Shown here: positions 1 through 64,000 of the stretch, piece after piece | Layout: each line of letters starts with the position of its first letter | Numbering within the stretch: position 1 is the first letter of the stretch | Assembly: GCA_963726455.1 (NCBI GenBank) | Contig: CAVSCK010000004.1 | Location: 1,088,001 to 1,152,000 of the forward strand | DNA: 64,000 nucleotides | From: an uncultured bacterium | GTDB taxonomy: Bacteria; Zixibacteria; MSB-5A5; CAIYYT01 | Direction: 5' to 3' | The notes under the pieces: generated by a model | What the model saw: the letters and a program-made list of their open reading frames with translations, nothing else | The model's database searches: none | What the model was told of the DNA's origin: nothing | Translations under genes and position numbers: made by a program

Positions 1-1
1 T

Positions 2-1267
2 GGTGACACCCCTATTGATCTGCTTGAAGCAGCGCGCGCACTCAAGATAGAAGTGATCGGCGCAAACTGCTCAGTCGGTCCGCAACGATTATATGACTTC
101 GTATCCATCCTGCGGGCGACCTCCGACTTCATTTTGTCCGCACAACCGAATGCCGGCCAACCCCGCTACTATGAAGGGCGATTCTTCTATGTTTCCTCGC
201 CCGATTACTTCGCGGAGTATTGCCTCAAATTCCTAAGTCTGGGCGTTTCGCTAATCGGCGGCTGCTGCGGTACAACGCCGGAGCATATCCGCGCCATGCG
301 CAAAGTATTTGATTCTTACAAGCGAGTCAGCACCGAGTCGTCAGTAACTGCGATTGCGGAACCTCCGAAAAGGCCGGAGCGGGCCGCGCCGACGGCGCGC
401 GTGTCCAATTTCGCGTCCAAGTTGGGGAACAAATTTGTCGTGTCGGTTGAAATCGATCCTCCCAGAGGCGCTAATCCGGAAAAGCTGTTGAACGCCGCCG
501 TCAAACTCAGAGACTCGGGCGTTGATGCCGTCAACGTTGCCGATTCGCCGATGGCGCGCGTACGGATGAGCTGCCTGGCGATGGCGGGGTTGATCACCGA
601 TCGCGTCGGTTTGGATGTGATCCTGCATTTCACCTGCCGCGACCGCAACCTGATGGGACTCCACGCCGATCTGATCGGAGCACATGCTCTTGGAATACGT
701 AACGTTCTGGCACTGACCGGCGATCCGCCTTCACTCGGAGACTATCCAAACGCGACTGCCGTCTACGATGTCGATGCCATTGGACTGGTCGAGATCATCA
801 GCAAGTTGAACAACGGCACCGATCTCGCCGGCAACGCGCTCGGTTCACACACGGAATTCTCGATCGGCGTCGCGATCAATCCCACGGCGGACAATCTCGA
901 CGTTGAACTGGAACGACTGAAGCGCAAGATCGCTGCCGGTGCGCAGTTTGCCATGACGCAGCCGATGTACAAACTTGATATTCTGGAACGATTCCTTACG
1001 AAAGCGCAGAAGTTCGGGATTCCCACATTGCTCGGATTGTTGCCGTTGCAGTCGTATCGACATGCCGAGTTCCTCCATAACGAAGTACCCGGAATCGACA
1101 TCCCGCGCGAAACGCGCGACCGCATGAGCCACGCCGGGAAAGACGCCGCACAGGTCGGAATCGAGACTTGCCGCGATCTGTTGCACCAGGCCAAAGGTCT
1201 CGTGCAGGGTGCTTATCTGATGCCTTCCTTCGGCAGATATGAAACGATACTGCAAGTTTTAGAGTGA
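2..1267 (+). CDS. yitJ: Bifunctional homocysteine S-methyltransferase / 5,10-methylenetetrahydrofolate reductase (5' partial)
   Basis: GANC and IGGCCGTTPEHI HMT motifs followed by an MTHFR domain (VEIDPP, HFTCRDRN, LALTGDPP, FAMTQP). The frame is open from the window edge. Confidence 0.9.
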   Translation, partial: GDTPIDLLEAARALKIEVIGANCSVGPQRLYDFVSILRATSDFILSAQPNAGQPRYYEGRFFYVSSPDYFAEYCLKFLSLGVSLIGGCCGTTPEHIRAMRKVFDSYKRVSTESSVTAIAEPPKRPERAAPTARVSNFASKLGNKFVVSVEIDPPRGANPEKLLNAAVKLRDSGVDAVNVADSPMARVRMSCLAMAGLITDRVGLDVILHFTCRDRNLMGLHADLIGAHALGIRNVLALTGDPPSLGDYPNATAVYDVDAIGLVEIISKLNNGTDLAGNALGSHTEFSIGVAINPTADNLDVELERLKRKIAAGAQFAMTQPMYKLDILERFLTKAQKFGIPTLLGLLPLQSYRHAEFLHNEVPGIDIPRETRDRMSHAGKDAAQVGIETCRDLLHQAKGLVQGAYLMPSFGRYETILQVLE

Positions 1268-1329
1268 CATCCACTCCCCTGCATCGTATTCATTCATTGT
1301 GATGACTTTATTACTTACGAGGTGTACCT

Positions 1330-2823
1330 GTGCGCGTTAACTGCGATATACTTTCCAAGAAATCATTGCGAACCGACCTGCTCTGCGTTGTCGTCTTCGA
1401 AGACAAACATGAAGATGAGAATCTGAAAGCGCTCGATCGCTTACTACTCGGACAGATCCGGCAGCTACTTAGGGATAAACACTTTTCGGGAAAGCCCGGC
1501 GAAACGCATTCGCTGATCGTGTTCCCGAAAAAAGATTTCAAACAGCTTATGCTGTTGGGTGTCGGCAAGAGCAAAGAAGTCGACATTGAGAAGCTGCGCA
1601 AGGCCGCCGGTACGGCAGGCCTTCGGGCAGTTGCTGCCAAGGCGACAGCAGCCGTATTTCTGCTTCCCAAACAGACGATGCCCAAAGAGCTGAGTGCCGA
1701 ACTGATTGGGCGCGCCCTCACCGAGGGATTCAATCTCGGCAGTTATTTCTTTGATCGATTCAAGAGCGGCGACGACAAAAAGGCCAGGCCGAAATCGCTA
1801 ACCTTGCTCTTCCCCAACCAGCGCGATGCCTCAAAGGCAACGTCCGGAGCGCGCACCGGTTTGATTGTTTCCGATTTGCAGAATTACTGCCGCGATTTGG
1901 CGGGTTCGCCGGGCAATGTTGTCACTCCCCCGTATCTCGCGAGCGAGGCACGCCGCCTGGCCAAGCGATACGGATTGCGCGTACAAGTAATGGGAAGGCC
2001 GCAAATTGAGAAACTCAAGATGGGCGCGTTTCTTTCAGTTGCGAAAGGATCTGTCGAGCCGCCACAACTAATTCGCATTGATTACAAACCGAAAGTCAAA
2101 GCCAGCAAGCGCGTGATTCTCGTCGGCAAAGGCATCACGTTCGATACCGGCGGCATCACTCTCAAACCGGGCGCCGATATGCATGAGATGAAGCAGGATA
2201 TGACCGGCGCCGCGGTGGTGATTTCCACGCTGGCGGCGATTGCCCAGCTTAAGCCACGTTTGGAAGTCACGGGATTCATGCCCATTTGCGAGAATATGCC
2301 GGGGAGCCGCGCTTACAAACCCGGCGATGTGCTGACAACCAGCATTGGCAAGACTATTGAAGTGATCAGTACTGATGCCGAGGGCAGACTTCTGCTCGCG
2401 GACGTCCTCGGATATGCATCAAAGATGAAGCCCGATTACCTGATCGATGTCGCAACTCTGACCGGCGCGGTGATTGTGGCACTCGGATACACCGGGGCTG
2501 CCATGCTGTCTACTTCCAATGAACTGCTGAAATGTTTCCGGGAAGCCGCCGATGTTACCGGCGAGAAAGTCTGGCAGTTGCCGTTATGGCCCGAGTATGA
2601 GAACTCAATCAAGTCGCCGATTGCGGACATGAAGAATTCCGGTGGACGCCCGGCCGGTACCTGCGTCGCCGCGACTATACTCAAGCAGTTCGTTGGCGAC
2701 GTTCCGTGGCTGCATCTCGATATCGCGGGCATGGATCTGGAACATAACGGCAGGGAATACACGCCCAAAGGCGCTTCGGGATACGGAGTGCGTTTGTTGA
2801 CTGAAGTGCTTTGCCGCTTGTGA
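1330..2823 (+). CDS. pepA: Leucyl aminopeptidase (M17)
   Basis: VGKGITFDTGG, MKQDMTG, STDAEGRL, DVATLTGA and WLHLDIAG motifs. GAGGTG RBS before the GTG start. Confidence 0.95.
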   Translation: MRVNCDILSKKSLRTDLLCVVVFEDKHEDENLKALDRLLLGQIRQLLRDKHFSGKPGETHSLIVFPKKDFKQLMLLGVGKSKEVDIEKLRKAAGTAGLRAVAAKATAAVFLLPKQTMPKELSAELIGRALTEGFNLGSYFFDRFKSGDDKKARPKSLTLLFPNQRDASKATSGARTGLIVSDLQNYCRDLAGSPGNVVTPPYLASEARRLAKRYGLRVQVMGRPQIEKLKMGAFLSVAKGSVEPPQLIRIDYKPKVKASKRVILVGKGITFDTGGITLKPGADMHEMKQDMTGAAVVISTLAAIAQLKPRLEVTGFMPICENMPGSRAYKPGDVLTTSIGKTIEVISTDAEGRLLLADVLGYASKMKPDYLIDVATLTGAVIVALGYTGAAMLSTSNELLKCFREAADVTGEKVWQLPLWPEYENSIKSPIADMKNSGGRPAGTCVAATILKQFVGDVPWLHLDIAGMDLEHNGREYTPKGASGYGVRLLTEVLCRL

Positions 2824-2830
2824 CAACTGA

Positions 2831-3583
2831 TCAGGGAAGTTGCATTACGTAAAAGACGTAACCGTAGTGGTCTGAATATTTCCGATAGATGTTGATCTCA
2901 GTCTGAGATGCTTCGATTATACCGAGCGCCCTTTCGTCTCTGGCATATGCTTGGCGCTTTTCATTCAGGCGATTTTCCAGCGGTGTGTAATAGTCATTCC
3001 ACCACGATGACGACGGCAGAGTAAAATAGCCCACGACAGAGTAGCCGAGATCAGTAATGATCTTCAGGTTGCTATGCACCGGCTGCATGGCCGGATATTC
3101 CTTGCCCCAATATTCGCGAACTTCGGCGGGCGGGTCGGCCGTCAGCCAACTGATTTCAGTCACAGCTATATAACCGCGCGGCTTCAGAAGGCGTCTCCAT
3201 TCCGCGAGCCCTTTCTCGAAACCGATGATGTATATCGCCCCCTCAGACCAGATGATATCAAAATAGCGGTCGGCATATTTCAGGTCCGTCATGTCGGCGT
3301 GGACAACGCGAACGCGATTGCTGATTCCCATTTCGACTGACTTAAGTTGCAGCGCGCCCAGAAACGGGCGATGCTTGTCAAGCGCGATGATTTCACACTC
3401 ACAGGCCTGCGCCAGATCGAGAGTCTGGGCGCCCGAACCACAGCCGATATCGAGAATGAGCGGATGCACCGGTCTCTTGGTCATCAGCGACAGTGCCCGC
3501 ACTGTCGAATCCGTGTCGCCGGGTCCCTGTCGTGGGAGGCCCTTGTAAACATCGAAGAAAACTTTGGTCAAGTGCTCGGTCAT
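2831..3583 (-). CDS. Class I SAM-dependent methyltransferase
   Basis: ILDIGCGSG motif I, FDIIWSEGAIY, and LPRQGPG N-terminus. Confidence 0.9.
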   Translation of the reverse strand: MTEHLTKVFFDVYKGLPRQGPGDTDSTVRALSLMTKRPVHPLILDIGCGSGAQTLDLAQACECEIIALDKHRPFLGALQLKSVEMGISNRVRVVHADMTDLKYADRYFDIIWSEGAIYIIGFEKGLAEWRRLLKPRGYIAVTEISWLTADPPAEVREYWGKEYPAMQPVHSNLKIITDLGYSVVGYFTLPSSSWWNDYYTPLENRLNEKRQAYARDERALGIIEASQTEINIYRKYSDHYGYVFYVMQLP

Positions 3584-3588
3584 ATAGC

Positions 3589-3695
3589 TGATAAGGCGAG
3601 ACAGGACGATAACGTCCTGACGCCGGATAAATTATGCGAGATGGCTCGCGGTTCAGAAGTAACTGAGCTGTCCCGTTTACACGGGGCAATTATCA
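3589..3695. other. Compact multi-hairpin (5-way junction) intergenic element
   Basis: TGATAA/TTATCA closes four abutting hairpins: 3595-3624, 3636-3649, 3651-3668 and 3669-3688. Confidence 0.5.
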
Positions 3696-3713
3696 CTCAA
3701 TAACAATAGCGGT

Positions 3714-4700
3714 CTAGTTGCACCATGACGGCGACGAATCATTTCCGGGACCGGACAATCTTACGGGTGCGCCGCCGCTAACAGAAATCTTATAGATGGT
3801 GCCCTTCTGTGTCGCAAACAGAAGCGACTTGGAATCAGGCGACCATGAAGGAACGGACAATGACAGCCCGTCTTGCTGCGGATCGGTCGGCGCCCACAGC
3901 TTTGTCTTGGCGGTCAAATCGGGTTTGATAATGAAAAGTCCCTGATTGCTTACGTCATTGGACACATAGGCGATCCACTGCCCGTCAGGCGACCAGGACG
4001 GCAGCGTTGCTCCGGTGAGCTTGCCCGCCTTCGCCAGGATGGCTTGATCTTTCAACGGATACTCAGCGACTGAGGCAATGGCAATTCCGGCCGGGACAAA
4101 TTGCTGACCCTGAACTCGGGTGACGGTGAACGCCACCTGCTTCATGTCGGGGGACATCGTGGGCGCGGCGCACAGCAATTCGGAGGTCGGCTCCTGCTCA
4201 AGATCACGCAATAAGAAGCTCTTGGTGTCGTAGAAGCTGAGACGCCATTTCGGCAACGTCGCATTTACTGTATTGGCAGCGCGATCATGAACAAACAGAA
4301 TCCTGCTACCGTCGCGACTGAATTCGGGAGACTGGCCGCCCATGGTTTCCGTGATCCCTTCCCAGAAACTATTGGTGGAATCGGTGTAGCCGTAGAAAAG
4401 ATCGTATATTTTGTGCTGGCCGCCACCGCCATCAGGATACTTTATCGCGAGATCGCCGCGCCGAACAAAGGCAATCTTGCGATTGTCGGGCGACCAACTC
4501 AAACGGCCTACCACGTTCGAAATACCGGCGATAAACGGGCGCTGGTTGGAGCCGTCCGATTCCATCAGCCAAATGTCGCCGCTACGGACAAAAGCGATGG
4601 TCTGACCTTTCTTGATTCCGTTGGCAGCTACAGCAGCGATGGCCAAAGCTACGACAAATGCAAATGTAATGATGGCGAAGCGTCTCATATCTCTCCTCAA
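3714..4700 (-). CDS. Secreted TolB-like / PD40 beta-propeller protein
   Basis: Signal peptide and repeated PSWSPDG / WSPD / FSRDG PD40 motifs. Confidence 0.8.
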   Translation of the reverse strand: MRRDMRRFAIITFAFVVALAIAAVAANGIKKGQTIAFVRSGDIWLMESDGSNQRPFIAGISNVVGRLSWSPDNRKIAFVRRGDLAIKYPDGGGGQHKIYDLFYGYTDSTNSFWEGITETMGGQSPEFSRDGSRILFVHDRAANTVNATLPKWRLSFYDTKSFLLRDLEQEPTSELLCAAPTMSPDMKQVAFTVTRVQGQQFVPAGIAIASVAEYPLKDQAILAKAGKLTGATLPSWSPDGQWIAYVSNDVSNQGLFIIKPDLTAKTKLWAPTDPQQDGLSLSVPSWSPDSKSLLFATQKGTIYKISVSGGAPVRLSGPGNDSSPSWCN

Positions 4701-4890
4701 GTCACATAGTCTATTGACGAAAGTTCATCCTACCTAATCTTTTTACCCGTAAAGCCCCGATTGTTTCAAATTATCGGTAAGCTATTGATTTAGCTTGAGA
4801 TGTCAACCAATAAGTGGAGACGTTTTCCCTGCGTCTTGGAGTCTCGTGGGACTACTCTGCCTGAGAACATCGAAGCAAATTATGTCCTAA

Positions 4891-4925
4891 ATCAAACAGG
4901 GCGGTCTTACGACCGCCCTGCTTTT
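4891..4925 (-). terminator. Rho-independent terminator of the hdr-hyd-mvh operon (possibly bidirectional)
   Basis: Perfect 10-bp stem CAGGGCGGTC/GACCGCCCTG with a GTAA loop on the minus strand. T-rich tails on both strands. Confidence 0.75.
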
Positions 4926-4965
4926 CACGGGAGCGAAACTGGGAAGAGAGCCTTCCACATGGGGA

Positions 4966-5442
4966 TTACTTACTCACGGTCTTGGCGGCAATCCAATTCT
5001 TCACCGCAGTTAAGGCCGTTTCCACTGATTTCTCGACTTGCGGCGTCATTTGTTCGCCGAGAGTTTCAACATCCTGCGCCTCAACTGCCAACACCTGAAT
5101 GTCTTTGGGCATCGCCATCTGCAGTTGTGTTCCGAGTTCAATGGCGGTTGGCAAATTGATCTGGTGGCTGTTGATGAGATTGTACGACGGCGTCAACGCA
5201 CCGGCGGGGAAAAAATGAACCGTGCCCGGCCGGGATTTGCCGGTTATGATCGCATCGACAATGAGAACCGCCTTGCGGCCTTTCAACAAATCCAACAATC
5301 CGAATCCGGCGGTCGGGGCAAATATCACTTCGACCATATCGTGATCGAGGCCGTTTTCATTCAGCCGGCGGGCAACCGCAGGGCCGAATGAGTCATCCGA
5401 AAGTATGTCGTTACCCAGGCATAAGATGAGAAGTGGTGTCAA
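4966..5442 (-). CDS. [NiFe]-hydrogenase maturation protease
   Basis: LCLGNDILSDDSFG, VLIVDAI and NSHQ motifs. Directly downstream of the hydrogenase large subunit. Confidence 0.92.
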   Translation of the reverse strand: MTPLLILCLGNDILSDDSFGPAVARRLNENGLDHDMVEVIFAPTAGFGLLDLLKGRKAVLIVDAIITGKSRPGTVHFFPAGALTPSYNLINSHQINLPTAIELGTQLQMAMPKDIQVLAVEAQDVETLGEQMTPQVEKSVETALTAVKNWIAAKTVSK

Positions 5443-6923
5443 ACGTTCCTCCGAGCAGTCTGGATTATTTCACCGGTTGCAGCATCATGTATGATTAATT
5501 CCAGCGGCATTTCGCCGGGAAGCGTGTGAGTCGCGCAACCAAAACAGGGATCGTACGCACGAAACGCCATTTCAATTCGATTGAGAATTCCGTCCGTAAC
5601 TGTCACGCCCTTCTTGATCAATCCCTCGGCGGCTTTCTTGATCGACATAGATATCGGCGCGTTGTTGTTGGTGGTGCCGACGATCAGGTTAGCTTCAGTG
5701 ACTATGCCGTTCCTGTCGGTCTTGTAGTGATGTGTCAGCGTCCCGCGCGGAGCTTCCACGATTCCGACCCCTTCGCCGACGATGCCGGTTGGCGGTTCGA
5801 GGATTTTGTCAGACGTGATTTCGTCGTCCTGCGCCTGCTCCAAAGTCGCCTCGGCGGCAAACATCAGTTCGACCACGCGAGCCCAATGAGTGGCCAACGT
5901 CGAATGAATCGGAGTCTTGCCGGTGCGGTCACCGGTCAGAGTTTCATACATGCGTTCGTATTCGGCCTGCGCCAGCGGGGTCGCCATACCGTCTGCCACG
6001 TTGCAGCGTGACAGCGGCGTCGCTTTGTACACACCCGAATCCATGCCGTCGACGAATCCCTTCCAGCCGACCTTCTTCAGGTACGGATACTTGAGATAGC
6101 TGTACGGCTCGACGTGTTCGGCGACATATTCGAGATAGTCCTTTGGCTCATATTCGGCGTGCTTGCTGCCGTCGGGAGCAGTAACTCTCACCTTGCCGTC
6201 ATAGAAGTTGGTCTTGCCGTTCGCATCCACCAGACCCATGTTGTAAGTCTTGTGCGTGAACATGTCGGAAATGATCAGATCGACATAACCCTTGTTCGCG
6301 AGCACGATGTCGTTCAACACCTGAATCGTGAACTTGGCGAACTCGACCATGCCCTTCGCCAGCTCGATAATCTCCTGCTGTTCTTGCTTGGTAACACGCT
6401 TGGTATTGCCGCCAGGAACAGCCGTTACCGGATGCACCTTCTTGCCGCCGATGATTTCGATTACACGTTGTCCGGCGGCACGCTGAGCAATAACTTTCTT
6501 GCCGGCATCAATTCCGACCTTGGCTACGACGCCGAGGATATTTCGTTCAGCCGGCGGCGCATCAGGACCGCAAACGAAATCGGGGCCACCCAGCGCATAG
6601 AAATGCGTGGTGTGGTCGCCCGCGTAGAACGCGTTGTACATCAATTCGCGCAACTTACGAGCTGCACTCGGAATCGTAACACCGTACACTGCGTCCGCTG
6701 CCTTTGCGGCAGCGAGATGATGCGCATCGGGACAGACGCCGCAAATGCGTGTCGTGATGCGGCACATTTCCTCGACCGGACGACCCTGCGCGAATTTCTC
6801 GAAGCCGCGCAGTTCCGGAACCTGGAAATAGCAGTTCGCCAAGCCGCCGTCATCATTGACGAACAGATGAATCTTGCCATGCCCTTCGAGACGGGTGATC
6901 GGGTCAATCAGTATCTGTTTCAT
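5439..6923 (-). CDS. mvhA: [NiFe]-hydrogenase large subunit, group 3c (MvhA-like)
   Basis: PITRLEGH, ELRGFE, L1 RICGVCPDAH, EAPRG, and L2 RAYDPCFGCATH with a cleavable C-terminal tail. Confidence 0.93.
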   Translation of the reverse strand: MKQILIDPITRLEGHGKIHLFVNDDGGLANCYFQVPELRGFEKFAQGRPVEEMCRITTRICGVCPDAHHLAAAKAADAVYGVTIPSAARKLRELMYNAFYAGDHTTHFYALGGPDFVCGPDAPPAERNILGVVAKVGIDAGKKVIAQRAAGQRVIEIIGGKKVHPVTAVPGGNTKRVTKQEQQEIIELAKGMVEFAKFTIQVLNDIVLANKGYVDLIISDMFTHKTYNMGLVDANGKTNFYDGKVRVTAPDGSKHAEYEPKDYLEYVAEHVEPYSYLKYPYLKKVGWKGFVDGMDSGVYKATPLSRCNVADGMATPLAQAEYERMYETLTGDRTGKTPIHSTLATHWARVVELMFAAEATLEQAQDDEITSDKILEPPTGIVGEGVGIVEAPRGTLTHHYKTDRNGIVTEANLIVGTTNNNAPISMSIKKAAEGLIKKGVTVTDGILNRIEMAFRAYDPCFGCATHTLPGEMPLELIIHDAATGEIIQTARRNV

Positions 6924-7891
6924 TGCTGCACCCTCCTTAACATCGAAGTCGGCAAGCTGAACCGATAGAACGTTCCCAGGGGATCAGGAATTGTATCCAG
7001 AATCTGTTCGACCTCCTGCTCGTCGATGGAATCTATCACACTCGCCAATGCCGACGCCATCTTGGCGCCCTGATCGCGCACGTTGGACGGCAACCCGTAG
7101 CAACCGCGACACGGCACACCCGCTTTGACGCACTTTGCGCCACATCCTGAACGCGTCGCCGGACCAAGGCAGACAATCCCCTGCTCCATCAGGCAAAGGT
7201 CGGGATCGGTGACCTTTTCAAAGGGACGAATGAACTTCTTGATCTTCTTGACATTGCGCTGGCGCGGGCATTCATCGCAACAGGATTTTTCGCTGGCGCC
7301 CAGCACCGTGCCTTTCGGCGGCAGCGGCTTGCTGTTCTTGAGAATGTCAACGACGGCATCAATCACAGCCGCGATCTGATTTGACTGTGGCGGACAACCG
7401 GGAATGATGTAGTCGACGTCCACGACCTGCGGAAGTGTGCGGACGGTGTTCCACAGGAACGGAATATGAACCATGCCTTCAGCAACTTTCACTTCCGGCT
7501 GCGGCATGATGCCGTTGCCCGGTTCCAGTGACGGCGACAGTTTGTAAACATATTCCATGATCGATTGTTTGTCATAGAAGTTTGCCAGTCCGGGAATACA
7601 ACCTTCGGAAGCGCAACTGCCAAAGGCGCACAGCACGACCGATTTGTCCCGCAGCAGGCGCGCGATTTCATAATTCTCGTCACTGCGAATCGCGCCATTG
7701 AAAAGAGTGAGTGTGATTTCTTTGTCCTGCATCTTGCGAACGTCGTCATACTTGAAATCAAGGGCGCAAGGCCAGAACACAATGTCGAAGAAGTCGGCGA
7801 CCTCAAGGATCTTCGCCTCGATATCGAGAATCGCGACATCGCAGCCCCCGCAGGAGGAGGCCCAGTATATTGCTAGTTTCGGTTTTGCCAT
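6920..7891 (-). CDS. mvhG: [NiFe]-hydrogenase small subunit (MvhG-like)
   Basis: SSCGGC, FGSCASEG, IPGCPP, CCDEC and CLGPATRSGC..C...PCRGC motifs. Alternative GTG start at 7900. Confidence 0.9.
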   Translation of the reverse strand: MAKPKLAIYWASSCGGCDVAILDIEAKILEVADFFDIVFWPCALDFKYDDVRKMQDKEITLTLFNGAIRSDENYEIARLLRDKSVVLCAFGSCASEGCIPGLANFYDKQSIMEYVYKLSPSLEPGNGIMPQPEVKVAEGMVHIPFLWNTVRTLPQVVDVDYIIPGCPPQSNQIAAVIDAVVDILKNSKPLPPKGTVLGASEKSCCDECPRQRNVKKIKKFIRPFEKVTDPDLCLMEQGIVCLGPATRSGCGAKCVKAGVPCRGCYGLPSNVRDQGAKMASALASVIDSIDEQEVEQILDTIPDPLGTFYRFSLPTSMLRRVQQ

Positions 7892-7896
7892 CTTGC

Positions 7897-8355
7897 TCAC
7901 TCCCCTGCCGCGACGGCAGCAGCTTCCGCCTGTTCAGGTACGAACGCCCATTCCTGCAAACGTAGCGGTCCGAGCGCACGAATCTGCGCGGTAAAGCTGT
8001 CGACCACTTCCTGAAAACGGGCTCCTTCAGATGCCGACACCCATTCGAGACGCAGGCGTTCCGGGGAGATACCCATGCCTTTCAGAATCCGCTTGGTGAT
8101 TGCCACGCGACGCATGCACTTGTGATTCCCCTCGACATAGTGGCAGTCACCGAAATGGCAACCGCACAAAAGCACGCCGTCAGCGCCGGCGCGAAACGAA
8201 TCGAGAACAAACCCGGGATCGACGCGGCCGGAACACATCACGCGCACCGTCATCACATTAGGGGCATACTTCATGCGCGCGGTGCCGGCCAGATCGGCTC
8301 CGGTATAACTGCACCAATTGCAGAGAAATCCGACAATACGTGGTTCGAAACTCAT
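7897..8355 (-). CDS. mvhD: Hydrogenase iron-sulfur subunit D (MvhD/FlpD)
   Basis: FLCNWCSYTGADLAG, RVMCSGRV, GCHFGDCHY and EWVSASEG motifs. Confidence 0.95.
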   Translation of the reverse strand: MSFEPRIVGFLCNWCSYTGADLAGTARMKYAPNVMTVRVMCSGRVDPGFVLDSFRAGADGVLLCGCHFGDCHYVEGNHKCMRRVAITKRILKGMGISPERLRLEWVSASEGARFQEVVDSFTAQIRALGPLRLQEWAFVPEQAEAAAVAAGE

Positions 8356-10115
8356 GTAAGCATCCCCTCGATCTGAGCATAGATTTGTTCATCGGTGAAT
8401 TGGCGGGCCATTATCGCGCCCGAAGGACAGGCGGCTACGCAAGTGCCGCAGCCCTTGCACTGAGCTGAATTCACGACGCTCACTTTCTTGGCTTCGTCAT
8501 AGCTGACCGCAGTGTACGGGCACATATCGTTGCAGATTTTGCAGCCGCTGCAGAATTCCTCCATGATTTCAGCGTAGGCCGCATCCATCATGATCTCGCC
8601 TTGTGCCATCAATTTCATCGCCTGTGCAGCGGCAGCCCCGCCCTGTGCGACGCTGTCGGGAATATCTTTGGCGCCCTGGCATGCTCCGGCCAAGAAAATG
8701 CCGTCGGTAGTCGTCGACACCGGAGCGAGCTTCGGATGCGCTTCGATAAACCAGCCATCAGCGCCGGTGGAGATATTGAATTTGCGCCCGAACTCCTTGG
8801 CATCCTTGCGGGCCTCCAAAGCCGTGCAGAGAATGACCATATCGACCGGTATTTCTCGATACTTGCCGATCAGCGTGTCTTCGCAACGGACGATCAGATG
8901 ACCTTCCTCGTCGCGGCGATAGCCCGATGGCACAACCTCTGCGCCCTTGCCGCGAATAACATTGACGCCTTCTTCGAGAATGCGAGCGTAGAATTCTTCG
9001 TATCCCTTTCCGAAGGCGCGCATGTCGATGTAAAGTTGGTATACCTCGGCAGAGGTCTTCTCTTTTACGAGATGCGAGAATTTCAACGCGTACATGCAGC
9101 ACACGCGGCTGCAATATTTATGGTGGTCATGATCACGGCTGCCAACACAATGCAGAATCGCAATCGCCCGCGGTTCTTCGCCGTTTTCGAGCACGATCTT
9201 GCCGCCGGTCGGTCCCGCGGCATTGTTCATGATCTCGAACTCTTCGGAAGAAATCACATTCGGTATTTTGCCGTAGCCATACTGTTTCATTGGCGTCGGA
9301 TCAAAACTGTCGAACCCGGTTGCAATCACCACAGCCCCAACTTCGACTTCTTCGGTTTTCGGGCCGTCGCCATAATCAATGCATTCTTTGGGACAGACCT
9401 TAGAACAAACCATGCAGCCGCCGGTCTTGTAGTGAATGCAGTTTTCACGTACGATCTGCGGGACGTTGGGCACCGCCTGTCGGAAAGGCAGGGTGATTGC
9501 GGCATTCGGCGACAAGTTCATCTCCTGATGGACGATGAAGCGATTTTCGATCTCTTCCATCTTGATGTATCCCGTCGGACAATGTTTGGCACAGGCGCCG
9601 CAGAGAATGCAGGAATCGGAATCGCGGCCGAAGGGCGTCGAAATATCGCGTTTGGCGCCCCGGTTGACGAATGCCAGCGCGTGCGCGCCGACAACTTCGT
9701 CGCAGATACGGACACACAGCCCGCACAGTATGCACGTGTAATTCCCCGTTCCCCAGCGCGGCTCGGGAATGCCAAGTTGTTCGGCGAGTCGCTGCAACAC
9801 AGGCACAGGCGAGCAGTTGGCCATCAGCATTTCCAAATTCGTCCGCCGAGCGTTGATCACGCGCGGCGTGTCCGTCACGATTTCGAGTCCATCCCAAACC
9901 GGGTAGTTGCAGGCCGTCACGATTTTCGACCAGCCACCTGCGCTGCGCGCCTCGACGCAACAGATGCGGCAAGCGGCGTACGGCACCATATAGGGATAGT
10001 AACAGAGCGTCGGAATCTCTACACCGATCGACTTGGCCGCCTCCAGAACATAAGTACCGTCGTCGACCTCGATCTCCTGACCGTCAATAGTAATTTTCAC
10101 TTTGTCCATAGCCAT
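8352..10115 (-). CDS. Fusion protein: HydA/NuoG-like N-terminal Fe-S domains plus the C-terminal half of heterodisulfide reductase HdrA
   Basis: N-terminal [2Fe-2S] (IPTLC..ACRIC..TAC) and 2[4Fe-4S] (CILCGLCVRIC, CILCGACAKHCP). Then the HdrA segment PFRQAVP, VIATG, CVGSRD..YCSRVCCMYALK, GIFLAGACQGAKDIP and a C-terminal ferredoxin. Confidence 0.88.
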   Translation of the reverse strand: MAMDKVKITIDGQEIEVDDGTYVLEAAKSIGVEIPTLCYYPYMVPYAACRICCVEARSAGGWSKIVTACNYPVWDGLEIVTDTPRVINARRTNLEMLMANCSPVPVLQRLAEQLGIPEPRWGTGNYTCILCGLCVRICDEVVGAHALAFVNRGAKRDISTPFGRDSDSCILCGACAKHCPTGYIKMEEIENRFIVHQEMNLSPNAAITLPFRQAVPNVPQIVRENCIHYKTGGCMVCSKVCPKECIDYGDGPKTEEVEVGAVVIATGFDSFDPTPMKQYGYGKIPNVISSEEFEIMNNAAGPTGGKIVLENGEEPRAIAILHCVGSRDHDHHKYCSRVCCMYALKFSHLVKEKTSAEVYQLYIDMRAFGKGYEEFYARILEEGVNVIRGKGAEVVPSGYRRDEEGHLIVRCEDTLIGKYREIPVDMVILCTALEARKDAKEFGRKFNISTGADGWFIEAHPKLAPVSTTTDGIFLAGACQGAKDIPDSVAQGGAAAAQAMKLMAQGEIMMDAAYAEIMEEFCSGCKICNDMCPYTAVSYDEAKKVSVVNSAQCKGCGTCVAACPSGAIMARQFTDEQIYAQIEGMLT

Positions 10116-10119
10116 ACTC

Positions 10120-12129
10120 CTACACCACCTCCGCCGCTATTTTTTTGATGGGCGGTTGCCACAACTCACGCGCACGTTCTTGCAGTTTGTCACCGTCACC
10201 ACGCTTGACACGTTTGATTGAGTTGTAGCGGCAAATCTGGTAACAGGCGCCGCATTGAATGCACTTGTCCTGCAGGATGTAGTGCAGACGCTTCGGTTCG
10301 CCGACGATCGCGCTGGTCGGGCATGATTTCAGGCACGCGTGACAACCATTGCAGGTGTTGTCGATGGCGTGCGACACCAGGTCTTTGCAGACACCGGCCG
10401 GACAGCGTTTGTCGATGACATGTGCCAGATATTCCTGACGGAAATAGCGGATGGTAGACAACACCGGATTCGGCGCGCTGCCGCCCAACTGGCACAGACT
10501 GGTGTCGATAATTACCTGCGATAGTTCTTCGAGATACTCGATGTCCTCGATCGTACCCTTTCCTTCACAAATCTTTTTGAGGATGTTCAACATCACGACC
10601 AATCCCTCGCGACAGGGAACGCATTTGCCGCAGCTCTCTTCCGTGAGGAAATTGATGAAGTATCGCGCGACATCGACCATGCAGGAATCCTCGTCCATCA
10701 CGATCATTCCTCCCGATCCCATCATCGATCCGGCCTTGGTCAATTCATCAAAGTCTATGGGCAGATCGAGCAGGCTGACCGCCTCGTCTTCCTCGCGGAT
10801 ATCGCCATGAGCTACCATACTGGCGTGAATTTTCGCTTCGGCAGTTTCGACAATGAGCGTGCCGCCCGACGGTCCGCCTGTCTGCACGGCCTTGAAGCGC
10901 TTGCCACCCGGCACACCGCCACCGATATCGTACAGAATTTCGCGCAAGGTAATTCCCATCGGTACTTCGACCAGGCCGGTGTTGTTGATCTTGCCGGTCA
11001 AAGCAAAAACCTTGGTACCTTTGGAACCCTCGGTGCCGATTCCGGCAAACCACGCCGAACCGCGCTCGATAATTGGTGGGACGTTCGCCCAGGTTTCGAC
11101 GTTGTTCAAGTTCGAGGGTTTCTCCCACAGTCCCGCTTCGACGGTGTGAATGTACTTGGCGCGCGGTTCGCCGACCTTGCCTTCCAGCGAAGCCATCAGC
11201 GCCGTCGACTCACCGCAGACAAACGCGCCGCCGCCGCGCGAAATCTCAATATCGAAACCAAAGCCGGTTCCGAGAATATTCTCGCCGAGCAGTCCGTAAT
11301 CGCGCGCTGCTTTGAGTGCGATCGCCAGGTTTTTGACTGCCAACGGGTACTCATTGCGGACATAGACAAAACCTTCGTGGCTGCCAATGGCGTAAGCGCC
11401 GATGATCATTCCTTCGATGACCTGATGCGGATTGCCTTCCAGCAGGGAGCGATCCATAAAAGCGCCCGGATCACCCTCATCCGCGTTGCAGATCACATAT
11501 TTGGGTTGTCCTTTGGCTGCCCGGCACGATGCCCATTTCTTTCCGGCCGGGTAGCCACCACCTCCGCGGCCGCGCAGACCGGATTTCTTGATCTCATCTA
11601 TGACCTGTTCGGCTTTCATCGTGGTTAATGCCTTGACAACCGCTTGATATCCGCCGAGCAGGATGTAGTCATTGATCGCGGTCGGATCCATCACGCCGTT
11701 CTTGCCGAAGATGATTCGCTGTTGCTTCTTGTAGAAAGGTATATCCTTCTCGTGTTTGATTATCTGGTTGGTTTGGGGATCGCGATACAACAGTTTATTG
11801 ACCAGTTGACCGCCTTTGACCGTCTGCTCCCAGATCAACTTGGCATCTGCCGGCTTGACGCGCTGGTAGAAGACTCTCTGGGGATGAACTACAACCAACG
11901 GTCCGCGCTCACAGAATCCGTGGCAGCCGGTTGACTTGATCTCAACTTCATTTTCCAGGCGATCCTTCTCGCATTCATCGCGGAACGCTTTCAGAACGCT
12001 CTCGCATCCACACGCCAGACAACCGGTCCCAGAGCAAACGGTGACCATCGTCTTGTTCGCGTTGCGGCTCTTTTCAAGATGATCTTTCAGCGCCAACAGG
12101 TCGGCGGTGGTTTTTAGTTTCTGGATCAT
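10120..12129 (-). CDS. HydB/NuoF-like FMN- and NAD(H)-binding subunit
   Basis: N-terminal [2Fe-2S] (CSGTGC, CHGFC), GLRGRGGGG, CNADEGDPGAFMDR, GAFVCGE, ESCGKCVPCREG, H..CPAGVC and a C-terminal 2[4Fe-4S]. Confidence 0.92.
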   Translation of the reverse strand: MIQKLKTTADLLALKDHLEKSRNANKTMVTVCSGTGCLACGCESVLKAFRDECEKDRLENEVEIKSTGCHGFCERGPLVVVHPQRVFYQRVKPADAKLIWEQTVKGGQLVNKLLYRDPQTNQIIKHEKDIPFYKKQQRIIFGKNGVMDPTAINDYILLGGYQAVVKALTTMKAEQVIDEIKKSGLRGRGGGGYPAGKKWASCRAAKGQPKYVICNADEGDPGAFMDRSLLEGNPHQVIEGMIIGAYAIGSHEGFVYVRNEYPLAVKNLAIALKAARDYGLLGENILGTGFGFDIEISRGGGAFVCGESTALMASLEGKVGEPRAKYIHTVEAGLWEKPSNLNNVETWANVPPIIERGSAWFAGIGTEGSKGTKVFALTGKINNTGLVEVPMGITLREILYDIGGGVPGGKRFKAVQTGGPSGGTLIVETAEAKIHASMVAHGDIREEDEAVSLLDLPIDFDELTKAGSMMGSGGMIVMDEDSCMVDVARYFINFLTEESCGKCVPCREGLVVMLNILKKICEGKGTIEDIEYLEELSQVIIDTSLCQLGGSAPNPVLSTIRYFRQEYLAHVIDKRCPAGVCKDLVSHAIDNTCNGCHACLKSCPTSAIVGEPKRLHYILQDKCIQCGACYQICRYNSIKRVKRGDGDKLQERARELWQPPIKKIAAEVV

Positions 12130-12647
12130 GCCGCCTCCGTTCCGCTTGCGGATTTCTTCTTGTGCAGCAACTCATCAAGCATCTTGTCAACCTTGGTGAC
12201 CGTCATGTGGCCGTAGTAGACTCCGTTTGCCGTCACCAACGGACCCAGGGCGCAGGCGCCCAGGCAGTTGACAGTTTCGAGACTCACTTCCCCGTCAGGA
12301 GAGGTGTCTCCTGACTGAAGTCGAAGATCGCGCTCCAGTTTGTCGACAATCACTTTCGCCTGCCGAACGTGACAGGCCGTGCCCGTGCAGACGCAGATAT
12401 GATTTCTGCCGGTCGGTTTGAGCGTGAAGGCGCGATAGAAAGTCGCGACACCGTAAATTTGAGCCAGCGGCAGTTTCATGTTCTTGGACACTGCGCGCAA
12501 TGCGTCCTCCGGCAGATAGCGATAATGCTTCTGAATATCCTGAAGTATCATAATCAGCGCGGTCGGTTTGGCGCCATATTCGCCGACGATCTCTTCAATC
12601 TTGCTGTCGAGATCATAGGCGGTGTTAGCTGCAACTGTTATGGTCAT
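12126..12647 (-). CDS. HydC/NuoE-like [2Fe-2S] subunit
   Basis: YGVATFY, CTGTACH and CLGACALGP motifs. Confidence 0.92.
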   Translation of the reverse strand: MTITVAANTAYDLDSKIEEIVGEYGAKPTALIMILQDIQKHYRYLPEDALRAVSKNMKLPLAQIYGVATFYRAFTLKPTGRNHICVCTGTACHVRQAKVIVDKLERDLRLQSGDTSPDGEVSLETVNCLGACALGPLVTANGVYYGHMTVTKVDKMLDELLHKKKSASGTEAA

Positions 12648-13633
12648 GGCTTAACTCCTTCCAGCGCTTCTTCCGCAGTCGTCTCCACATTCTCCGGCAT
12701 CGGTTGCGCGCCGGTCAGAGGCGTCAGGTCGTGTTTTGGCCCCATCGACCACTTGTCCTGCACGTCCAGCAATCGCCCTTCGCGATAGACCAGATCGCCC
12801 AGGATCATGCGGCGATTCTGTGGATACGGCACGCTGGGACAGGCCTCATAGCATGAGCCGCAACTGTTGCACTTCAGCGGATCAACGTACCGGGCTTTCT
12901 TCTTGATCTTGACTTTGAAGTTGCCGATGTAGCCCTCGACGTTTTCGATCTCCGCGTAAGTCACCAGCTTGATGTTGGGATGCTTCCCGACCGAAACCAT
13001 CTTCGGCGTCAGAATGCAGGCAGCGCAATCGAGGGTCGGGAAGGTCTTATCAAAGTGTGACATGTGTCCGCCGATGGAAGCATCGCGTTCGACCAATATC
13101 ACCTCGTATCCGGCGTCCGCCATTTGAAGCGCGGCTTCAATACCTGCAATGCCCGCGCCAACGACCAGGACTCGGCGAGTAATCGGCACACGACGCATTT
13201 CCAGCGGTACCTGGTAGCGAACGCGCGCGACGGCAGCTTTGACGAGCGCTGTGGCTTTAGCCGTCGCGGCTTTGGGATCAATCGTCACCCAACTTACCTG
13301 TTCGCGCACGTTGGCCATTTCGAACAGGTAGCGGTTCATCCCGGCAACTTCCACCGCTTTACGGAAAGTATTTTCGTGCATCAGCGGGCTGCAGGCAGCA
13401 ACTACGACGCGATCGAGTTTGAGTTCCTTGATATCTTTCTGAATCATTTCCTGGCCGGGGTCGGAGCACATGAAACGATAATGTCTGGCGACCACTACGC
13501 CGGGGAGCGACTTGGCGGCCTCGGCGACTTTGGCGACATCCACCGTCTTGGCGATGTTGGTGCCGCAATGACACACGTACACGCCGATGCGCGGGATGCC
13601 GTTGCCGCCGCCAACCTTGAGATTGTCAGTCAT
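12644..13633 (-). CDS. hdrA: Heterodisulfide reductase subunit A, N-terminal half (split HdrA)
   Basis: RIGVYVCHCG, MCSDPGQ, ACSP, GAGIAG FAD motif and KTFPTLDC. Ends after a single CNSCGSCYEACP motif. Confidence 0.9.
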   Translation of the reverse strand: MTDNLKVGGGNGIPRIGVYVCHCGTNIAKTVDVAKVAEAAKSLPGVVVARHYRFMCSDPGQEMIQKDIKELKLDRVVVAACSPLMHENTFRKAVEVAGMNRYLFEMANVREQVSWVTIDPKAATAKATALVKAAVARVRYQVPLEMRRVPITRRVLVVGAGIAGIEAALQMADAGYEVILVERDASIGGHMSHFDKTFPTLDCAACILTPKMVSVGKHPNIKLVTYAEIENVEGYIGNFKVKIKKKARYVDPLKCNSCGSCYEACPSVPYPQNRRMILGDLVYREGRLLDVQDKWSMGPKHDLTPLTGAQPMPENVETTAEEALEGVKP

Positions 13634-14511
13634 GCCCTAACCTCCTTTGCACAGGCGATTAGCTTGTCCGGCGAGATCAGAAAATCGTTCAATCCCATCC
13701 GGGCGGGCGGAACTCCAAGCGCGACGCCGACCAGGTGGCTGAAATAGACGATCGGTATGTTGAAGTTCCGGTCGAAGGCCTGATTTATCTTCTTCTGATA
13801 GGCCTCCAGATTCATTTGGCAAAGCGGACACGCGGTGGCAATCAGCTCCGCCCCATTATCCACAGCCGCTTGCAAGAGAGTCATATTCAATTTCAGGGCG
13901 ACACTTTCTTCGGTAGTCATCAACATGCCGCCGCAGCAGCGCACTTTGCCGGGAAAGTTGGTTACTTCGGCGCCAAGCGCGCGCAACAGATTGTCCATCG
14001 TGATTGGATCATCGACGTCGTCGAAGAAGCCATAAGGCCTTACAATCTGGCAGCCGTAGTAAGGCGCGACTTTGATACCCGTCAGTGGATTGACGACTTT
14101 CGCTTTGATAGCTTCAATGCCGGTGTCGTTGACGAGAATATCGACTGGGTGACGTACCTCGGTCTTGGCATCATACGAGAGATTGGCGGCGCCAAGCGCT
14201 TGATTGATCTTATCGCGCTCTTTCGGATCCCAGCAAAGATGCCGATTGGTCTTCCGCAGAATTGTGAAACAACTGCTGCAGGGAGCGCAGACGTCCATTC
14301 CCATTTTCTGCGCGATCGCGAGATTACGGGCGCTGATCGAAAAGGCGACCGTGTTGTTGACGGACATGTACATCGTGGCGCCGCAGCAGTTCCAGTCTTC
14401 AATTTCGTGCAGGCCGATGCCCAGCAACTTGAAAACCTCGCGGATCGACTTGTCGTACGGACTCGCTGCCGTTTCCAAGCTGCAACCGGGATAGTAGGCG
14501 TAGTCCGACAT
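13630..14511 (-). CDS. hdrB: Heterodisulfide reductase subunit B
   Basis: Two CCG domains: YYPGC..WNCCG..PCSSC and YYGC..RCCGG..ACPLC. Confidence 0.93.
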   Translation of the reverse strand: MSDYAYYPGCSLETAASPYDKSIREVFKLLGIGLHEIEDWNCCGATMYMSVNNTVAFSISARNLAIAQKMGMDVCAPCSSCFTILRKTNRHLCWDPKERDKINQALGAANLSYDAKTEVRHPVDILVNDTGIEAIKAKVVNPLTGIKVAPYYGCQIVRPYGFFDDVDDPITMDNLLRALGAEVTNFPGKVRCCGGMLMTTEESVALKLNMTLLQAAVDNGAELIATACPLCQMNLEAYQKKINQAFDRNFNIPIVYFSHLVGVALGVPPARMGLNDFLISPDKLIACAKEVRA

Positions 14512-15098
14512 CAGTTCTCTCCTAGCTGGTTTGCGCGTTTGATAATTGCGCGAACTTCGTTGATGCGTTTGATCCTGCTGGGTAACACCGCCAGCCGTCC
14601 GCGGCGAAACATGGCCAAACCGAAGCCCGCCATTGTGAACATTTTCACAAAATTGGACTTTAGTAGATACCGAACAACGAGTCCAAGCTCGTGGTTTCTG
14701 CCGTAACGGTAGACGTTGTCTATGAACGCCTTGGACAGCGAATGCACCGGAAATTTGGCCGGATAAATCTTACGCGACATCGCGATACGCTTGAGCGCGT
14801 ACAATGTGTCGGTCACCCTGATTCCCGAAGGACAGCGGACGGTACACGAGTAACACGAAGCGCAGATCCAGATCGTGCGGCTATGAAGAATATCTTCGAT
14901 CCGTCCAGCACGAAACAACGCCACCGTCTGTCGCGGCGTGATGTCCATCGCATATGACACTGGACAGGCGCCACTGCAGGTGCCGCACTGAATGCACGAC
15001 TTGATCTTGTCGCCTTCCGGGACGTTCTTCAACTGTCCCCAGAAAGCCGATCGTAACTCGGCCTCGCTCTTGGGAAAAGGTTCGATTTTTTCGATCAT
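14511..15098 (-). CDS. hdrC: Heterodisulfide reductase subunit C
   Basis: CIQCGTCSGACP and WICASCYSCTVRCP motifs. Confidence 0.93.
   Translation of the reverse strand: MIEKIEPFPKSEAELRSAFWGQLKNVPEGDKIKSCIQCGTCSGACPVSYAMDITPRQTVALFRAGRIEDILHSRTIWICASCYSCTVRCPSGIRVTDTLYALKRIAMSRKIYPAKFPVHSLSKAFIDNVYRYGRNHELGLVVRYLLKSNFVKMFTMAGFGLAMFRRGRLAVLPSRIKRINEVRAIIKRANQLGEN
14633..14650. promoter_or_regulatory. Perfect Rex-box (also CRP/FNR-type) palindrome inside hdrC
   Basis: TTGTGAA-CATT-TTCACAA matches the Rex consensus TTGTGAA-N4-TTCACAA exactly. Confidence 0.5.
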
Positions 15099-15223
15099 AC
15101 ATACTCCCGCATCTCGGAAAGTTCGGAACCGTTATCGCTGCCGCGACAATGCTCCGGCACACGTCTTCCCCGCGTGCTCCAGAAGGTACACTAAACTTGT
15201 CTTTCATCGTTTAGTGTGTCTAT

Positions 15224-15252
15224 ATTCTACTCCCCGCACCGGCACGTGTCAA
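15224..15252 (-). promoter_or_regulatory. Sigma70-type promoter of the hdr-hyd-mvh operon
   Basis: TTGACA-N17-TAGAAT on the minus strand, about 125 nt upstream of hdrC. Confidence 0.7.
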
Positions 15253-15561
15253 GAGATTTTTTTCACAAAGTCATCATATTGTTTGTGTCGGCACTCTCCC
15301 GCAATCACCTTAACTGGCGCATGTCAGAACACAGGTTACGCCCTCCGGTTTTTCACCTACATCGCCGCTTCCTGGCACAAGTATCCGGCAATTGAGCTTA
15401 CCGATGCAGCCCAAATCCGATCTCTTTTTTGCGTTTTCAGAACCCAGAATTGTGATTGCGTATTACATTGCCGCGCAATATATAAGCTTTGTATTTTAGT
15501 CGGGCAGCGGGCAGGATGGGAACTTCACCGGAAAGGACGCGTAAGCTCTTTATACAACGCT

Positions 15562-17244
15562 ATGGACGCCAAGCAATACACTACAGAAAGCCGATTCTCG
15601 GAATCGCGGACGAAAACCGTCAGCGAGTTCTATGACGAAGTCAAGGGGCTCCTCCAGACTAACGCACTGGCAGTACTGATCTACCATCGGCTCCGCATGG
15701 AGCTGGAGGTTCGACTGTTCATGCCGTCCGAACTGCGGACGTTTTCTCTGCGCGAGATTGCCCCCAACGAGTTCGAGGAATTGGCTCTTGCCGACCTTCC
15801 GCCGCGAAACCCGGTCTATCTGGCTTTGTGCGACATTGTGGGTTATTGCCCCTCCGGTCACAAGGCATATCTCGTTCACGCCGAAGGGTATATATCGGCC
15901 ATGTTCCTGCTTTTTGCGCAGGAAGACCTGCAACCATTATCGGAATATCTGGAGCGTCACATTGAGCTATTCTCCTTGAAGCTCCACCATGCGATTCTCG
16001 TCGACGCTTACCACCGCAGCATGCTGGAACTGGAACTGCTTCAGGAAACTGGCGAAGTACTCTCCATGTCATTCCACATGGAGGAGGTATTCAAGGGAAT
16101 TGTCAGTGCCATACAGAAACTGCATCCGTTCGACGCACTGGGTATCTTCATTCTGAGCCCCAATAACGAGACCATGGAAGAGATCTTCTCAAAGGGTTAC
16201 GAATCCGAATCATCACGGCACATGCTGGAAATAAAGGCCGATCGCGGCCTGGTCGGCTGGGTCACCAAGACCGGCGAGCCGGTGATTGTGCCCAACGTCC
16301 AGGAGGATCCCCGATACGTCAATACCCGGGAAACCACTCACTCAGAGCTGGTCGTGCCGCTCTATTCCGGCAAACAGGTAATCGGCGCCTTTAATTTGGA
16401 GTCCGATCAATATGACGCTTATTCCCCGCTCGATCTGGAAATGGTGCGGGCGTTTGCCAACCAGGTCTCGCTATCAGTTACGCGGGCACGGCTTTACAAG
16501 GAACTCGTGATCAAGAATCGCATTGACGATCAACTGGAAGTGGCGCGGGACATTCAAAAATCTTTCCTTCCCGCCGGGCCACCGAAATATACCGGATTCG
16601 ATTTTGACGCGATCAATATCTCGTCTGAGCAGGTTGGAGGCGACTATTTTGACTTTATCCCGATTGTCGACCAGCAATTGGGGGTCACAATAGCCGATGT
16701 TTCCGGCAAAGGGCTGCCCGCGTCATTAATCATGGCGTCGTATCGCGCGTCTCTTATAGCAGAGATAAGGAACAACTATGCCATCCGGACAATCATGCGC
16801 AAAGTGAACAATCTGATCTGTGAATCTGTAGAACGAGGAAACTTTGTCACGGCTGTCTATGGCGTCTTGGATACCAGAAATCGGGTGTTCACTTTCTCCA
16901 ACGCCGGTCATAATCCACCATTTGTCTTGCGCAAATCAGGGGAAGTCGAATTCCTCACGGATGGTGGGCTTATCTTAGGAATTATGCCGGATCGCGACTA
17001 TCAGGAGCGCCCGCTTCACATTGGCACCGGCGATATTCTGGTATTGTATACCGACGGAGTTACCGATTCAGAGAATGAGAAGGGGGATCAGTTCGGCACG
17101 GAGCGGCTGGTGGAATTAGTTCGATTAAACAAGCGGTTGCCGGCCAGGGAAATCAGAACCAGAATAGTCACGGCCATTGACCAATTTCGCACCGGTGACG
17201 GCCAGCCGGATGACCTGACGCTGGTCGTAATCAAGTCTGAATAG
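15562..17244 (+). CDS. GAF-domain SpoIIE/RsbU-type PP2C serine phosphatase
   Basis: GAF domain (GLVGWV..P.IVPNV..DPRY, SELVVPL) plus VGGDYFD, ADVSGKG, NAGH, YTDGVTD and DDLT. Start moved to ATG 15562 because the longer ORF overlaps hdrC and its promoter. Confidence 0.9.
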   Translation: MDAKQYTTESRFSESRTKTVSEFYDEVKGLLQTNALAVLIYHRLRMELEVRLFMPSELRTFSLREIAPNEFEELALADLPPRNPVYLALCDIVGYCPSGHKAYLVHAEGYISAMFLLFAQEDLQPLSEYLERHIELFSLKLHHAILVDAYHRSMLELELLQETGEVLSMSFHMEEVFKGIVSAIQKLHPFDALGIFILSPNNETMEEIFSKGYESESSRHMLEIKADRGLVGWVTKTGEPVIVPNVQEDPRYVNTRETTHSELVVPLYSGKQVIGAFNLESDQYDAYSPLDLEMVRAFANQVSLSVTRARLYKELVIKNRIDDQLEVARDIQKSFLPAGPPKYTGFDFDAINISSEQVGGDYFDFIPIVDQQLGVTIADVSGKGLPASLIMASYRASLIAEIRNNYAIRTIMRKVNNLICESVERGNFVTAVYGVLDTRNRVFTFSNAGHNPPFVLRKSGEVEFLTDGGLILGIMPDRDYQERPLHIGTGDILVLYTDGVTDSENEKGDQFGTERLVELVRLNKRLPAREIRTRIVTAIDQFRTGDGQPDDLTLVVIKSE

Positions 17245-17246
17245 CG

Positions 17247-17275
17247 TTGACACTCTAACTCACCCGTGTTATACT
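17247..17275 (+). promoter_or_regulatory. Sigma70-type promoter with extended -10
   Basis: TTGACA-N17-TATACT with TG one base upstream of the -10. Confidence 0.7.
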
Positions 17276-17309
17276 TGACCGGGTGGCTAACGGATAGATT
17301 GGAGATTCT

Positions 17310-18401
17310 ATGAGTCGGAAATGGCTTACCCTGGCCGGAATCGCACTTTTCGCTTTAACTTCCCTGATCGTTTCAAGTTGCAGCAAGGACAAAGGCGCGG
17401 TAAATACTGACCCCTCCAACACCGTAATTGTTAAGCTCGTGTCAACTCCTCCGGACACGCTTGACCTGATAAATGATCCCGGCTGGGCTAGCGCTGAAGA
17501 AACCAGTATTCGCATTGGCGTGGACGCAGCTCACAGCAATGATCTCGGCGTCGGCCTGGTCAAAGTCCAAGCCATTAGCGACAATACGAACCTGTACATG
17601 AAGTTCAACTGGCGCGATTCGAGCCAGTCCATCCGCCCGGGCTATTGGAGTTACCTGCCGGACACAGCTGCCTGTCCCGGAAAAGTCTGGGCACAGAATC
17701 TCGGCGCCAACTGCACCGAAATCGATAACGCCGTCACTCCCCGTTGGGAGAACGAGGACGTATTGGCTCTGATGCTGGATATGGGAACCAACGGCACTGA
17801 CAAAGCCGATTGCGGCAACACCTGCCATCTTCTCATTGACACGACCATGCAGGGACTCAGACACTATACTTCGGGCGGAACGGTAGATGCCTGGGTCTGG
17901 CGTGCCGGACGCACCGATCCTCTGCATCTGGCGGATGACGAATGCTGGGGACCGCGCGAGCAGCTCACACGCCATGACTCATTCACGGTCGAGATCTACA
18001 CAATGAATGCCGACGAGCGGGAGGACAACAGACTACCGATTAAGATGCATTCGTCCGGTCATGGGTTTACCGGCAACGTACTCTTGGAACCGGAAACTAT
18101 TCCGTTTGCTCAGGATATAACAGTCGGCTGGGCTCCGCGAGACGGCCTCCCCGGTTGGATCATCAAGCCGGATTGGTATTACAACAAAGTTTCACGTTAT
18201 GATGTCAAGGCCAAATCCGAGTACGACGATGTTGTCAAGCGCTGGACCGTTGTTTTGTATCGAAAGCTAACGACGACTGACCTGCAGGAAGACGTCAATT
18301 TCAACGACGGCAGAAAAGAATATCAGGCGACCATGGCGGTGATGAATCACGCGTTTGAGCGGCACTCCGGATCACTGCCGTTCATCATCAAATTCCCTTA
18401 G
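17310..18401 (+). CDS. Lipoprotein of the ethylbenzene-dehydrogenase-gamma (EB_dh / DOMON-like) heme-binding family
   Basis: Lipobox VSSC, LYMKFNWRD, EDVLALM, CGNTCH, VDAWVWRAGRT, WTVVLYRKLTT..DV and a C-terminal HSGS. Confidence 0.7.
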   Translation: MSRKWLTLAGIALFALTSLIVSSCSKDKGAVNTDPSNTVIVKLVSTPPDTLDLINDPGWASAEETSIRIGVDAAHSNDLGVGLVKVQAISDNTNLYMKFNWRDSSQSIRPGYWSYLPDTAACPGKVWAQNLGANCTEIDNAVTPRWENEDVLALMLDMGTNGTDKADCGNTCHLLIDTTMQGLRHYTSGGTVDAWVWRAGRTDPLHLADDECWGPREQLTRHDSFTVEIYTMNADEREDNRLPIKMHSSGHGFTGNVLLEPETIPFAQDITVGWAPRDGLPGWIIKPDWYYNKVSRYDVKAKSEYDDVVKRWTVVLYRKLTTTDLQEDVNFNDGRKEYQATMAVMNHAFERHSGSLPFIIKFP

Positions 18402-18426
18402 AGACATAGCCCAAGATGAAATAAGA

Positions 18427-18465
18427 GAAGCCCACCACCTGCGAAGATGGCGGGCTTCCTATTTT
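18427..18465 (+). terminator. Rho-independent terminator between convergent genes
   Basis: GAAGCCC..CT-GCGA-AG..GGGCTTC hairpin followed by CTATTTT. Confidence 0.6.
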
Positions 18466-18511
18466 AGCGTGCTTTACTTAACCTCAAGTCGGGCAATTAT
18501 GCACTGATGTC

Positions 18512-18859
18512 CTAATCGTGTTTCAGGGGCAGTACTGAGACGATCACCAACTCCGAGTCACCGGTGTTTTTGATCTGGTGAACCTGACCGCCCGGCACGA
18601 AGACTACATCGTCCTTCTCCATGCGACATTCCCGGCTGCCGTCAGTCACGAGTCCTTTTCCCTTAACAACAAACAGCAAGTGTTCGTAATCGTGCGTATG
18701 AAGGGGCGTATATCCTTCCGGATCGACCTCCAGTATTCGCATAACGATGTCTTTGGCGCCGTCTTCCTCGGCAATTGCCACTCGCATGCTGACACCAACG
18801 GCCTTTTCCTTGAGAAATGCACCACGCTTTTCAACTTTGTTGTAATTCCTGACCTTCAT
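18512..18859 (-). CDS. Cupin domain protein
   Basis: TPLHTHDYEH..FVVKGKG and VFVPGGQVHQIKN cupin motifs. GGAG RBS before ATG 18859. Confidence 0.88.
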   Translation of the reverse strand: MKVRNYNKVEKRGAFLKEKAVGVSMRVAIAEEDGAKDIVMRILEVDPEGYTPLHTHDYEHLLFVVKGKGLVTDGSRECRMEKDDVVFVPGGQVHQIKNTGDSELVIVSVLPLKHD

Positions 18860-18881
18860 CTCTGCCAGTCTCCTCTGCCGG

Positions 18882-18910
18882 AAATTACTCTGCGGCCGTC
18901 TGGATGTCAA
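18882..18910 (-). promoter_or_regulatory. Putative sigma70 promoter of the cupin gene (back-to-back with a TTGACA for the divergent gene)
   Basis: TTGACA-N17-TAATTT on the minus strand. A second TTGACA lies at 18918 on the plus strand. Confidence 0.45.
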
Positions 18911-18953
18911 ATTATTCTTGACAACGACCGAAATGCCGTCGTTTATCGAGTAA

Positions 18954-19757
18954 ATGGAACTCGCCATCGGTACCTGCTTTGACTATAAAATCCCAATTTC
19001 CGAGCAATTGGAGAAAATCGGCGCCACGCCGTTTCGACTTGTAAGTTTGGGGGGCGATGCGACGCATTCAGGTTACTTGACCCCGGGCGGACGGTTGCGA
19101 GTATCTACTCTGGCAGAAGAACAGGGTATCAAGATCGATTCGCTGCATGCTCCATACGGCGTCAGGCACGATCTGTCGCTGGTCGACTCGGAGGAAAGAA
19201 TGGCGGCTGTCTGTCGGATTGCCATGACGATGGCGGCGGCTGTAGAGCTGAAAGCAAATACGGTAATACTTCACCTTCAGTCCTGGCCGGCTGAGCCGGG
19301 CGTTCAAAACATCGATGCGTTATTGCGGTCGCTTGAAGCGCTGATCGAGTCGGCAGAAAATATGCGAATACGCCTCGCCGCCGAAAACCTTCCCGGACAG
19401 ATAGCGCACGATTTTCTCACGCGGGCGTTTGACGAATTTCAGTCCGACTATTTCGGATTCTGCTATGATTCGTCTCACGATCAACTTGGCCCGGAAAAGC
19501 CGTACGAGATTATAGAGCGGTACGCCGACCGCCTGTTTGCCGTGCATCTCTCTGACAATGACGGAGCCGATGATCGCCACTGGATACCATTTACCGGAAT
19601 TGTCGATTGGGAACGCATCTGCTACATTCTTAACAAGTCCCGTTATACCCATTCCCTATTGCTTGAGGTCGAGAATCCGCAACAGATTCCGACAGAGGAA
19701 TTCCTTACCAAGTCCGCGGACGCTGCCCTGCGTCTCAACAAATTGATTGAGTCGTGA
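18954..19757 (+). CDS. Sugar phosphate isomerase/epimerase family (AP endonuclease 2 TIM barrel)
   Basis: SLHAP, LAAEN, CYDSSH, VHLSDNDGADDRH and LLLEV motifs. Confidence 0.85.
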   Translation: MELAIGTCFDYKIPISEQLEKIGATPFRLVSLGGDATHSGYLTPGGRLRVSTLAEEQGIKIDSLHAPYGVRHDLSLVDSEERMAAVCRIAMTMAAAVELKANTVILHLQSWPAEPGVQNIDALLRSLEALIESAENMRIRLAAENLPGQIAHDFLTRAFDEFQSDYFGFCYDSSHDQLGPEKPYEIIERYADRLFAVHLSDNDGADDRHWIPFTGIVDWERICYILNKSRYTHSLLLEVENPQQIPTEEFLTKSADAALRLNKLIES

Positions 19758-19811
19758 TCGGGAAATTTGTCTGCCACCCGGAAGCCAAAAGATGCTAAGA
19801 ACGGTCTTGAC

Positions 19812-20693
19812 CTACCCGCGCTGTGTCAAGAACACGCCTCCGATTACCATTACGCCGCCGAGGTAGAATGATGTCGAAAGCGACTCACCCACCAACAACA
19901 CGGCAAGCACCGTCGCAAACACCGGCTGTAGATTCTGAAAAATGGCCAATTTGGATGTGTCCATTCTTGCGAGCGCCCAATACCAGATCGAGTACGAAAT
20001 CACCGAGGTCATCAGTGCGATGTATCCCAATGACAGCCATGCCTTGAGCGGAACCTGTGCATAATCAAAATGAATTGCCGGATACAATCCGAACGGCAAA
20101 TAGGCGAGTGTGCCCGCTGTCAGTGCATAGGCCGTGATCGTAAGCGATCCGTATTTGTTCAACAGGTCTTTACCCAGAACCGTGTAACCCGCCCAGGCGA
20201 CGACGGCGAGTATCACCAGGAAATCTCCGAACAGTACTCCCTTACCCGCATGTCCTCCTCCATGTAGGATGACGCCAACACCGGCAAACGAAACGACGAT
20301 GCCTAGCACTTTCAGGATGGTCGCTTTCTCTTTGAGGAAGAAAGTCGCAAGCAGAAACACGAAGATTGGTGTCGCCCCAAAATAGAGAGCGGATCGACCC
20401 GCCGTGGTGTACTGCAATCCACAAAGGAACAGCAATTGATTCGCGGGTACCGCCAACAATCCGACGATCAGAATCCGCAGCATATCGCGGCGTTCAACCT
20501 TGCGCAGCCGGTGGGTCAACGAAATGAGTGTCATCAAAGCGATCGAGGCGATACTGAACCGCAGTAATGCGAGCGTCAACGGTTCGATGGAAGTGACCGC
20601 GATCTTGGCGATCGGGAAGGTTCCAGCCGCTACAAGTTGGCCGAATATGATGATCGGGAAGATCCAACGGGCGGAGGGTTTGGGTAAGTTCAA
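19812..20693 (-). CDS. DMT/EamA family transporter
   Basis: About 10 hydrophobic helices, LRF motif, FLKEK and VGES repeats. Confidence 0.9.
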   Translation of the reverse strand: MNLPKPSARWIFPIIIFGQLVAAGTFPIAKIAVTSIEPLTLALLRFSIASIALMTLISLTHRLRKVERRDMLRILIVGLLAVPANQLLFLCGLQYTTAGRSALYFGATPIFVFLLATFFLKEKATILKVLGIVVSFAGVGVILHGGGHAGKGVLFGDFLVILAVVAWAGYTVLGKDLLNKYGSLTITAYALTAGTLAYLPFGLYPAIHFDYAQVPLKAWLSLGYIALMTSVISYSIWYWALARMDTSKLAIFQNLQPVFATVLAVLLVGESLSTSFYLGGVMVIGGVFLTQRG

Positions 20694-20701
20694 GGTGCGC
20701 T

Positions 20702-21490
20702 TCAGATCGTCTTTATGTAACCGCCGTCGATGTTCAGTGCCACTCCCGTTATGTAGCCCGCCTTTTCGCTTGCCAGAAACGCCGCCAGATATCCGAGCTC
20801 CTCTGGTTTTGCCAGCCGCCCGGCAGGAATCATTTTCTTCCAGCGATCGTAAACCTTTTCCGTCGACGTGCCGGTCGCCTTGGATGTCACTGCCGCTAGT
20901 TCGATCAATCGTTCGGTATTGGTATAACCGGGACAGATCGTATTGACCGTGATACCGTAAGCGGCGTACTCGTTCGACAATGCTTTGGTGAGACCATGGA
21001 CACCGGGACGAATTGTGCTGGACAGTATCAGGGTTTCACTGGCCTCGATGGCAGATATCGAAGTGATGTTGATGATTCTTCCCCACTTCTGCTGCTTCAT
21101 CGCCGGAATTACGGCGGAGCAGAGGCGGATCGTCGATTTGAGATTCAGATTGTAGGCCGAATCCCAAGCATCATCTGCAATCTGTTCGAAGCGCTGCATG
21201 GGAGGTCCGCCGGCGTTGCAGACAAGAATATTGACGACGCCAAGACGCTTGTTGACTTTGGTGATCGCGGCTTCGATGCGCTTCTTGTTCGTGACGTCAC
21301 AAACGACCGGCAATACATCGTTCCCGGATTTCGAAGAGATATCATTGGCGGCTGTACTGATACGCTCCTTGTCGCGCGATAAAACGGCAACGCGAGCGCC
21401 TTCTTCGCTGAGAACCTGCGCGATTGCTTTGCCTATGCCCGACGATGCCCCGGCTACCAATGCGACTTTGCCGGTCAAACCCAAATCCAC
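20702..21490 (-). CDS. SDR family oxidoreductase
   Basis: GASSGIG, CNAGGP, ITVNTICPG and LNIDGG motifs. Confidence 0.9.
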   Translation of the reverse strand: MDLGLTGKVALVAGASSGIGKAIAQVLSEEGARVAVLSRDKERISTAANDISSKSGNDVLPVVCDVTNKKRIEAAITKVNKRLGVVNILVCNAGGPPMQRFEQIADDAWDSAYNLNLKSTIRLCSAVIPAMKQQKWGRIINITSISAIEASETLILSSTIRPGVHGLTKALSNEYAAYGITVNTICPGYTNTERLIELAAVTSKATGTSTEKVYDRWKKMIPAGRLAKPEELGYLAAFLASEKAGYITGVALNIDGGYIKTI

Positions 21491-22848
21491 TATTTCAATC
21501 CCTCGTACAGATACGCCGCTGTGACGATGCCCTGATGGAAGTCACCCAGGGACATTCTTTCATTCGGAGAATGAACATTGTCGTCATTCTGGCAGAAACC
21601 GAGCAGCAGCGTTTCGAGGCCAAGTTCTTCCTTGAACGTGTTGACGATCGGAATCGAACCGCCTTCGCGCATAAACACCGGCTTCTTGCCGAATCCCTTC
21701 TCCAGCGCGCTCACTGCGGCTGTGACCATAAAGTTGTCTCGCTCAACGAGTGCCGGCTTGGCTCCGACAGTATGGCCAACCTCGACCTTAACCGCCGGTG
21801 AGGCAACCTTGCGCACATACTTCTTGAATTTCTCCAGGATGTCATCCGGATTCTGATTCGGCACCAGGCGCATCGTGACTTTGCAGCCCGCCCATGAAGG
21901 CACGATAGTCTTTCCGCCTTCGCCTTCATAACCGCCATAGATGCCGTTGATCTCGCACGTGGGACGCGCCCAAACGCGTTCGAGCGTGCTGTATCCTTTT
22001 TCGCCGACAACGTCCGGTGAATTGGTCTTTGCCAGCCAGTCCTTGTCGGAATGCGGTAATGCTCCCCACATGTCGCGCTCCCACGGTTCCAATTCGCGCA
22101 CGTCGTCGTAGAAGCCATCGATTTTGACGTGATAGTTGTCGTCATGGAATCTCGCAATGAGCCGCGCCATCTCTGTGATCGGGTTGGCAATCGAACCGCC
22201 GTACGTGCCGGAGTGCAGATCACGATCCGGGCCGAAGACTTTGATTTCGGCAGCCGCGATTCCACGCAGGCCGTAGGTGATTGCCGGCAGTCCCTTGGCG
22301 AACATCGCGGTGTCAGACACGATTACGCCATCAGCTTTCAGGAGCTCTTTGTTCTGGGGTATAAAATCGAACAGGTGGCTGGGGCCGCTTTCCTCTTCGC
22401 CTTCGAGAACGAATTTAAGATTGACGGGAAGCTGGAGCCCTGACTTTAAGTAAGCTTCAACGGCCAGAACGTGGATTAGCATCTGTCCCTTGTCATCCGA
22501 TGCGCCGCGGGCGTAAATCCGGTCGCCGTCGATGTACGGTTCAAACGGCGGATGCTTCCACAGGTTAAGTGGATCAACCGGCTGCACGTCGTAGTGTCCG
22601 TACACCAGCAGCGTCCGCCTATTCTCAGGATTTATGTATTCGGCATAAACAATCGGATGCCCTGCGGTGGGATAGACTTTGGCTTTAAGCCCGAGCGATT
22701 CGAATTTCGCTTTGAGATAATCGGCGCACTTGAGCAGGTCGTTCTTGTATTTCGAATCCGCCGAAATAGACGGAAATTTCAGCAATTCCACCAGATCATT
22801 GACGAATTTCTTGCGATTGCTTTCAATGTAACCGAGCACCTTTTCCAT
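21490..22848 (-). CDS. M20 family dipeptidase
   Basis: YGHYDVQP, RGASDDKG, EGEEE, DLHSG, GGSIP and HSPNE motifs. Confidence 0.92.
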   Translation of the reverse strand: MEKVLGYIESNRKKFVNDLVELLKFPSISADSKYKNDLLKCADYLKAKFESLGLKAKVYPTAGHPIVYAEYINPENRRTLLVYGHYDVQPVDPLNLWKHPPFEPYIDGDRIYARGASDDKGQMLIHVLAVEAYLKSGLQLPVNLKFVLEGEEESGPSHLFDFIPQNKELLKADGVIVSDTAMFAKGLPAITYGLRGIAAAEIKVFGPDRDLHSGTYGGSIANPITEMARLIARFHDDNYHVKIDGFYDDVRELEPWERDMWGALPHSDKDWLAKTNSPDVVGEKGYSTLERVWARPTCEINGIYGGYEGEGGKTIVPSWAGCKVTMRLVPNQNPDDILEKFKKYVRKVASPAVKVEVGHTVGAKPALVERDNFMVTAAVSALEKGFGKKPVFMREGGSIPIVNTFKEELGLETLLLGFCQNDDNVHSPNERMSLGDFHQGIVTAAYLYEGLK

Positions 22849-23181
22849 GTATGTTTACTCCTCGTTTTGGTCGAAAGTTGGACGTAAACTATCGCCAAAG
22901 GCGCTAATGTCAAGGGGATTGTGTTTGCGGCCGTTCCAAGTATTGTAGGCTGATTTCTCCGGGAACCCAATCGCCGAAAGCGTGTTACATACTTTGAGAG
23001 GTTATTTTGATAAGCTGCGGCACTGACTTGTAGAAATACTCAATTTATGATCGCGACCGGCAACCAAGAATCACCCACAAATCTGCGTAGAATGATTTGT
23101 CCCATGCAAATTCGACTGGTTAATTAGACGACAGGATAATTGTTTCGAGAATATAGGTAGCTTTTCATTAACGGAGGAACA

Positions 23182-23703
23182 ATGCGTATCGGAGAAAAAG
23201 CCCCATTCTTCAAGGCAGTCGCAGTGCTGCCCAACAAGGACTTCAAAGAAGTTCAGTTAAATGATTTCCGAGGCAAGTGGCTCGTGCTCTTCTTCTATCC
23301 TCTCGATTTCACTTTTGTCTGCCCGACCGAAATCAAGGGGTTTGCCGCCAACTACAAGAAATTCACCGAAGTCGGAGCCGAAATTCTGGGCTGCTCGGTT
23401 GATTCGCATTTTTCGCACCTGGCCTGGATCGAGCAAGACCTTAAGCCATTGCCGTTTCCATTGGCGTCCGATATCACCAAGGATATCGCCCGCGCCTACG
23501 GCGTGCTTCTCCCCGATGACGGTATCGCATTGCGCGGAACTTTTATCATCGATCCCGAAGGCGTTTTGAAATCAATAGTTGTCAACGACACGGCGATCGG
23601 CCGTTCAATAGACGAGACTCTCCGCACGTTAAAAGCTTTGCAGACCGGAGAACTCACCGGCTGCGGCTGGCAACCGGGCGAAAAGACACTGGGACGAGTA
23701 TAA
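23182..23703 (+). CDS. ahpC: Peroxiredoxin (AhpC/Prx1)
   Basis: FYPLDFTFVCPTE, ALRGTFIIDP and GRSIDE motifs. GGAGG RBS. Confidence 0.92.
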   Translation: MRIGEKAPFFKAVAVLPNKDFKEVQLNDFRGKWLVLFFYPLDFTFVCPTEIKGFAANYKKFTEVGAEILGCSVDSHFSHLAWIEQDLKPLPFPLASDITKDIARAYGVLLPDDGIALRGTFIIDPEGVLKSIVVNDTAIGRSIDETLRTLKALQTGELTGCGWQPGEKTLGRV

Positions 23704-23712
23704 CAACAACAA

Positions 23713-23755
23713 TTGCTGCGGACCCCTCAGGTTACAGCAGAGGGGTTCGCCGCAA
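23713..23755 (+). other. Intergenic hairpin between ahpC and tpx
   Basis: GCGGACCCCTC/GAGGGGTTCGC stem with no U-tract. Confidence 0.45.
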
Positions 23756-23785
23756 CAGATTCAATAGTTCAGAAAGGAACCAAAA

Positions 23786-24303
23786 ATGGCAGACAGACCA
23801 GGGGCAGTAACGATTCAAGGGGAATCCGTTTACGTTGACAGGTCAGGAACTCAAAGTGGGCGATGCGATGCCCAATGTCGAAATGATTGCCAACGATATG
23901 CATCCGGTGAAGCTGTCACAGTATCACGGCAAGGTTAGTTATCCTCTCAGCGGTGCACTCGCTGGATACGGCCGTTTGCGACACCGAGACCCGGCGCTTC
24001 AACAAGGAAGCTGCGCAGCTCGGCAATGACATCGTTATCCTCACCGTCAGCATGGATCTTCCTTTTGCGCAAGCACGTTGGTGCGGCGCGGCAGGCATCG
24101 ACAAGGTGCAGACTTTATCAGACTATCGCGAAGCAAAATTCGGCAAGAGTTTCGGTGTGCTGATTAAGGAACTGTATCTGCTGGCCAGGTCTATATTCGT
24201 GGTCGACAAGCATGGTGTGGTCCGATACATCCAGTTGGTCAAGGAAGTCGCCAGTGAACCCAACTACGATGAAGTCATCGCCGCCGCCAAGAAGCTTCTG
24301 TAA
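23786..24303 (+). CDS. tpx: Thiol peroxidase Tpx, with two +1 frameshifts (probably assembly indels)
   Basis: Removing one base near 23813 and one near 23936 gives MADRPGAVTFKGNPFTLTG..VVILSAVHSLDTAVCD..SMDLPFAQARWCG..LSDYR. Confidence 0.85.
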
Positions 24304-24314
24304 CTGCTGATCAT

Positions 24315-24346
24315 TTCCCCTCTCGAGAGGGGACCAAGGGGTGTGT
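24315..24346. repeat. Dispersed 32-bp palindromic REP-like repeat, copy 1
   Basis: TTCCCCTCTCGAGAGGGGACCAAGGGGTGTGT, 30/32 identical to 54202-54233. Confidence 0.75.
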
Positions 24347-24353
24347 ACTTGTT

Positions 24354-24398
24354 GCGTCAGGTCCTGCCGTTCGCCCCGCGAACGGTGTGACCTGACGC
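24354..24398. other. Long imperfect palindrome between the convergent tpx and DUF456 genes
   Basis: Outer stem GCGTCAGGTC/GACCTGACGC and inner stem CCGTTCGC/GCGAACGG. Confidence 0.6.
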
Positions 24399-24411
24399 CC
24401 CGCTATCGCAC

Positions 24412-24927
24412 CTACCTCAACACCGTCTTCGACAGGAACACACCGATCATCGTCAGCGCCAGCGCAACCTGAAGAACGGTGCCGATCATAAACGCGATGA
24501 AGGTGCCGCAGCCGGCCTTCAATGATTCGAAAATCCTCCGCCCCAGCATCATCTCGAACAATGTGGCACCAACCAATGGGCCAAGGATCATCGCCCACAG
24601 ATTGGCCATTGATACGCCCACAATCATGCCGATAAATGCGCCGATCATCCCCCACTTGGAGGCGCCCATCTTCTTCGCGCCATACGCCTTGAATATGTAT
24701 TCGAGTATTATCAGCGCGGCCGAGGCCAGACCAAAGTGCAACAGGTATTGTTGCGTGATGACCTGGTAGCCGGTGAAGTGCGCGTACAGAAACGCTCCCA
24801 CCCACACCAGCGGCAGTCCGGGCAGAATCGGTAGAATCACTCCCAGCACGCCGATTGCCATTACGATCAGCGCTCCGCCGGTGAGCAGGATTTCTTTGAA
24901 TGTCATTCCGTCGGTGGAAATAGTCAT
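24412..24927 (-). CDS. DUF456 family membrane protein
   Basis: GVILPILPGLPL, GAKKMGASKWG and GPLVGA motifs. The start may be 24906. Confidence 0.85.
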   Translation of the reverse strand: MTISTDGMTFKEILLTGGALIVMAIGVLGVILPILPGLPLVWVGAFLYAHFTGYQVITQQYLLHFGLASAALIILEYIFKAYGAKKMGASKWGMIGAFIGMIVGVSMANLWAMILGPLVGATLFEMMLGRRIFESLKAGCGTFIAFMIGTVLQVALALTMIGVFLSKTVLR

Positions 24928-25079
24928 TGTTGCCTCATCATTTGAGGATCGAATTTGAGAAATTGAAGAATTGCGCGCAACAGATTTGTTGGTGCACTGC
25001 TCCGCCCAAAAAGCCCTTGACAAATAATTGTCTGCGGTGCAATATTGCTTCATAACTCAATTCTGATTCGAAGGAAGAC

Positions 25080-25994
25080 ATGCGAAAGGTAATAGCTATC
25101 GTAGCTTGCTCAATAGCAGTCGGTCTCTGGCCGACAATTGCAGGAGCGCAGACAGAAACTGATTCACTTCCTGCCAAGGCTTTTGCTGGGCGCATTTGGA
25201 CGATGAGCGAGTTGGATACGCTCAGCGGTCACAAGTGGGTTTGGATTGACAAGTCGTTTAAGGAAGTAGTTCCAGAAGCCCCCGACATAAGTCAAACGCC
25301 GACGGAAGAACCTTTGCTGAGGAAACAACCGGCAATAGGCTATCCCAAAGCCGCTCGCGAGAGCGGCGTCGACGCTGTCGTACGCCTGCGAGTCTTGATT
25401 GATAGGAATGGTAAAGCACGCACTGCATACATTCTGGAAGATTCCGGCTATGAGGATCTCGACTTTGAAGAAACTGCCATCGAGGCGATGAAGCAGAACC
25501 GGTGGGAGCCAGCTCTCTTGAACGATACGCCGGTATCAACCTGGGTCACTTTCGCGACCACATTCCATTTCTTCATGACGAGTAAAGGCATGCCCATCAC
25601 CAGGGTTGACAAATGGAACTGGTCCGTTCCGAGCCCGGAACTTACTTCCGACGAATCTCCTGCAGATAGCCTCTCTGCCGCGAAGACACCACAGCCCGAC
25701 GATTTCGTCAACGTTGAAGAATGGCCCACGCCTCTCGACCTGCCCGCGCCCAAGTATCCGAGAACCGCGGTACAAAGCGGGGAAGAGGGAAGTGTATGGG
25801 TAAAAGTGCTGATTGATACAAAGGGAGCTGTGCGGGACGCGATGGTCGTCAAACCCTCAGGCGTCTGCGTGGGGTGCGGGTTCGAGGAGGCGGCACTGAA
25901 AGCTGCGGTGGAGGCGAAATGGAAGCCGGCACGATATGCGGGAAAGCCGATCATGGCCTGGGTGAGTTACGAAATAAGATTCCGCATGCGGTAA
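25080..25994 (+). CDS. Exported protein with tandem TonB C-terminal domains
   Basis: Signal peptide and two copies of YP..A..G..G.V.V.VLID..G....FEE.A..A....W.PA...G.P...WV. Confidence 0.82.
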   Translation: MRKVIAIVACSIAVGLWPTIAGAQTETDSLPAKAFAGRIWTMSELDTLSGHKWVWIDKSFKEVVPEAPDISQTPTEEPLLRKQPAIGYPKAARESGVDAVVRLRVLIDRNGKARTAYILEDSGYEDLDFEETAIEAMKQNRWEPALLNDTPVSTWVTFATTFHFFMTSKGMPITRVDKWNWSVPSPELTSDESPADSLSAAKTPQPDDFVNVEEWPTPLDLPAPKYPRTAVQSGEEGSVWVKVLIDTKGAVRDAMVVKPSGVCVGCGFEEAALKAAVEAKWKPARYAGKPIMAWVSYEIRFRMR

Positions 25995-26029
25995 TGCCAA
26001 TTGTGGGACAACTCGAATCAGAATAGCAA

Positions 26030-26051
26030 CAGGGGCGCTTCCGCGCCCCTG
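26030..26051. terminator. GC-rich hairpin between convergent genes (likely terminator)
   Basis: CAGGGGCGC-TTCC-GCGCCCCTG perfect 9-bp stem. Confidence 0.55.
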
Positions 26052-26083
26052 CATATCGAGTCTCAGCTTCTTACCACGCGAGA

Positions 26084-27170
26084 CTAATTCTTCTTCTTGA
26101 AATCCGCCATGAACTGCACCAGCTTCTCAACTGCGGCAACCGGCAGCGCGTTGTACATCGACACGCGAATACCACCGACCGAGCGATGGCCTTTCAGACC
26201 GATCATTCCCGCGGCCTTGGCTTCCTTTACGAACTTCTCTTCAAGTTCTTCCGAGCCGAGCCGCATCGTGGCATTCATTCCCGAACGGCTGTCGGGACGA
26301 ACCGTGCCCTTGTAGTAACCACCGGAATTGTCGATGGCGCTATACAGCAGTATCTTTCTTCTGTTTGTTGCGTTTTTCGATTTCCGCCAGCCCGCCGATC
26401 TGATCCATCCACTGCAGGGTCAACTTGATCATGTAGATGATGTAAGTCGGCGGCGTGTTGTATAGCGAGTTTTCCTTGATATGCGTCGAGTAGCTGAGAA
26501 TCTTCGACAGACCCTGATTTCTGCTTGGCGGCAAAATCAGGATCCATGATGACCACCGTCACGCCGGCCGGGCCGATATTCTTCTGCGCGCCGGCGTAGA
26601 TCATCGCGAACTTGGAGACATCCACTTTGCGTGACATGATATCCGACGACATATCGCAGATCAACGGTTTGCCATGCACATCCGGCCAATACTGCCATTG
26701 CGTGCCGAAGATCGTATTGTTCGACGTCATGTGCACGTAGACGGCATCCGGATTGAATTTCAATTCGTTCTGCGAGGGAATGAAAGTGAACTTGGCTTCC
26801 TCCGACGATCCGGCAATGTTAACCTTGCCGAAAAGCTTGGCTTCGGCAATTGCCTTCTGCGACCAGGCGCCGGTGTTGATGTAATCCGCAGTCTGGTCGG
26901 ATGAAAGGAAATTCATCGGAATCATCGCGAACTGCAACGAAGCGCCGCCGCCGAGAAAGAGGATGTGATACTTGTCCGGAATGCCGAGGAGTTTCTCGCA
27001 TCAGCGCCTGCGTGTCATCGAGGATCGCCTCGAAATCTTTGCAGCGATGGCTCATTTCGAGCACCGACATTCCGAGCCCTTTGTAGTCGAGCAATCTCGT
27101 TCTTCGCGATTTCTAGCACCTCAACGGGTAACGTCGCCGGACCGGGATTGAAATTGAAGATTCTATTCAT
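26084..27170 (-). CDS. serC: Phosphoserine aminotransferase, with several frameshifts (probably assembly indels)
   Basis: [51 protein letters not shown] and [18 protein letters not shown] are spread over several frames. Confidence 0.9.
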
Positions 27171-27260
27171 AGATCACCTGTTCGGTTTAATGTATTCACG
27201 GCGGTTAGATTAATCCGCCTGACAATGCCTCTATCCATAAGCCGCCACAAGGGACGGCGA

Positions 27261-28142
27261 CTACTTGCGCTCCACAAACTCGCCGATAATCTGGTCGACT
27301 TGTTTGCCGATGCGCAGCAGATTTTCATTGGTCGAAGCCCCGATGTGCGGAGCCATCAGCACGTTCGGCGCATTCGATCAACGGTGAATTCTCCGGCGGA
27401 TCGGAATACCAGACGTCGGTGGCATACGCGGCAAGTTTGCCTTCTTTCAGCGCGTCCACAATATCCTGCTCGACAACGCATTTGCCACGACCGGTGTTCA
27501 CGATCACGACGCCTTTCTTCATCTTGGCGATTGTGTCCTTGTTGATCATCCCTCGCGTCTGATCGTTCAACGGCGTGTGCAGCGACATGTAATCGCACAG
27601 CGGCAGCATCGCATCCAGGGACGGCTTCAATTCGATATATTCCGATTTCGTGACGATCGGATCGTAACCGACTACTTTCATTCCGAAGGCCAGCGCGCGT
27701 TTGGCGACTTCACTGCCGATTCGCCCGCAACCGACTATGCCGAGCGTCTTGCCGAACAGTTCCGTGCGCTTCAACTCTTTCTTGAGCCACTTGCCTTCCT
27801 TCATCGAGTTGTGCGCCTCAACCAAACGATTGGGCACGGCGATCATCATCGCGAATGCCAGTTCGGCTACCGCGATACTCGATGCTTCCGGCGTATTCTT
27901 GACTGTAATGCCCTTCTCTCTGGCAGTAAACCGAATCGACATTGTCCAGGCCGACGCCGCCGCGAATGATCATCTTCAGTTTCTTGGCCTGGTCGATGTA
28001 CTCTTTCGTGGCTTTGGTCTTGCTGCGGATCAGCACGATGTCGGCATCCGGCAATTGCGCGGCGTCGGCGGTGACATCGCCGTACTTGCGCAAAACATCG
28101 GGCAGCGACGCATCAAATGAATCGGCTAAGTAGTATTTTCAT
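27261..28142 (-). CDS. serA: D-3-phosphoglycerate dehydrogenase (short SerA-like), frameshifted
   Basis: RGGVGLDNVD, VKNTPEASSIAVAEL, GIVGCGRIG, NTGRG and APHIGAST across frames. Adjacent to serC. Confidence 0.82.
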
Positions 28143-28183
28143 AAATCACTTCATCCTTTTGTTTATGGGTCAAAGCACCTATC

Positions 28184-29437
28184 TCAAAGCAAATAGACCA
28201 CCAGGCCACTGCGAAGTTTGGGTTCAAACCAGGTCGACTTGGGCGGCATCACACCACCTGAATCGGCGACATCTTTCAGCGCCTGCATCGATGACCGGCG
28301 GCATGGAAAACGCAACTTTGAATTTGCCGCAATCAACCAGCTTGCACCAATTCGCTTGTTCCACGAATGCCGCCGACAAAATCAATGCGCTTGTCGGTGC
28401 GCGGATTGGTGATTCCGAGATATCGGATCCAGCAGATTGCGAGACAGAATGCTGGCATCCAGTCGTTCGATCGGATCGAACTTGTTGAAGCTGTCGGACA
28501 GCGGCACGATGCGGTACCACTTGCCGTCGAGGTACATTCCGATCACGTGCTCATCTTCCGACTTCAACCGGCTTGCCACTGCTTTCCAGGTTCCACCGAA
28601 AAGCGAGTTCGCACTTGCTGAACAAACGCGTTCGGTGACATCCCTTTCAGATCGGTGACCACGCGATTGTAAGGAAGAATCCGCAACTGGTCTGACGGGA
28701 AATACGACGGTCAGGAAATAGTTGAACGGCTCGGTAGCCATTGAAGTCGGGATTGGCGAAGCGCCGGTTCTTGCAGACATTTACCGCAGCGGCGCAGCGA
28801 TGGTGGCCGTCGGCAATATAGGTCGCATCGACTTTCTCAAAACCGTCGGTTATCTTCTGGTCATCTTCCTGGCATCGTCGACGACCCAAAGCTGATGTCG
28901 TACGTCGTCGGCTTCAAAATCATATTCGGGCTGGCCTTTAGCCACTTCCGCGAGAAGCAAGTCCAGATCATCGGCGGATGGATAGAACAGAGAACACCGG
29001 TCCCGCCTGCGCATTAAGAGTTTCCTCCAGGCGCGTGCGTCCGGCCTCCTTGTCGGCGCGCGTGAATTCGTGGCGCTTGATTTGTCCCTGAAGATAATCA
29101 TCCACCGCCGAGAGCAGCATGAATCCGGTTTGCTGGCGTGCCACGCCAGGTAAGCCGATACACGTAGATGCATCTCTTTATCGTCCTGCACCAGGGCATG
29201 TTCGTCAATCAGTCTTTGGAGATTTCTCTTACCCGCTTGTGCGGCTTCATCGCCATCTGGATCGGCGCCTGGCGGAAGTGAGATTTCCATCTTCTCCACA
29301 TACAAAAACGATATTGGATTGTTGGCCGCTAGCGCCTGCGCCTCGTCGGCAGACAGCACGTCGTACGGCGGTGATGCCACCTGCGCCACCAAATCCTTCT
29401 TCGGTCTCAAGCCCTTGAGTGCCTTTACCATTACCAT
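28184..29437 (-). CDS. DUF1015 family protein, frameshifted
   Basis: VASPPYDV, YIADGHHR and C-terminal MPPKSTWFEPKLRSGL across frames. Confidence 0.85.
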
Positions 29438-29928
29438 AAATCTTACCTGTCCGTTGAGTGATGCATAATCAAGTGTAAATCCATAGACACCAGGGGATAA
29501 TTAAGCCAAACCGGGCGCTAAGGCAAGTGCTTCTTTTCACAAGCTCCTGCGGGCGTTAAGTCTCGTTGCCCGCCTATTCACATTGTTTACGCAGATGGCC
29601 AAAAGAAGATTCACGTCGGTTGAACAGGGTGCACCTCTGTCCATTTACGCGGAATACTCAAAGCAAAGTAACTGGACTTCAATTTCCGGAATGGAGATCA
29701 GAGCGAAAATCGAAAATTGATACGGCACCGACGCACTCCGGCTTACTAATTCCACCCGACTACATCCTTCTTCTGGATCAGGAAGAATCTCATACAGTTG
29801 CGAGCACGTCCGAGTTCGCTGCAACCAATCCGCACTCTGGCGACCGCAAATGCCCACTTTACGAAAAATAAAAGATTGCTTGACAACCTGGGGCTTCGCC
29901 TGTTGGATGATGCCTGGCGGGCGAATCG

Positions 29929-30822
29929 ATGCGGTGGATGACAAAGTCGCAACCGACTACTAATCAACTTCCTCATCGAAAGCTGTATCCCCTATTCAGA
30001 CTATTCTTGTCGGCGTTTCTGCTGTGTGCCACTGTGTCCTCATACTCGGCAACAATGTCCCGGCGCGATACGCTGGCGATCAGGTCCGAGTTACTCATTC
30101 CCGACACGATTTTGATCAATCAGCCGTTCGAAATCCGGTTTAGTGTGACGATTCTCGATTCCGTAGTACACCAAAATAACACGGCCGATGAGATTGACCT
30201 GATTTTGCCGCCCGAATGCGAGATCGTGGCCGGAAGCCCGAGCTGGCGAGGTAAACTAGATTGCGGTATCACCGTAACGCTTCAGATAACAGCAAGGGCG
30301 ACACGGCCTTTTCGGGACTCATTTGAAGGATTTGTTTATACCGACTTCGTTCCGGGACACATGAATCTTTACCGCACAGTCAACGCGGTCTTGTCCAAAG
30401 AATACTCCGTATTGGCCCTCCGCGAACCGTCACCGGTTGACCCCGAGAGACCGGGCAGTCAAGAACTGACCACTCGGACCGTTGTTCCGCGGTGCCCATA
30501 TTCCGGCGCAGTTGATTCACTGATCCGGGTCGAACTCGTCAAGGGGAAACTTCTCCCAACCCCGACTTTCAACATCACCCGCAAGGCACAGCACCACCTC
30601 GGCTTCTGGATCAAAAATCCTGCCGATGCCAATATTGTGAAAGCACTGCCGTCGCGATGGGATCTCAGTTGCCCGCTCTATGACATGGCGCTCAATCGCG
30701 ACTCCACAACCGCTCTTTTGGTCGACAAAGAGATCGACACGACGACGGTCTCGGTGGAAATCGACGGTACTCGATACCAGGTGCGACTTCGTGTCACCGA
30801 TCGCTTGCGGTCTGAAGATTAA
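29929..30822 (+). CDS. Hypothetical exported protein
   Basis: 297-aa ORF with a hydrophobic signal-like segment and beta-rich body. No family recognised. Confidence 0.55.
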   Translation: MRWMTKSQPTTNQLPHRKLYPLFRLFLSAFLLCATVSSYSATMSRRDTLAIRSELLIPDTILINQPFEIRFSVTILDSVVHQNNTADEIDLILPPECEIVAGSPSWRGKLDCGITVTLQITARATRPFRDSFEGFVYTDFVPGHMNLYRTVNAVLSKEYSVLALREPSPVDPERPGSQELTTRTVVPRCPYSGAVDSLIRVELVKGKLLPTPTFNITRKAQHHLGFWIKNPADANIVKALPSRWDLSCPLYDMALNRDSTTALLVDKEIDTTTVSVEIDGTRYQVRLRVTDRLRSED

Positions 30823-30829
30823 ATGAGCG

Positions 30830-30866
30830 CCCCACTGCCTTGGCTCTTTGGGTCACGGCAGTGGGG
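30830..30866. terminator. Hairpin between convergent genes (likely terminator)
   Basis: CCCCACTGCC/GGCAGTGGGG 10-bp stem. Confidence 0.55.
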
Positions 30867-30933
30867 TCATTCTTACTTCTTGTAGACTCGAATTTATCCG
30901 AACGCGGAAAGCTATCCCCGGGATCAGTATCCT

Positions 30934-32901
30934 CTACTCACAAAGATCGCACGGCATCGCGCCGCCTTCGAAGATGTAGCTGATCAAGACTACGACATCA
31001 TTTATGTCGACCGTGCCGCTGCAGTTGGCATCTGCCTTCTCAAGTGGCACCGGCGCCGGACCGCCGCTGAAAATGTAGGCGATGAGATAGATGGCATCAG
31101 ATATGTCGACAGACATACTTCCGTCAACATCACCGCAGATGGCTGCAAAGTCAGAGAGTGGTCGCTTCCAAACACCATCCCCGAAGGTCCCCGCATACAG
31201 GTCGTTGCCAATTATCGCCAACGCCCTGACATCGCGACCGCCCAAGCCCCGATTAACGCGCAACCAACCATGCCCACCATTTCGAGTGCAAAAGACTCCG
31301 TTGCCGGTGCCGGCAAAGAGCACATCCGAGCCTGCAGCGAAAGATTTCACATAGGTGCCGACAATTCCGTAGTTGGCGGGATTCCAGCTCGTGCCGCCGT
31401 CGGAAGAGGCATAGACACCCAATGTCAATGTCGCGGCGAACCATTTCTCGCCACTGAAGGCGAGAGCTTCGATGTTGGGTTGCGGCAGTCCGGCATTTGC
31501 GGACGACCAGGTGGCGCCCTGGTTTGTCGTTACGAAGACTCCTCGGTCCGCCGTCCCTGCGAGAGCGCGTTGATCGTTGGCAACAAGAGCGTTTATGTAC
31601 GGACTAGTCAATCCTGCATTGACCGGTGTCCAGTTTACTCCGTCATCATTCGACCGATAGACGCCAAGTGAACCTGTTCCAGCCAAAATCTGACCTATCC
31701 GGCCGGCAAAGCACTTAACATCCGCATGTGTCAGTCCACTATTGACCAAATTCCAGCTGTCACCGTTGTCGGTTGAGCGGAAAGCGCCATAGCTGCCCAG
31801 GGTACCTGCAAGCATGCTGCCGCCGGTCTTTGAGAGTGCGGAAATTATGTAGCCGGACATCCCGGCATTTATTCCTAGCCAGTTCTCACCGGCATCCATT
31901 GAGCGAAATACGCCACTCAATCTTGAGCCCACGAAGATACTGGAATCATTTGCAGCAAGTGACATCACCGAATGTGCAGTCAGTCCATTGCTGGCGGCTG
32001 CCCACGTAGCGCCCCTATCTTTCGAAACAAAAGCGCCTCCACCCCCGGCTCCGATTATCACGAGCGAATCGCTTGCCATCACCGACCGCGCTCTCCGGTC
32101 TGTCAGGCCTGCGTCTATCCTTATCCAGCTTGCGCCGTAGTCCTCGGAACGGAAGACACCATCCGACAACGCTGCAAAGACATCATTTCCACCGGTCGCT
32201 AGTCCCTGAACAATCGGAAGACCGCCAAAACCGTTATTTGCAGGTAGCCAGGTGCTACCGCTGTCGGTTGATACAAAGATACCCGATGCGGTTCCCAGAA
32301 TGATCCTATTCCCGACAGGCAAAATGGCACGAACCGAGCTCGAATTGCCGGCAGGGAGCCAGCTAGTGCCCAAGTCGGTTGATCGGAAGACACCGCCGTT
32401 TGTCCCAGCGTAGAGATATGGGCCGAGAGCCGCCAATGCCTGTACGATTACTCCCAAGTACCCACCGGCCGTCCAGTTTGTCCCGTGATTGGTTGAAACG
32501 TAGACTCTCGATTGAGCGCCCGCCACAAAGGCATCGCCAATTACCGTGAACGAAAATACTTGATATCCCGGCAGCCCCGCACTGGCCCAGGTGGAGCCGT
32601 TATCCAGCGACACGAATGTTCCGGATGATGTCCCGGCAAATAGACGGGTTCCTTCATTGCCAATTGCCGAAACGTCGGTACCGGGCGATATGCCCGCTAC
32701 CCGTGCCCAACTTGTGCCTCCGTCGGTTGAAAGGAATGCTCCTCCGTCCATTGTTCCAGCAACTAGATTGCCACTGCTTAAGGCAAGCGCGTTAACACTC
32801 CCCCCTTCCAATTTGACCCGCACCCATTGCGCTTGCAGCGTGCTCGCAATCGCTACCAGAATTGCCAGAGTCATGAGCAACGAAACGACTATTCTTTTCA
32901 T
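30934..32901 (-). CDS. Secreted BNR/Asp-box beta-propeller protein with C-terminal dockerin-like domain
   Basis: Signal peptide, more than 10 S.D.G.(S/T/N)W Asp-boxes, and C-terminal CGDVDGSMSVDISDAIYLIAYIFSGGPAP..ADANCSGTVDINDVVVLISYIFEGG. GGGAGAGG RBS before ATG 32901. Confidence 0.85.
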   Translation of the reverse strand: MKRIVVSLLMTLAILVAIASTLQAQWVRVKLEGGSVNALALSSGNLVAGTMDGGAFLSTDGGTSWARVAGISPGTDVSAIGNEGTRLFAGTSSGTFVSLDNGSTWASAGLPGYQVFSFTVIGDAFVAGAQSRVYVSTNHGTNWTAGGYLGVIVQALAALGPYLYAGTNGGVFRSTDLGTSWLPAGNSSSVRAILPVGNRIILGTASGIFVSTDSGSTWLPANNGFGGLPIVQGLATGGNDVFAALSDGVFRSEDYGASWIRIDAGLTDRRARSVMASDSLVIIGAGGGGAFVSKDRGATWAAASNGLTAHSVMSLAANDSSIFVGSRLSGVFRSMDAGENWLGINAGMSGYIISALSKTGGSMLAGTLGSYGAFRSTDNGDSWNLVNSGLTHADVKCFAGRIGQILAGTGSLGVYRSNDDGVNWTPVNAGLTSPYINALVANDQRALAGTADRGVFVTTNQGATWSSANAGLPQPNIEALAFSGEKWFAATLTLGVYASSDGGTSWNPANYGIVGTYVKSFAAGSDVLFAGTGNGVFCTRNGGHGWLRVNRGLGGRDVRALAIIGNDLYAGTFGDGVWKRPLSDFAAICGDVDGSMSVDISDAIYLIAYIFSGGPAPVPLEKADANCSGTVDINDVVVLISYIFEGGAMPCDLCE

Positions 32902-33253
32902 CCTATCCTCTCCCTTATTATTCCGATTGACGATTCTGATCTCTCTAATCGAAGCTAGCAATCTCTGCAACCTGCTCCTTTCCAATAGCTATCAACCCGG
33001 CCAAAGACCGAGTATCACAGTAATCGAATCGCTAATTTCGCGTTAACGACTTAGCACGTGAGCAAAGGACAGTCTTGAGACTCCGTCGTTCCAAGAAACG
33101 TAAATGAAGTTCGTACTTTGAGATTATAGGATAATAAACTTTCCACTCGATGTCAAGGTCAAATCGCGCTTAAGTTGGAATTCACCACGCGGGCCGACAA
33201 TTCAAAAAAAACCTTGCGCCCCGCCAGAATACACGTAATACTTGCAGCACATA

Positions 33254-33336
33254 TGCCGTTGGGAGTGGCGACGGAAGTCGCCTGAGAACATACCCCCATC
33301 ACCTGATCCGGATAATGCTGGCGTAGGAAAACGGCA
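33254..33336 (+). ncRNA. TPP riboswitch (THI element)
   Basis: P1 TGCCGTT/AACGGCA, GGGAGTG..CTGAGA..ATACCC..ACCTGATCCGGATAATGCTGGCGTAGGAA matches the consensus. Confidence 0.95.
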
Positions 33337-33361
33337 AGACAGTTGCTTCATGAGTTCATGA

Positions 33362-33396
33362 GCCGCCTGCATTCAAGATTGGGCGGCATTTTTGTT
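33362..33396 (+). terminator. Intrinsic terminator forming the TPP riboswitch expression platform
   Basis: GCCGCCT/GGGCGGC stem followed by ATTTTTGTT, between the aptamer and the start codon. Confidence 0.75.
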
Positions 33397-33421
33397 GCCG
33401 ATTTGAGGCAGGAAGGACTCT

Positions 33422-35938
33422 ATGAAACAACTATTCATCTATATCATCGCCCTGATGTCTATGCAGGCATCCTCTCTATGGGCGACACCAAACATTTCGG
33501 GCCTGATCAAAGACACTAACGGAAGACCCATCGCCGGTGTCAATATCACGATCGACGGTGCCTCATCGGGCGTGACAAGTGATTCTGCTGGAACCTTCTC
33601 GCTCGATCTCAATCTGGCAACCGCTCACTTTGTTACATTCACGCACGTCGCTTACCAGCCGGTGATGGTTAAAGTATCAACGGGAGCTCCGCTGTTCATT
33701 GCCATGTCACCGGCTGTCTATCCGATTCAGGGCATTACCGTCACTGCCGACCGCGCCGCGCTTGGCAAGACGCCGGTGGCTTTTACCGACTTCACATCTT
33801 CCGACATCGGGCGCGATTACCAGATCGGCGAATTTCCACTGCTGCTCGAAATGACACCCAACGTCTACGCTTATTCCGACGCCGGCGGAGGATTGGGATA
33901 CAGCTATCTCAAGATTCGCGGTTTCGATGACAAGCGCGTCTCAGTCTACATCAATGGCGTCCCACTCAATGATCCCGAGGACCAGGCGACCTACTTTGTG
34001 GATATTCCCGACTTCGCTTCTGACGTCAAAGACATTCAAATTCAACGCGGCATCGGCAAGTCGCTCTATGGCGATGCTTCATTTGGCGGTGCTGTCAACA
34101 TAGTCTCCGGCGGTCTGGATCAATCGCGCCGCATCGCGCTTACCAGCGACTACGGCGGCTTCCGGCACGACGGCGCGTTTGTCGGCACGATTCAGAAGCA
34201 GTCTTTCGACTATCGTTCGGGGTTGATCGACGGCAAATGGAATCTGTCGGCACGCTATTCGCGCCAGTTGTCAGACGGCTATCGCGAAAAATCATGGTAC
34301 GATGGCTGGGCGTATTATCTGTCAATGTCGCGCCTTGACCCGAAGGTCATCACGACCATCAATCTATATGGTGGACCGATGCGGATGCACCTGGCATATT
34401 ACGGCATATCTCGCGACGTTGAGAATCAGGATCGCCGTTACAACCCGCTGACCTACGACAACGAGACCGACAATTTCAACCAACCACATTACGAACTGCA
34501 CAACGACGTTAAGCTGTCCGACAAGGCGACGTTACACAGCACCCTTTATCACATTCACGGCAACGGCTATTACGAGCAGTACGAAAATCATCTTCCGTTT
34601 TCGCAGTACAACATTCCGCCGGAATACGTCACTAATCCGGCGGGCGACACCATCGACGTGATCACCCATGGTGATATGGTGCAGCAACAGTGGGTCAACA
34701 AGAATCAATACGGCTGGAGCCCGAGTCTCGAAGTCAATCGCGGCAAGGGCACGACACAATTGGGAGGGTCGGCCTATTACTTCCAGTCAGATCATTGGGG
34801 ACAAATTGTCTGGGCACAGGGACTAACCCAGTCCATCGATCCGCGCCACCGCTATTACGAGTACTTCGGCAAGAAGTACTTCGCCTCCGTGTACGCGGCG
34901 CAGGATTACCGTATCAGCGACCGCCTCAATCTCATGGCAAACTTGCAGTTTCGCCACCAGACCTATGATTTCAGCCAGACAAAGATGGGCGCGTTTCCCG
35001 GCTACAGCTACAGCGTCAATTGGGATTTCCTTTCGCCGCGTATCGGTCTGACATATACGATCAACGACAAGTTAAGCGCGCTATTCAACTATTCGCTGTC
35101 ACAACGCGCGCCCGCCGATTACGAAATCTACGATGCCGGCAATCCGGAGGCGGTACCATCTTTACTGATAAGATCAATCACGCATATCTCGCCAACTGAT
35201 TCAACGATTGTTTTCGGCGATCCGACTGCGAAGGCCGAGAAGGTTCACGATTTCGAATTGGGAATGAATTATCACGATCACCGGCAGGCGTTCGGCCTGA
35301 ACCTGTACTGGATGGAATTCCGCAATGAGATTATTCAGAACGGTGGTATCAATCCCAATCTCGGTTTGCCGATTACGACCAATGCCGACCGCTCGGTGCA
35401 TGCAGGTATCGAGCTTTCGTCGTCCGTTGAAATCCCAGGTAATCTGCGCCTTTCCGGCAACTTTTCGTATTCATACAATCGCATCAGAAGCTTCTCAATT
35501 GAAGAACCGGTCTACGACAACGCGCAAGACGGCAATTTCATCGGCTATCAGAGATTCAGTTACGACAACAAAACGATTTCCGGATTTCCGAATTACATCG
35601 GCAACCTGATCGCCGAGTATACCGGCGAGCGCTTCCACTTGACGTTGCGGGAAAGACTTGTCGGCAGAATGTTCGTCGAGAATATCAATCGACCCGATTT
35701 GTCGATCAGCCCATTCTTTGTTTCCTCGGCGTCGGCTTCGGTGTCACTAGCAAAATTCCTGAATGTCGGCAACGTGCTGTTCGGCGTTCGTGTCGACAAT
35801 CTTTTCAACAAGAAATATGAGGCCTCCGGCTACGGCGGTGTGACGCGCTATCGCAACGAACCTGACCAATACTGGGCTGAGTATTTTCCGGCCGCAGAGA
35901 GGACTTTCTACGCGACACTGAAACTCGAGTTGCAGTAG
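33422..35938 (+). CDS. TonB-dependent receptor, probable thiamine/precursor uptake
   Basis: Signal peptide, CarboxypepD-like N-domain, plug (IRGF..R..VYINGVPLND; GAVNI) and C-terminal VDNLFNKKY..RTFYATLKLEL. Under TPP riboswitch control. Confidence 0.9.
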   Translation: MKQLFIYIIALMSMQASSLWATPNISGLIKDTNGRPIAGVNITIDGASSGVTSDSAGTFSLDLNLATAHFVTFTHVAYQPVMVKVSTGAPLFIAMSPAVYPIQGITVTADRAALGKTPVAFTDFTSSDIGRDYQIGEFPLLLEMTPNVYAYSDAGGGLGYSYLKIRGFDDKRVSVYINGVPLNDPEDQATYFVDIPDFASDVKDIQIQRGIGKSLYGDASFGGAVNIVSGGLDQSRRIALTSDYGGFRHDGAFVGTIQKQSFDYRSGLIDGKWNLSARYSRQLSDGYREKSWYDGWAYYLSMSRLDPKVITTINLYGGPMRMHLAYYGISRDVENQDRRYNPLTYDNETDNFNQPHYELHNDVKLSDKATLHSTLYHIHGNGYYEQYENHLPFSQYNIPPEYVTNPAGDTIDVITHGDMVQQQWVNKNQYGWSPSLEVNRGKGTTQLGGSAYYFQSDHWGQIVWAQGLTQSIDPRHRYYEYFGKKYFASVYAAQDYRISDRLNLMANLQFRHQTYDFSQTKMGAFPGYSYSVNWDFLSPRIGLTYTINDKLSALFNYSLSQRAPADYEIYDAGNPEAVPSLLIRSITHISPTDSTIVFGDPTAKAEKVHDFELGMNYHDHRQAFGLNLYWMEFRNEIIQNGGINPNLGLPITTNADRSVHAGIELSSSVEIPGNLRLSGNFSYSYNRIRSFSIEEPVYDNAQDGNFIGYQRFSYDNKTISGFPNYIGNLIAEYTGERFHLTLRERLVGRMFVENINRPDLSISPFFVSSASASVSLAKFLNVGNVLFGVRVDNLFNKKYEASGYGGVTRYRNEPDQYWAEYFPAAERTFYATLKLELQ

Positions 35939-35941
35939 ATC

Positions 35942-37330
35942 ATGTCGGCAATCGATTTCGGCATCATCGGCGCGTACCTCATCGGCTTGGTCATCTTCGG
36001 GCGCAGCCGCAAGAATCTCAGCGCCGGGTCGACAGCCGACTACATAATTGACGGACGCCGCGTCACCCTTCCCGCCTTTGTCGCCACGCTCGTGGCCAGC
36101 TTTTACGGTGGCATACTCGGTATCGGCGAATACACTTTCCGTTACGGCGTTTCCAACTGGCTGGTGCAGGGTGTGCCCTACTACGTCGCCGCATTTCTCT
36201 TCGCAATTCTGCTGGCATCCAAAGCACGTCGCTCCAAATTCATCACTATTCCCGACCGGCTCCACAAGTTCTATGGCAGGCATGTTTCCGGCGTCGGCGC
36301 TGTGGTGTTATTCTTCTGGGCGCTGCCTTCCGCGTACATCCTGATTCTCGGCGTACTTGCCGAGTCGCTGTTTGGCTGTCCTAAAATTGTCGGCATCGTG
36401 GCGAGTACCGTGATCGTTCTGATCTATGCCTACTACGGCGGTTTTCGCTCGATGGTGCGTTCCGACATCTGGCATTTTGTCATGATGTATATCGGCTTCA
36501 TCATCACGCTCACTGCTCTGGTGTTGAAATATGGCGGATTCGAGTTTATCAGGACCCACGTCCCGGCAACGCACCTTACCTGGAACGGCGGCGCGTCCAC
36601 GTGGTACATTATTGTCTGGTATATCATCGCGCTGGCAACTTTGGTTGACACCACCTTTTTCCAAAACACTTATGCTGCCAAGAGTGAATCAGTTGCGCGG
36701 CGCGGCGTTTTGTTATCCATACCTCTCTGGTGCTTCTTCGATTTCCTGACCACGTCTTGCGGCCTCTATGCTCGCGCGCTGTTGCCCGCAAACATCGATC
36801 CGGTGTCGTCATTCCCGTTGTTGGGCGCCACAGTCTTGCCTGTCGGCCTCTATGGCATCTTCGCCGTGGGCATGATCGCCACAGTGCTTTCCAGCGCCGA
36901 CTCGTATTTGTTCATCGCGGCTTCAACTATTGGCAAGGACGTTCTCTGCGGCTGGTTGCGTCGCCCTGAAGAGAAGGCGAATTTCTACACTAAGATGGCG
37001 CTAATTTTTGGCTCCATCCTGACAATCATCATCGCCATGTATTTCCAATCCGTAATCACAATATGGTACAGCTTCGGCTCGATTGGCACGCCGATCCTCC
37101 TGATACCGATGCTCGCAACATTTCTTGGCTCACGGCGAATGCGGCCGACAACGGTAATGGTTTCCATGCTGGTCTCCGGAATCTTATCTGCAGTCTGGCT
37201 GTGGTCAAGCACTCTGTCGGCCGACGGAAGCTATTGGCTGGGAATCGAACCGATCTTCCCGGGGCTGGCAGTCTCGTTGCTCAGCTACTTCGTAGTCCCG
37301 GCGGCCGGGCCGGAACATACAACAACTTGA
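35942..37330 (+). CDS. Sodium:solute symporter (SSS) family, probable thiamine/precursor transporter
   Basis: DYIIDGR, ITIPDRL..FYG, YAYYGGFRS..SD, YAAKSE and LSSADSYL motifs. 3 nt downstream of the receptor gene. Confidence 0.88.
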   Translation: MSAIDFGIIGAYLIGLVIFGRSRKNLSAGSTADYIIDGRRVTLPAFVATLVASFYGGILGIGEYTFRYGVSNWLVQGVPYYVAAFLFAILLASKARRSKFITIPDRLHKFYGRHVSGVGAVVLFFWALPSAYILILGVLAESLFGCPKIVGIVASTVIVLIYAYYGGFRSMVRSDIWHFVMMYIGFIITLTALVLKYGGFEFIRTHVPATHLTWNGGASTWYIIVWYIIALATLVDTTFFQNTYAAKSESVARRGVLLSIPLWCFFDFLTTSCGLYARALLPANIDPVSSFPLLGATVLPVGLYGIFAVGMIATVLSSADSYLFIAASTIGKDVLCGWLRRPEEKANFYTKMALIFGSILTIIIAMYFQSVITIWYSFGSIGTPILLIPMLATFLGSRRMRPTTVMVSMLVSGILSAVWLWSSTLSADGSYWLGIEPIFPGLAVSLLSYFVVPAAGPEHTTT

Positions 37331-37355
37331 CAACCTGCATTGCATCGTAGATACT
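37327..37355 (+). promoter_or_regulatory. Sigma70-type promoter
   Basis: TTGACA-N17-GATACT. Confidence 0.6.
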
Positions 37356-37386
37356 CAAGCAAACTGAGCAGCGAGGTGAAGCCGGC

Positions 37387-39378
37387 CTGAAACCAAGATT
37401 CCGTTACATATCAAACGTTGCCACCTACTATTTAGGTGTCGCCCTGACTCTGACTTTGTTTTTCGAGTTATGGCGACTGCTGACATTGCTGCAATTGCGC
37501 GAGCGCGCCGCCAATGTACCGGCAGACGTTATCGCGCAGAGTTTTCTGGTCGGACTGCGGTTTGACTTTTCGATCGCCTGCTACATCACCGCACCGCTTC
37601 TACTTCTCGGAATCCTGCCGGGCATCGACGTCAGTCGTGTTCGAATCGTCAGATGGTTCAACAACCTCCTGTTGTTCGTCATAGCAATTGTAGCGTTCTA
37701 TATCTGCGAATCCGACATCGAATTCTTCAAGTTCTTCAACACGCGGCTCAACAGCATGGCACTCGAATGGAACGACACACCCGGTTTCGTAGTGACAATG
37801 CTTTGGGAGAGCTTCCCCGTCGTGCGCTACCTGCTGTTGCTGACAGTCATCGGCATCGTCTTCATTTGGCTGATCTTGCGAATGCAGCGAACACTGTTGG
37901 TCAAGCGTAAACCATCGCGCTCGTGGCTAAACCTTGCTTATCTGCCGGTCATTGCCGCAATCCTGGTGATGGGTGCTCGCGGACGACTGGAAGAAAAAGC
38001 GCCTCTCACCTGGGGCGAGGCCTATTTCTCCGAACACGGCTTCGCGAATTTACTGGCACTCAATCCTGTGTTCACGTTCGCCCGTGATGCTTTCTACGAT
38101 GCCCGCAGCAAGGAACAGGTCGCCAAAACCATGCAAAGCATTGTCCGACCCGAAGCTGCCAGAGTAACCAGGCAGATGCTTGGCGCTCCCCCTGACGACA
38201 GTCTGTTGGACCGTCGACTTGCTCGACAAGTGACCTTCGACAATGAGAATGTCGATCCGCCGAATGTTATCGTCATAATCATGGAATCATTCGGCGCACG
38301 TGGCATCGGCTGCCTCAAGCCATCATTCAAATATGATCTCTCACCCCGCTTCGATTCGCTTGCCCGTGAGGGATTGTTGTTCACCAACATCTATTCCGCC
38401 GGAATCCATACTTACGCCGGGCTGATGGCGACTCTTTACGGTTATCCCGAGTTGCCCGGTTTCTCTATTATGAAGCTGTTCACAAGCGACAATAGTTTCT
38501 GGGGATTGCCGTCGATCCTTCGGGAACATGATTACCAAACGTTATTCTTCTGTACCCACGATCCGCAATTCGACAATATGCAGGGATTCCTGATGTCCAA
38601 CGGTATGACGCGGGTCTACTCGCTCTTCGATTATCCTCGCGACGAGAAATTGAGCACGCTGGGGGTACCCGATCATGACATGTTCGATCACGGCATCGAA
38701 CTCATCAAGAGGAACCATGCCGGCAAGCGTTTTTTCGCCACGTTCCTAACCGCCTCCAATCACGGCCCCTGGCTGATACCTGACGTGCCGTTTGAGCACA
38801 TTCCCTCATCCGACAAGTTGTCGCAGCCATTGAACGCTTTCAAGTATTCCGATTGGGCGCTGGGGCATTTCATTCGCGCCATTCAATCTGATCCGTTCTT
38901 CGCGCATACGGTAATCGTCATCACCGGCGACAACGGCACCCTGGTTGATCCAATCTACGATCTCGACCTGTCACAGTATGAGATTCCCATCCTCATTCTT
39001 GACACCGATCATAACCTCCCGGCACGGCAACGAGTCAATCGCCTCGGTTCGCAGGTGGACATTTTATCAACATTGATGGGACTGCTGCGCCTCAACTATG
39101 ACAATCAGTCATTCGGCGTCGACCTGCTCGATACAACCGGTGCGCAATCAGGTCAACCCGATTTCGCTCTGCTGTCGGAGGGATACAATGTCGGCTATCT
39201 TGAAGATGGATACTACTTGATTTCGCGCGTTGGCAGCACCAAGTCTTTATACAATCTCTCAAATCCAACGGCGAACGTCGCCGATTCATTGCCCGTCATA
39301 GCAGACAAGTTTAACGACAGAGCGCTGTCAGTTTTTCAGACTGCGTACTTCAATCTGAAGAAGCCAATGTCGAGATAG
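37387..39378 (+). CDS. LTA synthase family / sulfatase-like membrane protein
   Basis: GLRFD, PPNVIVIIMESF, TASNHGP, YSDWALG, ITGD and GSQVDI motifs. Probable CTG start at 37387; the first canonical start is 37456. Confidence 0.85.
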   Translation: MKPRFRYISNVATYYLGVALTLTLFFELWRLLTLLQLRERAANVPADVIAQSFLVGLRFDFSIACYITAPLLLLGILPGIDVSRVRIVRWFNNLLLFVIAIVAFYICESDIEFFKFFNTRLNSMALEWNDTPGFVVTMLWESFPVVRYLLLLTVIGIVFIWLILRMQRTLLVKRKPSRSWLNLAYLPVIAAILVMGARGRLEEKAPLTWGEAYFSEHGFANLLALNPVFTFARDAFYDARSKEQVAKTMQSIVRPEAARVTRQMLGAPPDDSLLDRRLARQVTFDNENVDPPNVIVIIMESFGARGIGCLKPSFKYDLSPRFDSLAREGLLFTNIYSAGIHTYAGLMATLYGYPELPGFSIMKLFTSDNSFWGLPSILREHDYQTLFFCTHDPQFDNMQGFLMSNGMTRVYSLFDYPRDEKLSTLGVPDHDMFDHGIELIKRNHAGKRFFATFLTASNHGPWLIPDVPFEHIPSSDKLSQPLNAFKYSDWALGHFIRAIQSDPFFAHTVIVITGDNGTLVDPIYDLDLSQYEIPILILDTDHNLPARQRVNRLGSQVDILSTLMGLLRLNYDNQSFGVDLLDTTGAQSGQPDFALLSEGYNVGYLEDGYYLISRVGSTKSLYNLSNPTANVADSLPVIADKFNDRALSVFQTAYFNLKKPMSR

Positions 39379-39404
39379 CGAGTCCGCGCGTAGCGCAGAA
39401 CACT

Positions 39405-41102
39405 CTACTCCTTGAGCTTATCTTTTAGCTTTTGATTCTTGGGGTCGATCTTGAGTGCGTCCTGCCACGCTGTTCGCGCCTCAGACGTGTTGCCAAGTGC
39501 CATTTGGATATCGCCCAGATGTTCCAGCACAGTTGGATCATCCTTGATGACACCTAGTGACTTGTTGATCTGAACCAGTGCTTCCGGATAACGCTGCAAT
39601 CGGTACAGCACCCAGGCATAACTATCCAGGTAGGCGCCGTTGGCGGTGTCCACAGCCAATGCCTTCTGAATCATGCGCAACGCTTCATCCAAACGAACAT
39701 TCTTGTCGGCGAACATGTAGCCGAGATAATTCAGCGCCTGTGAATTTGTGCTGTCAACCGACAGCAATAGCTCGAAGGTTTCCACGGCTTTGTCAAAATT
39801 GCCGGCGCGTTCGTACTGTGCCCCGATCTGGAACAGCGCCCGCACCGTGTCGCCACCGTCAGCAATCACCTGCTTCAGTAGCGCAATCGACGAGTCCGGC
39901 ATCTGCTTCTCTGCCACCAACTGCGCCAGATAAAACTGCACGTTGTCGCGACCGGCGGTCACATAATGCAAGGATTGTTCCAGCAGCGCTATCGACGAAT
40001 CGGTCTGTTTCTTCTGCTCATAAATGTAAGCCAAATTCACCCAGCCGTCAGGCGTGGTCGAGTCCGCGTCCACCAAATCCGTAAAATACGTCCTGGCCGT
40101 ATCATATTGCTTGGCGTCAAGTGCCATGCGGCCGAGATAGAACAATGCAAATCGGCTCTTGTCATCGATCGTCAGCGCCTTTCGAAACGACGCAGTGGCG
40201 AGGGTATCCAGCTTGTCTTTGAGAAACACCTGTCCCATCCGCTCATAGATGACCTTGTCAGTGCTCGGTAGCTCGACAAATTTCTGGCCGAAGACGCGCA
40301 CGGAATCGAGGTAGTTCTCGGCATTGTACGTCTCGATCAACTGCGCCTGGATTCGCGCATTCTCCGGATACGCCCGCATGCCCCGATACAGCGTGTTGAT
40401 CGACTGTTCCTTTTTGCCTCCGGCATGGTAGTACACGGCCAACCTTGAATAAAGCAACGGATCGGTCGCATTTATCGTAACCGCGCGTTCCAATAACACC
40501 GTCGCTGAATCAAACATGCCCATTCCAGCGTACATCTCAGCGATCTGCTGATACAATTCAGCGTTGCCGGAGTATTGCGCCGCTACTTGAAAATACTTCG
40601 CGGCTTCATCAAGCTTCCGTTGCTTGGCCGCCAGCACTCCCAGATTATAGTTGAGATCAACATTCGTCGGGTCATCCGCCAGCGCGCGCTTATAGACCGC
40701 CATGGCTTCGTCGTTGCGATTCAGTTGCTGATAGCAGTCGCCCATCATCTTGTAAGTATCGTCGGTCTTCTGAGGAATCGGCAGCACCGCATCAAGCGCC
40801 TGATTTGGATGATTCATTCTGACGTACAAGGAGCCGAGCGCCATGCGAATATCGTATGACAGCGGCTCGTATGATAGCGCCACTTCGTACTCTTTAATTG
40901 CCTCCTCCAATACACCTTCCTGCTCGTAAATGACTCCATTGGTGTAATGATTGTAGGCGTCCGGATTCATCTCTTTCTGAACGTCGGCAGCAGTCTTGGT
41001 TTGCAACGGTTTCGCCGCCGGTTTGCTCGCAGCACAACCGGAAACGAACAGCGCAGCCAACAGAACCCCGATTGCGATTAGTTTCCAGGCAGTCCGCATC
41101 AA
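39405..41102 (-). CDS. TPR-repeat lipoprotein
   Basis: Lipobox VSGC, many TPRs, and C-terminal ALNYLGY..AYLDSYAWV..EHLGD. Confidence 0.88.
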   Translation of the reverse strand: MMRTAWKLIAIGVLLAALFVSGCAASKPAAKPLQTKTAADVQKEMNPDAYNHYTNGVIYEQEGVLEEAIKEYEVALSYEPLSYDIRMALGSLYVRMNHPNQALDAVLPIPQKTDDTYKMMGDCYQQLNRNDEAMAVYKRALADDPTNVDLNYNLGVLAAKQRKLDEAAKYFQVAAQYSGNAELYQQIAEMYAGMGMFDSATVLLERAVTINATDPLLYSRLAVYYHAGGKKEQSINTLYRGMRAYPENARIQAQLIETYNAENYLDSVRVFGQKFVELPSTDKVIYERMGQVFLKDKLDTLATASFRKALTIDDKSRFALFYLGRMALDAKQYDTARTYFTDLVDADSTTPDGWVNLAYIYEQKKQTDSSIALLEQSLHYVTAGRDNVQFYLAQLVAEKQMPDSSIALLKQVIADGGDTVRALFQIGAQYERAGNFDKAVETFELLLSVDSTNSQALNYLGYMFADKNVRLDEALRMIQKALAVDTANGAYLDSYAWVLYRLQRYPEALVQINKSLGVIKDDPTVLEHLGDIQMALGNTSEARTAWQDALKIDPKNQKLKDKLKE

Positions 41103-42316
41103 GTTGTCTTCCCCTTGATTCGATAGAACCCGCGTTTCCCGACCTTCAACAAATACTCGCGCTCCACGGCGATTTCCAATTTGTCGTCTACCACGCGCTC
41201 GCCGTCCAGATAGATTCCGCCCTGTGTGATCAGGCGTCTCACTTCGCTGGTACTGGCGGCGATCCCGCTGGCGACCATAGCTCTTGGCAACCAGACTGAT
41301 TTCTCCGATGCCGGATATTCCTTCAACTCGATTTCGTCCGGGAGTCCCTTTTGCGTAAACACTTTCTCAAATTCGCTCTGTGCATCTGCGGCCGTCTGCG
41401 CGTCGTAGTACATAGTCACTATCGCCCGCCCCAGTTCCTTCTTGAACGACACCGGATTCTCGCCCGCCTTCATAGCCGCTTCCATCTTGGCTATCTTGTC
41501 GGCCTGGTAATTCGTAACCAACTGAAAATATGGCACAATCAGCCGATCCGGGATCGACATCACTTTGCCGAATATCTCGCGTGGCGGTTCTGAAATCCCG
41601 ATGTAATTGCCAATTGATTTGCTCATCCGCTGCAGGCCGTCAACACCTTCGAGTACCGGAAGTGTCAGCGCCACCTGCGGCTCGACACCGTACGCTTCCT
41701 GAATCTGTCGGCCGGTCAGCAAATTGAATTTCTGCTCCGTCGCCCCAAGCTCAACGTCGGCTTTAATCGCCACAGAATCATACGCCTGCATCAACGGATA
41801 GAGCAACTCATGTACTGATATCGGCGCTTCGGCTTTCCAGCGTTTCGTAAAATCCTCCCGCTCCATCATGCGCGCCAGTGTCATCTTGCCCGCCAGGCGC
41901 AGAATATCGGCAAAGGACATGTTGGCAAACCACTCGCCATTGCGCCGGACCTCGAATTTCAGCGGCGACAGTGCCTTGCTGAATTGCTCAAGGTAGGTCT
42001 TGGCGTTGGCTTCAACTTCCTGAATCGACAATTGCGGTCTGGTAACCGATCGTCCCGATGGATCGCCTACTTGTGCCGTGTAGTCACCCACTATGACGAT
42101 CACGCGATGCCCCAGCTCGGCGAATTGTCTGAGCTTACGCAAACCAACAGTGTGCCCCAGATGAATGTCCGGAGCCGTCGGATCGAACCCCTGTTTGACG
42201 ACGAGTGGAGTGTTCGTGGCCAGCGATTTCGCGAGTTTCTTCTCCAGCTCTCCGTTAGGCAGAATTTCCACCGTATTTTCGCGGATTATTTCCATCTGTT
42301 TGTCAACAGGAAGCAT
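41099..42316 (-). CDS. tyrS: Tyrosine--tRNA ligase
   Basis: GFDPTAPDIHLGH (HIGH), YPLMQAYDS, RMSKS (KMSKS) and an S4 domain ending KVGKR. Start at MLPVDKQ with GGAGG RBS. Confidence 0.96.
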   Translation of the reverse strand: MLPVDKQMEIIRENTVEILPNGELEKKLAKSLATNTPLVVKQGFDPTAPDIHLGHTVGLRKLRQFAELGHRVIVIVGDYTAQVGDPSGRSVTRPQLSIQEVEANAKTYLEQFSKALSPLKFEVRRNGEWFANMSFADILRLAGKMTLARMMEREDFTKRWKAEAPISVHELLYPLMQAYDSVAIKADVELGATEQKFNLLTGRQIQEAYGVEPQVALTLPVLEGVDGLQRMSKSIGNYIGISEPPREIFGKVMSIPDRLIVPYFQLVTNYQADKIAKMEAAMKAGENPVSFKKELGRAIVTMYYDAQTAADAQSEFEKVFTQKGLPDEIELKEYPASEKSVWLPRAMVASGIAASTSEVRRLITQGGIYLDGERVVDDKLEIAVEREYLLKVGKRGFYRIKGKTT

Positions 42317-42504
42317 CAATCCTCCAACGGGCGTTTTTCTATGCTCTCGTCCGGATTCCAAATCCGGATTAGACAATAATCCACAACTATACGGCAAAAT
42401 CCGTGGTGCGACAAGGATAATCTAGACCCCCGCAAATGGCTTTAACGAGCGTTCAATACTCGCTGGTGAACTGTATTTCTCACTTATCGACGAGCTTTCA
42501 CGTG

Positions 42505-42945
42505 CTAGCTTGGATACACGCCCGTGATGTAGTCTTTCAGATACCGGTTCTCGACTGATGCTTCTGTGATTTCCTCTCGAATGATGTCGCCGATCGACAC
42601 AATTCCCGCCAGCCGGCCATCATCCATCACCGGCAGGTGGCGTATCCGGTTCTCCGTGATTAGCGCCTTCAAATAATCCAGCGTATCCGAAGGCACTGCC
42701 ACGATCAGATCGGTAGTCATCACGGCGCTTACCGGTATATCCATGATCTTGCCTTCGTGTTCGTATGTCAGCCGAAAAATGTCGCGTTCGGTAATGATTC
42801 CCACGACTTCCTTCGCACGGTCAAGAATCACGACCGAGCCCACCCTGTGCTTGATCAGCAGAGCCATCGCTTCGCGAATTGTCGTGTCGGGCGAAGCGGT
42901 AATTACGTTGTTTCCCTTACGTCTCAAGATCGATGCTACCTTCAT
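42505..42945 (-). CDS. CBS domain protein
   Basis: GIITERD and RHLPV..GIVSIGD CBS pair. Confidence 0.92.
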   Translation of the reverse strand: MKVASILRRKGNNVITASPDTTIREAMALLIKHRVGSVVILDRAKEVVGIITERDIFRLTYEHEGKIMDIPVSAVMTTDLIVAVPSDTLDYLKALITENRIRHLPVMDDGRLAGIVSIGDIIREEITEASVENRYLKDYITGVYPS

Positions 42946-43258
42946 TTTGTAACTCCCTGCTTGCCGAGAGTCGGTTGATGCCAGAAACTACATGATTAGT
43001 CTGTAATATCGTGAACCGATCAACTCGCCGTTTCAACAGCTTACTTCTTTTACGCTACAATTTGTGTCTTAATGGCAGCTTTTTCGTGGTGCACCATCCA
43101 AAGACGAAGAAAGTTAACGTTTCTGCGGGCTCCGGTCTGGATAAGTCGGGGAAACGATCGGAAAGACAAAACGCCGTCGTTCCCTTTCTGAACATCCCAA
43201 GAAAGTCGTTGCGGAAAACCTTCCCGTCTGCTATTACAATAACCTTCTGTGAGGTCTC

Positions 43259-44155
43259 TTGCCCTACTTCGGTGAACTGGTTGCTCTCGCAACCGCTGTC
43301 TGCTGGTCATTTGGAACCATCCTGTTCGGCTACTCCAGCCGGCGCGTCGGTTCGTTTACCGTCAACACCATCCGGATTCTCTTTGCAGCAGTGTTGATAA
43401 CTTTAGGCAATCTGGCCTTGCATGGGCAACTCATTCCGGCGAATTTCGAAAATCGGCAACTTGTGATTCTCGGAACCTCCGGAATTATCGGACTGGTTAT
43501 CGGGGATGGCTGCTATTTCAAGTCCCTGGTGATCCTCGGTCCGCGCATCGCCTCCCTGATGAGTGCCTCTTCGCCAATTTTTGCCGTGATAATCGCCTGG
43601 GTGTTCCTGGGTCAGGCCTTGGGCTTACTCGACCTGCTCGGCATTGCCATCACTCTGGCCGGAATCAGCTGGGTAACCCTGGAGCGCAACCACAATTCCT
43701 TCGGTTCGCAACCGGGTTCCAAGACGCTCGGCTATGTCCTCGGCGTCGGGGGCGCAATCGGCCAGGCCGTGGCACTGACTATGGCGAAAGTTGGCATGGG
43801 CGACAACTTCCCGCCGTTGAACGCATCATTTGTTCGCATGGTTGCCGCAGCCGTGGTAATCTGGATCATCGCCATCGCCGCGGGACGCCTGCCTAATATC
43901 AAGTCGGCCGTCAAGGACATCCGGGCCGTGGGCGCCATCAGTGCGGCGGCATTTGTGGGACCATTTCTCGGAATCTGGCTCTCGTTGATTTCGATCCAAT
44001 ATACCAAAATCGGCATCGCCTCTACTTTGATGGCCACCACGCCTCTGTGGGTCATCCCCCTGGTCATGATCATTCACAAAGAACGTCCCAGCATTCGCGC
44101 GATCTTCGGAACCGCTGCCGCAGTGGGCGGTGTCTCCATCATTTTCCTCACCTAG
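43259..44155 (+). CDS. DMT/EamA family transporter
   Basis: Ten TM segments, GLVIGD..YF and HKERPS motifs. GAGGT RBS before TTG. Confidence 0.88.
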   Translation: MPYFGELVALATAVCWSFGTILFGYSSRRVGSFTVNTIRILFAAVLITLGNLALHGQLIPANFENRQLVILGTSGIIGLVIGDGCYFKSLVILGPRIASLMSASSPIFAVIIAWVFLGQALGLLDLLGIAITLAGISWVTLERNHNSFGSQPGSKTLGYVLGVGGAIGQAVALTMAKVGMGDNFPPLNASFVRMVAAAVVIWIIAIAAGRLPNIKSAVKDIRAVGAISAAAFVGPFLGIWLSLISIQYTKIGIASTLMATTPLWVIPLVMIIHKERPSIRAIFGTAAAVGGVSIIFLT

Positions 44156-44227
44156 AGCGTACCTAATGTGCGGAAGTGGACAATTCCGCTCGAGATTAAG
44201 AACGTTGACATCTTCCGGAGTTGACTA

Positions 44228-45169
44228 ATGCATGCAGGTTCGCTGATTCGTGGCTTGTTTTCCAGCCGTCGTCAAAACGGTTCCCAACTCAAGGAATCGT
44301 TGGCAACTGCTGATAGCATGTTCCGCGAGCGTCGTTATGATCAGGCGCGGCAGCTATACGAACAGCTTGCTTCCCGGTCACATGACGAGCATGACTTCTC
44401 TACTGAGGTTGAGTCTCTTGCGCAGGTGGCTCGCTGTTTTCTCACTTCCAACGATATTGAGAACGCCCGCCAGATATTGGATCGGGCGGCGGAGTTGGCC
44501 TCACCCAAGTACCCTTGCGGCTGGTCGCGCTATCTTGGAGTCAAAGGCCGCCTGGAATGGAAAACCAACAATCTTGCGGCTGCCAAGCAGACCTTCAAAG
44601 ATCAATATCAGTTTTGCCACAAACACAAGCTCGTCGCCGGTGCCATCGACGCCGTCAACATGATGTCCATTGTCGGAACACCCGAGGAACAAATCAGTTG
44701 GAGTATGATCGGAATCAACGAATCCGAAACCACGGGCGAACATCACTGGCTCGGTCCGCTGTGGAACAACTTGGCGGTCACTTACAGCGAACAAGGCGAT
44801 TATCACAGGGCGTACGATGCATTTCTCAAGGCGCGCGAGTATCACCTGCAATACGGCACCGAGACCAATCGCCTGTATGCCGATTATCAACTCGGCTGGG
44901 TCCTGCGTATGCGGGGTGATTTCGAGCTGGCTCTGTCATGGCTGCGGCCTGCGCTTGCCTGGGCCGAGAGAATTGAATGTTTCGACGTAATGGCGCAGGC
45001 GTCGCAGGACATCGGCGAAATTCTTATTGACCAGAAAGACACGGCGAAAGGACTGGAATGCTTGCAACGGGCGCTGGCCTATTTTCGCGAAGCTGGTTAC
45101 GATAAATCCGACCCCGACATCTTGAGCCGGTTATGTCAAAGAATATCTGACATCAACCGGCAATCGTGA
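44228..45169 (+). CDS. TPR-repeat protein
   Basis: Helical repeats such as WNNLAVTYSEQGDYHRAYDAFLKA and LGWVLRMRGDFELAL. Confidence 0.78.
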   Translation: MHAGSLIRGLFSSRRQNGSQLKESLATADSMFRERRYDQARQLYEQLASRSHDEHDFSTEVESLAQVARCFLTSNDIENARQILDRAAELASPKYPCGWSRYLGVKGRLEWKTNNLAAAKQTFKDQYQFCHKHKLVAGAIDAVNMMSIVGTPEEQISWSMIGINESETTGEHHWLGPLWNNLAVTYSEQGDYHRAYDAFLKAREYHLQYGTETNRLYADYQLGWVLRMRGDFELALSWLRPALAWAERIECFDVMAQASQDIGEILIDQKDTAKGLECLQRALAYFREAGYDKSDPDILSRLCQRISDINRQS

Positions 45170-45202
45170 TCAGCATCCCTCGCGCGTTTTGGGCCGACGT
45201 GT

Positions 45203-45823
45203 CTAGCTGGCTGCTTTGTCAACCGAGCTTAACATCCCCAGAAAGGCAGCGCGAATCTTATCTACTGTTGCCTTGGGGCCTGTCAATTTGAAGAACACGT
45301 TTCCTTCCGGCGCTGTCACGATTCCACCCAGCAATTCATAGTCTGGCTTCTCGGCCATCGTCTGCATCATCGGTCCGGAGGACGACATGTACGTTCCGGT
45401 GATATCAACCGTGGTAATCTGACAGCACGGCGACTTCACTTCGCCTTTGACCGCCTTCGATTGCGAATCGGAACCGTCCGGCTGTGTAACCTGAGTGATC
45501 CAGCGCGAAATATTCGATTCTATGTCACCACCCTGTCCCGCGCCGAAGAAGAACACGGCGCACTCGGCCTGCGCATCACCGGTGCCGACATTATATGTTG
45601 CTGCGCGCATCGGGCGTTCGCCGCCCTTGGTCCAGCCCGCCGGAACTTTCCAGGTTACGCCTGCCGCGCTGCCTGATTCCGTGGAGGAGGCAGTGACGCC
45701 GCTGGTCGTTCCTTCAGGTTGGCCTTGCGTTTGCTCCTGCTTCTTCTCCGCCGTACATGAACAGAGTAGCGCGACCAAAATCGCTATCGTCAAAACCCCG
45801 ATCGCTGTCACACGTGTTTTCAT
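45203..45823 (-). CDS. Conserved hypothetical lipoprotein
   Basis: Lipobox LCSC, WKVPAGW..MRAATY, GQGGDIESNISRW and FFKLTGP motifs. Confidence 0.72.
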   Translation of the reverse strand: MKTRVTAIGVLTIAILVALLCSCTAEKKQEQTQGQPEGTTSGVTASSTESGSAAGVTWKVPAGWTKGGERPMRAATYNVGTGDAQAECAVFFFGAGQGGDIESNISRWITQVTQPDGSDSQSKAVKGEVKSPCCQITTVDITGTYMSSSGPMMQTMAEKPDYELLGGIVTAPEGNVFFKLTGPKATVDKIRAAFLGMLSSVDKAAS

Positions 45824-46017
45824 TTCTGATTTGTTTTCCTTTCCCGGTTGCTGCCACACGGCATTCCGACATCAATATATTCTTACCTCGAAAGTATACG
45901 CTCCCGCATTTCAGATCAAAGCTAAAAAGAGCCAATAGACTGCTATATGAATGATTGTTAATGGCACTCCCACTCTCGCGAATTGGAAGAAGCTTGGTGA
46001 ATCACCGGTCAAATTGA

Positions 46018-47568
46018 CTACAACGGAATATTCCCGTGCTTCTTGGGTGGGTTGTTGTCGCGTTTGGTCGCCAGCATCGAGAGCGCTCGTATCAAACGCG
46101 GACGGGTTTGTTTGGGCTCTATTATGTCATCTATATACCCGCGTTCGGCCGCAATGTAAGGATTGGCAAACTTTTCCGTATACTCAGATATCTTTTCATC
46201 CAGCATCTTCTGAGGATCTTTCGACGCTTCAATTTCCTTGCGGAATATGATTTCCACGGCGCCCTTGGGACCCATCACGGCAATTTCTGCTGACGGCCAG
46301 GCATAATTGACGTCGCCGCGCACATGCTTGGAATTCATAACGTCGTACGCGCCGCCATACGCCTTCCGCGTAATCACCGTTACTTTGGGCACCGTTGCTT
46401 CGCAGTATGCATACAGCAGCTTGGCGCCATGCTTGATTATGCCGCCATGTTCCTGCGCAATTCCCGGCAGGAAACCCGGCACGTCCTCAAAGGTCACGAG
46501 CGGAATATTGAACGCATCACAGAAACGAATGAAGCGTGCACCCTTGATCGAAGAATCAATGTCCAGTACACCCGCGAGATGCGCCGGTTGATTGGCAATA
46601 ATGCCGACCGACCTGCCGCCCAAACGCGCAAAACCGACCGTAATGTTCGGAGCGTAATCAGCGTGAATTTCGAAATACTCGCCCTCATCAACGATCAACT
46701 TGATCACCTCGATCATGTCATAGGGCTTGTTGGGATTCTCTGGAATGAGAGTGTTCAACTTGTCATCACATCGGTCCGACGGATCCGAGGTTTCCTTGAA
46801 CGGCGGGTCGTCCAGATTATTCAGGGGAATAAAGGACATCAGCTTGCGAATCCCCAACAGCGCCTCGGCTTCGGAATCGCACGCGAAATGCGCCACGCCC
46901 GACTTGCTGGCATGGGTATCAGCGCCACCTAGTTCGTCCATCGTCACGTCTTCGTGCGTTACCGTCTTGACCACGTTCGGTCCGGTGACAAACATGTAGG
47001 ATGACTTCCTGACCATGAAGATGAAATCGGTAATGGCCGGTGAATATACTGCCCCACCCGCACAGGGCCCCAGAATGGCCGAGATTTGAGGCACGACGCC
47101 TGACGCCAGAGTGTTCAACAGGAAGATATCTGCATAGCCACCGAGCGAGACCACGCCTTCCTGAATGCGCGCGCCACCAGAATCGTTCAGCCCGATTACG
47201 GGAGCGCCCATCTTCATTGCCGCCTTCATGACCTTGCATATCTTCTCGGCATGTGCCTCCGACAATGATCCACCCAACACGGTGAAGTCCTGGCTGAACA
47301 CGAATACGATCCGATTGTCGATCAGGCCGCAACCGGTCACCACACCGTCGCCCGGAAATTGCACCTTGTCCAGTCCGAAGTCGACCGACCGATGCGCCAC
47401 AAACATGTCGAATTCCTCGAACGATCCCGGATCAAGCAACAACTCCAGCCGTTCGCGCGCTGTGAGTTTTCCTTTGGCGTGTTGCGCCGCGATCTTCTCC
47501 GCGCCACCACCCAATTTCGCCTGTTCCTGTTTCTGTCTTAACAGTTCGAGTTTCTTCTCAATCGACAT
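46018..47568 (-). CDS. pccB: Acyl-CoA carboxylase carboxyltransferase beta subunit (PccB/MmdA-like)
   Basis: [46 protein letters not shown] and KKHGNIPL motifs. Confidence 0.92.
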
Positions 47569-47613
47569 GCTTTCATCCGTTCCCGGTTAGGTAATCTTAT
47601 CGGCTGGACTCCC

Positions 47614-48453
47614 TTAGACTTCCACCTTCTCGCAATTATACTTCAGCCCATCAAATGTGATCCGCGTGACTTTGTTATCGAGGTCATGATCCATTGCCAC
47701 GTACCAGCCGCCGGCGACAATCTTCGGCAACATCTCGCGTTTGCAGCGTTGTGTCTCCAGCGGAAACAGATCAGTGGCGGAAACATACGGTATCTTAAGA
47801 TGATGGCAACTGAGAAAATTATCCGCGTAGTAAATCAATTTCGCATCCTCTGATTCAACTTCCACTCCCAATTGCCCGCGTGTATGCCCGCCGATCCGGA
47901 CGGCTCTTATTCCCCGCAGAATCTCCGTGTTGTTACCAACCAGTTGCAGCAATCCGGCATCGCTGATCGCCTGCAGCCGATTCGGGAAATACACGCCCAG
48001 CGTCCGCTCATCCGGATTGTTTGCGTCCTCCCACTCGTCGGCGTGAATTACGTGTTTCGCTTTCGAAAACACGACTGCGGGTTTTCCATCCACTTGCTTA
48101 ATGCAGCCGCCCACGTGATCCCAATGCAGGTGCGACAAGATCACAAAATCAATATCCTTCGAAGCCAGCCCCAGCTGGACCAATCCAGAAACGAGTGCCG
48201 ACGGCTGATTCACTCCGTACAGTTTCCGCTGCTTATCTAGCAGGAAATCTCCCAATCCCGAATCCAGCAGGATGTTCTTCCCGTGCGCCTTCACCAGAAA
48301 CACGTTGATATCGAACGGCAGCAGGTTGTCTTCGTCGGCTTGCTGAATCTTGCTCCAGATGGTCTTGGGAACAATGCCGTAAACCGATCCGGCATCCAGA
48401 TGAAACCGATTATCGACGATGCAGAAGACTTCGAACTGACCCAGTTTTAGCAT
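47614..48453 (-). CDS. MBL-fold metallo-hydrolase (YtnP-like)
   Basis: LDAGSVYGIVPK, SHLHWDHVGG and GGHTRG motifs. Confidence 0.88.
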   Translation of the reverse strand: MLKLGQFEVFCIVDNRFHLDAGSVYGIVPKTIWSKIQQADEDNLLPFDINVFLVKAHGKNILLDSGLGDFLLDKQRKLYGVNQPSALVSGLVQLGLASKDIDFVILSHLHWDHVGGCIKQVDGKPAVVFSKAKHVIHADEWEDANNPDERTLGVYFPNRLQAISDAGLLQLVGNNTEILRGIRAVRIGGHTRGQLGVEVESEDAKLIYYADNFLSCHHLKIPYVSATDLFPLETQRCKREMLPKIVAGGWYVAMDHDLDNKVTRITFDGLKYNCEKVEV

Positions 48454-48488
48454 GTTGAATCTGGTGTGGTGACAGCCAATCCCGCTCC

Positions 48489-48526
48489 AAAAACAATAAC
48501 GCGGCGCACGAAATTATGCGCCGCGT
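48489..48526 (-). terminator. Rho-independent terminator after the acyl-CoA dehydrogenase
   Basis: ACGCGGCGCA/TGCGCCGCGT 10-bp stem followed by TATTGTTTTT on the minus strand. Confidence 0.7.
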
Positions 48527-48541
48527 CAATTACCAATTCGA

Positions 48542-49683
48542 CTAACGCAAATAGTTGCCGGCGATCACGAGCCGTTGGACTTCGGATGTCCCCTCGTAGA
48601 TTTCCGACACACGCTGGTCGCGGTATAGCTTCTCGATCATCGAGAACTCACCGATGTAGCCATAACCGCCGTGAATCTGCATGGCGCGATCCACGCAGAA
48701 ATTCGCCGCTTCTGATGCGAACAATTTCGCCTGCGCCGCTTCCAGACCGAAACGCGCACCCGCATCCTGCAACTGGGCGGCCTTGTACGTCAGGCAAGTC
48801 GCAGCCGAAACTTTGGTAGCCATATCGGCGATCATCCACTGAATGGCCTGCAACTTGGCAATCGGGGCGCCAAACGCCATGCGGGTTTTCGCGTACTTGA
48901 TCGACTCATCAAGCGCCCGACGAGCCATTCCGGTCGATTGCGCCGCGATACCGATGCGCGCGCCGTCAAGTGTCTGCATTGCATACTTGAAACCCTTGCC
49001 CGGCTTCACCCATCAGATTCGTCTTCGGCACTTTGACATTCTCCAGCCAAAGGCGGCCGGTGGTCGCGTACTTCATGCCCATCTTGTTCTTGAGCGTGGC
49101 CTTCTTAAGCCCCGGCGCGTCGCCCGGAACGAAAATCGCCGACACCTTGTCGCGTGCGTCGCCGTCCTGAATCTTGCAGAACAGCACCGCAAAATCGCAG
49201 ACGTCACCGTGCATGATGAATATCTTCTCGCCGTTGATGACGTAATTATCGCCCTCGATCGTCGCCACTGTCGACTGGTTGGCGGCATCGGAGCCCGCAT
49301 TCGGCTCGGTCAGCGCAAACGCCGGGATCCATTTTCCGGATGCCGACGGCGGAATATATTTCTTCTTCTGTTCGTCACTGGCATGGCGAATAATCGGGTC
49401 GCAGGCCAGTTGGCTCACGGCCGTCAACAGCGATGACGGCGCATCGATAGTAAGCTACTTCTTCGATCAGTGTCGCATACTCAAGTGCCGTGCGGCCGCC
49501 ACCACCCAATTCCTTGGGCATGGTAAAGCCGACCAAACCTTTGTCAGCAATGTACTTGAACATGTCATGCGCGAAGCCATCCGGCTTGCGGTCCTGAATC
49601 CGACCCATTTCTTCGAGTTTCGGGCCGATTTCCTTCATCATGTCGCGTACGGGTTGCTGAGCTTCAGATACGTTATAAACCAT
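48542..49683 (-). CDS. Acyl-CoA dehydrogenase, with two frameshifts (probably assembly indels)
   Basis: PKELGGGG, FALTEPNAGSDA, NGEKIFI, LDGARIGIAAQ and QIHGGYGY..YRD..IYEGTSEVQR in three consecutive ORFs. Confidence 0.88.
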
Positions 49684-49831
49684 ATTGTCTCCCTACAATT
49701 AGACTTAATTCAACGCGCGAAATCTAGGATTTTGGAATGCGGAAAATCAACTGCAAAATGAAGGGCACTGTTTAGCGAGGGAGCAGAAAGACTGCCGGGT
49801 CAACACCTTAGGCCAGATCAAAAAACGCCAG

Positions 49832-51463
49832 TTATGCGTTTGGCTGCATATGCTTCCTTGACGCGTCCATCAATGCATTGAGCAGTTCAGCAGTATTGAA
49901 GTCGTTTTCGATGGCGTAAGCCATTGTCTTCTTAAGTTCTGAGCGCAGCAAAGCGCTCAAGGGCATTGTTCCAACGTTATCGCTCATGACACTCAACGCA
50001 AACTCTTCATTCTCCTTCGATGCTGCATTCCGTATGACGCCCTCAAACTCGCGGTCGTCCTTGCACAGATGGTCAAGGCAGAGATTGTCGTTATCCTCCA
50101 CGTCGACAATCCACATCCATTTGTGGTCGGGCGGGTATCGGCCCGGGACAGTGTCTTTGTCCTTGATGTAGCGGGCAACAAAGGCATCGCCGACGGAGGC
50201 AAATAGCGGGGATTTGTGGATGTGGGCGTTCTTCAAAAAGGAATGCAATTGTCTTTCATGCAACACTTTGTTCAGGATGAAGCCGTCGTAATCATCTCGG
50301 TCCTCGATTCCGTCCTGCACAAGTCTGGTAAGCGTTGCCGCAACAGCAGACGGATTGATCAACTCCAGCACTTCACACAATCCCTGCCATCGCCAGTCTT
50401 CTATTCCATCAAATGTAGTTGGGTTCTCGATTTCTGAAAGGACAGCGGCAGCTATATCGTTACTTTCCCGAACTAAATCGGCACACTTGTAAGCCGGAAG
50501 TGCACACAAGAGAGAAAGAAGCCCGAACGTGTTCTGACTCCGCAGTGCTATTTCGAGTGCGGCCTCACAGACCGCATCACCCATCCGAGGTGATCGGTGC
50601 ACAAATACTTCGATTAAGCTATGCCAATCCTCCAGGACAGTTTCCCTTCCCCCCGTTATGGGGATTCCCCAACCATTTTCCATAAAATAGTGAACGGAAA
50701 CCAATGTGGCGGCCACAAAAGATCTGACTAGGTTGTCGTCAATGTCCTCGCCGAGCAACTCCACGAAACACTCTCCTATCCAGGGAATGACGAAAGGGTC
50801 GCCTTGCTCCGCCGCGTATTCAAGCGCATTCCGAATACAGCCCTTGACGCTTTCGGGATCTGCACCATAAAGTAATTTAAGGACGTCCTGAAATCGCGGG
50901 GGAGGTTTATGCCGATAACACGTTGCCAAAGTAGTGTGCGACTGACCCAGACCCACCAGTTTACCCAAGTATTTCTTCTCAATAAGCCAATGTAACCAAC
51001 GACTATAGACTGAGAGCAATCGAGTACGGAACTCGGGGTCGTCGGCCGTAGGAATTGGTTCGCCGAGCCATTCTGAAAAAAAGCTGACAAACTCCGGCAG
51101 TTGCTGGGCAAACTCCACCCTCTCGGGCGATTGATCCATAGTCGATTCACAGGACGCAGTCTCTCCCATCTCTACGCGCTCTATATATTGTATATACTGC
51201 CGGACTAAGTCTGGTCTTCTCCGGGGAAACCCGCCATCCTCCGTTGACTTTGCCAGTCGGGGATACTTAAGATGCAGTATTGCATCATCGCTGCCTCGAT
51301 CCTTGCGTTCACTCACATCTCGAAAGTGCCCATCCCGATAATAGACGCACCAAATCGGAAACAACCGCGCAATGCGCAACAATAGGTGCTTCAAATCCGA
51401 TACCTGCTCTATGCATCTCAGCTTCCCTATTGAAAGCTCCCAGTAGCCACCGAACTCATGCAT
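49832..51463 (-). CDS. Hypothetical helical protein, in frame with the upstream NACHT ORF across a single TAG
   Basis: 543-aa ORF with no recognised family. Its ATG lies 3 codons after the TAG of 51473-53665 in the same frame. Confidence 0.65.
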   Translation of the reverse strand: MHEFGGYWELSIGKLRCIEQVSDLKHLLLRIARLFPIWCVYYRDGHFRDVSERKDRGSDDAILHLKYPRLAKSTEDGGFPRRRPDLVRQYIQYIERVEMGETASCESTMDQSPERVEFAQQLPEFVSFFSEWLGEPIPTADDPEFRTRLLSVYSRWLHWLIEKKYLGKLVGLGQSHTTLATCYRHKPPPRFQDVLKLLYGADPESVKGCIRNALEYAAEQGDPFVIPWIGECFVELLGEDIDDNLVRSFVAATLVSVHYFMENGWGIPITGGRETVLEDWHSLIEVFVHRSPRMGDAVCEAALEIALRSQNTFGLLSLLCALPAYKCADLVRESNDIAAAVLSEIENPTTFDGIEDWRWQGLCEVLELINPSAVAATLTRLVQDGIEDRDDYDGFILNKVLHERQLHSFLKNAHIHKSPLFASVGDAFVARYIKDKDTVPGRYPPDHKWMWIVDVEDNDNLCLDHLCKDDREFEGVIRNAASKENEEFALSVMSDNVGTMPLSALLRSELKKTMAYAIENDFNTAELLNALMDASRKHMQPNA

Positions 51464-51472
51464 ATTGTGTCC

Positions 51473-53665
51473 CTAATAATCCAGAAATCCTTTAAACACA
51501 ATTCGAGTGCCGTCATCCAGGGCGAGAAGATCTTCCGGCTCCCTCGGAGTCCAATAGCACTGATATCTGTATACTTCCGTGTCCAACAGGATCTTGTCAA
51601 GGAACTCCCACTCCTCCGCCTCCTCGATGTGATGTTGTATGTGACAGAAGAAATAAGCGTCCAACCGGCCGTATTCGCCCTTATCGATAATGGCTTCATA
51701 GTATCTGATTATCAGCCTGTTTGCTTCTTTGAGTTCGTCGCCATACTCGGTCCTGATGAACTCTTGAAGCGACAGATGGAAGAGGCGGTAGCCGTCATGT
51801 TCGCCTCCTTGCTTGAGTAGCTCCTGCATCAACTCCAACGCCTGCCGAATTTGCGCGATTTCTCTACCGCAGAAATTGGACAATTGTTCTCGATTGAGAG
51901 GCGTTCGTGCTACACAGATAAGCTTGAGTATCGTGAAGCCTACGGTGCGCCAGCCAATTCCCTCATGGTTAAATCTATCCTTCATTCGGAGATCTAGAAT
52001 TGACTTGTAGTATGCCTCCAGCCCCCTTGGGAGACTGCCAAGATTTTCTTTCGTCAATAGCCCTAGTTGCACGTCCCGAATAACCATGACAAGGAATAGA
52101 AAGTAGCCGTCAGTCTTCTCGATGAGTTCCTTAACAGACTCGTCGTTCCAGCCTAGGCGTCCAAGCCGACACCGGGCAAAGTTGAACAAGTCAGCGCGGT
52201 GGCACGCGTCTCTCTCCAGTTGCAGGCGTCTATCGGGTTTCTGAAGATTCTCCAACTCGGCAATGTCGCGGCTGGTGATAACTAGTCTGATGTTGGGAAT
52301 TCCCCTTAGTGAATTGACGGCTTCCACGAATTGCTTGATTTCCTCGGGTTTCAATTCATCGACGCCATCGATGAAGATGGGGATTGGCTTCTCCCAGTAG
52401 TCGGCATCAGCGCGGCAAATCTGGTCGAACAGGAGTTGCAGACGATGGACCGATTTCTGCGGTTCTGATTGCGGTTCCTCGTCTCTGTTAGAGCGCAGCT
52501 TAACAGTTGCCCCTTGCTGCAGTTCTTGCTCAATGTGTCGCAGGCATGCGAACACGGTGTTTCTCATCGTATTGTTGTGTGTGATGAAGAACTGCGATGA
52601 AACGGATAGGAGTTGTCCTTTTGGGTCGTATTGCTTCGCCAAGTCGGGAAACTTCTTCATGAAGGCGGACTTGCCGACACCGGGTTGTCCGACAATCAGG
52701 AACAACGATTGGCCGCGTGACTCGATGAAGGTCTTGACGCCCTTAAAAAGCCACTCTCTGCCCGAGAAGTCGCGGATCGCTTCCTCGTAGTCCCCGAATG
52801 AATCGAGAACAACTCTTCTCTGCCCTTCCACGAGGGGTCCGAGCTTGTCTTTCAGCGCAGCGACAATTCGTATCGCAAGTTTGTCTTCGTCTGACGTCGC
52901 AAATTCGCGCTTCTCTTTCGTCATAGCCCCAACGTACGTGGTACGTCTGTTAGCATCTTCAATATTCGAGATGTCATTCAGATTCAGGGCAACCGTATGA
53001 CTCGACGAATCGATCAGGATAAACGGCCATAGCGGTAGATACTTTGTGCTGTCAGTGTAAAGTGCAGCGGAATCGTCTCTAAGTTCTTCCGGCACGGACG
53101 CAACGCCGGAAAGCGAGATTTCGCGGCCATTGTTTGTTGTCCCCATCAATGGAAACTCTCTGAAAAGTCGCAAATCCTCTATTGCCTTCGTGACAGTCTC
53201 CGAGTGCTTGTTAAAAAGAGCCAGCGCGGATTCTTCGTCGATACTCCCGCCATGCCGGCCGATGGAGTCCTTGTTGAAAGAACCTACCACATCCAGAACA
53301 TTGGAGCGCGGTGCATACAGGAACATTTTGTACAGACGTTGCGATTCTGAATCAGCCCTGAAAGATCTCAGGTATTCAATACTCTTGCCTATTGTGGGTT
53401 TGGAGAGCAGATAGTTCCGGAATTGAATCTGGCACTCTCGCTCAGACGAGCAATTGTTCTCCAGTTGCTCCGCAGAAAGATAAATTACGAGGAACTTCAG
53501 CGTCTGCTCGACAAATGTGTTTAGCTCTGAGATAGATTGGCGTTTATCATCTTCGCACGCTTCTTCATAGAATCGTTTATAGATTAGCGCCAGCTTACGC
53601 GGGAAGTCGTTGATGATAATCTTGCTACAATAGGGCTGCGGGGTGCGATTGTGATTGCCGGGCAG
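51473..53665 (-). CDS. NACHT/STAND-class P-loop ATPase with an N-terminal HEPN-like helical domain
   Basis: FSGREWL, Walker A GQPGVGKS, Walker B IFIDGVDE, VITSR, DGYFL, LPRGL..YY and YRLFHLSL. The frame stays open upstream of ATG 53326 to a CTG at 53665 preceded by GAGGGAGG. Confidence 0.8.
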   Translation of the reverse strand: MPGNHNRTPQPYCSKIIINDFPRKLALIYKRFYEEACEDDKRQSISELNTFVEQTLKFLVIYLSAEQLENNCSSERECQIQFRNYLLSKPTIGKSIEYLRSFRADSESQRLYKMFLYAPRSNVLDVVGSFNKDSIGRHGGSIDEESALALFNKHSETVTKAIEDLRLFREFPLMGTTNNGREISLSGVASVPEELRDDSAALYTDSTKYLPLWPFILIDSSSHTVALNLNDISNIEDANRRTTYVGAMTKEKREFATSDEDKLAIRIVAALKDKLGPLVEGQRRVVLDSFGDYEEAIRDFSGREWLFKGVKTFIESRGQSLFLIVGQPGVGKSAFMKKFPDLAKQYDPKGQLLSVSSQFFITHNNTMRNTVFACLRHIEQELQQGATVKLRSNRDEEPQSEPQKSVHRLQLLFDQICRADADYWEKPIPIFIDGVDELKPEEIKQFVEAVNSLRGIPNIRLVITSRDIAELENLQKPDRRLQLERDACHRADLFNFARCRLGRLGWNDESVKELIEKTDGYFLFLVMVIRDVQLGLLTKENLGSLPRGLEAYYKSILDLRMKDRFNHEGIGWRTVGFTILKLICVARTPLNREQLSNFCGREIAQIRQALELMQELLKQGGEHDGYRLFHLSLQEFIRTEYGDELKEANRLIIRYYEAIIDKGEYGRLDAYFFCHIQHHIEEAEEWEFLDKILLDTEVYRYQCYWTPREPEDLLALDDGTRIVFKGFLDY

Positions 53666-53701
53666 AAGACCTCCCTCGGAGTATGCTATGTCAACTGCCG
53701 C

Positions 53702-53729
53702 AGTATAGTAAGATCGAGCCGTTTGTCAA
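53702..53729 (-). promoter_or_regulatory. Sigma70-type promoter for the NACHT locus
   Basis: TTGACA-N16-TATACT on the minus strand, about 37 nt upstream of the CTG. Confidence 0.6.
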
Positions 53730-53745
53730 GAGCCGCGGCGCGTTG

Positions 53746-54165
53746 TTACACCAGCTTCTCGCTCGCCCTCTTCTTGGCGACGGCTCCTCTGACGTATTCG
53801 ACGATTTCGATTGTCGAGGTACCCGGCCCATACAGTTTGCTGATGCCGCTGCTCTCGAGTCTCTTGATTTCGTCCTCGGACATGATACCGCCGCCGAACA
53901 AGATCATGTCACCGCAGTTGCGTTCCTGCATCAGCTTGTATATCGCCGGAAATAAGGTCATATGCGCGCCGGACAGAATCGACACGCCGACCGCATCGAC
54001 GTCCTCTTGCAAGGCCGCCTCGACGATCATCTCCGGCGTTTGCCGCAACCCGGTATAAATCACTTCGAATCCGGCATCACGAAACGCCGCCGCAATCACC
54101 TTGATACCGCGATCGTGGCCGTCCAGACCGGCTTTCGCCAACAAAATCCTTATCTTGTCGCTCAT
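53746..54165 (-). CDS. icmB: Cobalamin-binding small subunit of an acyl-CoA mutase
   Basis: GLDGHDRG (DxHxxG), SILSGAH and GGGI motifs. Confidence 0.88.
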
Positions 54166-54201
54166 ATATCTCTCAATCTCTCAATTATACTTTCAGTTCA
54201 A

Positions 54202-54233
54202 TTCCCCTCTTGAGAGGGGACCAATGGGTGTGT
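54202..54233. repeat. Dispersed 32-bp palindromic REP-like repeat, copy 2
   Basis: TTCCCCTCTTGAGAGGGGACCAATGGGTGTGT, 30/32 identical to 24315-24346. Confidence 0.75.
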
Positions 54234-54240
54234 CTTCTGC

Positions 54241-55935
54241 TCACAAAATCGGCGGTTCCACGTACTCGCCGTAAACATCCTTCATCGCGTCACAGATCTC
54301 GCCCATCGTCGCATACTGCCTGACGCAATCTATAATGAAAGGCATCGTATTCTTGTCATCGCGACAGGCTTGCCTCAGGTCCTCCAACGTCCGCGACACT
54401 TTATCGTTGTCGCGAATTGTTTTGGCCTTCTTGATTGACTGCTTCTGCAACTCGGCCACCGACTCATCTATCTTCAGGATAGGAATATCAATCTGCTCAT
54501 TTTCCAGCACGTACCCGTTGACACCAACGATGATTCGTTCCTTGTTGTCGATTTCTTGTTGATAGACATAGGCCGCTTTGGCAATCTCGCGCTGCAGATA
54601 ACCCTCTTCGATACACTGCATTACGCCGCCGCGACGGTCGATCTCGGCAAAATACGCCTCGCACTCCTCTTCCATACGATTCGTCAACGCCTCGACATAG
54701 TATGACCCCGCCAGCGGATCGATCGAATTGATGACCCCTGTCTCTTCAGCCAGAATCTGCTGCGTTCGCAGCGCCAAAAGCGCGGCCTTGTCCGACGGCA
54801 ACGCCAGGGTTTCATCCATCGAGTTCGTGTGCAAAGACTGCGTGCCACCCAGAACCGCCGACATGCCCTCGTAGGCAGTGCGAATCAGATTCAGTTCCGG
54901 CTGCTGCGCATTGAGCGAGCAACCCGCCGTCTGGGTATGGAATCGCAACATCCACGAGCGCGGTTGTTTGGCGCCATATTTATAGCGCATCCGCTTGGCA
55001 TAAATTCTCCGTGCCGCACGATACTTGGCGATTTCCTCGAAGAAATCCATGTGTGCATTGAAAAAGAACGACAGCCGCTGCGCGAATTCATCCACATCCA
55101 ACCCGCGTTCGATTGACTTTTCGATGTAAGTAAATCCGTCCGCAAGCGTGAACGCCAGTTCCTGCACCGCAGTGGAACCCGCCTCGCGAATGTGATAGCC
55201 CGATATTGAAATCGTATTCCATTCCGGCATCTGTCGCGTGCCGAATTCGATCGTATCGACAATCAGCTTGACCGATGGTTCAGGGGGATAGATCCACTCT
55301 TTCTGAGCAATGTATTCTTTGAGAATGTCGTTTTGCAGCGTTCCGCGCAGCTTGTTGGGCGGTACGCCCTGCTTTTCGGCTACCACGATGTACATCGCCA
55401 ACAGCACCGGCGCGGGCGCATTGATCGTCATCGACGTTGAAATCTTGCCGAGATCGATTCCGTGAAAAATCTTTTCCATGTCCAGCAGCGTATCAACCGC
55501 GACACCGCACTTGCCAACTTCTCCCAATGACCGAGGATGGTCGGAGTCGTAACCCATCAGCGTCGGCAGGTCGAATGCCACCGACAGTCCATGCTGTCCC
55601 TGGCTCAACAGGAAATGATAGCGCTGGTTCGTCTGCTCCGGTGTTCCCATTCCCGAAAACTGCCGCATCGTCCACGGCTTGCCACGATACATTGAGGGAT
55701 GCACGCCGCGCGTGTAGGGATATTGCCCCGGAAATCCGATATCGTTGAGGAAATCAATATTCATAACGTCCTCTGGAGTATAGAGCGGCTTGATTGGCGC
55801 CGATGAGACGGTGACATATTTCTTGGATTTATTCGTAGTCGCTTCGGCCGCCGCCTTCCATTCGGCATAGGCCTTCTTCAGCGCCTCCGTAAATTGCTGT
55901 TCGGAGATCACCCGTTTATTCTCGATCTCAGTCAT
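54241..55935 (-). CDS. icmA: Acyl-CoA mutase large subunit, isobutyryl-CoA mutase type
   Basis: PYTRG, WTMRQF, LSVAFDLPT, GTLQNDILKEYIAQKEW, SGYHIREAG and QSLHTN motifs. F/Q specificity residues. Confidence 0.85.
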   Translation of the reverse strand: MTEIENKRVISEQQFTEALKKAYAEWKAAAEATTNKSKKYVTVSSAPIKPLYTPEDVMNIDFLNDIGFPGQYPYTRGVHPSMYRGKPWTMRQFSGMGTPEQTNQRYHFLLSQGQHGLSVAFDLPTLMGYDSDHPRSLGEVGKCGVAVDTLLDMEKIFHGIDLGKISTSMTINAPAPVLLAMYIVVAEKQGVPPNKLRGTLQNDILKEYIAQKEWIYPPEPSVKLIVDTIEFGTRQMPEWNTISISGYHIREAGSTAVQELAFTLADGFTYIEKSIERGLDVDEFAQRLSFFFNAHMDFFEEIAKYRAARRIYAKRMRYKYGAKQPRSWMLRFHTQTAGCSLNAQQPELNLIRTAYEGMSAVLGGTQSLHTNSMDETLALPSDKAALLALRTQQILAEETGVINSIDPLAGSYYVEALTNRMEEECEAYFAEIDRRGGVMQCIEEGYLQREIAKAAYVYQQEIDNKERIIVGVNGYVLENEQIDIPILKIDESVAELQKQSIKKAKTIRDNDKVSRTLEDLRQACRDDKNTMPFIIDCVRQYATMGEICDAMKDVYGEYVEPPIL

Positions 55936-55966
55936 CTATCGTCTCCCTTCCTAATCATCAAACAAA

Positions 55967-56935
55967 TCAGCAGGCGTCTGTGCCCGACACATCAATTCGG
56001 CGAAAATAGCGGTCAAAGATCATCTCCGCGGCGCCGTACAGATCGAGTTCACCCTGCGCCATCATACGGCTGACTTCGGCAAACTGTCCGTCAATTTCTA
56101 TTGCTTCCTCGAGCTGTTTGACCACGCGATCACGCACGGCATGAACGATTTCCGCCTTGAGTTGGCTGACTCGGCGTCGCTCCAATTCGCCGGAACCGGT
56201 TACCGCGCTACGATGCTGGGCAATCGCTTCCGACAATTTATCTACACCTTCGCCGCTGACTCCGTTTGTACCGACCGCTCGAATCTCCGACGTGCCACCG
56301 AGACGTCCTTCATGTATCAGACTGTTCAGCAATGCTATCAGTCGGTCGGCGCCCGGCCGGTCAATCTTGTTCACGCAGAACACGTCGGCAATTTCCATCA
56401 ATCCGGCCTTCATCGTCTGAATCATATCGCCCGATTCCGGTACCAGCACCACCACTACCGTGTCGCACGCTTCGACTATATCCAGTTCCACCTGCCCGAT
56501 ACCCACCGTCTCGATCAAGATCAGATCCATTCCGAAGGCGTCCAGCACCTTGATCACATCACGCGTTGCCGCGGCCAACCCGCCCGATTCACCGCGCGAT
56601 GCCATGCTGCGGATAAACACATTGTCGCGATTGGACAGATGCTGCATACGGATTCTGTCACCCAAGAGCGCCCCACCTGTAAACGGAGACGACGGGTCCA
56701 CTGCCACCACGCCGACCTTCAACCCCTGCTGCGCGTACCGCAAAACCAGCGAATCAACCAGCGTGGACTTGCCCGATCCCGGCGGACCGGTCACACCGAT
56801 GCGATAGCCGTGCCGTTCCAGCCGCGAGATATTGGCCAACAGCGACCGATATCCTTCGCGACGATTTTCAATGTGGGTGATTACTCGAGCCAGCGCACGC
56901 CTGTCCCCGCGGACAAAGTCGTCAAAGACAGACAT
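55967..56935 (-). CDS. meaB: MeaB/ArgK GTPase chaperone
   Basis: GPPGSGKST, DPSSPFTGGALLGDRIRM, ETVGIGQ, KAGLMEIAD and NKID motifs. Confidence 0.93.
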   Translation of the reverse strand: MSVFDDFVRGDRRALARVITHIENRREGYRSLLANISRLERHGYRIGVTGPPGSGKSTLVDSLVLRYAQQGLKVGVVAVDPSSPFTGGALLGDRIRMQHLSNRDNVFIRSMASRGESGGLAAATRDVIKVLDAFGMDLILIETVGIGQVELDIVEACDTVVVVLVPESGDMIQTMKAGLMEIADVFCVNKIDRPGADRLIALLNSLIHEGRLGGTSEIRAVGTNGVSGEGVDKLSEAIAQHRSAVTGSGELERRRVSQLKAEIVHAVRDRVVKQLEEAIEIDGQFAEVSRMMAQGELDLYGAAEMIFDRYFRRIDVSGTDAC

Positions 56936-56938
56936 CGA

Positions 56939-58662
56939 TCAGCTCCAACGGATGTCTTTCACGCGAAGCTGAATCTTGGTCACACCGTTGTGGACGTTCT
57001 TTTCGATGACATAGGCCATATCGAAATCAAGCCCCTGGATGGATAAGTTGCTCCGCAAAGTCGCCGAAACCGAATCCGATCACGTCAAATACCTTCTGAC
57101 CGGACCGTACACGCATCCTCAGGTGATTCTTGCCAACCACCTGCGGCTGCCCGACCACTTCCAGGTTGCGGGTAACAAAGACCGGCTTCATATTTTCCGG
57201 TCCGAACGGCGCGAACCGTTCCAGCATCTTGACCATCTCAAAATCGATGTCGTCCAGATCAAGTTCGGCGTCGATCTGCAGTTTACGAACCAGGTCGTCC
57301 GGCTGCAGCTTAGAGGCCGCTACGGCGGAAAAGCGCTCACGGAACTTCTTGATATTCTCCGGCGCAATCGAAAGCCCGGCGGCATACTTATGCCCACCGT
57401 ATCTCAACAGCAGGTCCTCGCAACTCTTGAGCGCATCATGCAGATGGAATCCCGGAATCGATCTGCCGGAACCCTTGCCCTCATCGTTATCAACTGCAAT
57501 CAAGACCGTCGGCAAATAGAACCGCTCTACCAGTCGCGAGGCCACAATCCCGATTACTCCCTGATGCCATCCCGACGAATACAACACGATCGCTTTGTCA
57601 TTTTCCAAATCCACCGAATGCTCGATTTGTTGCAGCGCTTCTTCCAGCGTGCTCTCATCAATCGACTTGCGGCGCTGATTTTCGACTTCGAGGAACTTCG
57701 CAATCGTGCTCGCCGTCGCCGTGTCCTTGGTCGTAAGCAGTTTGATGGCTTTCTCGGCGCCACCCAATCTGCCGACCGCATTGATTCGCGGCGCCAGAAT
57801 GAATACGATCTGGCTCGTCGTGATCTCTTTGCCCATCAGGTCGCATTCGAACACCAGCGATTTCAGTCCCGGTTTGGACGACCGCAAGATCTGGTTGATT
57901 CCGAAATGCGTCAGAACACGATTCTCGGCGACTAACGGCACGACGTCCGCCGACGTGCCCAGCGCTACCAGATCCAGATGCTCATCCAGTTCCGCTTCAT
58001 CCTGCCCCAGCTTCCGATATAACCCTTGCGCAAATTTGTACGCCACGCCCACGCCGGACAACTCCCGGCCAACGGCATGATCGCCTTTGATCTTCGGGTT
58101 GACTACTGCCGCTGCCAACGGCAACGTTTCTCCCGGTTCATGATGGTCGGTGATAATGCAATCGATAAACTTTTCCTTGGCGTACTCCACTTCCCGATTC
58201 GCAGTAATACCTGTATCAACCGAAATGATCAGCGACGCTTTCTTCTTCTCGGCTTCGAGAATCCCTTCTTCCGACAGGCCATATCCTTCGACCAGCCGGT
58301 TGGGAAGATAGTAATGCACGTTGGAACCGAGTTTGTTAAGCACGAGAAACATCAGCGATGCGGCTGTGATGCCGTCCACGTCGTAATCGCCGTAGATCAT
58401 CACCGTCTCGTTTTCGCGTAATGCCTGGAGCGTCCGTTCGACCGCTACTCTCCATGCCGGGAATCAGAAACGGATCGCAGAGATCGGTCATGCTCGGATT
58501 TATGAACTTGTCGATCTCCTGAGAACTCGATAGTCCCCGATTGACCAAAATCTTCACGATCAACGGCGGAAGGTCCACTTCCTTGGAAATCTGCTCTACC
58601 ACCCGGTAGTCCGGATCGGGCGCTACCACCCAGCGCATTTTCACACGGCTCTTCAAGATCAA
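56939..58662 (-). CDS. recJ: ssDNA exonuclease RecJ, with two frameshifts (probably assembly indels)
   Basis: ILVNRG..DPFL, YGDYDVDG, TDHH, PRINAVGR, GGHKYAAG and PFGPEN. The C-terminal KIQLRVKDIR is in a shifted frame. Confidence 0.92.
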
Positions 58663-58685
58663 TCAATACCTCTTCAAACAAAAAT

Positions 58686-59052
58686 TCCGAAGCAGTCCAT
58701 AAGCCGAGTTCTGTCGAGGCCTAGGGCCCTGCAGCCATTCATCTAGGATTCGGCTTGCGTCGAATCTCAAGCAACCTACCCGGGAGTACTAGCGAGTCTG
58801 AGCAGCTCTTCTCCCCTATTTGGTCTTGCTTCGGATAGGGTTTGCCGGTCCGATGAAATTACTTCCATCGCCGGTGGTCTCTTACACCACCATTTCACCC
58901 TTACCTTTGAGCTTTCGCCCAAAGGCGGTATGCTTTCTGTTGCACTTTCCGTCGGATTGCTCCGCCCTCCCGTTAGGAGGTATCCTGCTCAGTGAAGCTC
59001 GGACTTTCCTCATCCAACTTTCGCTGGACGCGGCTGCGTGGCCTGCTTCGGA
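58686..59052 (-). ncRNA. rnpB: RNase P RNA (bacterial type A)
   Basis: The minus strand has GAGGAAAGTCCGAGC near the 5' end, AGTGCAACAGAAA, and ACAGAACTCGGCTTAT near the 3' end. P1 is TCCGAAGCAG/CTGCTTCGGA. Confidence 0.95.
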
Positions 59053-59085
59053 ATATATATGACTCAAAAACTACTCCCTAAACCA

Positions 59086-60552
59086 TCAATACATCATGCG
59101 GTAGTTGGGAGCTTCCTTGCTGATTGTTACATCATGAGGATGGCTCTCCCGCATACCCGCCGTGCTTATTCTAATAAACTTCGACCCCATACGCAAAGAC
59201 TCAATATCCTTTGCTCCACAAAGTCCCATGCCCGACCGCAATCCGCCGACCAGTTGGAAAACCAGATCAGCCAGGGGGCCTTTATACGGAACTCTGCCCT
59301 CAATCCCCTCCGGCACCAATTTGGTCATATCCTCGGTAGTTTCCTGGAAATAGCGGTCTTTTGCCCCGTCCTTCATGGCGCCGATGGAACCCATGCCCCG
59401 GTAGACCTTAAAGCTTCTTCCTTCGAGGAGAATGGTCTCTCCGGGCGACTCCTCGGTACCCGCCAACAGCGAACCGATCATCACGCAATGCGCGCCCGCC
59501 GCCAACGCTTTACAGATATCTCCGGAGTAGCGCACGCCGCCGTCACCGATAATCGGGACATCGTTTTTCGCTGCCACTTCGGCGGCATCCATGATCGCCG
59601 TAACCTGCGGCACCCCACCGCCGGTAATTACGCGGGTCGTGCAGATTGCGCCCGGTCCGATTCCGACTTTGACCGCATCGGCGCCCGCATCTATGAGTGC
59701 CCTGGTTCCGTCGGCGGTGGCAACGTTTCCTGCCACCAAATCGATCTCCGGGAATCTCTTCTTGACCATTTTGGCCGCTTCAATTACTGCCTTGCTGTGT
59801 CCGTGCGAGCTGTCGAGCACCAGCAGATCCGCGCCGGCTGCGACAATCGCCTCGGCGCGCGGAATCAAATCACTCCCCGTGCCGATAGCCGCGCCCACAC
59901 ACAATCTTCCCCGTCCGTCCTTGCAGGCGTTCGGATAGCGTAGCTTCTTCATGATATCTTTGACCGTGATCATGCCCTTGAGGTTCATCTGATCATCGAC
60001 GATGGGCAGCTTCTCAATTCGATGGGCGTGCAGAATCTCTTTGGCCTGCTCAAGCGTCGTACCCTCACGAACGGTGATCAGGTGTTCTTTTGTCATCACA
60101 TCCGACACCGACGTCTGCAGTGCGGGATGAAAACGCAGGTCCCTGTTCGTTAGGATACCAACCAGCCGGCTGCCTTCCACAATCGGAATGCCGGAGATTG
60201 CATACCGCTGCATCAATTCCAGGGCATCCCCGATGGTCTTGTCACGCGTCAGCGTGATCGGGCTGACAATCATTCCTGCTTCCGAACGTTTGACCTTGTC
60301 GACTTCCTCGGCCTGCTTCACAATCGACATATTCTTGTGGATAATTCCCACACCGCCTTCACGGGAGATTGCTATCGCCAGGTCAGCTTCCGTTACCGTA
60401 TCCATCGCCGCGGAAATGATCGGAATGTTCATTTTGATGTTGCGCGTCAGCCGGGTCGCAACATTCACCTCGCGCGGATGGATCTCGGCCAACTGCGGCA
60501 CGATCAACACGTCGTCGAACGTCAAGCCATGTTCAGGAAGAATTTGCGCCAA
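59086..60552 (-). CDS. guaB: IMP dehydrogenase
   Basis: [18 protein letters not shown] pair, [17 protein letters not shown] and PEGIEG motifs. Confidence 0.97.
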
Positions 60553-60556
60553 AGTC

Positions 60557-61267
60557 TTATTCGTCTCCCTCCCAGATCAGGATCCGGCCGCACGAAGCAC
60601 AAGTCTCGATCGTGTTGCCTTTCTTGATCTGCTGGATTTTCTGCGGTGGTTGTGCCTTAAAACACTCGCCACAGGCGCCGCGGCGTAACGCAACGACGAC
60701 ATCGCCGCCACGTCCTCTGCGCACTCGTTCATAAGTCGACATCGCCGACTTGGAAACCTTCGTCACCAAATGATCGCGATACGCTTCTTTCTCATCCATC
60801 TTGCCTTGGACCGAATCGATCTGCAATTGCAGTTCTTTCAGGCGCTGCGAATTTTCCGTCTGGATGCGCGTACTGTCTTCTTCAAGCTGCAGTACCGCCG
60901 CCTTGAGCGAATCGATCTCACCGAGCAATTCCAGGTAATGCTCTTCATCCTTGGATACGTCTGTCTTTGTCGTCTCGATCTGCGCTACCAGAGCATCGTA
61001 TTCCTTATTGGTTTTGATCGTCAGCATCTGTTCCTGGTACTTTTCGTGCTGCTCTTTGCCCTGGCTAATCTTGAGTTCCAATTCCTTGACTTCCAACTGA
61101 GCTTCCTGCAGCCGGCCTTTCTTCTGAATCAGATCACCGGCCACCGTGGCCATTTGATCCTCCAGATTCCTCATCATGTCCGGCAGAAATTCCTTGGATC
61201 GCTCCAGTTCTCCGATCCAATAGTCAATGTCTTGCAGCTCCTTTAGAAGCCTAATGTCTTCATGCAT
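60557..61267 (-). CDS. Coiled-coil protein with C-terminal C4 zinc ribbon (zf-RING_7/CT398-like)
   Basis: [19 protein letters not shown] and [12 protein letters not shown] motifs. Confidence 0.88.
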
Positions 61268-61307
61268 CTATGCACGCCTCCGGTCTCGATCGCCCCAGCC
61301 AAGTGAT

Positions 61308-61334
61308 AAAAAAAACGCACTGTTCGCGCAGTGC
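61308..61334 (-). terminator. Terminator of the tRNA operon
   Basis: GCACTG/CAGTGC stem followed by a T8 run on the minus strand. Confidence 0.7.
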
Positions 61335-61427
61335 ATCTTAATAAAACCCGTTATGTCTTCTTTGCTGATCGATCGAGTCTCTTGGTTTCCCGTCAAAGTC
61401 GCCAACCTACCTCGTCACGGTTACTTA

Positions 61428-61504
61428 TGGTGGGCAATACTGGATTTGAACCAGTGACCTCTCGGATGTGAACCGAACGCTCTAACCAGCTGAGCTAATT
61501 GCCC
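61428..61504 (-). tRNA. tRNA-Val(CAC)
   Basis: GGGCAAT acceptor stem, TAGCTCAGCTGG D-arm, anticodon loop TT-CAC-AT, GTTCAAATC T-loop and encoded CCA. Confidence 0.95.
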
Positions 61505-61513
61505 AATTTACTC

Positions 61514-61587
61514 TGGGCCCACCAGGACTTGAACCTGGGACCCACTGATTATGAGTCAGTTGCTCTAACCAGCTGAGCTATGGGCCC
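61514..61587 (-). tRNA. tRNA-Ile2(CAU, lysidine type; may be auto-called Met)
   Basis: GGGCCCA acceptor stem and anticodon arm CTGAC-T-CAT-AA-TCAG typical of Ile2. CCA is not encoded. Confidence 0.9.
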
Positions 61588-61606
61588 AACTATGTTCAAG
61601 CTTTTT

Positions 61607-61635
61607 ACTATAATCGCCTCTACACCCCTTGTCAA
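61607..61635 (-). promoter_or_regulatory. Sigma70-type promoter of the tRNA operon
   Basis: TTGACA-N17-TATAGT, 20 nt upstream of tRNA-Ile2. Confidence 0.75.
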
Positions 61636-62229
61636 GAGTAATTCTAACAAAATACTGTCCAACTGTGGCTCGTCAACTTAACTGCAACCAACAACTTGAA
61701 TTATGCTCGGCTAGTGAATCGCCGGGTGAAGCCGTAAGCATCGAGCTTCTGCGCAGACTAGCACGCGAGTACACGGCGGTTGATCGAAACATGTCTGCCA
61801 TGCGCATCGCTGTGGTGGTCGCCGAGAAGACTCCTCAATCTTGTGTGCATTTGCGTGAGGTTGACGGTAGAAACGCGACAACCAAGCTACGTTTCCAATC
61901 CAGGGCAGATCCCAGCGCTCGCTGGGGACCCCGAACTAAACCTGCCGCGCACGCCTGCCAGACTGGCAGAAAAAAACCTGATAATTTTCGTGTAAATTCC
62001 CAAAAAAACGTTTGGATTCGATAAACAGATTACTATACTACGGCGTCTTCACTGCGAGCAACGATAGTTGACGCCCGAGAGCAACTTCGATCCTCCAACT
62101 TGGAAAGACGCTGACTCGGTAGGTCACGCGCAGCGATTAAAACATAACATGCACTATGAACTTCAGGGTTCTGGAGTGCTGTCTACGCGACAGGTTAGGT
62201 CCAACGACCATCTCAACATAGGAGCGACT

Positions 62230-62397
62230 ATGCCCCCGAAGAAACGCTCACGTCGCGAGAGTGTGGTAACGAGCAAACTGTGGGTTCCTTACCGCCTGCA
62301 GTCTCTCACCACCGAACGATTCATCATCATCACCAACAAAATCTTGCAGGGAGAACATATGCTGATTCATCTCCCCAAGGTTTCGGAAATGCCATAG
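62230..62397 (+). CDS. Small basic hypothetical protein (55 aa)
   Basis: AGGAG RBS 5 nt before ATG. Upstream TTGGAT-N16-TATACT promoter-like motif and a structured leader. Confidence 0.4.
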   Translation: MPPKKRSRRESVVTSKLWVPYRLQSLTTERFIIITNKILQGEHMLIHLPKVSEMP

Positions 62398-62425
62398 GAG
62401 GAAAGTAAGCTAGCTGATATTGAAG

Positions 62426-63523
62426 CTATCTGCCGAACGATATACCTAGAGATTCTGCTGCCCTGACTGCTTCGCCATCCGGGTCGACGGCCTTAAAGCC
62501 CCCGATCGCGTCTGCAATCGGAATGCTCGAAATACAACCGCCCCGGTAGCAGACCATGTGGCCGAATTTCTCATCCTTGACCAGGTCAATCGCGGCCTTG
62601 CCAAATCGGGTAGCCACGTAGCGATCGAACGAACAGGGTGAACCACCTCTTTGCAGGTGTCCCAATACCGTGACTCGGGTTTCCATTCCCACCCTCTCTT
62701 CAATCTCCTTGGCTATCGCGATACCGACCCCTCCAAGCTTGGCGTGTATTGTCCCCTTCATTTCAGGATTTATAAGCGTAACTTCGCCATCCTTGGGATA
62801 GGCGCCTTCCGCAACAACTACTATCGCGAAATTCGAACCCCTGCTTCGCCGGGCATGTAACTTGGCACAAATCTTGTCCATGTCGTACGGCACTTCGGGT
62901 ATCAGAATTACGTCTGCTCCGCCCGCAATTCCCGACTCCAGCGCAATCCATCCGACATACCGTCCCATGACCTCCATCACCATTACCCGATGATGGCTGC
63001 TTGCCGTGGTGTGCAATTTGTCGATGGCTTCGGTCGCAGTCACGACTGCCGTCGCAAAGCCGAATGTCACCTCGGTCGCCATCAGGTCATTGTCGATAGT
63101 CTTGGGCACCCCAACTATCTTGACGCCGTATTTGTCCATGAACATCTTCGACACAGACATTGTGCCGTCGCCGCCGATCACAATGAGCGCATCCAACCCG
63201 AGTCCTTTTATTGTCTGAAACACTTTTTCGGAGCGGTCAACTATTTTCACTTCATTGCCTTCTTTGACCCGCCACTCAAAGGGATTGCCGCGATTGGAAG
63301 TGCCAAGAATCGTCCCGCCTTGTGGCAGAATTCCTTTTACTGACTGCGGTGTCAGGTTGATATATCTTTCATCCATCAACCCTTCATATCCGTCCAGAAA
63401 ACCTACCAACACCCAGCCGTACTCATAGCTGGCCGACAGCACCGCCGCTCTGATTACTGCGTTCAGTCCCGGACAGTCACCGCCACCCGTCAATAAGCCG
63501 ATTGTCTTGATACCTGACGTCAA
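62426..63523 (-). CDS. pfkA: 6-phosphofructokinase (group III, GGDG ATP-type)
   Basis: TGGGDCPGLNA, GGTILGTSN, IGGDGT, PKTIDND, EVMGR and LGHLQRGG motifs. Confidence 0.95.
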   Translation of the reverse strand: MTSGIKTIGLLTGGGDCPGLNAVIRAAVLSASYEYGWVLVGFLDGYEGLMDERYINLTPQSVKGILPQGGTILGTSNRGNPFEWRVKEGNEVKIVDRSEKVFQTIKGLGLDALIVIGGDGTMSVSKMFMDKYGVKIVGVPKTIDNDLMATEVTFGFATAVVTATEAIDKLHTTASSHHRVMVMEVMGRYVGWIALESGIAGGADVILIPEVPYDMDKICAKLHARRSRGSNFAIVVVAEGAYPKDGEVTLINPEMKGTIHAKLGGVGIAIAKEIEERVGMETRVTVLGHLQRGGSPCSFDRYVATRFGKAAIDLVKDEKFGHMVCYRGGCISSIPIADAIGGFKAVDPDGEAVRAAESLGISFGR

Positions 63524-63999
63524 TTACCGCTCCCTTGCCTTCGATGCTCATATACCTTATCGACAATTTTCGACACCTGCTCAGATGAAATACCGTAGGC
63601 CTTTCCCAGCTCCGAGAGAATTTCTGACTTGGCTTGCTCAAGATCCTTTGCCCGGATCACCGAGGGCAGCGAAAGGCGCTTCTGCACATACTTGCGGTAG
63701 AGCACCAGTTCGTCGGGAGTCGGTTCTGCTGCGGAATCATTTGCTGCCGCCGCAAGGTCGCCGCGACTCTCAGCCGGCGCCGATGTCGGCTCTGCCACTT
63801 TTTCGGGCACGACTACAGCTTGAGTGGCCGGTGTATCATTGGTCACCACGGCCACCTGCGGTTCCCCTTCCTCCGCTTTCGAAGGCGAGAATGCCTTGGC
63901 CTCGCCCATCCTGGCTCTAAGTTCCTGCTCCAGACTGTCGATTTCCGTCCTCAATGCCGCCGATTTCTGCTTCCATTTGGCGTCCTCTTCCAACGACTG
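63520..63999 (-). CDS. Hypothetical protein (5' partial)
   Basis: The frame is open from the window edge, with a coiled coil and Ala/Pro/Glu linker. The stop overlaps the pfkA start. Confidence 0.65.
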   Translation of the reverse strand, partial: QSLEEDAKWKQKSAALRTEIDSLEQELRARMGEAKAFSPSKAEEGEPQVAVVTNDTPATQAVVVPEKVAEPTSAPAESRGDLAAAANDSAAEPTPDELVLYRKYVQKRLSLPSVIRAKDLEQAKSEILSELGKAYGISSEQVSKIVDKVYEHRRQGSGN

Positions 64000-64000
64000 G

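Follow-up and report, generated by a model that had tools for sequence, protein, structure and literature searches.

A ten-gene operon on the minus strand (positions 4966-15098) of the window, the 64,000-nucleotide stretch of DNA from an uncultured sediment bacterium of the Zixibacteria that was analyzed here, encodes HdrA as two genes lying 2.5 kb apart, with NuoE- and NuoF-like genes in between. The cut falls directly after the first Cys motif (m0) of HdrA's inserted ferredoxin domain, and the gap is filled by a hydC-like gene (bfuC), a hydB-like gene (bfuB) and a HydA-type Fe-S N-terminus fused to the remaining part of HdrA. As the Bfu genes interrupt HdrA and a BfuA-type portion is fused to the C part of HdrA, the products are probably components of one physical complex and not of enzymes that are simply co-transcribed as neighbors. 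It is proposed, from sequence, that the ten genes code for a single soluble Mvh-Hdr-Bfu complex in which the bifurcation output of HdrA would run into the Bfu core, a reading to which a probability of roughly 0.45 is assigned.

Organization of the operon and its Hdr and hydrogenase subunits

The ten ORFs are arranged head to tail and are translationally coupled, with a 4-nt overlap at eight junctions, a 1-nt overlap at one and a 4-nt gap at one. Analysis with Pfam and NCBIfam gave the gene order HdrC, HdrB, HdrA (N part), NuoE/HoxE-like, NuoF/HydB-like, HdrA (C part), MvhD, MvhG, MvhA and hydrogenase maturation protease. The features of the locus are as follows.

15224..15252, minus strand: promoter-like site TTGACA-17-TAGAAT, agreeing at 11 of 12 consensus positions (consensus match only)
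14511..15098, minus strand: hdrC, 195 aa, two [4Fe-4S] motifs (Fer4_8, E 1.9e-11; TIGR03290 HdrC, E 3.2e-20, below cut-off)
13630..14511, minus strand: hdrB, 293 aa, two CCG domains (PF02754, two stretches), predicted non-cubane [4Fe-4S] active site
12644..13633, minus strand: hdrA N part, 329 aa (HdrA2 model positions 1-256 of 777, E 2.9e-114)
12126..12647, minus strand: bfuC (hydC/nuoE-like), 173 aa, [2Fe-2S] (PF01257, E 5.2e-48; HoxE model, E 1.8e-43)
10120..12129, minus strand: bfuB (hydB/nuoF-like), 669 aa (7t2r_B, NiFe-HydB, E 9.7e-228; 8a6t_B, HydB, E 2.8e-217)
8352..10115, minus strand: fusion gene, HydA/NuoG-type N-terminus plus HdrA C part, 587 aa (HdrA2 model positions 262-640)
7897..8355, minus strand: mvhD, 152 aa, [2Fe-2S] adaptor (PF02662, E 3.2e-53; 8rvu_F, E 3.7e-51; 5odc_D, E 2.2e-50)
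6920..7900, minus strand: mvhG, 326 aa, [NiFe]-hydrogenase small subunit (PF01058; VhuG model, E 7.3e-65, below cut-off)
5439..6923, minus strand: mvhA, 494 aa, [NiFe]-hydrogenase large subunit (VhuA model, E 1.2e-117)
4966..5442, minus strand: hydrogenase maturation endopeptidase, 158 aa (PF01750, E 4.3e-16; TIGR00072, E 8.5e-34, above cut-off)
4889..4923, minus strand: intrinsic-terminator-like hairpin (4923-4894) with T-rich tract, 13-pair stem, -27.7 kcal/mol, z -6.9

The promoter-like site is located 126 nt 5' of the hdrC start. The stability of the terminator hairpin was equalled in none of 200 shuffles; the consensus scan that yielded the promoter-like site did not list this hairpin. 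These observations are in agreement with the initial annotation, which had described the locus as one promoter-to-terminator operon, and every sequence motif quoted there (KTFPTLDC, EFEIM, MYALK, GAFM, GAFVCGE, CPAGVC and the C-terminal 2x[4Fe-4S]) was located in the translated ORFs.

The large subunit MvhA has 5odc_F as its best solved match (E 1.3e-119), closely followed by 7t2r_D (E 7.4e-110), and contains the Cys pairs RICGVC (59-64) and DPCFGC (458-463); judged from best matches only, it could be grouped into the 3c hydrogenases. Among solved structures, HdrB is closest to methanogen HdrB (8rvu_b, E 1.3e-44), and its ten non-cubane-cluster cysteines align with those of 8rvu_b and are kept in 36/36 relatives. 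Seven of the eight HdrC cysteines are kept in all 32 relatives and the eighth, C38, in 31. Neither protein reaches the curated cut-off of its CoB-CoM model, HdrB scoring 193 bits against TIGR03288 where the cut-off is 345. The genome of the window, rated 100% complete, contains no MCR alpha subunit; hence, the host is not a methanogen, as had been assumed earlier, and HdrB is unlikely to act on CoM-S-S-CoB. DsrC, for which a genome search had been proposed as a possible disulfide partner, is present in this genome, yet it is not co-distributed with the operon (26/40 genomes with the fusion gene and 100/161 without it) and is not an obligatory partner.

The split HdrA and the Bfu module

The N part of HdrA comprises the N-terminal cluster domain, the first half of the FAD (TrxR-like) domain, m0 (C255-C265) and a tail of about 60 amino acids, and its residues 14-272 correspond to residues 4-262 of 5odc_A (E 1.6e-102). 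The fusion protein begins with a [2Fe-2S] motif (C38/49/52/69) and two [4Fe-4S] motifs, m1 (C128-138) and m2 (C169-179), and continues into HdrA with m3 (C226/234/237/241), the second motif of the inserted ferredoxin domain, the rest of the FAD domain and the C-terminal ferredoxin domain. Its residues 4-195 align with 9mqx_A 3-195 (E 2e-33) and residues 7-191 with HydA (7p5h_A 2-208), while residues 165-586 align with 5odc_A 242-650 (E 6.2e-107). The Bfu arm thus enters the inserted ferredoxin domain 47 residues ahead of m3; it shares one polypeptide chain with the second half of this domain, and HdrA is made of two polypeptides. The initial annotation had listed a HdrABC set and a HydABC-like part: HdrA, HdrB and HdrC are all encoded, but the set is abnormal owing to the split, and the HydB and HydC types are present, but the HydA/NuoG-type N-terminus with its [2Fe-2S] and two [4Fe-4S] clusters on the second hdrA gene had been left out.

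Residues around the predicted bifurcating FAD were found to be distributed over both genes, with KTFPTLDC encoded by the 12644-13633 gene and EFEIM and MYALK by the 8352-10115 gene. When counted in the alignments, K345, E294 and K196 match K409, E356 and K187 of 5odc_A, of which K409 and E356 are presumably the published residue numbers of the flavin-side lysine and glutamate of HdrA. K196 and the m0 cysteines are each kept in 30/30 relatives of the N part, and among 45 relatives of the fusion protein the cysteines of the [2Fe-2S] cluster, m1, m2 and m3 as well as E294 are kept in all, and K345 in 44. The earlier assignment of these motifs to the flavin site is in line with this. A lysine at flavin N5 is described as a hallmark of the Hdr type in the preprint of Appel et al. 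(2026, 10.64898/2026.04.10.717634).

A cut gene may also arise from an assembly error, or the transcript may be shared by two independent enzymes, an Mvh-Hdr complex and a separate NADH:ferredoxin module of the HydBC type. One BfuB-like gene (C5) of the same genome reads as two ORFs, so indel errors or pseudogenes do occur in the assembly. However, 44/59 independent loci, spread over several phyla, show the same split, intervening genes and fusion, the ligands of the clusters are in place and 4-nt overlaps tie the genes together, which makes either explanation very improbable.

The BfuB protein contains an N-terminal [2Fe-2S] domain, the FMN/NAD(H) site, the clusters B1 and B2, and a C-terminal 2x[4Fe-4S] domain. 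The FMN/NAD(H) site and B1 are covered by PF01512 (E 2.3e-43) and PF10589 (E 4.5e-32), with C500, C503, C506 and C546 kept in 38/38 relatives. The B2 ligands of A. mobile BfuB are given as C438, C476, H525, C531 and C536 and are described as missing in non-bifurcating homologues (Schut et al., 2022, PMC9304861). Mapping in the numbering of Schut et al. by ungapped alignment to 7t2r_B showed all five to be present as C483, C521, H570, C576 and C581. Four of them are kept in 38/38 relatives, and position 521 is occupied by Cys in 15, Ser in 17 and Thr in 6; Cys or Thr is reported at the equivalent position by the same source (Schut et al., 2022). The B3/B4 cysteines (C593-C633) are likewise kept in 38/38, and in the N-terminal [2Fe-2S] cluster B5, C32 and C37 are kept in 37/38 and C69 and C73 in 38/38. 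The signatures of a bifurcating HydB claimed at first reading were all found, namely GAFM (222-225, with A223/M225 kept in 38/38), GAFVCGE (301-307), CPAGVC (576-581) with H570, and the C-terminal 2x[4Fe-4S]. By its sequence, BfuB is of the Bfu type as defined by Schut et al. (2022). In BfuC, the four ligands of the C1 [2Fe-2S] cluster (C87, C92, C128 and C132) are kept in 40/40 relatives.

Predicted path of electrons

From the primary structure, we infer the following wiring of the Mvh-Hdr-Bfu complex. H2 would be oxidized at MvhA, and the electrons would pass through MvhG and MvhD to the FAD of HdrA and be bifurcated there. The high-potential electron would travel via HdrC to the non-cubane clusters of HdrB, where a disulfide would be reduced. 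The inserted ferredoxin domain, rebuilt in trans as a two-cluster domain from m0 of the N part and m3 of the fusion protein, would serve as exit for the low-potential electron, and m1, m2 and the [2Fe-2S] cluster of the fusion protein would prolong the chain to BfuB, so that the electrons could be shared between NAD+ and ferredoxin in the Bfu core. The inserted ferredoxin domain has been described as the low-potential exit of HdrA (PMC13518236), as it has in the preprint on Bam (Appel et al., 2026). The proposed chain is supported by the conservation of every cluster ligand that it needs.

The formal balance would be 4 H2 + 2 RS-SR + NAD+ + 2 Fd(ox) -> 4 RSH + NADH + 2 Fd(red). As ferredoxin potential would be needed for just half of the lifted electrons, the reaction would stay feasible when the H2 pressure is as low as in sediments, according to our own arithmetic with textbook potentials. 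It is more tentatively suggested that the machine works as a two-stage cascade, in which the low-potential electron from the HdrA flavin feeds a second, Bfu-type bifurcation centre and H2 and a disulfide yield NADH and a reductant at the level of ferredoxin or lower. A second bifurcation is not thermodynamically required since the reduction of NAD+ and that of the disulfide are both exergonic at 1 bar H2, which counts against the Mvh-Hdr-Bfu reading.

The same parts could be run in the opposite direction as a reversible hub that mainly makes H2, with Bfu confurcating NADH and reduced ferredoxin, HdrA serving as a wire that leads to MvhDGA, in the manner of NiFe-HydABCSL, and HdrBC forming a side branch or a regulator. 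BfuB and MvhA are about as near to NiFe-HydABCSL (7t2r_B and 7t2r_D) as to any solved enzyme. Zixibacteria RBG-1 has been described as a fermenter with ferredoxin-producing oxidoreductases, which must re-oxidize its ferredoxin (Castelle, 2013), and the genome of the window carries POR-type genes and two further Bfu sets. However, the bifurcation-type residues of HdrA and the ten cluster cysteines of HdrB are strictly conserved and would be needless in a mere wire, and to feed electrons backward into the low-potential branch of HdrA would presumably call for a thiol donor at HdrB in order to form H2. This mode of operation is considered unlikely.

Doubtful to a similar degree is an order of modules like that of Bam, in which Bfu would confurcate NADH and reduced ferredoxin and serve as a second input to the HdrA flavin beside H2, either donor would suffice to reduce the substrate of HdrB and the exit of the low-potential electron would lie elsewhere. 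The parts are homologous to those of Bam, and such an order has been shown for BamGHI to BamE in the preprint on class II benzoyl-CoA reductase (Appel et al., 2026) and was proposed by Schut et al. (2022, PMC9304861). This reverse order, with the HydBC module as a confurcating input, comes from the one Hdr-plus-HydBC complex whose structure has been solved and counts against the wiring proposed here. On the other hand, the input in Bam runs via the C-terminal ferredoxin domain and an MvhD-like adaptor, whereas the arm in this operon enters the inserted ferredoxin domain; MvhAG, encoded directly downstream, already occupies the MvhD position; and Pfam and NCBIfam matches revealed no other low-potential exit or acceptor module among the ten genes.

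Related loci and comparison with known systems

The layout of the operon is common in uncultured bacteria and has been without earlier study. The complete ten-gene order was found in 26/59 related loci, a further 17 keep the same order as far as the end of the contig or locus, and one keeps it without an MvhD match; these loci belong to Zixibacteria, KSB1, Calditrichota and Acidobacteriota. The fusion protein has full-length relatives in at least 120 clusters at 90% identity. Such relatives occur in 40 of the 201 sampled genomes of the phylum, and also in records from KSB1, Calditrichota, Acidobacteriota and Eisenbacteria, where the name given is no more than 'heterodisulfide reductase subunit A' or else '4Fe-4S dicluster domain-containing protein'. 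The coupled Hdr/Bfu supercomplex of the initial annotation thus appears plausible from the hallmark residues in both modules and from the recurrence of the architecture, but the split HdrA and the HydA-like arm change its make-up.

In two loci (L016 and L019), the split is kept together with the HydA-type arm, and neither bfuC nor bfuB lies between the HdrA halves; hence, the arm does not depend on a Bfu core in its operon, which counts against the proposed reading. In variants of the Acidobacteriota type, the cassette is accompanied by regulator genes, which we take to be typical of hydABC operons and which therefore indicate a HydABC-type origin. Two further loci (L056 and L045) encode HdrL-type proteins of 1214 and 1243 aa with a GltD/NfnB-like insert at the same HdrA site, and one of these proteins is encoded in a Zixibacteria hdrCB-hdrL-mvhDGA operon, its HdrA part nesting inside the fusion clade. 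The presence of other NAD(P)-type modules at this site, as in the HdrL-type insert, counts for the Mvh-Hdr-Bfu reading, and the splice site in the inserted ferredoxin domain is, as judged from these sequences, a place for module exchange.

Flavin-based bifurcation modules have long been studied singly. That two module types can be chained was shown for the Bam complex in the preprint of Appel et al. (2026). If the proposed reading is true, the operon represents a second, independent chaining of the same two modules, driven by H2 and with Bfu on the output side. Metabolic reconstructions that score such loci as plain Mvh-Hdr, for example in Zixibacteria RBG-1 (Castelle, 2013), would overlook a link to NAD(H). 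The splice at the gene level also gives a concrete wiring prediction for a structure of the complex, in addition to marking the site of module exchange.

All six subunit types of the methanogen MvhAGD-HdrABC (5ODC, 8RVU and 9SW2) are also present here with high similarity, and the flavin-side K and E and the non-cubane cysteines of HdrB are kept, HdrB itself being distant from its methanogen counterpart (E 1e-44, below the model cut-off). The methanogen HdrA is a single chain whose inserted ferredoxin domain is uninterrupted, in contrast to the two genes placed around a Bfu cassette, and its exit leads to free ferredoxin or polyferredoxin, whereas a built-in NAD/ferredoxin module is proposed here. 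By the criteria set out for the NiFe-HydABCSL/Bfu family (Schut et al., 2022, PMC9304861; 7T2R), BfuB and BfuC are complete and the arm to the third substrate is a BfuA-type N-terminus. In that family a catalytic metal site serves as third substrate, a role that would be taken by the HdrA flavin, and the motif for the His-ligated cluster of BfuA is missing from the fusion protein, which has only one Cys there (C101, kept in 33/45). A Hdr-Mvh class was not found in main-text passages of that paper or in parts 1-2 of its section 5. In the protein described as HdrL (Strittmatter et al., 2009, PMC2702500), whose gene precedes mvhD, an NAD(P)H-type flavoprotein module occupies the same place of HdrA, behind the first Fer4 motif in the inserted ferredoxin domain; this module consists of one GltD/NfnB-like domain and leaves the polypeptide in one piece, unlike the three-part Bfu cassette that splits the gene. 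Fer4_20, which together with Pyr_redox_2 marks the HdrL-type insert, had no Pfam match in the genes of the window.

To our knowledge, no enzyme other than Bam has been described in which a single complex joins a HydBC-type module to an MvhD-like adaptor and a bifurcating flavin of the HdrA type. For Bam[(BC)2DEFGHI]2, the class II benzoyl-CoA reductase, the preprint describes a tungsten-containing BamB, a double HdrA fused into one protein (BamE), a BamD whose distal cluster is disrupted and no hydrogenase; the HydBC-type module is placed on the input side there, its electrons reaching the HdrA flavin by way of the C-terminal ferredoxin domain and the MvhD-like adaptor (Appel et al., 2026). 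No tungsten BamB/BamC catalytic module is apparent here, as none of the ten ORFs gave a Pfam or NCBIfam match to an aldehyde-oxidoreductase-type family. The analogy with Bam drawn at the outset hence holds for the parts but not for the wiring, as the module that stands on the input side in Bam is spliced here at the low-potential exit domain. In comparison with Bam, the operon has a [NiFe]-hydrogenase as input, separate and intact HdrB and HdrC, one HdrA equivalent and the HydBC module at the inserted ferredoxin domain.

Operon structure and borders

Ten ORFs were found on the minus strand between positions 4966 and 15098 of the window, and their junctions comprised eight 4-nt overlaps, one 1-nt overlap, and one 4-nt gap. 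The features are listed below in the order of transcription.

Features of the operon (window positions; gene identities from Pfam and NCBIfam assignments)
15252-15224, minus strand: promoter-like site upstream of the operon, TTGACA-17-TAGAAT (consensus match 11/12)
Gene 1, minus strand: HdrC
Gene 2, minus strand: HdrB, with two CCG domains
Gene 3, minus strand: HdrA N part, HdrA2 model positions 1-256 of 777 (E 2.9e-114)
Gene 4, minus strand: NuoE/HoxE/HydC-like [2Fe-2S] protein (BfuC)
Gene 5, minus strand: NuoF/HydB-like flavoprotein (BfuB), 669 aa, carrying an additional [2Fe-2S] at the N-terminus plus 2x[4Fe-4S] at the C-terminus
Gene 6, minus strand: fusion protein, 587 aa; first ~190 residues HydA/NuoG/HoxU-like, remainder HdrA C part, HdrA2 model positions 262-640 (E 4.3e-129)
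Genes 7-10, minus strand: MvhD, MvhG, MvhA, and maturation endopeptidase
4923-4894, minus strand: 13-pair hairpin followed by a T-rich tract, 46 nt 3' of the last stop codon

The hairpin on the terminator side was calculated at -27.7 kcal/mol (z = -6.9), and equal stability was reached in 0/200 shuffles. Together with the promoter-like site upstream, it agrees with the claim of the initial annotation that a single operon is bounded by a promoter and a terminator.

Among the loci compared, the upstream neighbors were common only to the nearest relative, L002, with one weak match in a further locus (L030); hence, the flanks offer no clue to the function of the operon. Divergent from the operon is a gene for a GAF and SpoIIE (PP2C-type phosphatase) protein (14992-17244, plus strand), a neighbor shared only by L002. 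Its true start is probably located further downstream, since its longest ORF extends over the start of hdrC as well as the promoter-like site. A homocysteine S-methyltransferase/MTHFR fusion gene (2-1267, plus strand) lies 3.7 kb past the operon end on the opposite strand and was not kept beside the operon in the other loci. Several short ORFs between 26275 and 29437 (minus strand) matched no more than parts of their families (Aminotran_5 positions 73-220 of 371 and DUF1015 positions 1-85 of 325, along with a 205-aa piece of a 2-hydroxyacid dehydrogenase); frameshifts or indels in the assembly seem to have disrupted these genes.

The split HdrA and the Bfu module

Comparison with solved structures showed a match between residues 14-272 of the HdrA N part and M. 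thermolithotrophicus HdrA residues 4-262 (5odc_A, E 1.6e-102), and one between residues 165-586 of the fusion protein and residues 242-650 of that HdrA chain (E 6.2e-107). Residues 4-195 of the fusion protein matched the NuoG-like chain 9mqx_A (E 2e-33), and its N-terminus also matched that of T. maritima HydA (7p5h_A 2-208). The cut in HdrA directly follows m0 (C255-C265), the inserted ferredoxin domain's first CxxCxxCxxxCP motif, which is retained in the N part. The fusion protein contains a [2Fe-2S] motif (C38/49/52/69) and three further cysteine motifs, m1 (C128-138), m2 (C169-179), and m3 (C226/234/237/241), and a His-ligated cluster motif is absent from its sequence. The spacing of m1 and m2 and their intervening sequence are typical of HydA/NuoG, and m3, which comes after an HdrA-type spacer, supplies the inserted ferredoxin domain with its second motif. 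Four [4Fe-4S] clusters would be accounted for by the sixteen cysteines of the four motifs only under the pairing that we infer from the sequence: a HydA-type domain from m1 and m2, and the HdrA domain restored in trans from m0 and m3. The cluster cysteines were conserved in 30/30 relatives for m0 and in 45/45 for the [2Fe-2S] motif, m1, m2, and m3. The three HdrA motifs quoted in the initial annotation were all found to be present but are spread over two genes rather than contained in one HdrA. Their key residues, counted in alignments, are equivalent to K187, E356, and K409 of 5odc_A and were kept in 30/30, 45/45, and 44/45 relatives, respectively.

The closest solved chains to BfuB were B subunits of enzymes that bifurcate, namely NiFe-HydB (7t2r_B, E 9.7e-228), 9mqx_B, HydB (8a6t_B and 7q4v_B), and NfnB, while complex-I NuoF was a far weaker match (E 5.5e-109). 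According to the relevant sections of Schut et al. (2022; PMC9304861), Bfu B subunits are set apart from non-bifurcating homologs by clusters B2 to B5, the B2 ligands in A. mobile being C438, C476, H525, C531, and C536. In the alignment with 7t2r_B, ungapped over these stretches, the B2 ligands of the window BfuB are C483, C521, H570, C576, and C581. Four of the five were kept in 38/38 relatives, and position 521 was occupied by C, S, or T; Cys or Thr is given for this position in the same sections (PMC9304861). The residues A202 and M204 of PMC9304861 correspond to A223 and M225 of BfuB, again kept in 38/38. No counterpart was mapped for F182 of A. mobile BfuB, described there as the third of the Bfu-specific residues, since the aligned 7t2r_B chain carries a residue other than Phe at position 182. 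The bifurcating-HydB signatures that had been noted for this protein are recovered at the level of sequence in the B2 ligands, A223/M225, and the additional N- and C-terminal clusters. BfuB also carries an acidic, histidine-containing insert of 24 residues (about 428-452; window 10770-10850), which was found in 33/38 operon relatives and was missing in five Acidobacteriota-type variants and in the solved BfuB chains. One possible role for it is docking, specific to the Hdr-linked form.

The host genome (3.64 Mb in five contigs, rated 100% complete with 2.1% contamination), in which the window occupies C4:1088001-1152000, contains a single Hdr/MvhD set, a canonical NuoEFG-like set, and two further Bfu-type sets on contigs C1 and C5. 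The former (C1:42500-48600) includes a 1254-aa BfuA bearing GltD-like and molybdopterin domains and resembles Stn/Nfn-type transhydrogenases (8oh5, 9bov) in domain order and PDB matches. The latter (C5:402000-408000) is a Por-Bfu-like cluster, in which pyruvate:ferredoxin-oxidoreductase subunits adjoin a small BfuA-like protein and a BfuB-like gene, the latter split into two ORFs (223 + 341 aa) owing to a frameshift, an assembly indel, or pseudogene formation. A group-3b-like [NiFe]-hydrogenase operon was also observed (C5:96000-106000), encoding a Fer4_22 protein, an NAD-binding subunit, small and large subunits, and a protease, along with a cNMP-binding protein, HypF, and HypD.

Distribution and variants of the layout

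Scanning one genome per species yielded 59 loci, whose gene order was established in tblastn searches with the ten proteins of the window operon. All ten genes occurred in the same order in 26/59, the order was the same as far as the contig or locus end in 17/59, and it was the same minus a match to MvhD in 1/59. The fusion was seen with no NuoE/F-like genes in three loci (L016, L018, and L019). These genes are truly absent between the HdrA halves in L016, where the halves stay two ORFs, and in L019; L018 begins at the fusion, so the absence there carries no weight. The remaining 12 loci matched the HdrA C part only and comprised ten Desulfobacterales, one Zixibacteria (L045), and one contig-end fragment (L047). 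The 44 loci with the layout are all metagenome bins by record title, and the titles place the carriers in Zixibacteria, KSB1, Calditrichota, Acidobacteriota, 'Deferrimicrobium', and bins labelled Ignavibacteria or Alphaproteobacteria. Among 90%-identity clusters, the fusion protein had at least 120 full-length relatives, with no names other than 'heterodisulfide reductase subunit A(2)' and '4Fe-4S dicluster domain-containing protein'. In the phylum of the window, 40/201 sampled genomes encode a full-length fusion (hand tally). The conservation of the split and of the fusion contradicts the view that the operon encodes two unrelated enzymes, which is highly improbable. No description of the split-hdrA/Bfu-insert layout was found in the literature listings and main-text passages that were covered.

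In five Acidobacteriota-type variants (L037, L039, L040, L041, and L043), the hdrA N part and the NuoE-like gene are separated by an additional 3.0-4.0 kb. In L040, this stretch (1673-5117) encodes two histidine-kinase-type ATPase (HATPase) proteins, a HydS-like [FeFe]-hydrogenase-domain protein, and DRTGG and PHP proteins. Such sets accompany hydABC operons, and the presence of this regulator-like set hence suggests that the Bfu cassette originated from a hydABC operon.

In two loci, L056 and L045, a ∼1200-aa HdrA carries a GltD/NfnB-like insert (Fer4_20 + Pyr_redox_2) where the Bfu splice is otherwise located, in agreement with the protein named HdrL in the pertinent passage of Strittmatter et al. 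(2009; PMC2702500). The frame of L045, hdrC-hdrB followed by mvhDGA-protease, is the same as that of the window operon. A maximum-likelihood tree of the HdrA C part was built by a quick search from 75 rows and 337 columns, with SH-aLRT as the only support measure and the root at the midpoint. In this tree, one clade with a support of 98 took 41/46 fusion-type rows and also held two sequence-identical HdrL rows of the L045 type and two forms without bfuBC. Of the five fusion-type rows outside, three from Acidobacteriota-type loci formed a separate group and two had HdrL or plain HdrA rows as neighbors. The Zixibacteria HdrL rows were forced into four separate placements by well-supported branches. 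It thus looks, from these placements, as though modules were swapped more than once at the HdrA splice site.

Disulfide partner and possible electron route

The genome was searched for a DsrC-, TusA-, or lipoate-type partner of HdrB, as the initial annotation had proposed. The search recovered DsrC and two GcvH-type proteins, neither of the latter near the operon, but no TusA; NIR_SIR-type sulfite reductase and MCR alpha were likewise absent from the genome. DsrC, encoded 237 kb from the operon, has both C-terminal cysteines (C-x10-C, penultimate Cys). Its gene is followed by a 213-aa ORF without a Pfam match and then by a DsrK-like Fer4 + CCG protein, the three together occupying C4:1339564-1341889 (L065 9564-11889). 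By hand tally of the 201 genomes, DsrC was present in 26/40 with the full-length fusion and in 100/161 without it, the latter including three genomes with partial or broken fusion matches (G086, G098, and G190), all with DsrC. DsrC was thus not commoner with the fusion, and the 14 fusion genomes devoid of it are 94-100% complete; DsrC was therefore rejected as the obligatory partner of HdrB.

In methanogen complexes, the low-potential branch leaves the bifurcating FAD for the inserted ferredoxin domain, according to a passage of PMC13518236, and excerpts of 10.64898/2026.04.10.717634 describe the low-potential output of the Bam complex as likewise passing via this domain. In the window complex, electrons from H2 would reach the HdrA FAD through Mvh. 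One branch, at high potential, would proceed through HdrC to HdrB and a disulfide; the other, at low potential, would pass through the BfuA-type arm to the Bfu core for reduction of NAD+ and ferredoxin. This route, read from the sequences, is how the complex would most likely work, with a probability of roughly 0.45. By our own arithmetic with textbook potentials, directing half of the lifted electrons to NAD+ would increase the driving force at low H2 over that of the classical reaction, where every lifted electron must reach ferredoxin. It is rather unlikely that the complex instead acts as a reversible hub serving H2 production.

An equally doubtful reading is a Bam-like order with Bfu as a second input. 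The excerpts on Bam (10.64898/2026.04.10.717634) report that the HydBC-type BamGH confurcates NADH and reduced ferredoxin and that its electrons enter via BamI, a C-terminal ferredoxin domain, and the MvhD-like BamF. In contrast to Bam, MvhAG serves the MvhD position in the window operon, and the inserted domain is where the Bfu arm is spliced in; the preferred order, from H2 through Mvh to the HdrA FAD, is based on these two differences.

Follow-up and report, generated by a model that had tools for sequence, protein, structure and literature searches.

Gene organization of the locus

The window analysed is a 64,000-nucleotide stretch of DNA from an uncultured bacterium of the Zixibacteria. 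On its minus strand, positions 4966–15098 form one translationally coupled operon encoding ten proteins, in the order hdrC-hdrB-hdrA(N half)-bfuC-bfuB-[bfuA N-domain::hdrA C half]-mvhD-mvhG-mvhA-protease:

14511..15098, minus strand: hdrC, 195 aa, 2x[4Fe-4S] ferredoxin-like (Pfam Fer4_8/Fer4_17), which opens the conserved gene order
13630..14511, minus strand: hdrB, 293 aa, two CCG domains (Pfam CCG, two stretches, E 2.3e-27)
12644..13633, minus strand: hdrA N half, 329 aa (phmmer against 5odc_A and 24-sequence alignment)
12126..12647, minus strand: bfuC (nuoE/hydC-like), 173 aa, thioredoxin-like [2Fe-2S] subunit (Pfam 2Fe-2S_thioredx, E 5.2e-48)
10120..12129, minus strand: bfuB (nuoF/hydB-like), 669 aa (Pfam and PDB matches)
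8352..10115, minus strand: fusion of a bfuA N-terminal domain to the hdrA C half, 587 aa
7897..8355, minus strand: mvhD, 152 aa (Pfam FlpD, E 3.2e-53)
6920..7900, minus strand: mvhG, [NiFe]-hydrogenase small subunit, 326 aa (Pfam Oxidored_q6)
5439..6923, minus strand: mvhA, [NiFe]-hydrogenase large subunit, 494 aa (Pfam NiFeSe_Hases, E 8.8e-40)
4966..5442, minus strand: hydrogenase maturation protease, 158 aa (Pfam HycI)

HdrA is not encoded here as one continuous polypeptide: the genes for its two halves lie 2.5 kb apart, with bfuC and bfuB between them. The hdrB/hdrA_N, hdrA_N/bfuC, bfuC/bfuB and fusion/mvhD junctions are ATGA overlaps, bfuB is separated from the fusion gene by a 4-nt gap, and a GGAGG-like site lies upstream of every start. 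A first-pass annotation of this DNA had listed the two open reading frames, the nuoE-like and nuoF-like genes between them, and junctions made of ATGA overlaps or a 4-nt gap, all of which are present as described.

Pfam places MvhD and the small and large hydrogenase subunits beside hdrA, the arrangement of an Mvh-type (HdrA-linked) [NiFe] hydrogenase, and the MvhA translation shows RICGVC and DPCFGC, with both CxxC pairs of a large subunit. BfuB has the domains of its family, namely an N-terminal [2Fe-2S] domain, an FMN/NADH domain, SLBB, NADH_4Fe-4S and a C-terminal 2x[4Fe-4S] domain (Pfam 2Fe-2S_thioredx 23–100, Complex1_51K 180–351, NADH_4Fe-4S 486–570, Fer4 590–640). Its matches among solved chains include 7t2r_B (E 9.7e-228), 9mqx_B (E 3.2e-223) and 8a6t_B (residues 4–638 to 3–627).

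An HdrA encoded in two pieces

The following features were mapped within the two genes:

12836..12871, minus strand: motif M0 (N-half C255, C258, C261, C265-P), CxxCxxCxxxCP, aligned to the first motif of 5odc_A
12647..12835, minus strand: N-half tail, residues 267–329 (24-sequence alignment)
9531..10115, minus strand: BfuA/HydA(N)-like part, fusion residues 1–195 (Pfam Fer2_4 at 5–83 and Fer4_7 at 127–182; 9mqx_A)
9702..9734, minus strand: motif M1 (fusion C128, C131, C134, C138)
9576..9611, minus strand: motif M2 (fusion C169, C172, C175, C179-P)
9441..9575, minus strand: linker of HdrA type within the inserted ferredoxin domain; it ends in PFRQAVP and corresponds to the 5odc_A linker in the alignment
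9390..9440, minus strand: motif M3 (fusion C226, C234, C237, C241), aligned to the second motif of 5odc_A
8352..9389, minus strand: remaining HdrA C half (5odc_A alignment, invariant Cys)

In a phmmer search of PDB chains, N-half residues 14–272 match residues 4–262 of the methanogen HdrA 5odc_A (E 1.6e-102) and fusion residues 165–586 match its residues 242–650 (E 6.2e-107), so that the two polypeptides jointly cover residues 4–650 of the solved protein. The N half consists of the N-terminal Cys-cluster domain, the FAD Rossmann motif GxGxxG, the first Cys motif of the inserted ferredoxin domain (M0) and a 63-aa tail. The C half supplies the second motif of that domain (M3) and the second FAD/thioredoxin-reductase part, which carries the CSRVCC cluster motif; it ends in a 2x[4Fe-4S] ferredoxin domain. 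The inserted ferredoxin domain is thus complete in its motifs, but M0 lies on one polypeptide and the linker and M3 on the other.

Cysteine invariance was judged on 24-sequence alignments, whose members share 54–91% identity. All 16 cysteines of M0–M3 are kept in 24/24 sequences, as are, in the N half, the GxGxxG glycines, C21, C23, C56, C81 and C206, the equivalent of methanogen HdrA Cys197. In the fusion, Cys 323, 335, 339, 340, 522–532 and 553–563 are likewise invariant, which accounts for CSRVCC and the eight C-terminal cysteines. The N-half tail contains the conserved stretches P.P..RR..LG..V.KEG and GPxHDLTxLTGAQPMPE.

The first part of the fusion matches a different protein: residues 4–195 correspond to residues 3–195 of 9mqx_A, the 247-aa BfuA of Wor-Bfu (E 2e-33). 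It comprises a [2Fe-2S] domain (C38, C49, C52, C69) and a [4Fe-4S] ferredoxin domain with M1 and M2, and its twelve cysteines are invariant in the 24 sequences. No motif for a His-ligated cluster was detected in this part by Pfam search or in the alignment.

The first-pass annotation had the N half stop just after the first motif of the inserted domain, and HdrA resume about 200 residues into the fusion. The 5odc_A alignment supports the former, as does a divergent split relative (L082), whose BfuA motif is still followed by a linker of canonical HdrA type, as expected for a break right after M0. The latter applies to the genuinely HdrA-derived part, which begins with the linker ending in PFRQAVP (around residue 210) and continues with M3; the HMMER match to HdrA itself starts at about residue 163, because M2 (C169–C179) resembles the first motif of HdrA.

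Conservation of the split

Among 59 related loci on genome contigs, 47 encode the BfuA::HdrA_C fusion; the relatives are labelled Zixibacteria, KSB1, Calditrichota and Acidobacteriota. Wherever upstream DNA was available (42 fusion loci), the N half has its own gene upstream, which stops shortly after M0, with the same split point and gene order in 42/42 loci from several phyla. The halves are separated directly by bfuC-bfuB in 35 of these and by the same pair plus extra regulator-like genes in five; in the remaining two nothing lies between. The full-length fusion occurs in at least 40 of 201 sampled genomes of the source phylum, among the matches listed, and the best 120 protein clusters (579–604 aa) cover 98–100% of it.

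These comparative data refute the reading that the split stems from sequencing or assembly errors, from a frameshift or from pseudogene decay. Frameshifts do occur in these genes in four loci from error-prone assemblies (L022, L057, L068, L083). However, dozens of independent assemblies repeat the same arrangement. The N-half tail is also conserved, no cofactor ligand varies, and the halves have an intact bfuC-bfuB pair of about 2.5 kb between them. The conserved split point bears out the earlier view of an evolved operon rather than a frameshift. The source genome, scored 100% complete, contains no other HdrA, and its sole HdrA is therefore the one in two pieces.

The same loci speak to whether the operon simply houses an Hdr/Mvh complex next to an independent enzyme of BfuABC type. 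Gene neighbourhood alone is no proof of a complex, but in 47 loci BfuA and the HdrA C half form one covalent chain, and the bfu genes sit inside the split hdrA with ATGA overlaps; I consider two free-standing enzymes highly improbable.

Modeling of the HdrA halves

A complex model of the N half with the fusion protein scored 0.83 over three runs (0.84, 0.83, 0.83), compared to 0.34 for the best of three controls. It passes a mark cleared by 116 of 157 solved complexes and by 2 of 215 mismatched pairs, although HdrA structures have been solved and the pass may reflect memory of intrachain contacts, so that it speaks for likeness to HdrA and not for binding. The runs share at least 91% of their contacts, with a partner pLDDT of at least 82. 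The fusion by itself is modelled poorly, with a mean pLDDT of 54 and residues 136–271 below 50. Rossmann strands are predicted to pair across the chains (fusion 259–265 with N-half 155–159), and the modelled interface includes N-half residues 254–291, among them tail residues 266–279 and 283–291. The model supports co-folding of the two halves into a single HdrA. Together with the lack of a second HdrA in the genome and a re-fused single-chain relative (described below), it upholds the earlier proposal that both halves belong to one protein.

The predicted interface places M0 beside the three motifs of the fusion. M2 lies in it entirely (169–178), and M1 only at residues 127–128 and 137; all four M3 cysteines contact the N half in the model, while M1 C131 and C134 are absent from the contact list. 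I infer that M0 and M3 would form the HdrA ferredoxin domain across the two chains, with M1 and M2 forming the adjoining BfuA domain. An interface complete for M2 and partial for M1 would fit this pairing, but does not prove it.

The motifs could also be assigned so that the halves bind each other without sharing the ferredoxin domain, contrary to the first-pass annotation, which had the two chains share both of its clusters. A complete domain would then be made up of M2, linker and M3 within the fusion, and M0 would pair with M1 or adopt another cluster mode. In HMMER alignments with three solved HdrAs, M2, linker and M3 indeed span the entire inserted domain, and all of M2 is found in the modelled interface. 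On the other hand, the spacing of M1 and M2 matches the BfuA/HydA ferredoxin domain (9mqx_A residues 3–195), the predicted contacts favour M3 over M1, and the canonical linker in L082 is that of a break right after M0. An unshared domain therefore seems unlikely.

Comparison with known systems

The subunits encoded by hdrC, hdrB, hdrA, mvhD, mvhG and mvhA are those of the methanogen MvhAGD-HdrABC complexes (5odc, 8rvu, 7bkb, 9sfi), but here the host is a bacterium, HdrA consists of two polypeptides, its C half is joined to BfuA, and the operon additionally encodes BfuC and BfuB. In Desulfovibrio, FlxABCD-HdrABC also joins HdrABC and an NADH-linked module, and DsrC is discussed as its thiol/disulfide partner; there the module is unrelated (not NuoEF-type), and neither a split HdrA nor a hydrogenase is known from it.

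The nearest known kinds are HdrL/HdrA-NfnB and Bam-Bfu. HdrL of Desulfobacterium autotrophicum and the HdrA-NfnB fusions HdrA9-11 of ANME-1 likewise carry a second NAD(P)H-reacting flavin module in the inserted ferredoxin domain, and two possible bifurcation sites were already noted by the authors (PMC9012536, PMC2702500, each in part). These inserts are GltD/NfnB-like and contained in one polypeptide, whereas here a three-subunit Bfu (HydABC-type) unit is associated with a split HdrA; Pfam found no Fer4_20 match in either HdrA half of the window. Bam-Bfu, the class II benzoyl-CoA reductase BamBCDEFGHI, is the only described enzyme found in the literature searched that unites an HdrA-type module with BfuABC homologues, and two bifurcation steps in series have been proposed for it (PMC9304861, in part). 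Its catalytic unit is the tungsten-containing BamBC, and it lacks a [NiFe] hydrogenase, in contrast to the present operon with its Mvh hydrogenase, whose ten proteins contain no AOR-type (BamB) domain by Pfam. In the literature searched, no statement was found that the Bam HdrA-like subunit is split or fused to the BfuA homologue.

Within the Bfu family (HydABC, NiFe-HydABCSL, Wor-Bfu 9mqx, Nfn-Bfu), the full length of BfuB and of BfuC is matched by solved chains of HydB/HydC type. The BfuA part, without the His-ligated cluster motif, resembles the 'Type 2' BfuA with A1, A2 and A4 clusters only (PMC9304861, in part). Unlike in that family, BfuA here shares a polypeptide with half of another bifurcating flavoprotein, and a whole Hdr-Mvh unit would serve as the 'third substrate' module; no such type was found in PMC9304861 (in part). 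No description of a split HdrA carrying a Bfu module was found in the literature searched.

Three relatives (L054, L059, L079) carry a GltD/NfnB-like NAD(P)H domain (Fer4_20 plus a second Pyr_redox_2) at about the site of the Bfu module. L054, an unsplit, re-fused single chain, is nested among the split forms (SH-aLRT 95). Within one phylum, hdrCB-X-mvhDGA operons have as X a canonical HdrA, an HdrL with GltD/NfnB insert, the L054 form or the split Bfu form. From the shared location of these domains and the nesting of L054, this site on the low-potential arm of HdrA acts as a socket into which NAD(P)H modules are fitted. The first-pass annotation had stated that HdrA tolerates insertions at this position, citing HdrL. 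Insertions near the inserted ferredoxin domain are both published (PMC2702500, PMC9012536, each in part) and seen here, but the position in Desulfobacterales HdrL is close rather than identical, with the insert after the FPQAVP linker and the break described here before it.

Proposed electron path

In the interpretation I favour, with a probability of roughly 0.7, the operon encodes one multi-subunit complex on the Mvh-Hdr plan, in which a two-polypeptide HdrA is wired at its inserted ferredoxin domain to a Bfu module. The N half would provide M0 as well as the N-terminal cluster domain and the opening part of the FAD domain; the C half would be covalently preceded by a small BfuA with one [2Fe-2S] and two [4Fe-4S] clusters and no His-ligated cluster; and BfuC and BfuB, by homology, would be the NAD(H)/FMN and ferredoxin-reacting core of HydABC (Bfu) type. 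Given the fusion of BfuA to the C half and the position of bfuC and bfuB between the halves, the chain of Bfu clusters would start directly at the inserted ferredoxin domain, which is described as the low-potential exit of HdrA (PMC9012536, PMC13518236, both in part). This agrees with the first-pass proposal of a HydCBA-like NAD(H)/FMN module attached at that exit.

MvhAG would oxidise H2 and pass electrons via MvhD to the HdrA FAD. From there, one electron would travel to HdrCB and a disulfide, perhaps of DsrC, and the other through the split ferredoxin domain and BfuA to BfuBC, reducing NAD+ and ferredoxin. Two energy-coupling devices thus appear to be hard-wired in series and, if this holds, electrons would be bifurcated in two stages, perhaps reversibly. 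Thermodynamically, a Bfu core supplied at very low potential would not have to bifurcate, and the two-stage scheme would therefore operate only at low H2 pressure.

The same architecture may instead carry electrons in another direction. BfuBC could confurcate NADH and reduced ferredoxin into HdrA, with Mvh releasing the electrons as H2 and HdrBC acting as a redox valve or driven in reverse, or the module could be a plain NADH dehydrogenase input without bifurcation of its own. Bfu enzymes are described as reversible, the authors of the Bam-Bfu work propose that BfuABC supplies mid-potential electrons to the HdrA module (PMC9304861, in part), and the HdrL-type NAD(P)H domain has been read as an electron input (PMC2702500, PMC9012536, each in part). 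However, the mid-potential entry of HdrA, on the MvhD side, is already occupied by a complete Mvh hydrogenase from the same operon, and the Bfu chain is attached at the domain that is the exit in the methanogen enzymes. I regard these alternative directions as possible, but rather doubtful.

Two lineages, L025 and L028, retain the split and the BfuA domain but lack bfuCB between the halves, and their genomes contain only complex-I-like NuoF matches (36–45% identity). The BfuBC core is thus dispensable for the split itself.

Operon organization

Ten genes run along the minus strand from 15098 down to 4966, with GGAGG-like sites upstream of the gene starts and start/stop overlaps at nearly all junctions. 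ATGA overlaps join hdrB to hdrA_N, hdrA_N to bfuC, bfuC to bfuB, and the gene for the BfuA::HdrA_C fusion to mvhD, while bfuB is separated from the fusion gene by a 4-nt gap. The bfu genes are named after the Bfu family of NAD(H)/FMN/FeS bifurcating enzymes (HydABC-type).

Genes of the operon and their Pfam assignments
hdrC, minus strand: 2x[4Fe-4S] protein
hdrB, minus strand: two CCG domains
12644-13633, minus strand: hdrA_N (HdrA N half, 329 aa), FAD protein that ends in a single Fer4 motif
12126-12647, minus strand: bfuC, NuoE-type [2Fe-2S] protein
10120-12129, minus strand: bfuB (669 aa), NuoF/HydB-type, carrying an additional [2Fe-2S] domain at the N terminus and a 2x[4Fe-4S] domain at the C terminus
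8352-10115, minus strand: BfuA::HdrA_C fusion (587 aa), [2Fe-2S] Fer2_4 and a ferredoxin domain first, Pyr_redox_2 and another ferredoxin domain last
mvhD, minus strand: FlpD
small and large [NiFe]-hydrogenase subunits, minus strand
HycI protease, minus strand

In the PDB, the bfuB product has full-length matches to HydB-type chains, both those of bifurcating hydrogenases and that of 9mqx (E 1e-217 to 1e-228), the latter being the entry of PMC12318220.

Divergent to the operon lies a gene for a 750-aa GAF and SpoIIE/PP2C phosphatase protein (14992-17244, plus strand), which as called is long enough to run into the 5' end of hdrC. It may encode a regulator of the operon, or the real start codon may be located further downstream. 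Also on the plus strand are a secreted-looking EB_dh family protein (17310-18401; ethylbenzene dehydrogenase gamma-like, haem-binding), and a single protein in which part of a homocysteine S-methyltransferase is joined to an MTHFR domain (53-1267).

Two halves of a single HdrA

Searched against all PDB chains, both HdrA-like products match 5odc_A, the HdrA of the solved Mvh-Hdr complex. Residues 14-272 of the N half correspond to its residues 4-262 (E 1.6e-102), and residues 165-586 of the fusion to residues 242-650 (E 6.2e-107). The first 195 residues of the fusion match the 247-aa BfuA chain of a tungsten-oxidoreductase Bfu complex (9mqx_A, E 2e-33), as well as the N-terminal parts of HydA. 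The genome of the window, 3.64 Mb on 5 contigs, has a completeness score of 100%, and a search of the whole of it returned no second match to either HdrA half. The PDB alignments, Pfam assignments and gene junctions together confirm the proposal of the first-pass annotation, that of an HdrA split by a HydC-HydB-HydA(N)-like module.

Four cysteine motifs, labeled M0 to M3, surround the junction.

Cysteine motifs at the split junction
M0: N-half C255, C258, C261, C265; aligns with the first motif of the HdrA inserted ferredoxin domain
M1: fusion C128, C131, C134, C138; BfuA/HydA ferredoxin-domain spacing with M2
M2: fusion C169, C172, C175, C179; BfuA/HydA ferredoxin-domain spacing with M1
M3: fusion C226, C234, C237, C241; aligns with the second motif of the HdrA inserted ferredoxin domain

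Because HMMER also places M2 on the first HdrA motif, residues 242-262 are covered by both HdrA alignments. In a divergent split relative (locus L082), the BfuA motif is followed by a canonical HdrA-type linker; the break therefore falls directly after M0, leaving the linker (PFRQAVP) and M3 with the C-terminal half, which is where the initial reading of the sequence had put it. The 24 aligned sequences (54-91% identity) share every one of the 16 cysteines of M0-M3. Equally invariant are the [2Fe-2S] ligands, the CSRVCC motif, the cysteines of the C-terminal ferredoxin domain, the FAD glycines, and C206 of the N half, the counterpart of HdrA Cys197.

Conservation of the split

A genome scan with one genome per species, mapped with the ten operon proteins, yielded 59 related loci (designated by L-numbers, with coordinates internal to each locus). 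The BfuA::HdrA_C fusion is present in 47 of these, five of which lie on contigs that stop before the upstream genes. In all 42 fusion loci with upstream DNA, a separate gene for the N half is found upstream on the same strand. bfuC and bfuB sit directly between the halves in 35 of the 42, further genes accompany them in five (L046, L048, L049, L050 and L052), and nothing separates the halves in two (L025 and L028). The remaining 12 loci comprise ten Desulfobacterales HdrL-type genes, that is, HdrA with a GltD/NfnB-like insert, the unsplit L054 and a fragment (L056). A conserved split point and gene order, as found here, bear out the first-pass view that the arrangement has evolved.

The locus records are labelled Zixibacteria, KSB1, Calditrichota, GN15 and Acidobacteriota, some further labels looking doubtful. 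Within the phylum of the window, the full-length fusion occurs in at least 40 of the 201 sampled genomes, among the matches listed. Other genomes in the sample have genes of HdrL size or a canonical HdrA, with open frames of ∼620-700 aa. The best 120 protein-database clusters are all 579-604 aa long and 66-90% identical, covering 98-100% of the fusion.

At L083 (genome G098, 4813-6565), and also at L022, L057 and L068, the fusion and neighbours such as mvhA appear in overlapping pieces. These broken genes look like assembly frameshifts and not further natural splits.

In every locus, the N half stops 20-65 residues after M0. Its tail (12647-12835 in the window) contains a conserved P.P..RR..LG..V.KEG stretch and, at most loci with bfuC-bfuB directly downstream, the sequence GPxHDLTxLTGAQPMPE. 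The latter is missing where bfuC-bfuB are absent or set apart by other genes, and could be what the Bfu core docks onto.

Structural model of the two halves

The fusion and the N half were modelled as a complex, each supplied as a 24-row alignment. The prediction scored 0.83 (0.84, 0.83 and 0.83 in three runs) versus 0.34 for the best of three controls. Because HdrA has been solved, this pass may stem from structures already known to the predictor, and it speaks for likeness, not for binding. That mark was attained by 116 of the 157 solved complexes, as against 2 of the 215 mismatched pairs, counts that apply only roughly here because I used my own alignments. Contact agreement between the runs was at least 91%, and partner pLDDT at least 82. 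Folded alone with AlphaFold2 from a 24-row alignment, the fusion gave a model of low quality, its mean pLDDT being 54 and residues 136-271 falling below 50.

In the model, the contacts with the least error link residues 259-265 of the fusion to residues 155-159 of the N half, such that the Rossmann sheet of the FAD domain is built across the two chains. The modelled interface further brings N-half residues 254-291, corresponding to M0 and the tail, against fusion residues 169-178 (M2), 183-268 (from the linker through M3 and further on) and a small number of M1 residues. An arrangement in which M0 and M3 form the HdrA ferredoxin domain beside that of BfuA agrees with these contacts but is not proven by them. 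The initial interpretation is largely borne out, with the sharing of clusters between chains being the part that I infer.

Variants and evolutionary history

Within the phylum of the window, four kinds of HdrA are found between hdrCB and mvhDGA.

Kinds of HdrA between hdrCB and mvhDGA
Canonical HdrA: L069-L076
HdrL with GltD/NfnB-like insert: L079
Unsplit form, 1243 aa: L054 5646-9377 (= L080), comprising N half and tail, GltD-like domain, M1, M2, linker, M3 and C half
Split Bfu form: L081, L082, L084

The site of the inserted ferredoxin domain is a socket for NAD(P)H modules. Among the 120 longer relatives of the N half listed, the L054 protein alone covers the tail (97% of the query), and 27 are HdrL-sized (1110-1272 aa).

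The concatenated HdrA core (56 rows) was placed on an unrooted tree, obtained by a quick search with no archaeal outgroup. Loci with a short, frameshifted or truncated N or C match were left out (for example L010, L013, L022, L026, L027, L031, L034, L035, L041, L042, L044, L047, L053, L056, L057, L063, L068, L077 and L078), as was L080, a duplicate of L054. In this tree, L054 is nested among split forms (SH-aLRT 95) and therefore looks like a natural re-fusion, in which the GltD-like domain appears to have taken the place of BfuC, BfuB and the [2Fe-2S] domain of BfuA. L025 (2622-5317) and L028 (2304-4993) are also nested among split forms; the N half and the fusion are adjacent there, without bfuC or bfuB between them, and the NuoF matches in both genomes are complex-I-like only (36-45% identity). 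At L046 (3411-7047), and similarly at L048, L049, L050 and L052, genes for a CBS and ATPase-like protein, a PHP-domain protein and a histidine-kinase-like ATPase lie between the N half and bfuC, and a small unassigned ORF precedes bfuB; the Bfu genes of these loci are only 42-57% identical to those of the window.

One clean origin of the split was considered and dropped. The split L082 and L084 group with canonical HdrAs (SH-aLRT 100), and an AU test rejects trees in which a single branch sets the 37 split rows and L054 apart from all others (p 0.00096, delta lnL 142, for a group defined post hoc on an unrooted tree). The history therefore involves more than one gain, recombination or re-fusion.

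Relation to known enzymes and possible function

The flavin-based bifurcation of HdrA and the non-canonical FMN/FeS bifurcation of Bfu enzymes represent two of the four known electron-bifurcating enzyme families. HdrA is described as having four domains, with electrons exiting via the inserted ferredoxin domain, and a 500-aa NfnB-like insertion in that domain of ANME-1 HdrA9-11 is described as "potentially giving ... 2 electron bifurcation sites" (PMC9012536). HdrL is presented as an HdrA/glutamate-synthase fusion with an NADH site (PMC2702500). The Bfu family and the BfuA types are defined in PMC9304861, where Bam-Bfu is reported to have an HdrA-type module together with BfuABC, and two bifurcations in series are proposed. 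The available text of PMC3903129 names Zixibacteria genes MvhADG/HdrABC, with no mention there of a split, and that of PMC5736913 describes other complexes. In the literature searched, Bam-Bfu alone combines HdrA and Bfu in one enzyme, and no description of the split HdrA-Bfu arrangement was found, though the HdrA-module review of Appel et al. (2021) or the supplements of PMC9304861 may list it.

The nearest known kinds are HdrL/HdrA-NfnB and Bam-Bfu, and the locus is a variant of these with its own feature set: a split HdrA, a BfuA fusion, a Bfu module and a [NiFe] hydrogenase. The chaining of bifurcating modules is a question raised for the intractable Bam complex. For this question the locus is a natural, compact and widespread case, given its spread within one phylum and into further phyla of sediments. 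With BfuA fused to one half of HdrA, its wiring is apparent from the gene structure. Judging from the genes, the "Mvh/Hdr" annotation in Zixibacteria, KSB1, Calditrichota and Acidobacteriota would change to an enzyme coupling H2, NAD(H), ferredoxin and a disulfide. A ferredoxin domain reconstituted from two chains would, if true, be an unusual structural solution, and the locus is a defined target for structural biologists.

A tentative reading, to which I give a probability of about 0.3, is that of a two-stage bifurcation machine making ferredoxin-level reductant from trace H2, the HdrA flavin splitting H2 electrons between the disulfide and the Bfu chain, and the Bfu FMN/FeS site splitting them between NAD+ and ferredoxin. 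The junction would be a two-polypeptide ferredoxin domain, and an evolutionary socket at which NfnB-like or Bfu modules are swapped by gene fission and re-fusion. 

As the mechanism of the complex, I infer that H2 is oxidised by MvhAG, its electrons reaching the HdrA FAD via MvhD. The high-potential electron would pass through HdrC and the CCG clusters of HdrB to the disulfide, and the low-potential one through the two-chain ferredoxin domain and the [4Fe-4S] and [2Fe-2S] clusters of BfuA to BfuBC, where NAD+ and ferredoxin would react. Under the H2 pressures of sediments, electrons would be raised by the first split roughly to the level that Bfu enzymes normally obtain from H2, and the second split would yield NADH and reduced ferredoxin. 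Alternatively, electrons may run in the reverse direction, or the module may be a plain NADH input.

A search with TIGR02064 found no DsrA in the genome of the window. Outside the window, a cluster in the same genome (L088 3565-5890; G000:C4, ∼1339.5-1341.9 kb) encodes a DsrC-family protein of 110 aa (L088 3565-3897) with a two-cysteine Cx10CV motif at its C terminus. Next come a membrane protein of 213 aa and an HdrD/DsrK-like protein of 448 aa, in which Fe-S and CCG-type motifs are present. HdrBC may have the DsrC-type protein as its thiol/disulfide partner.
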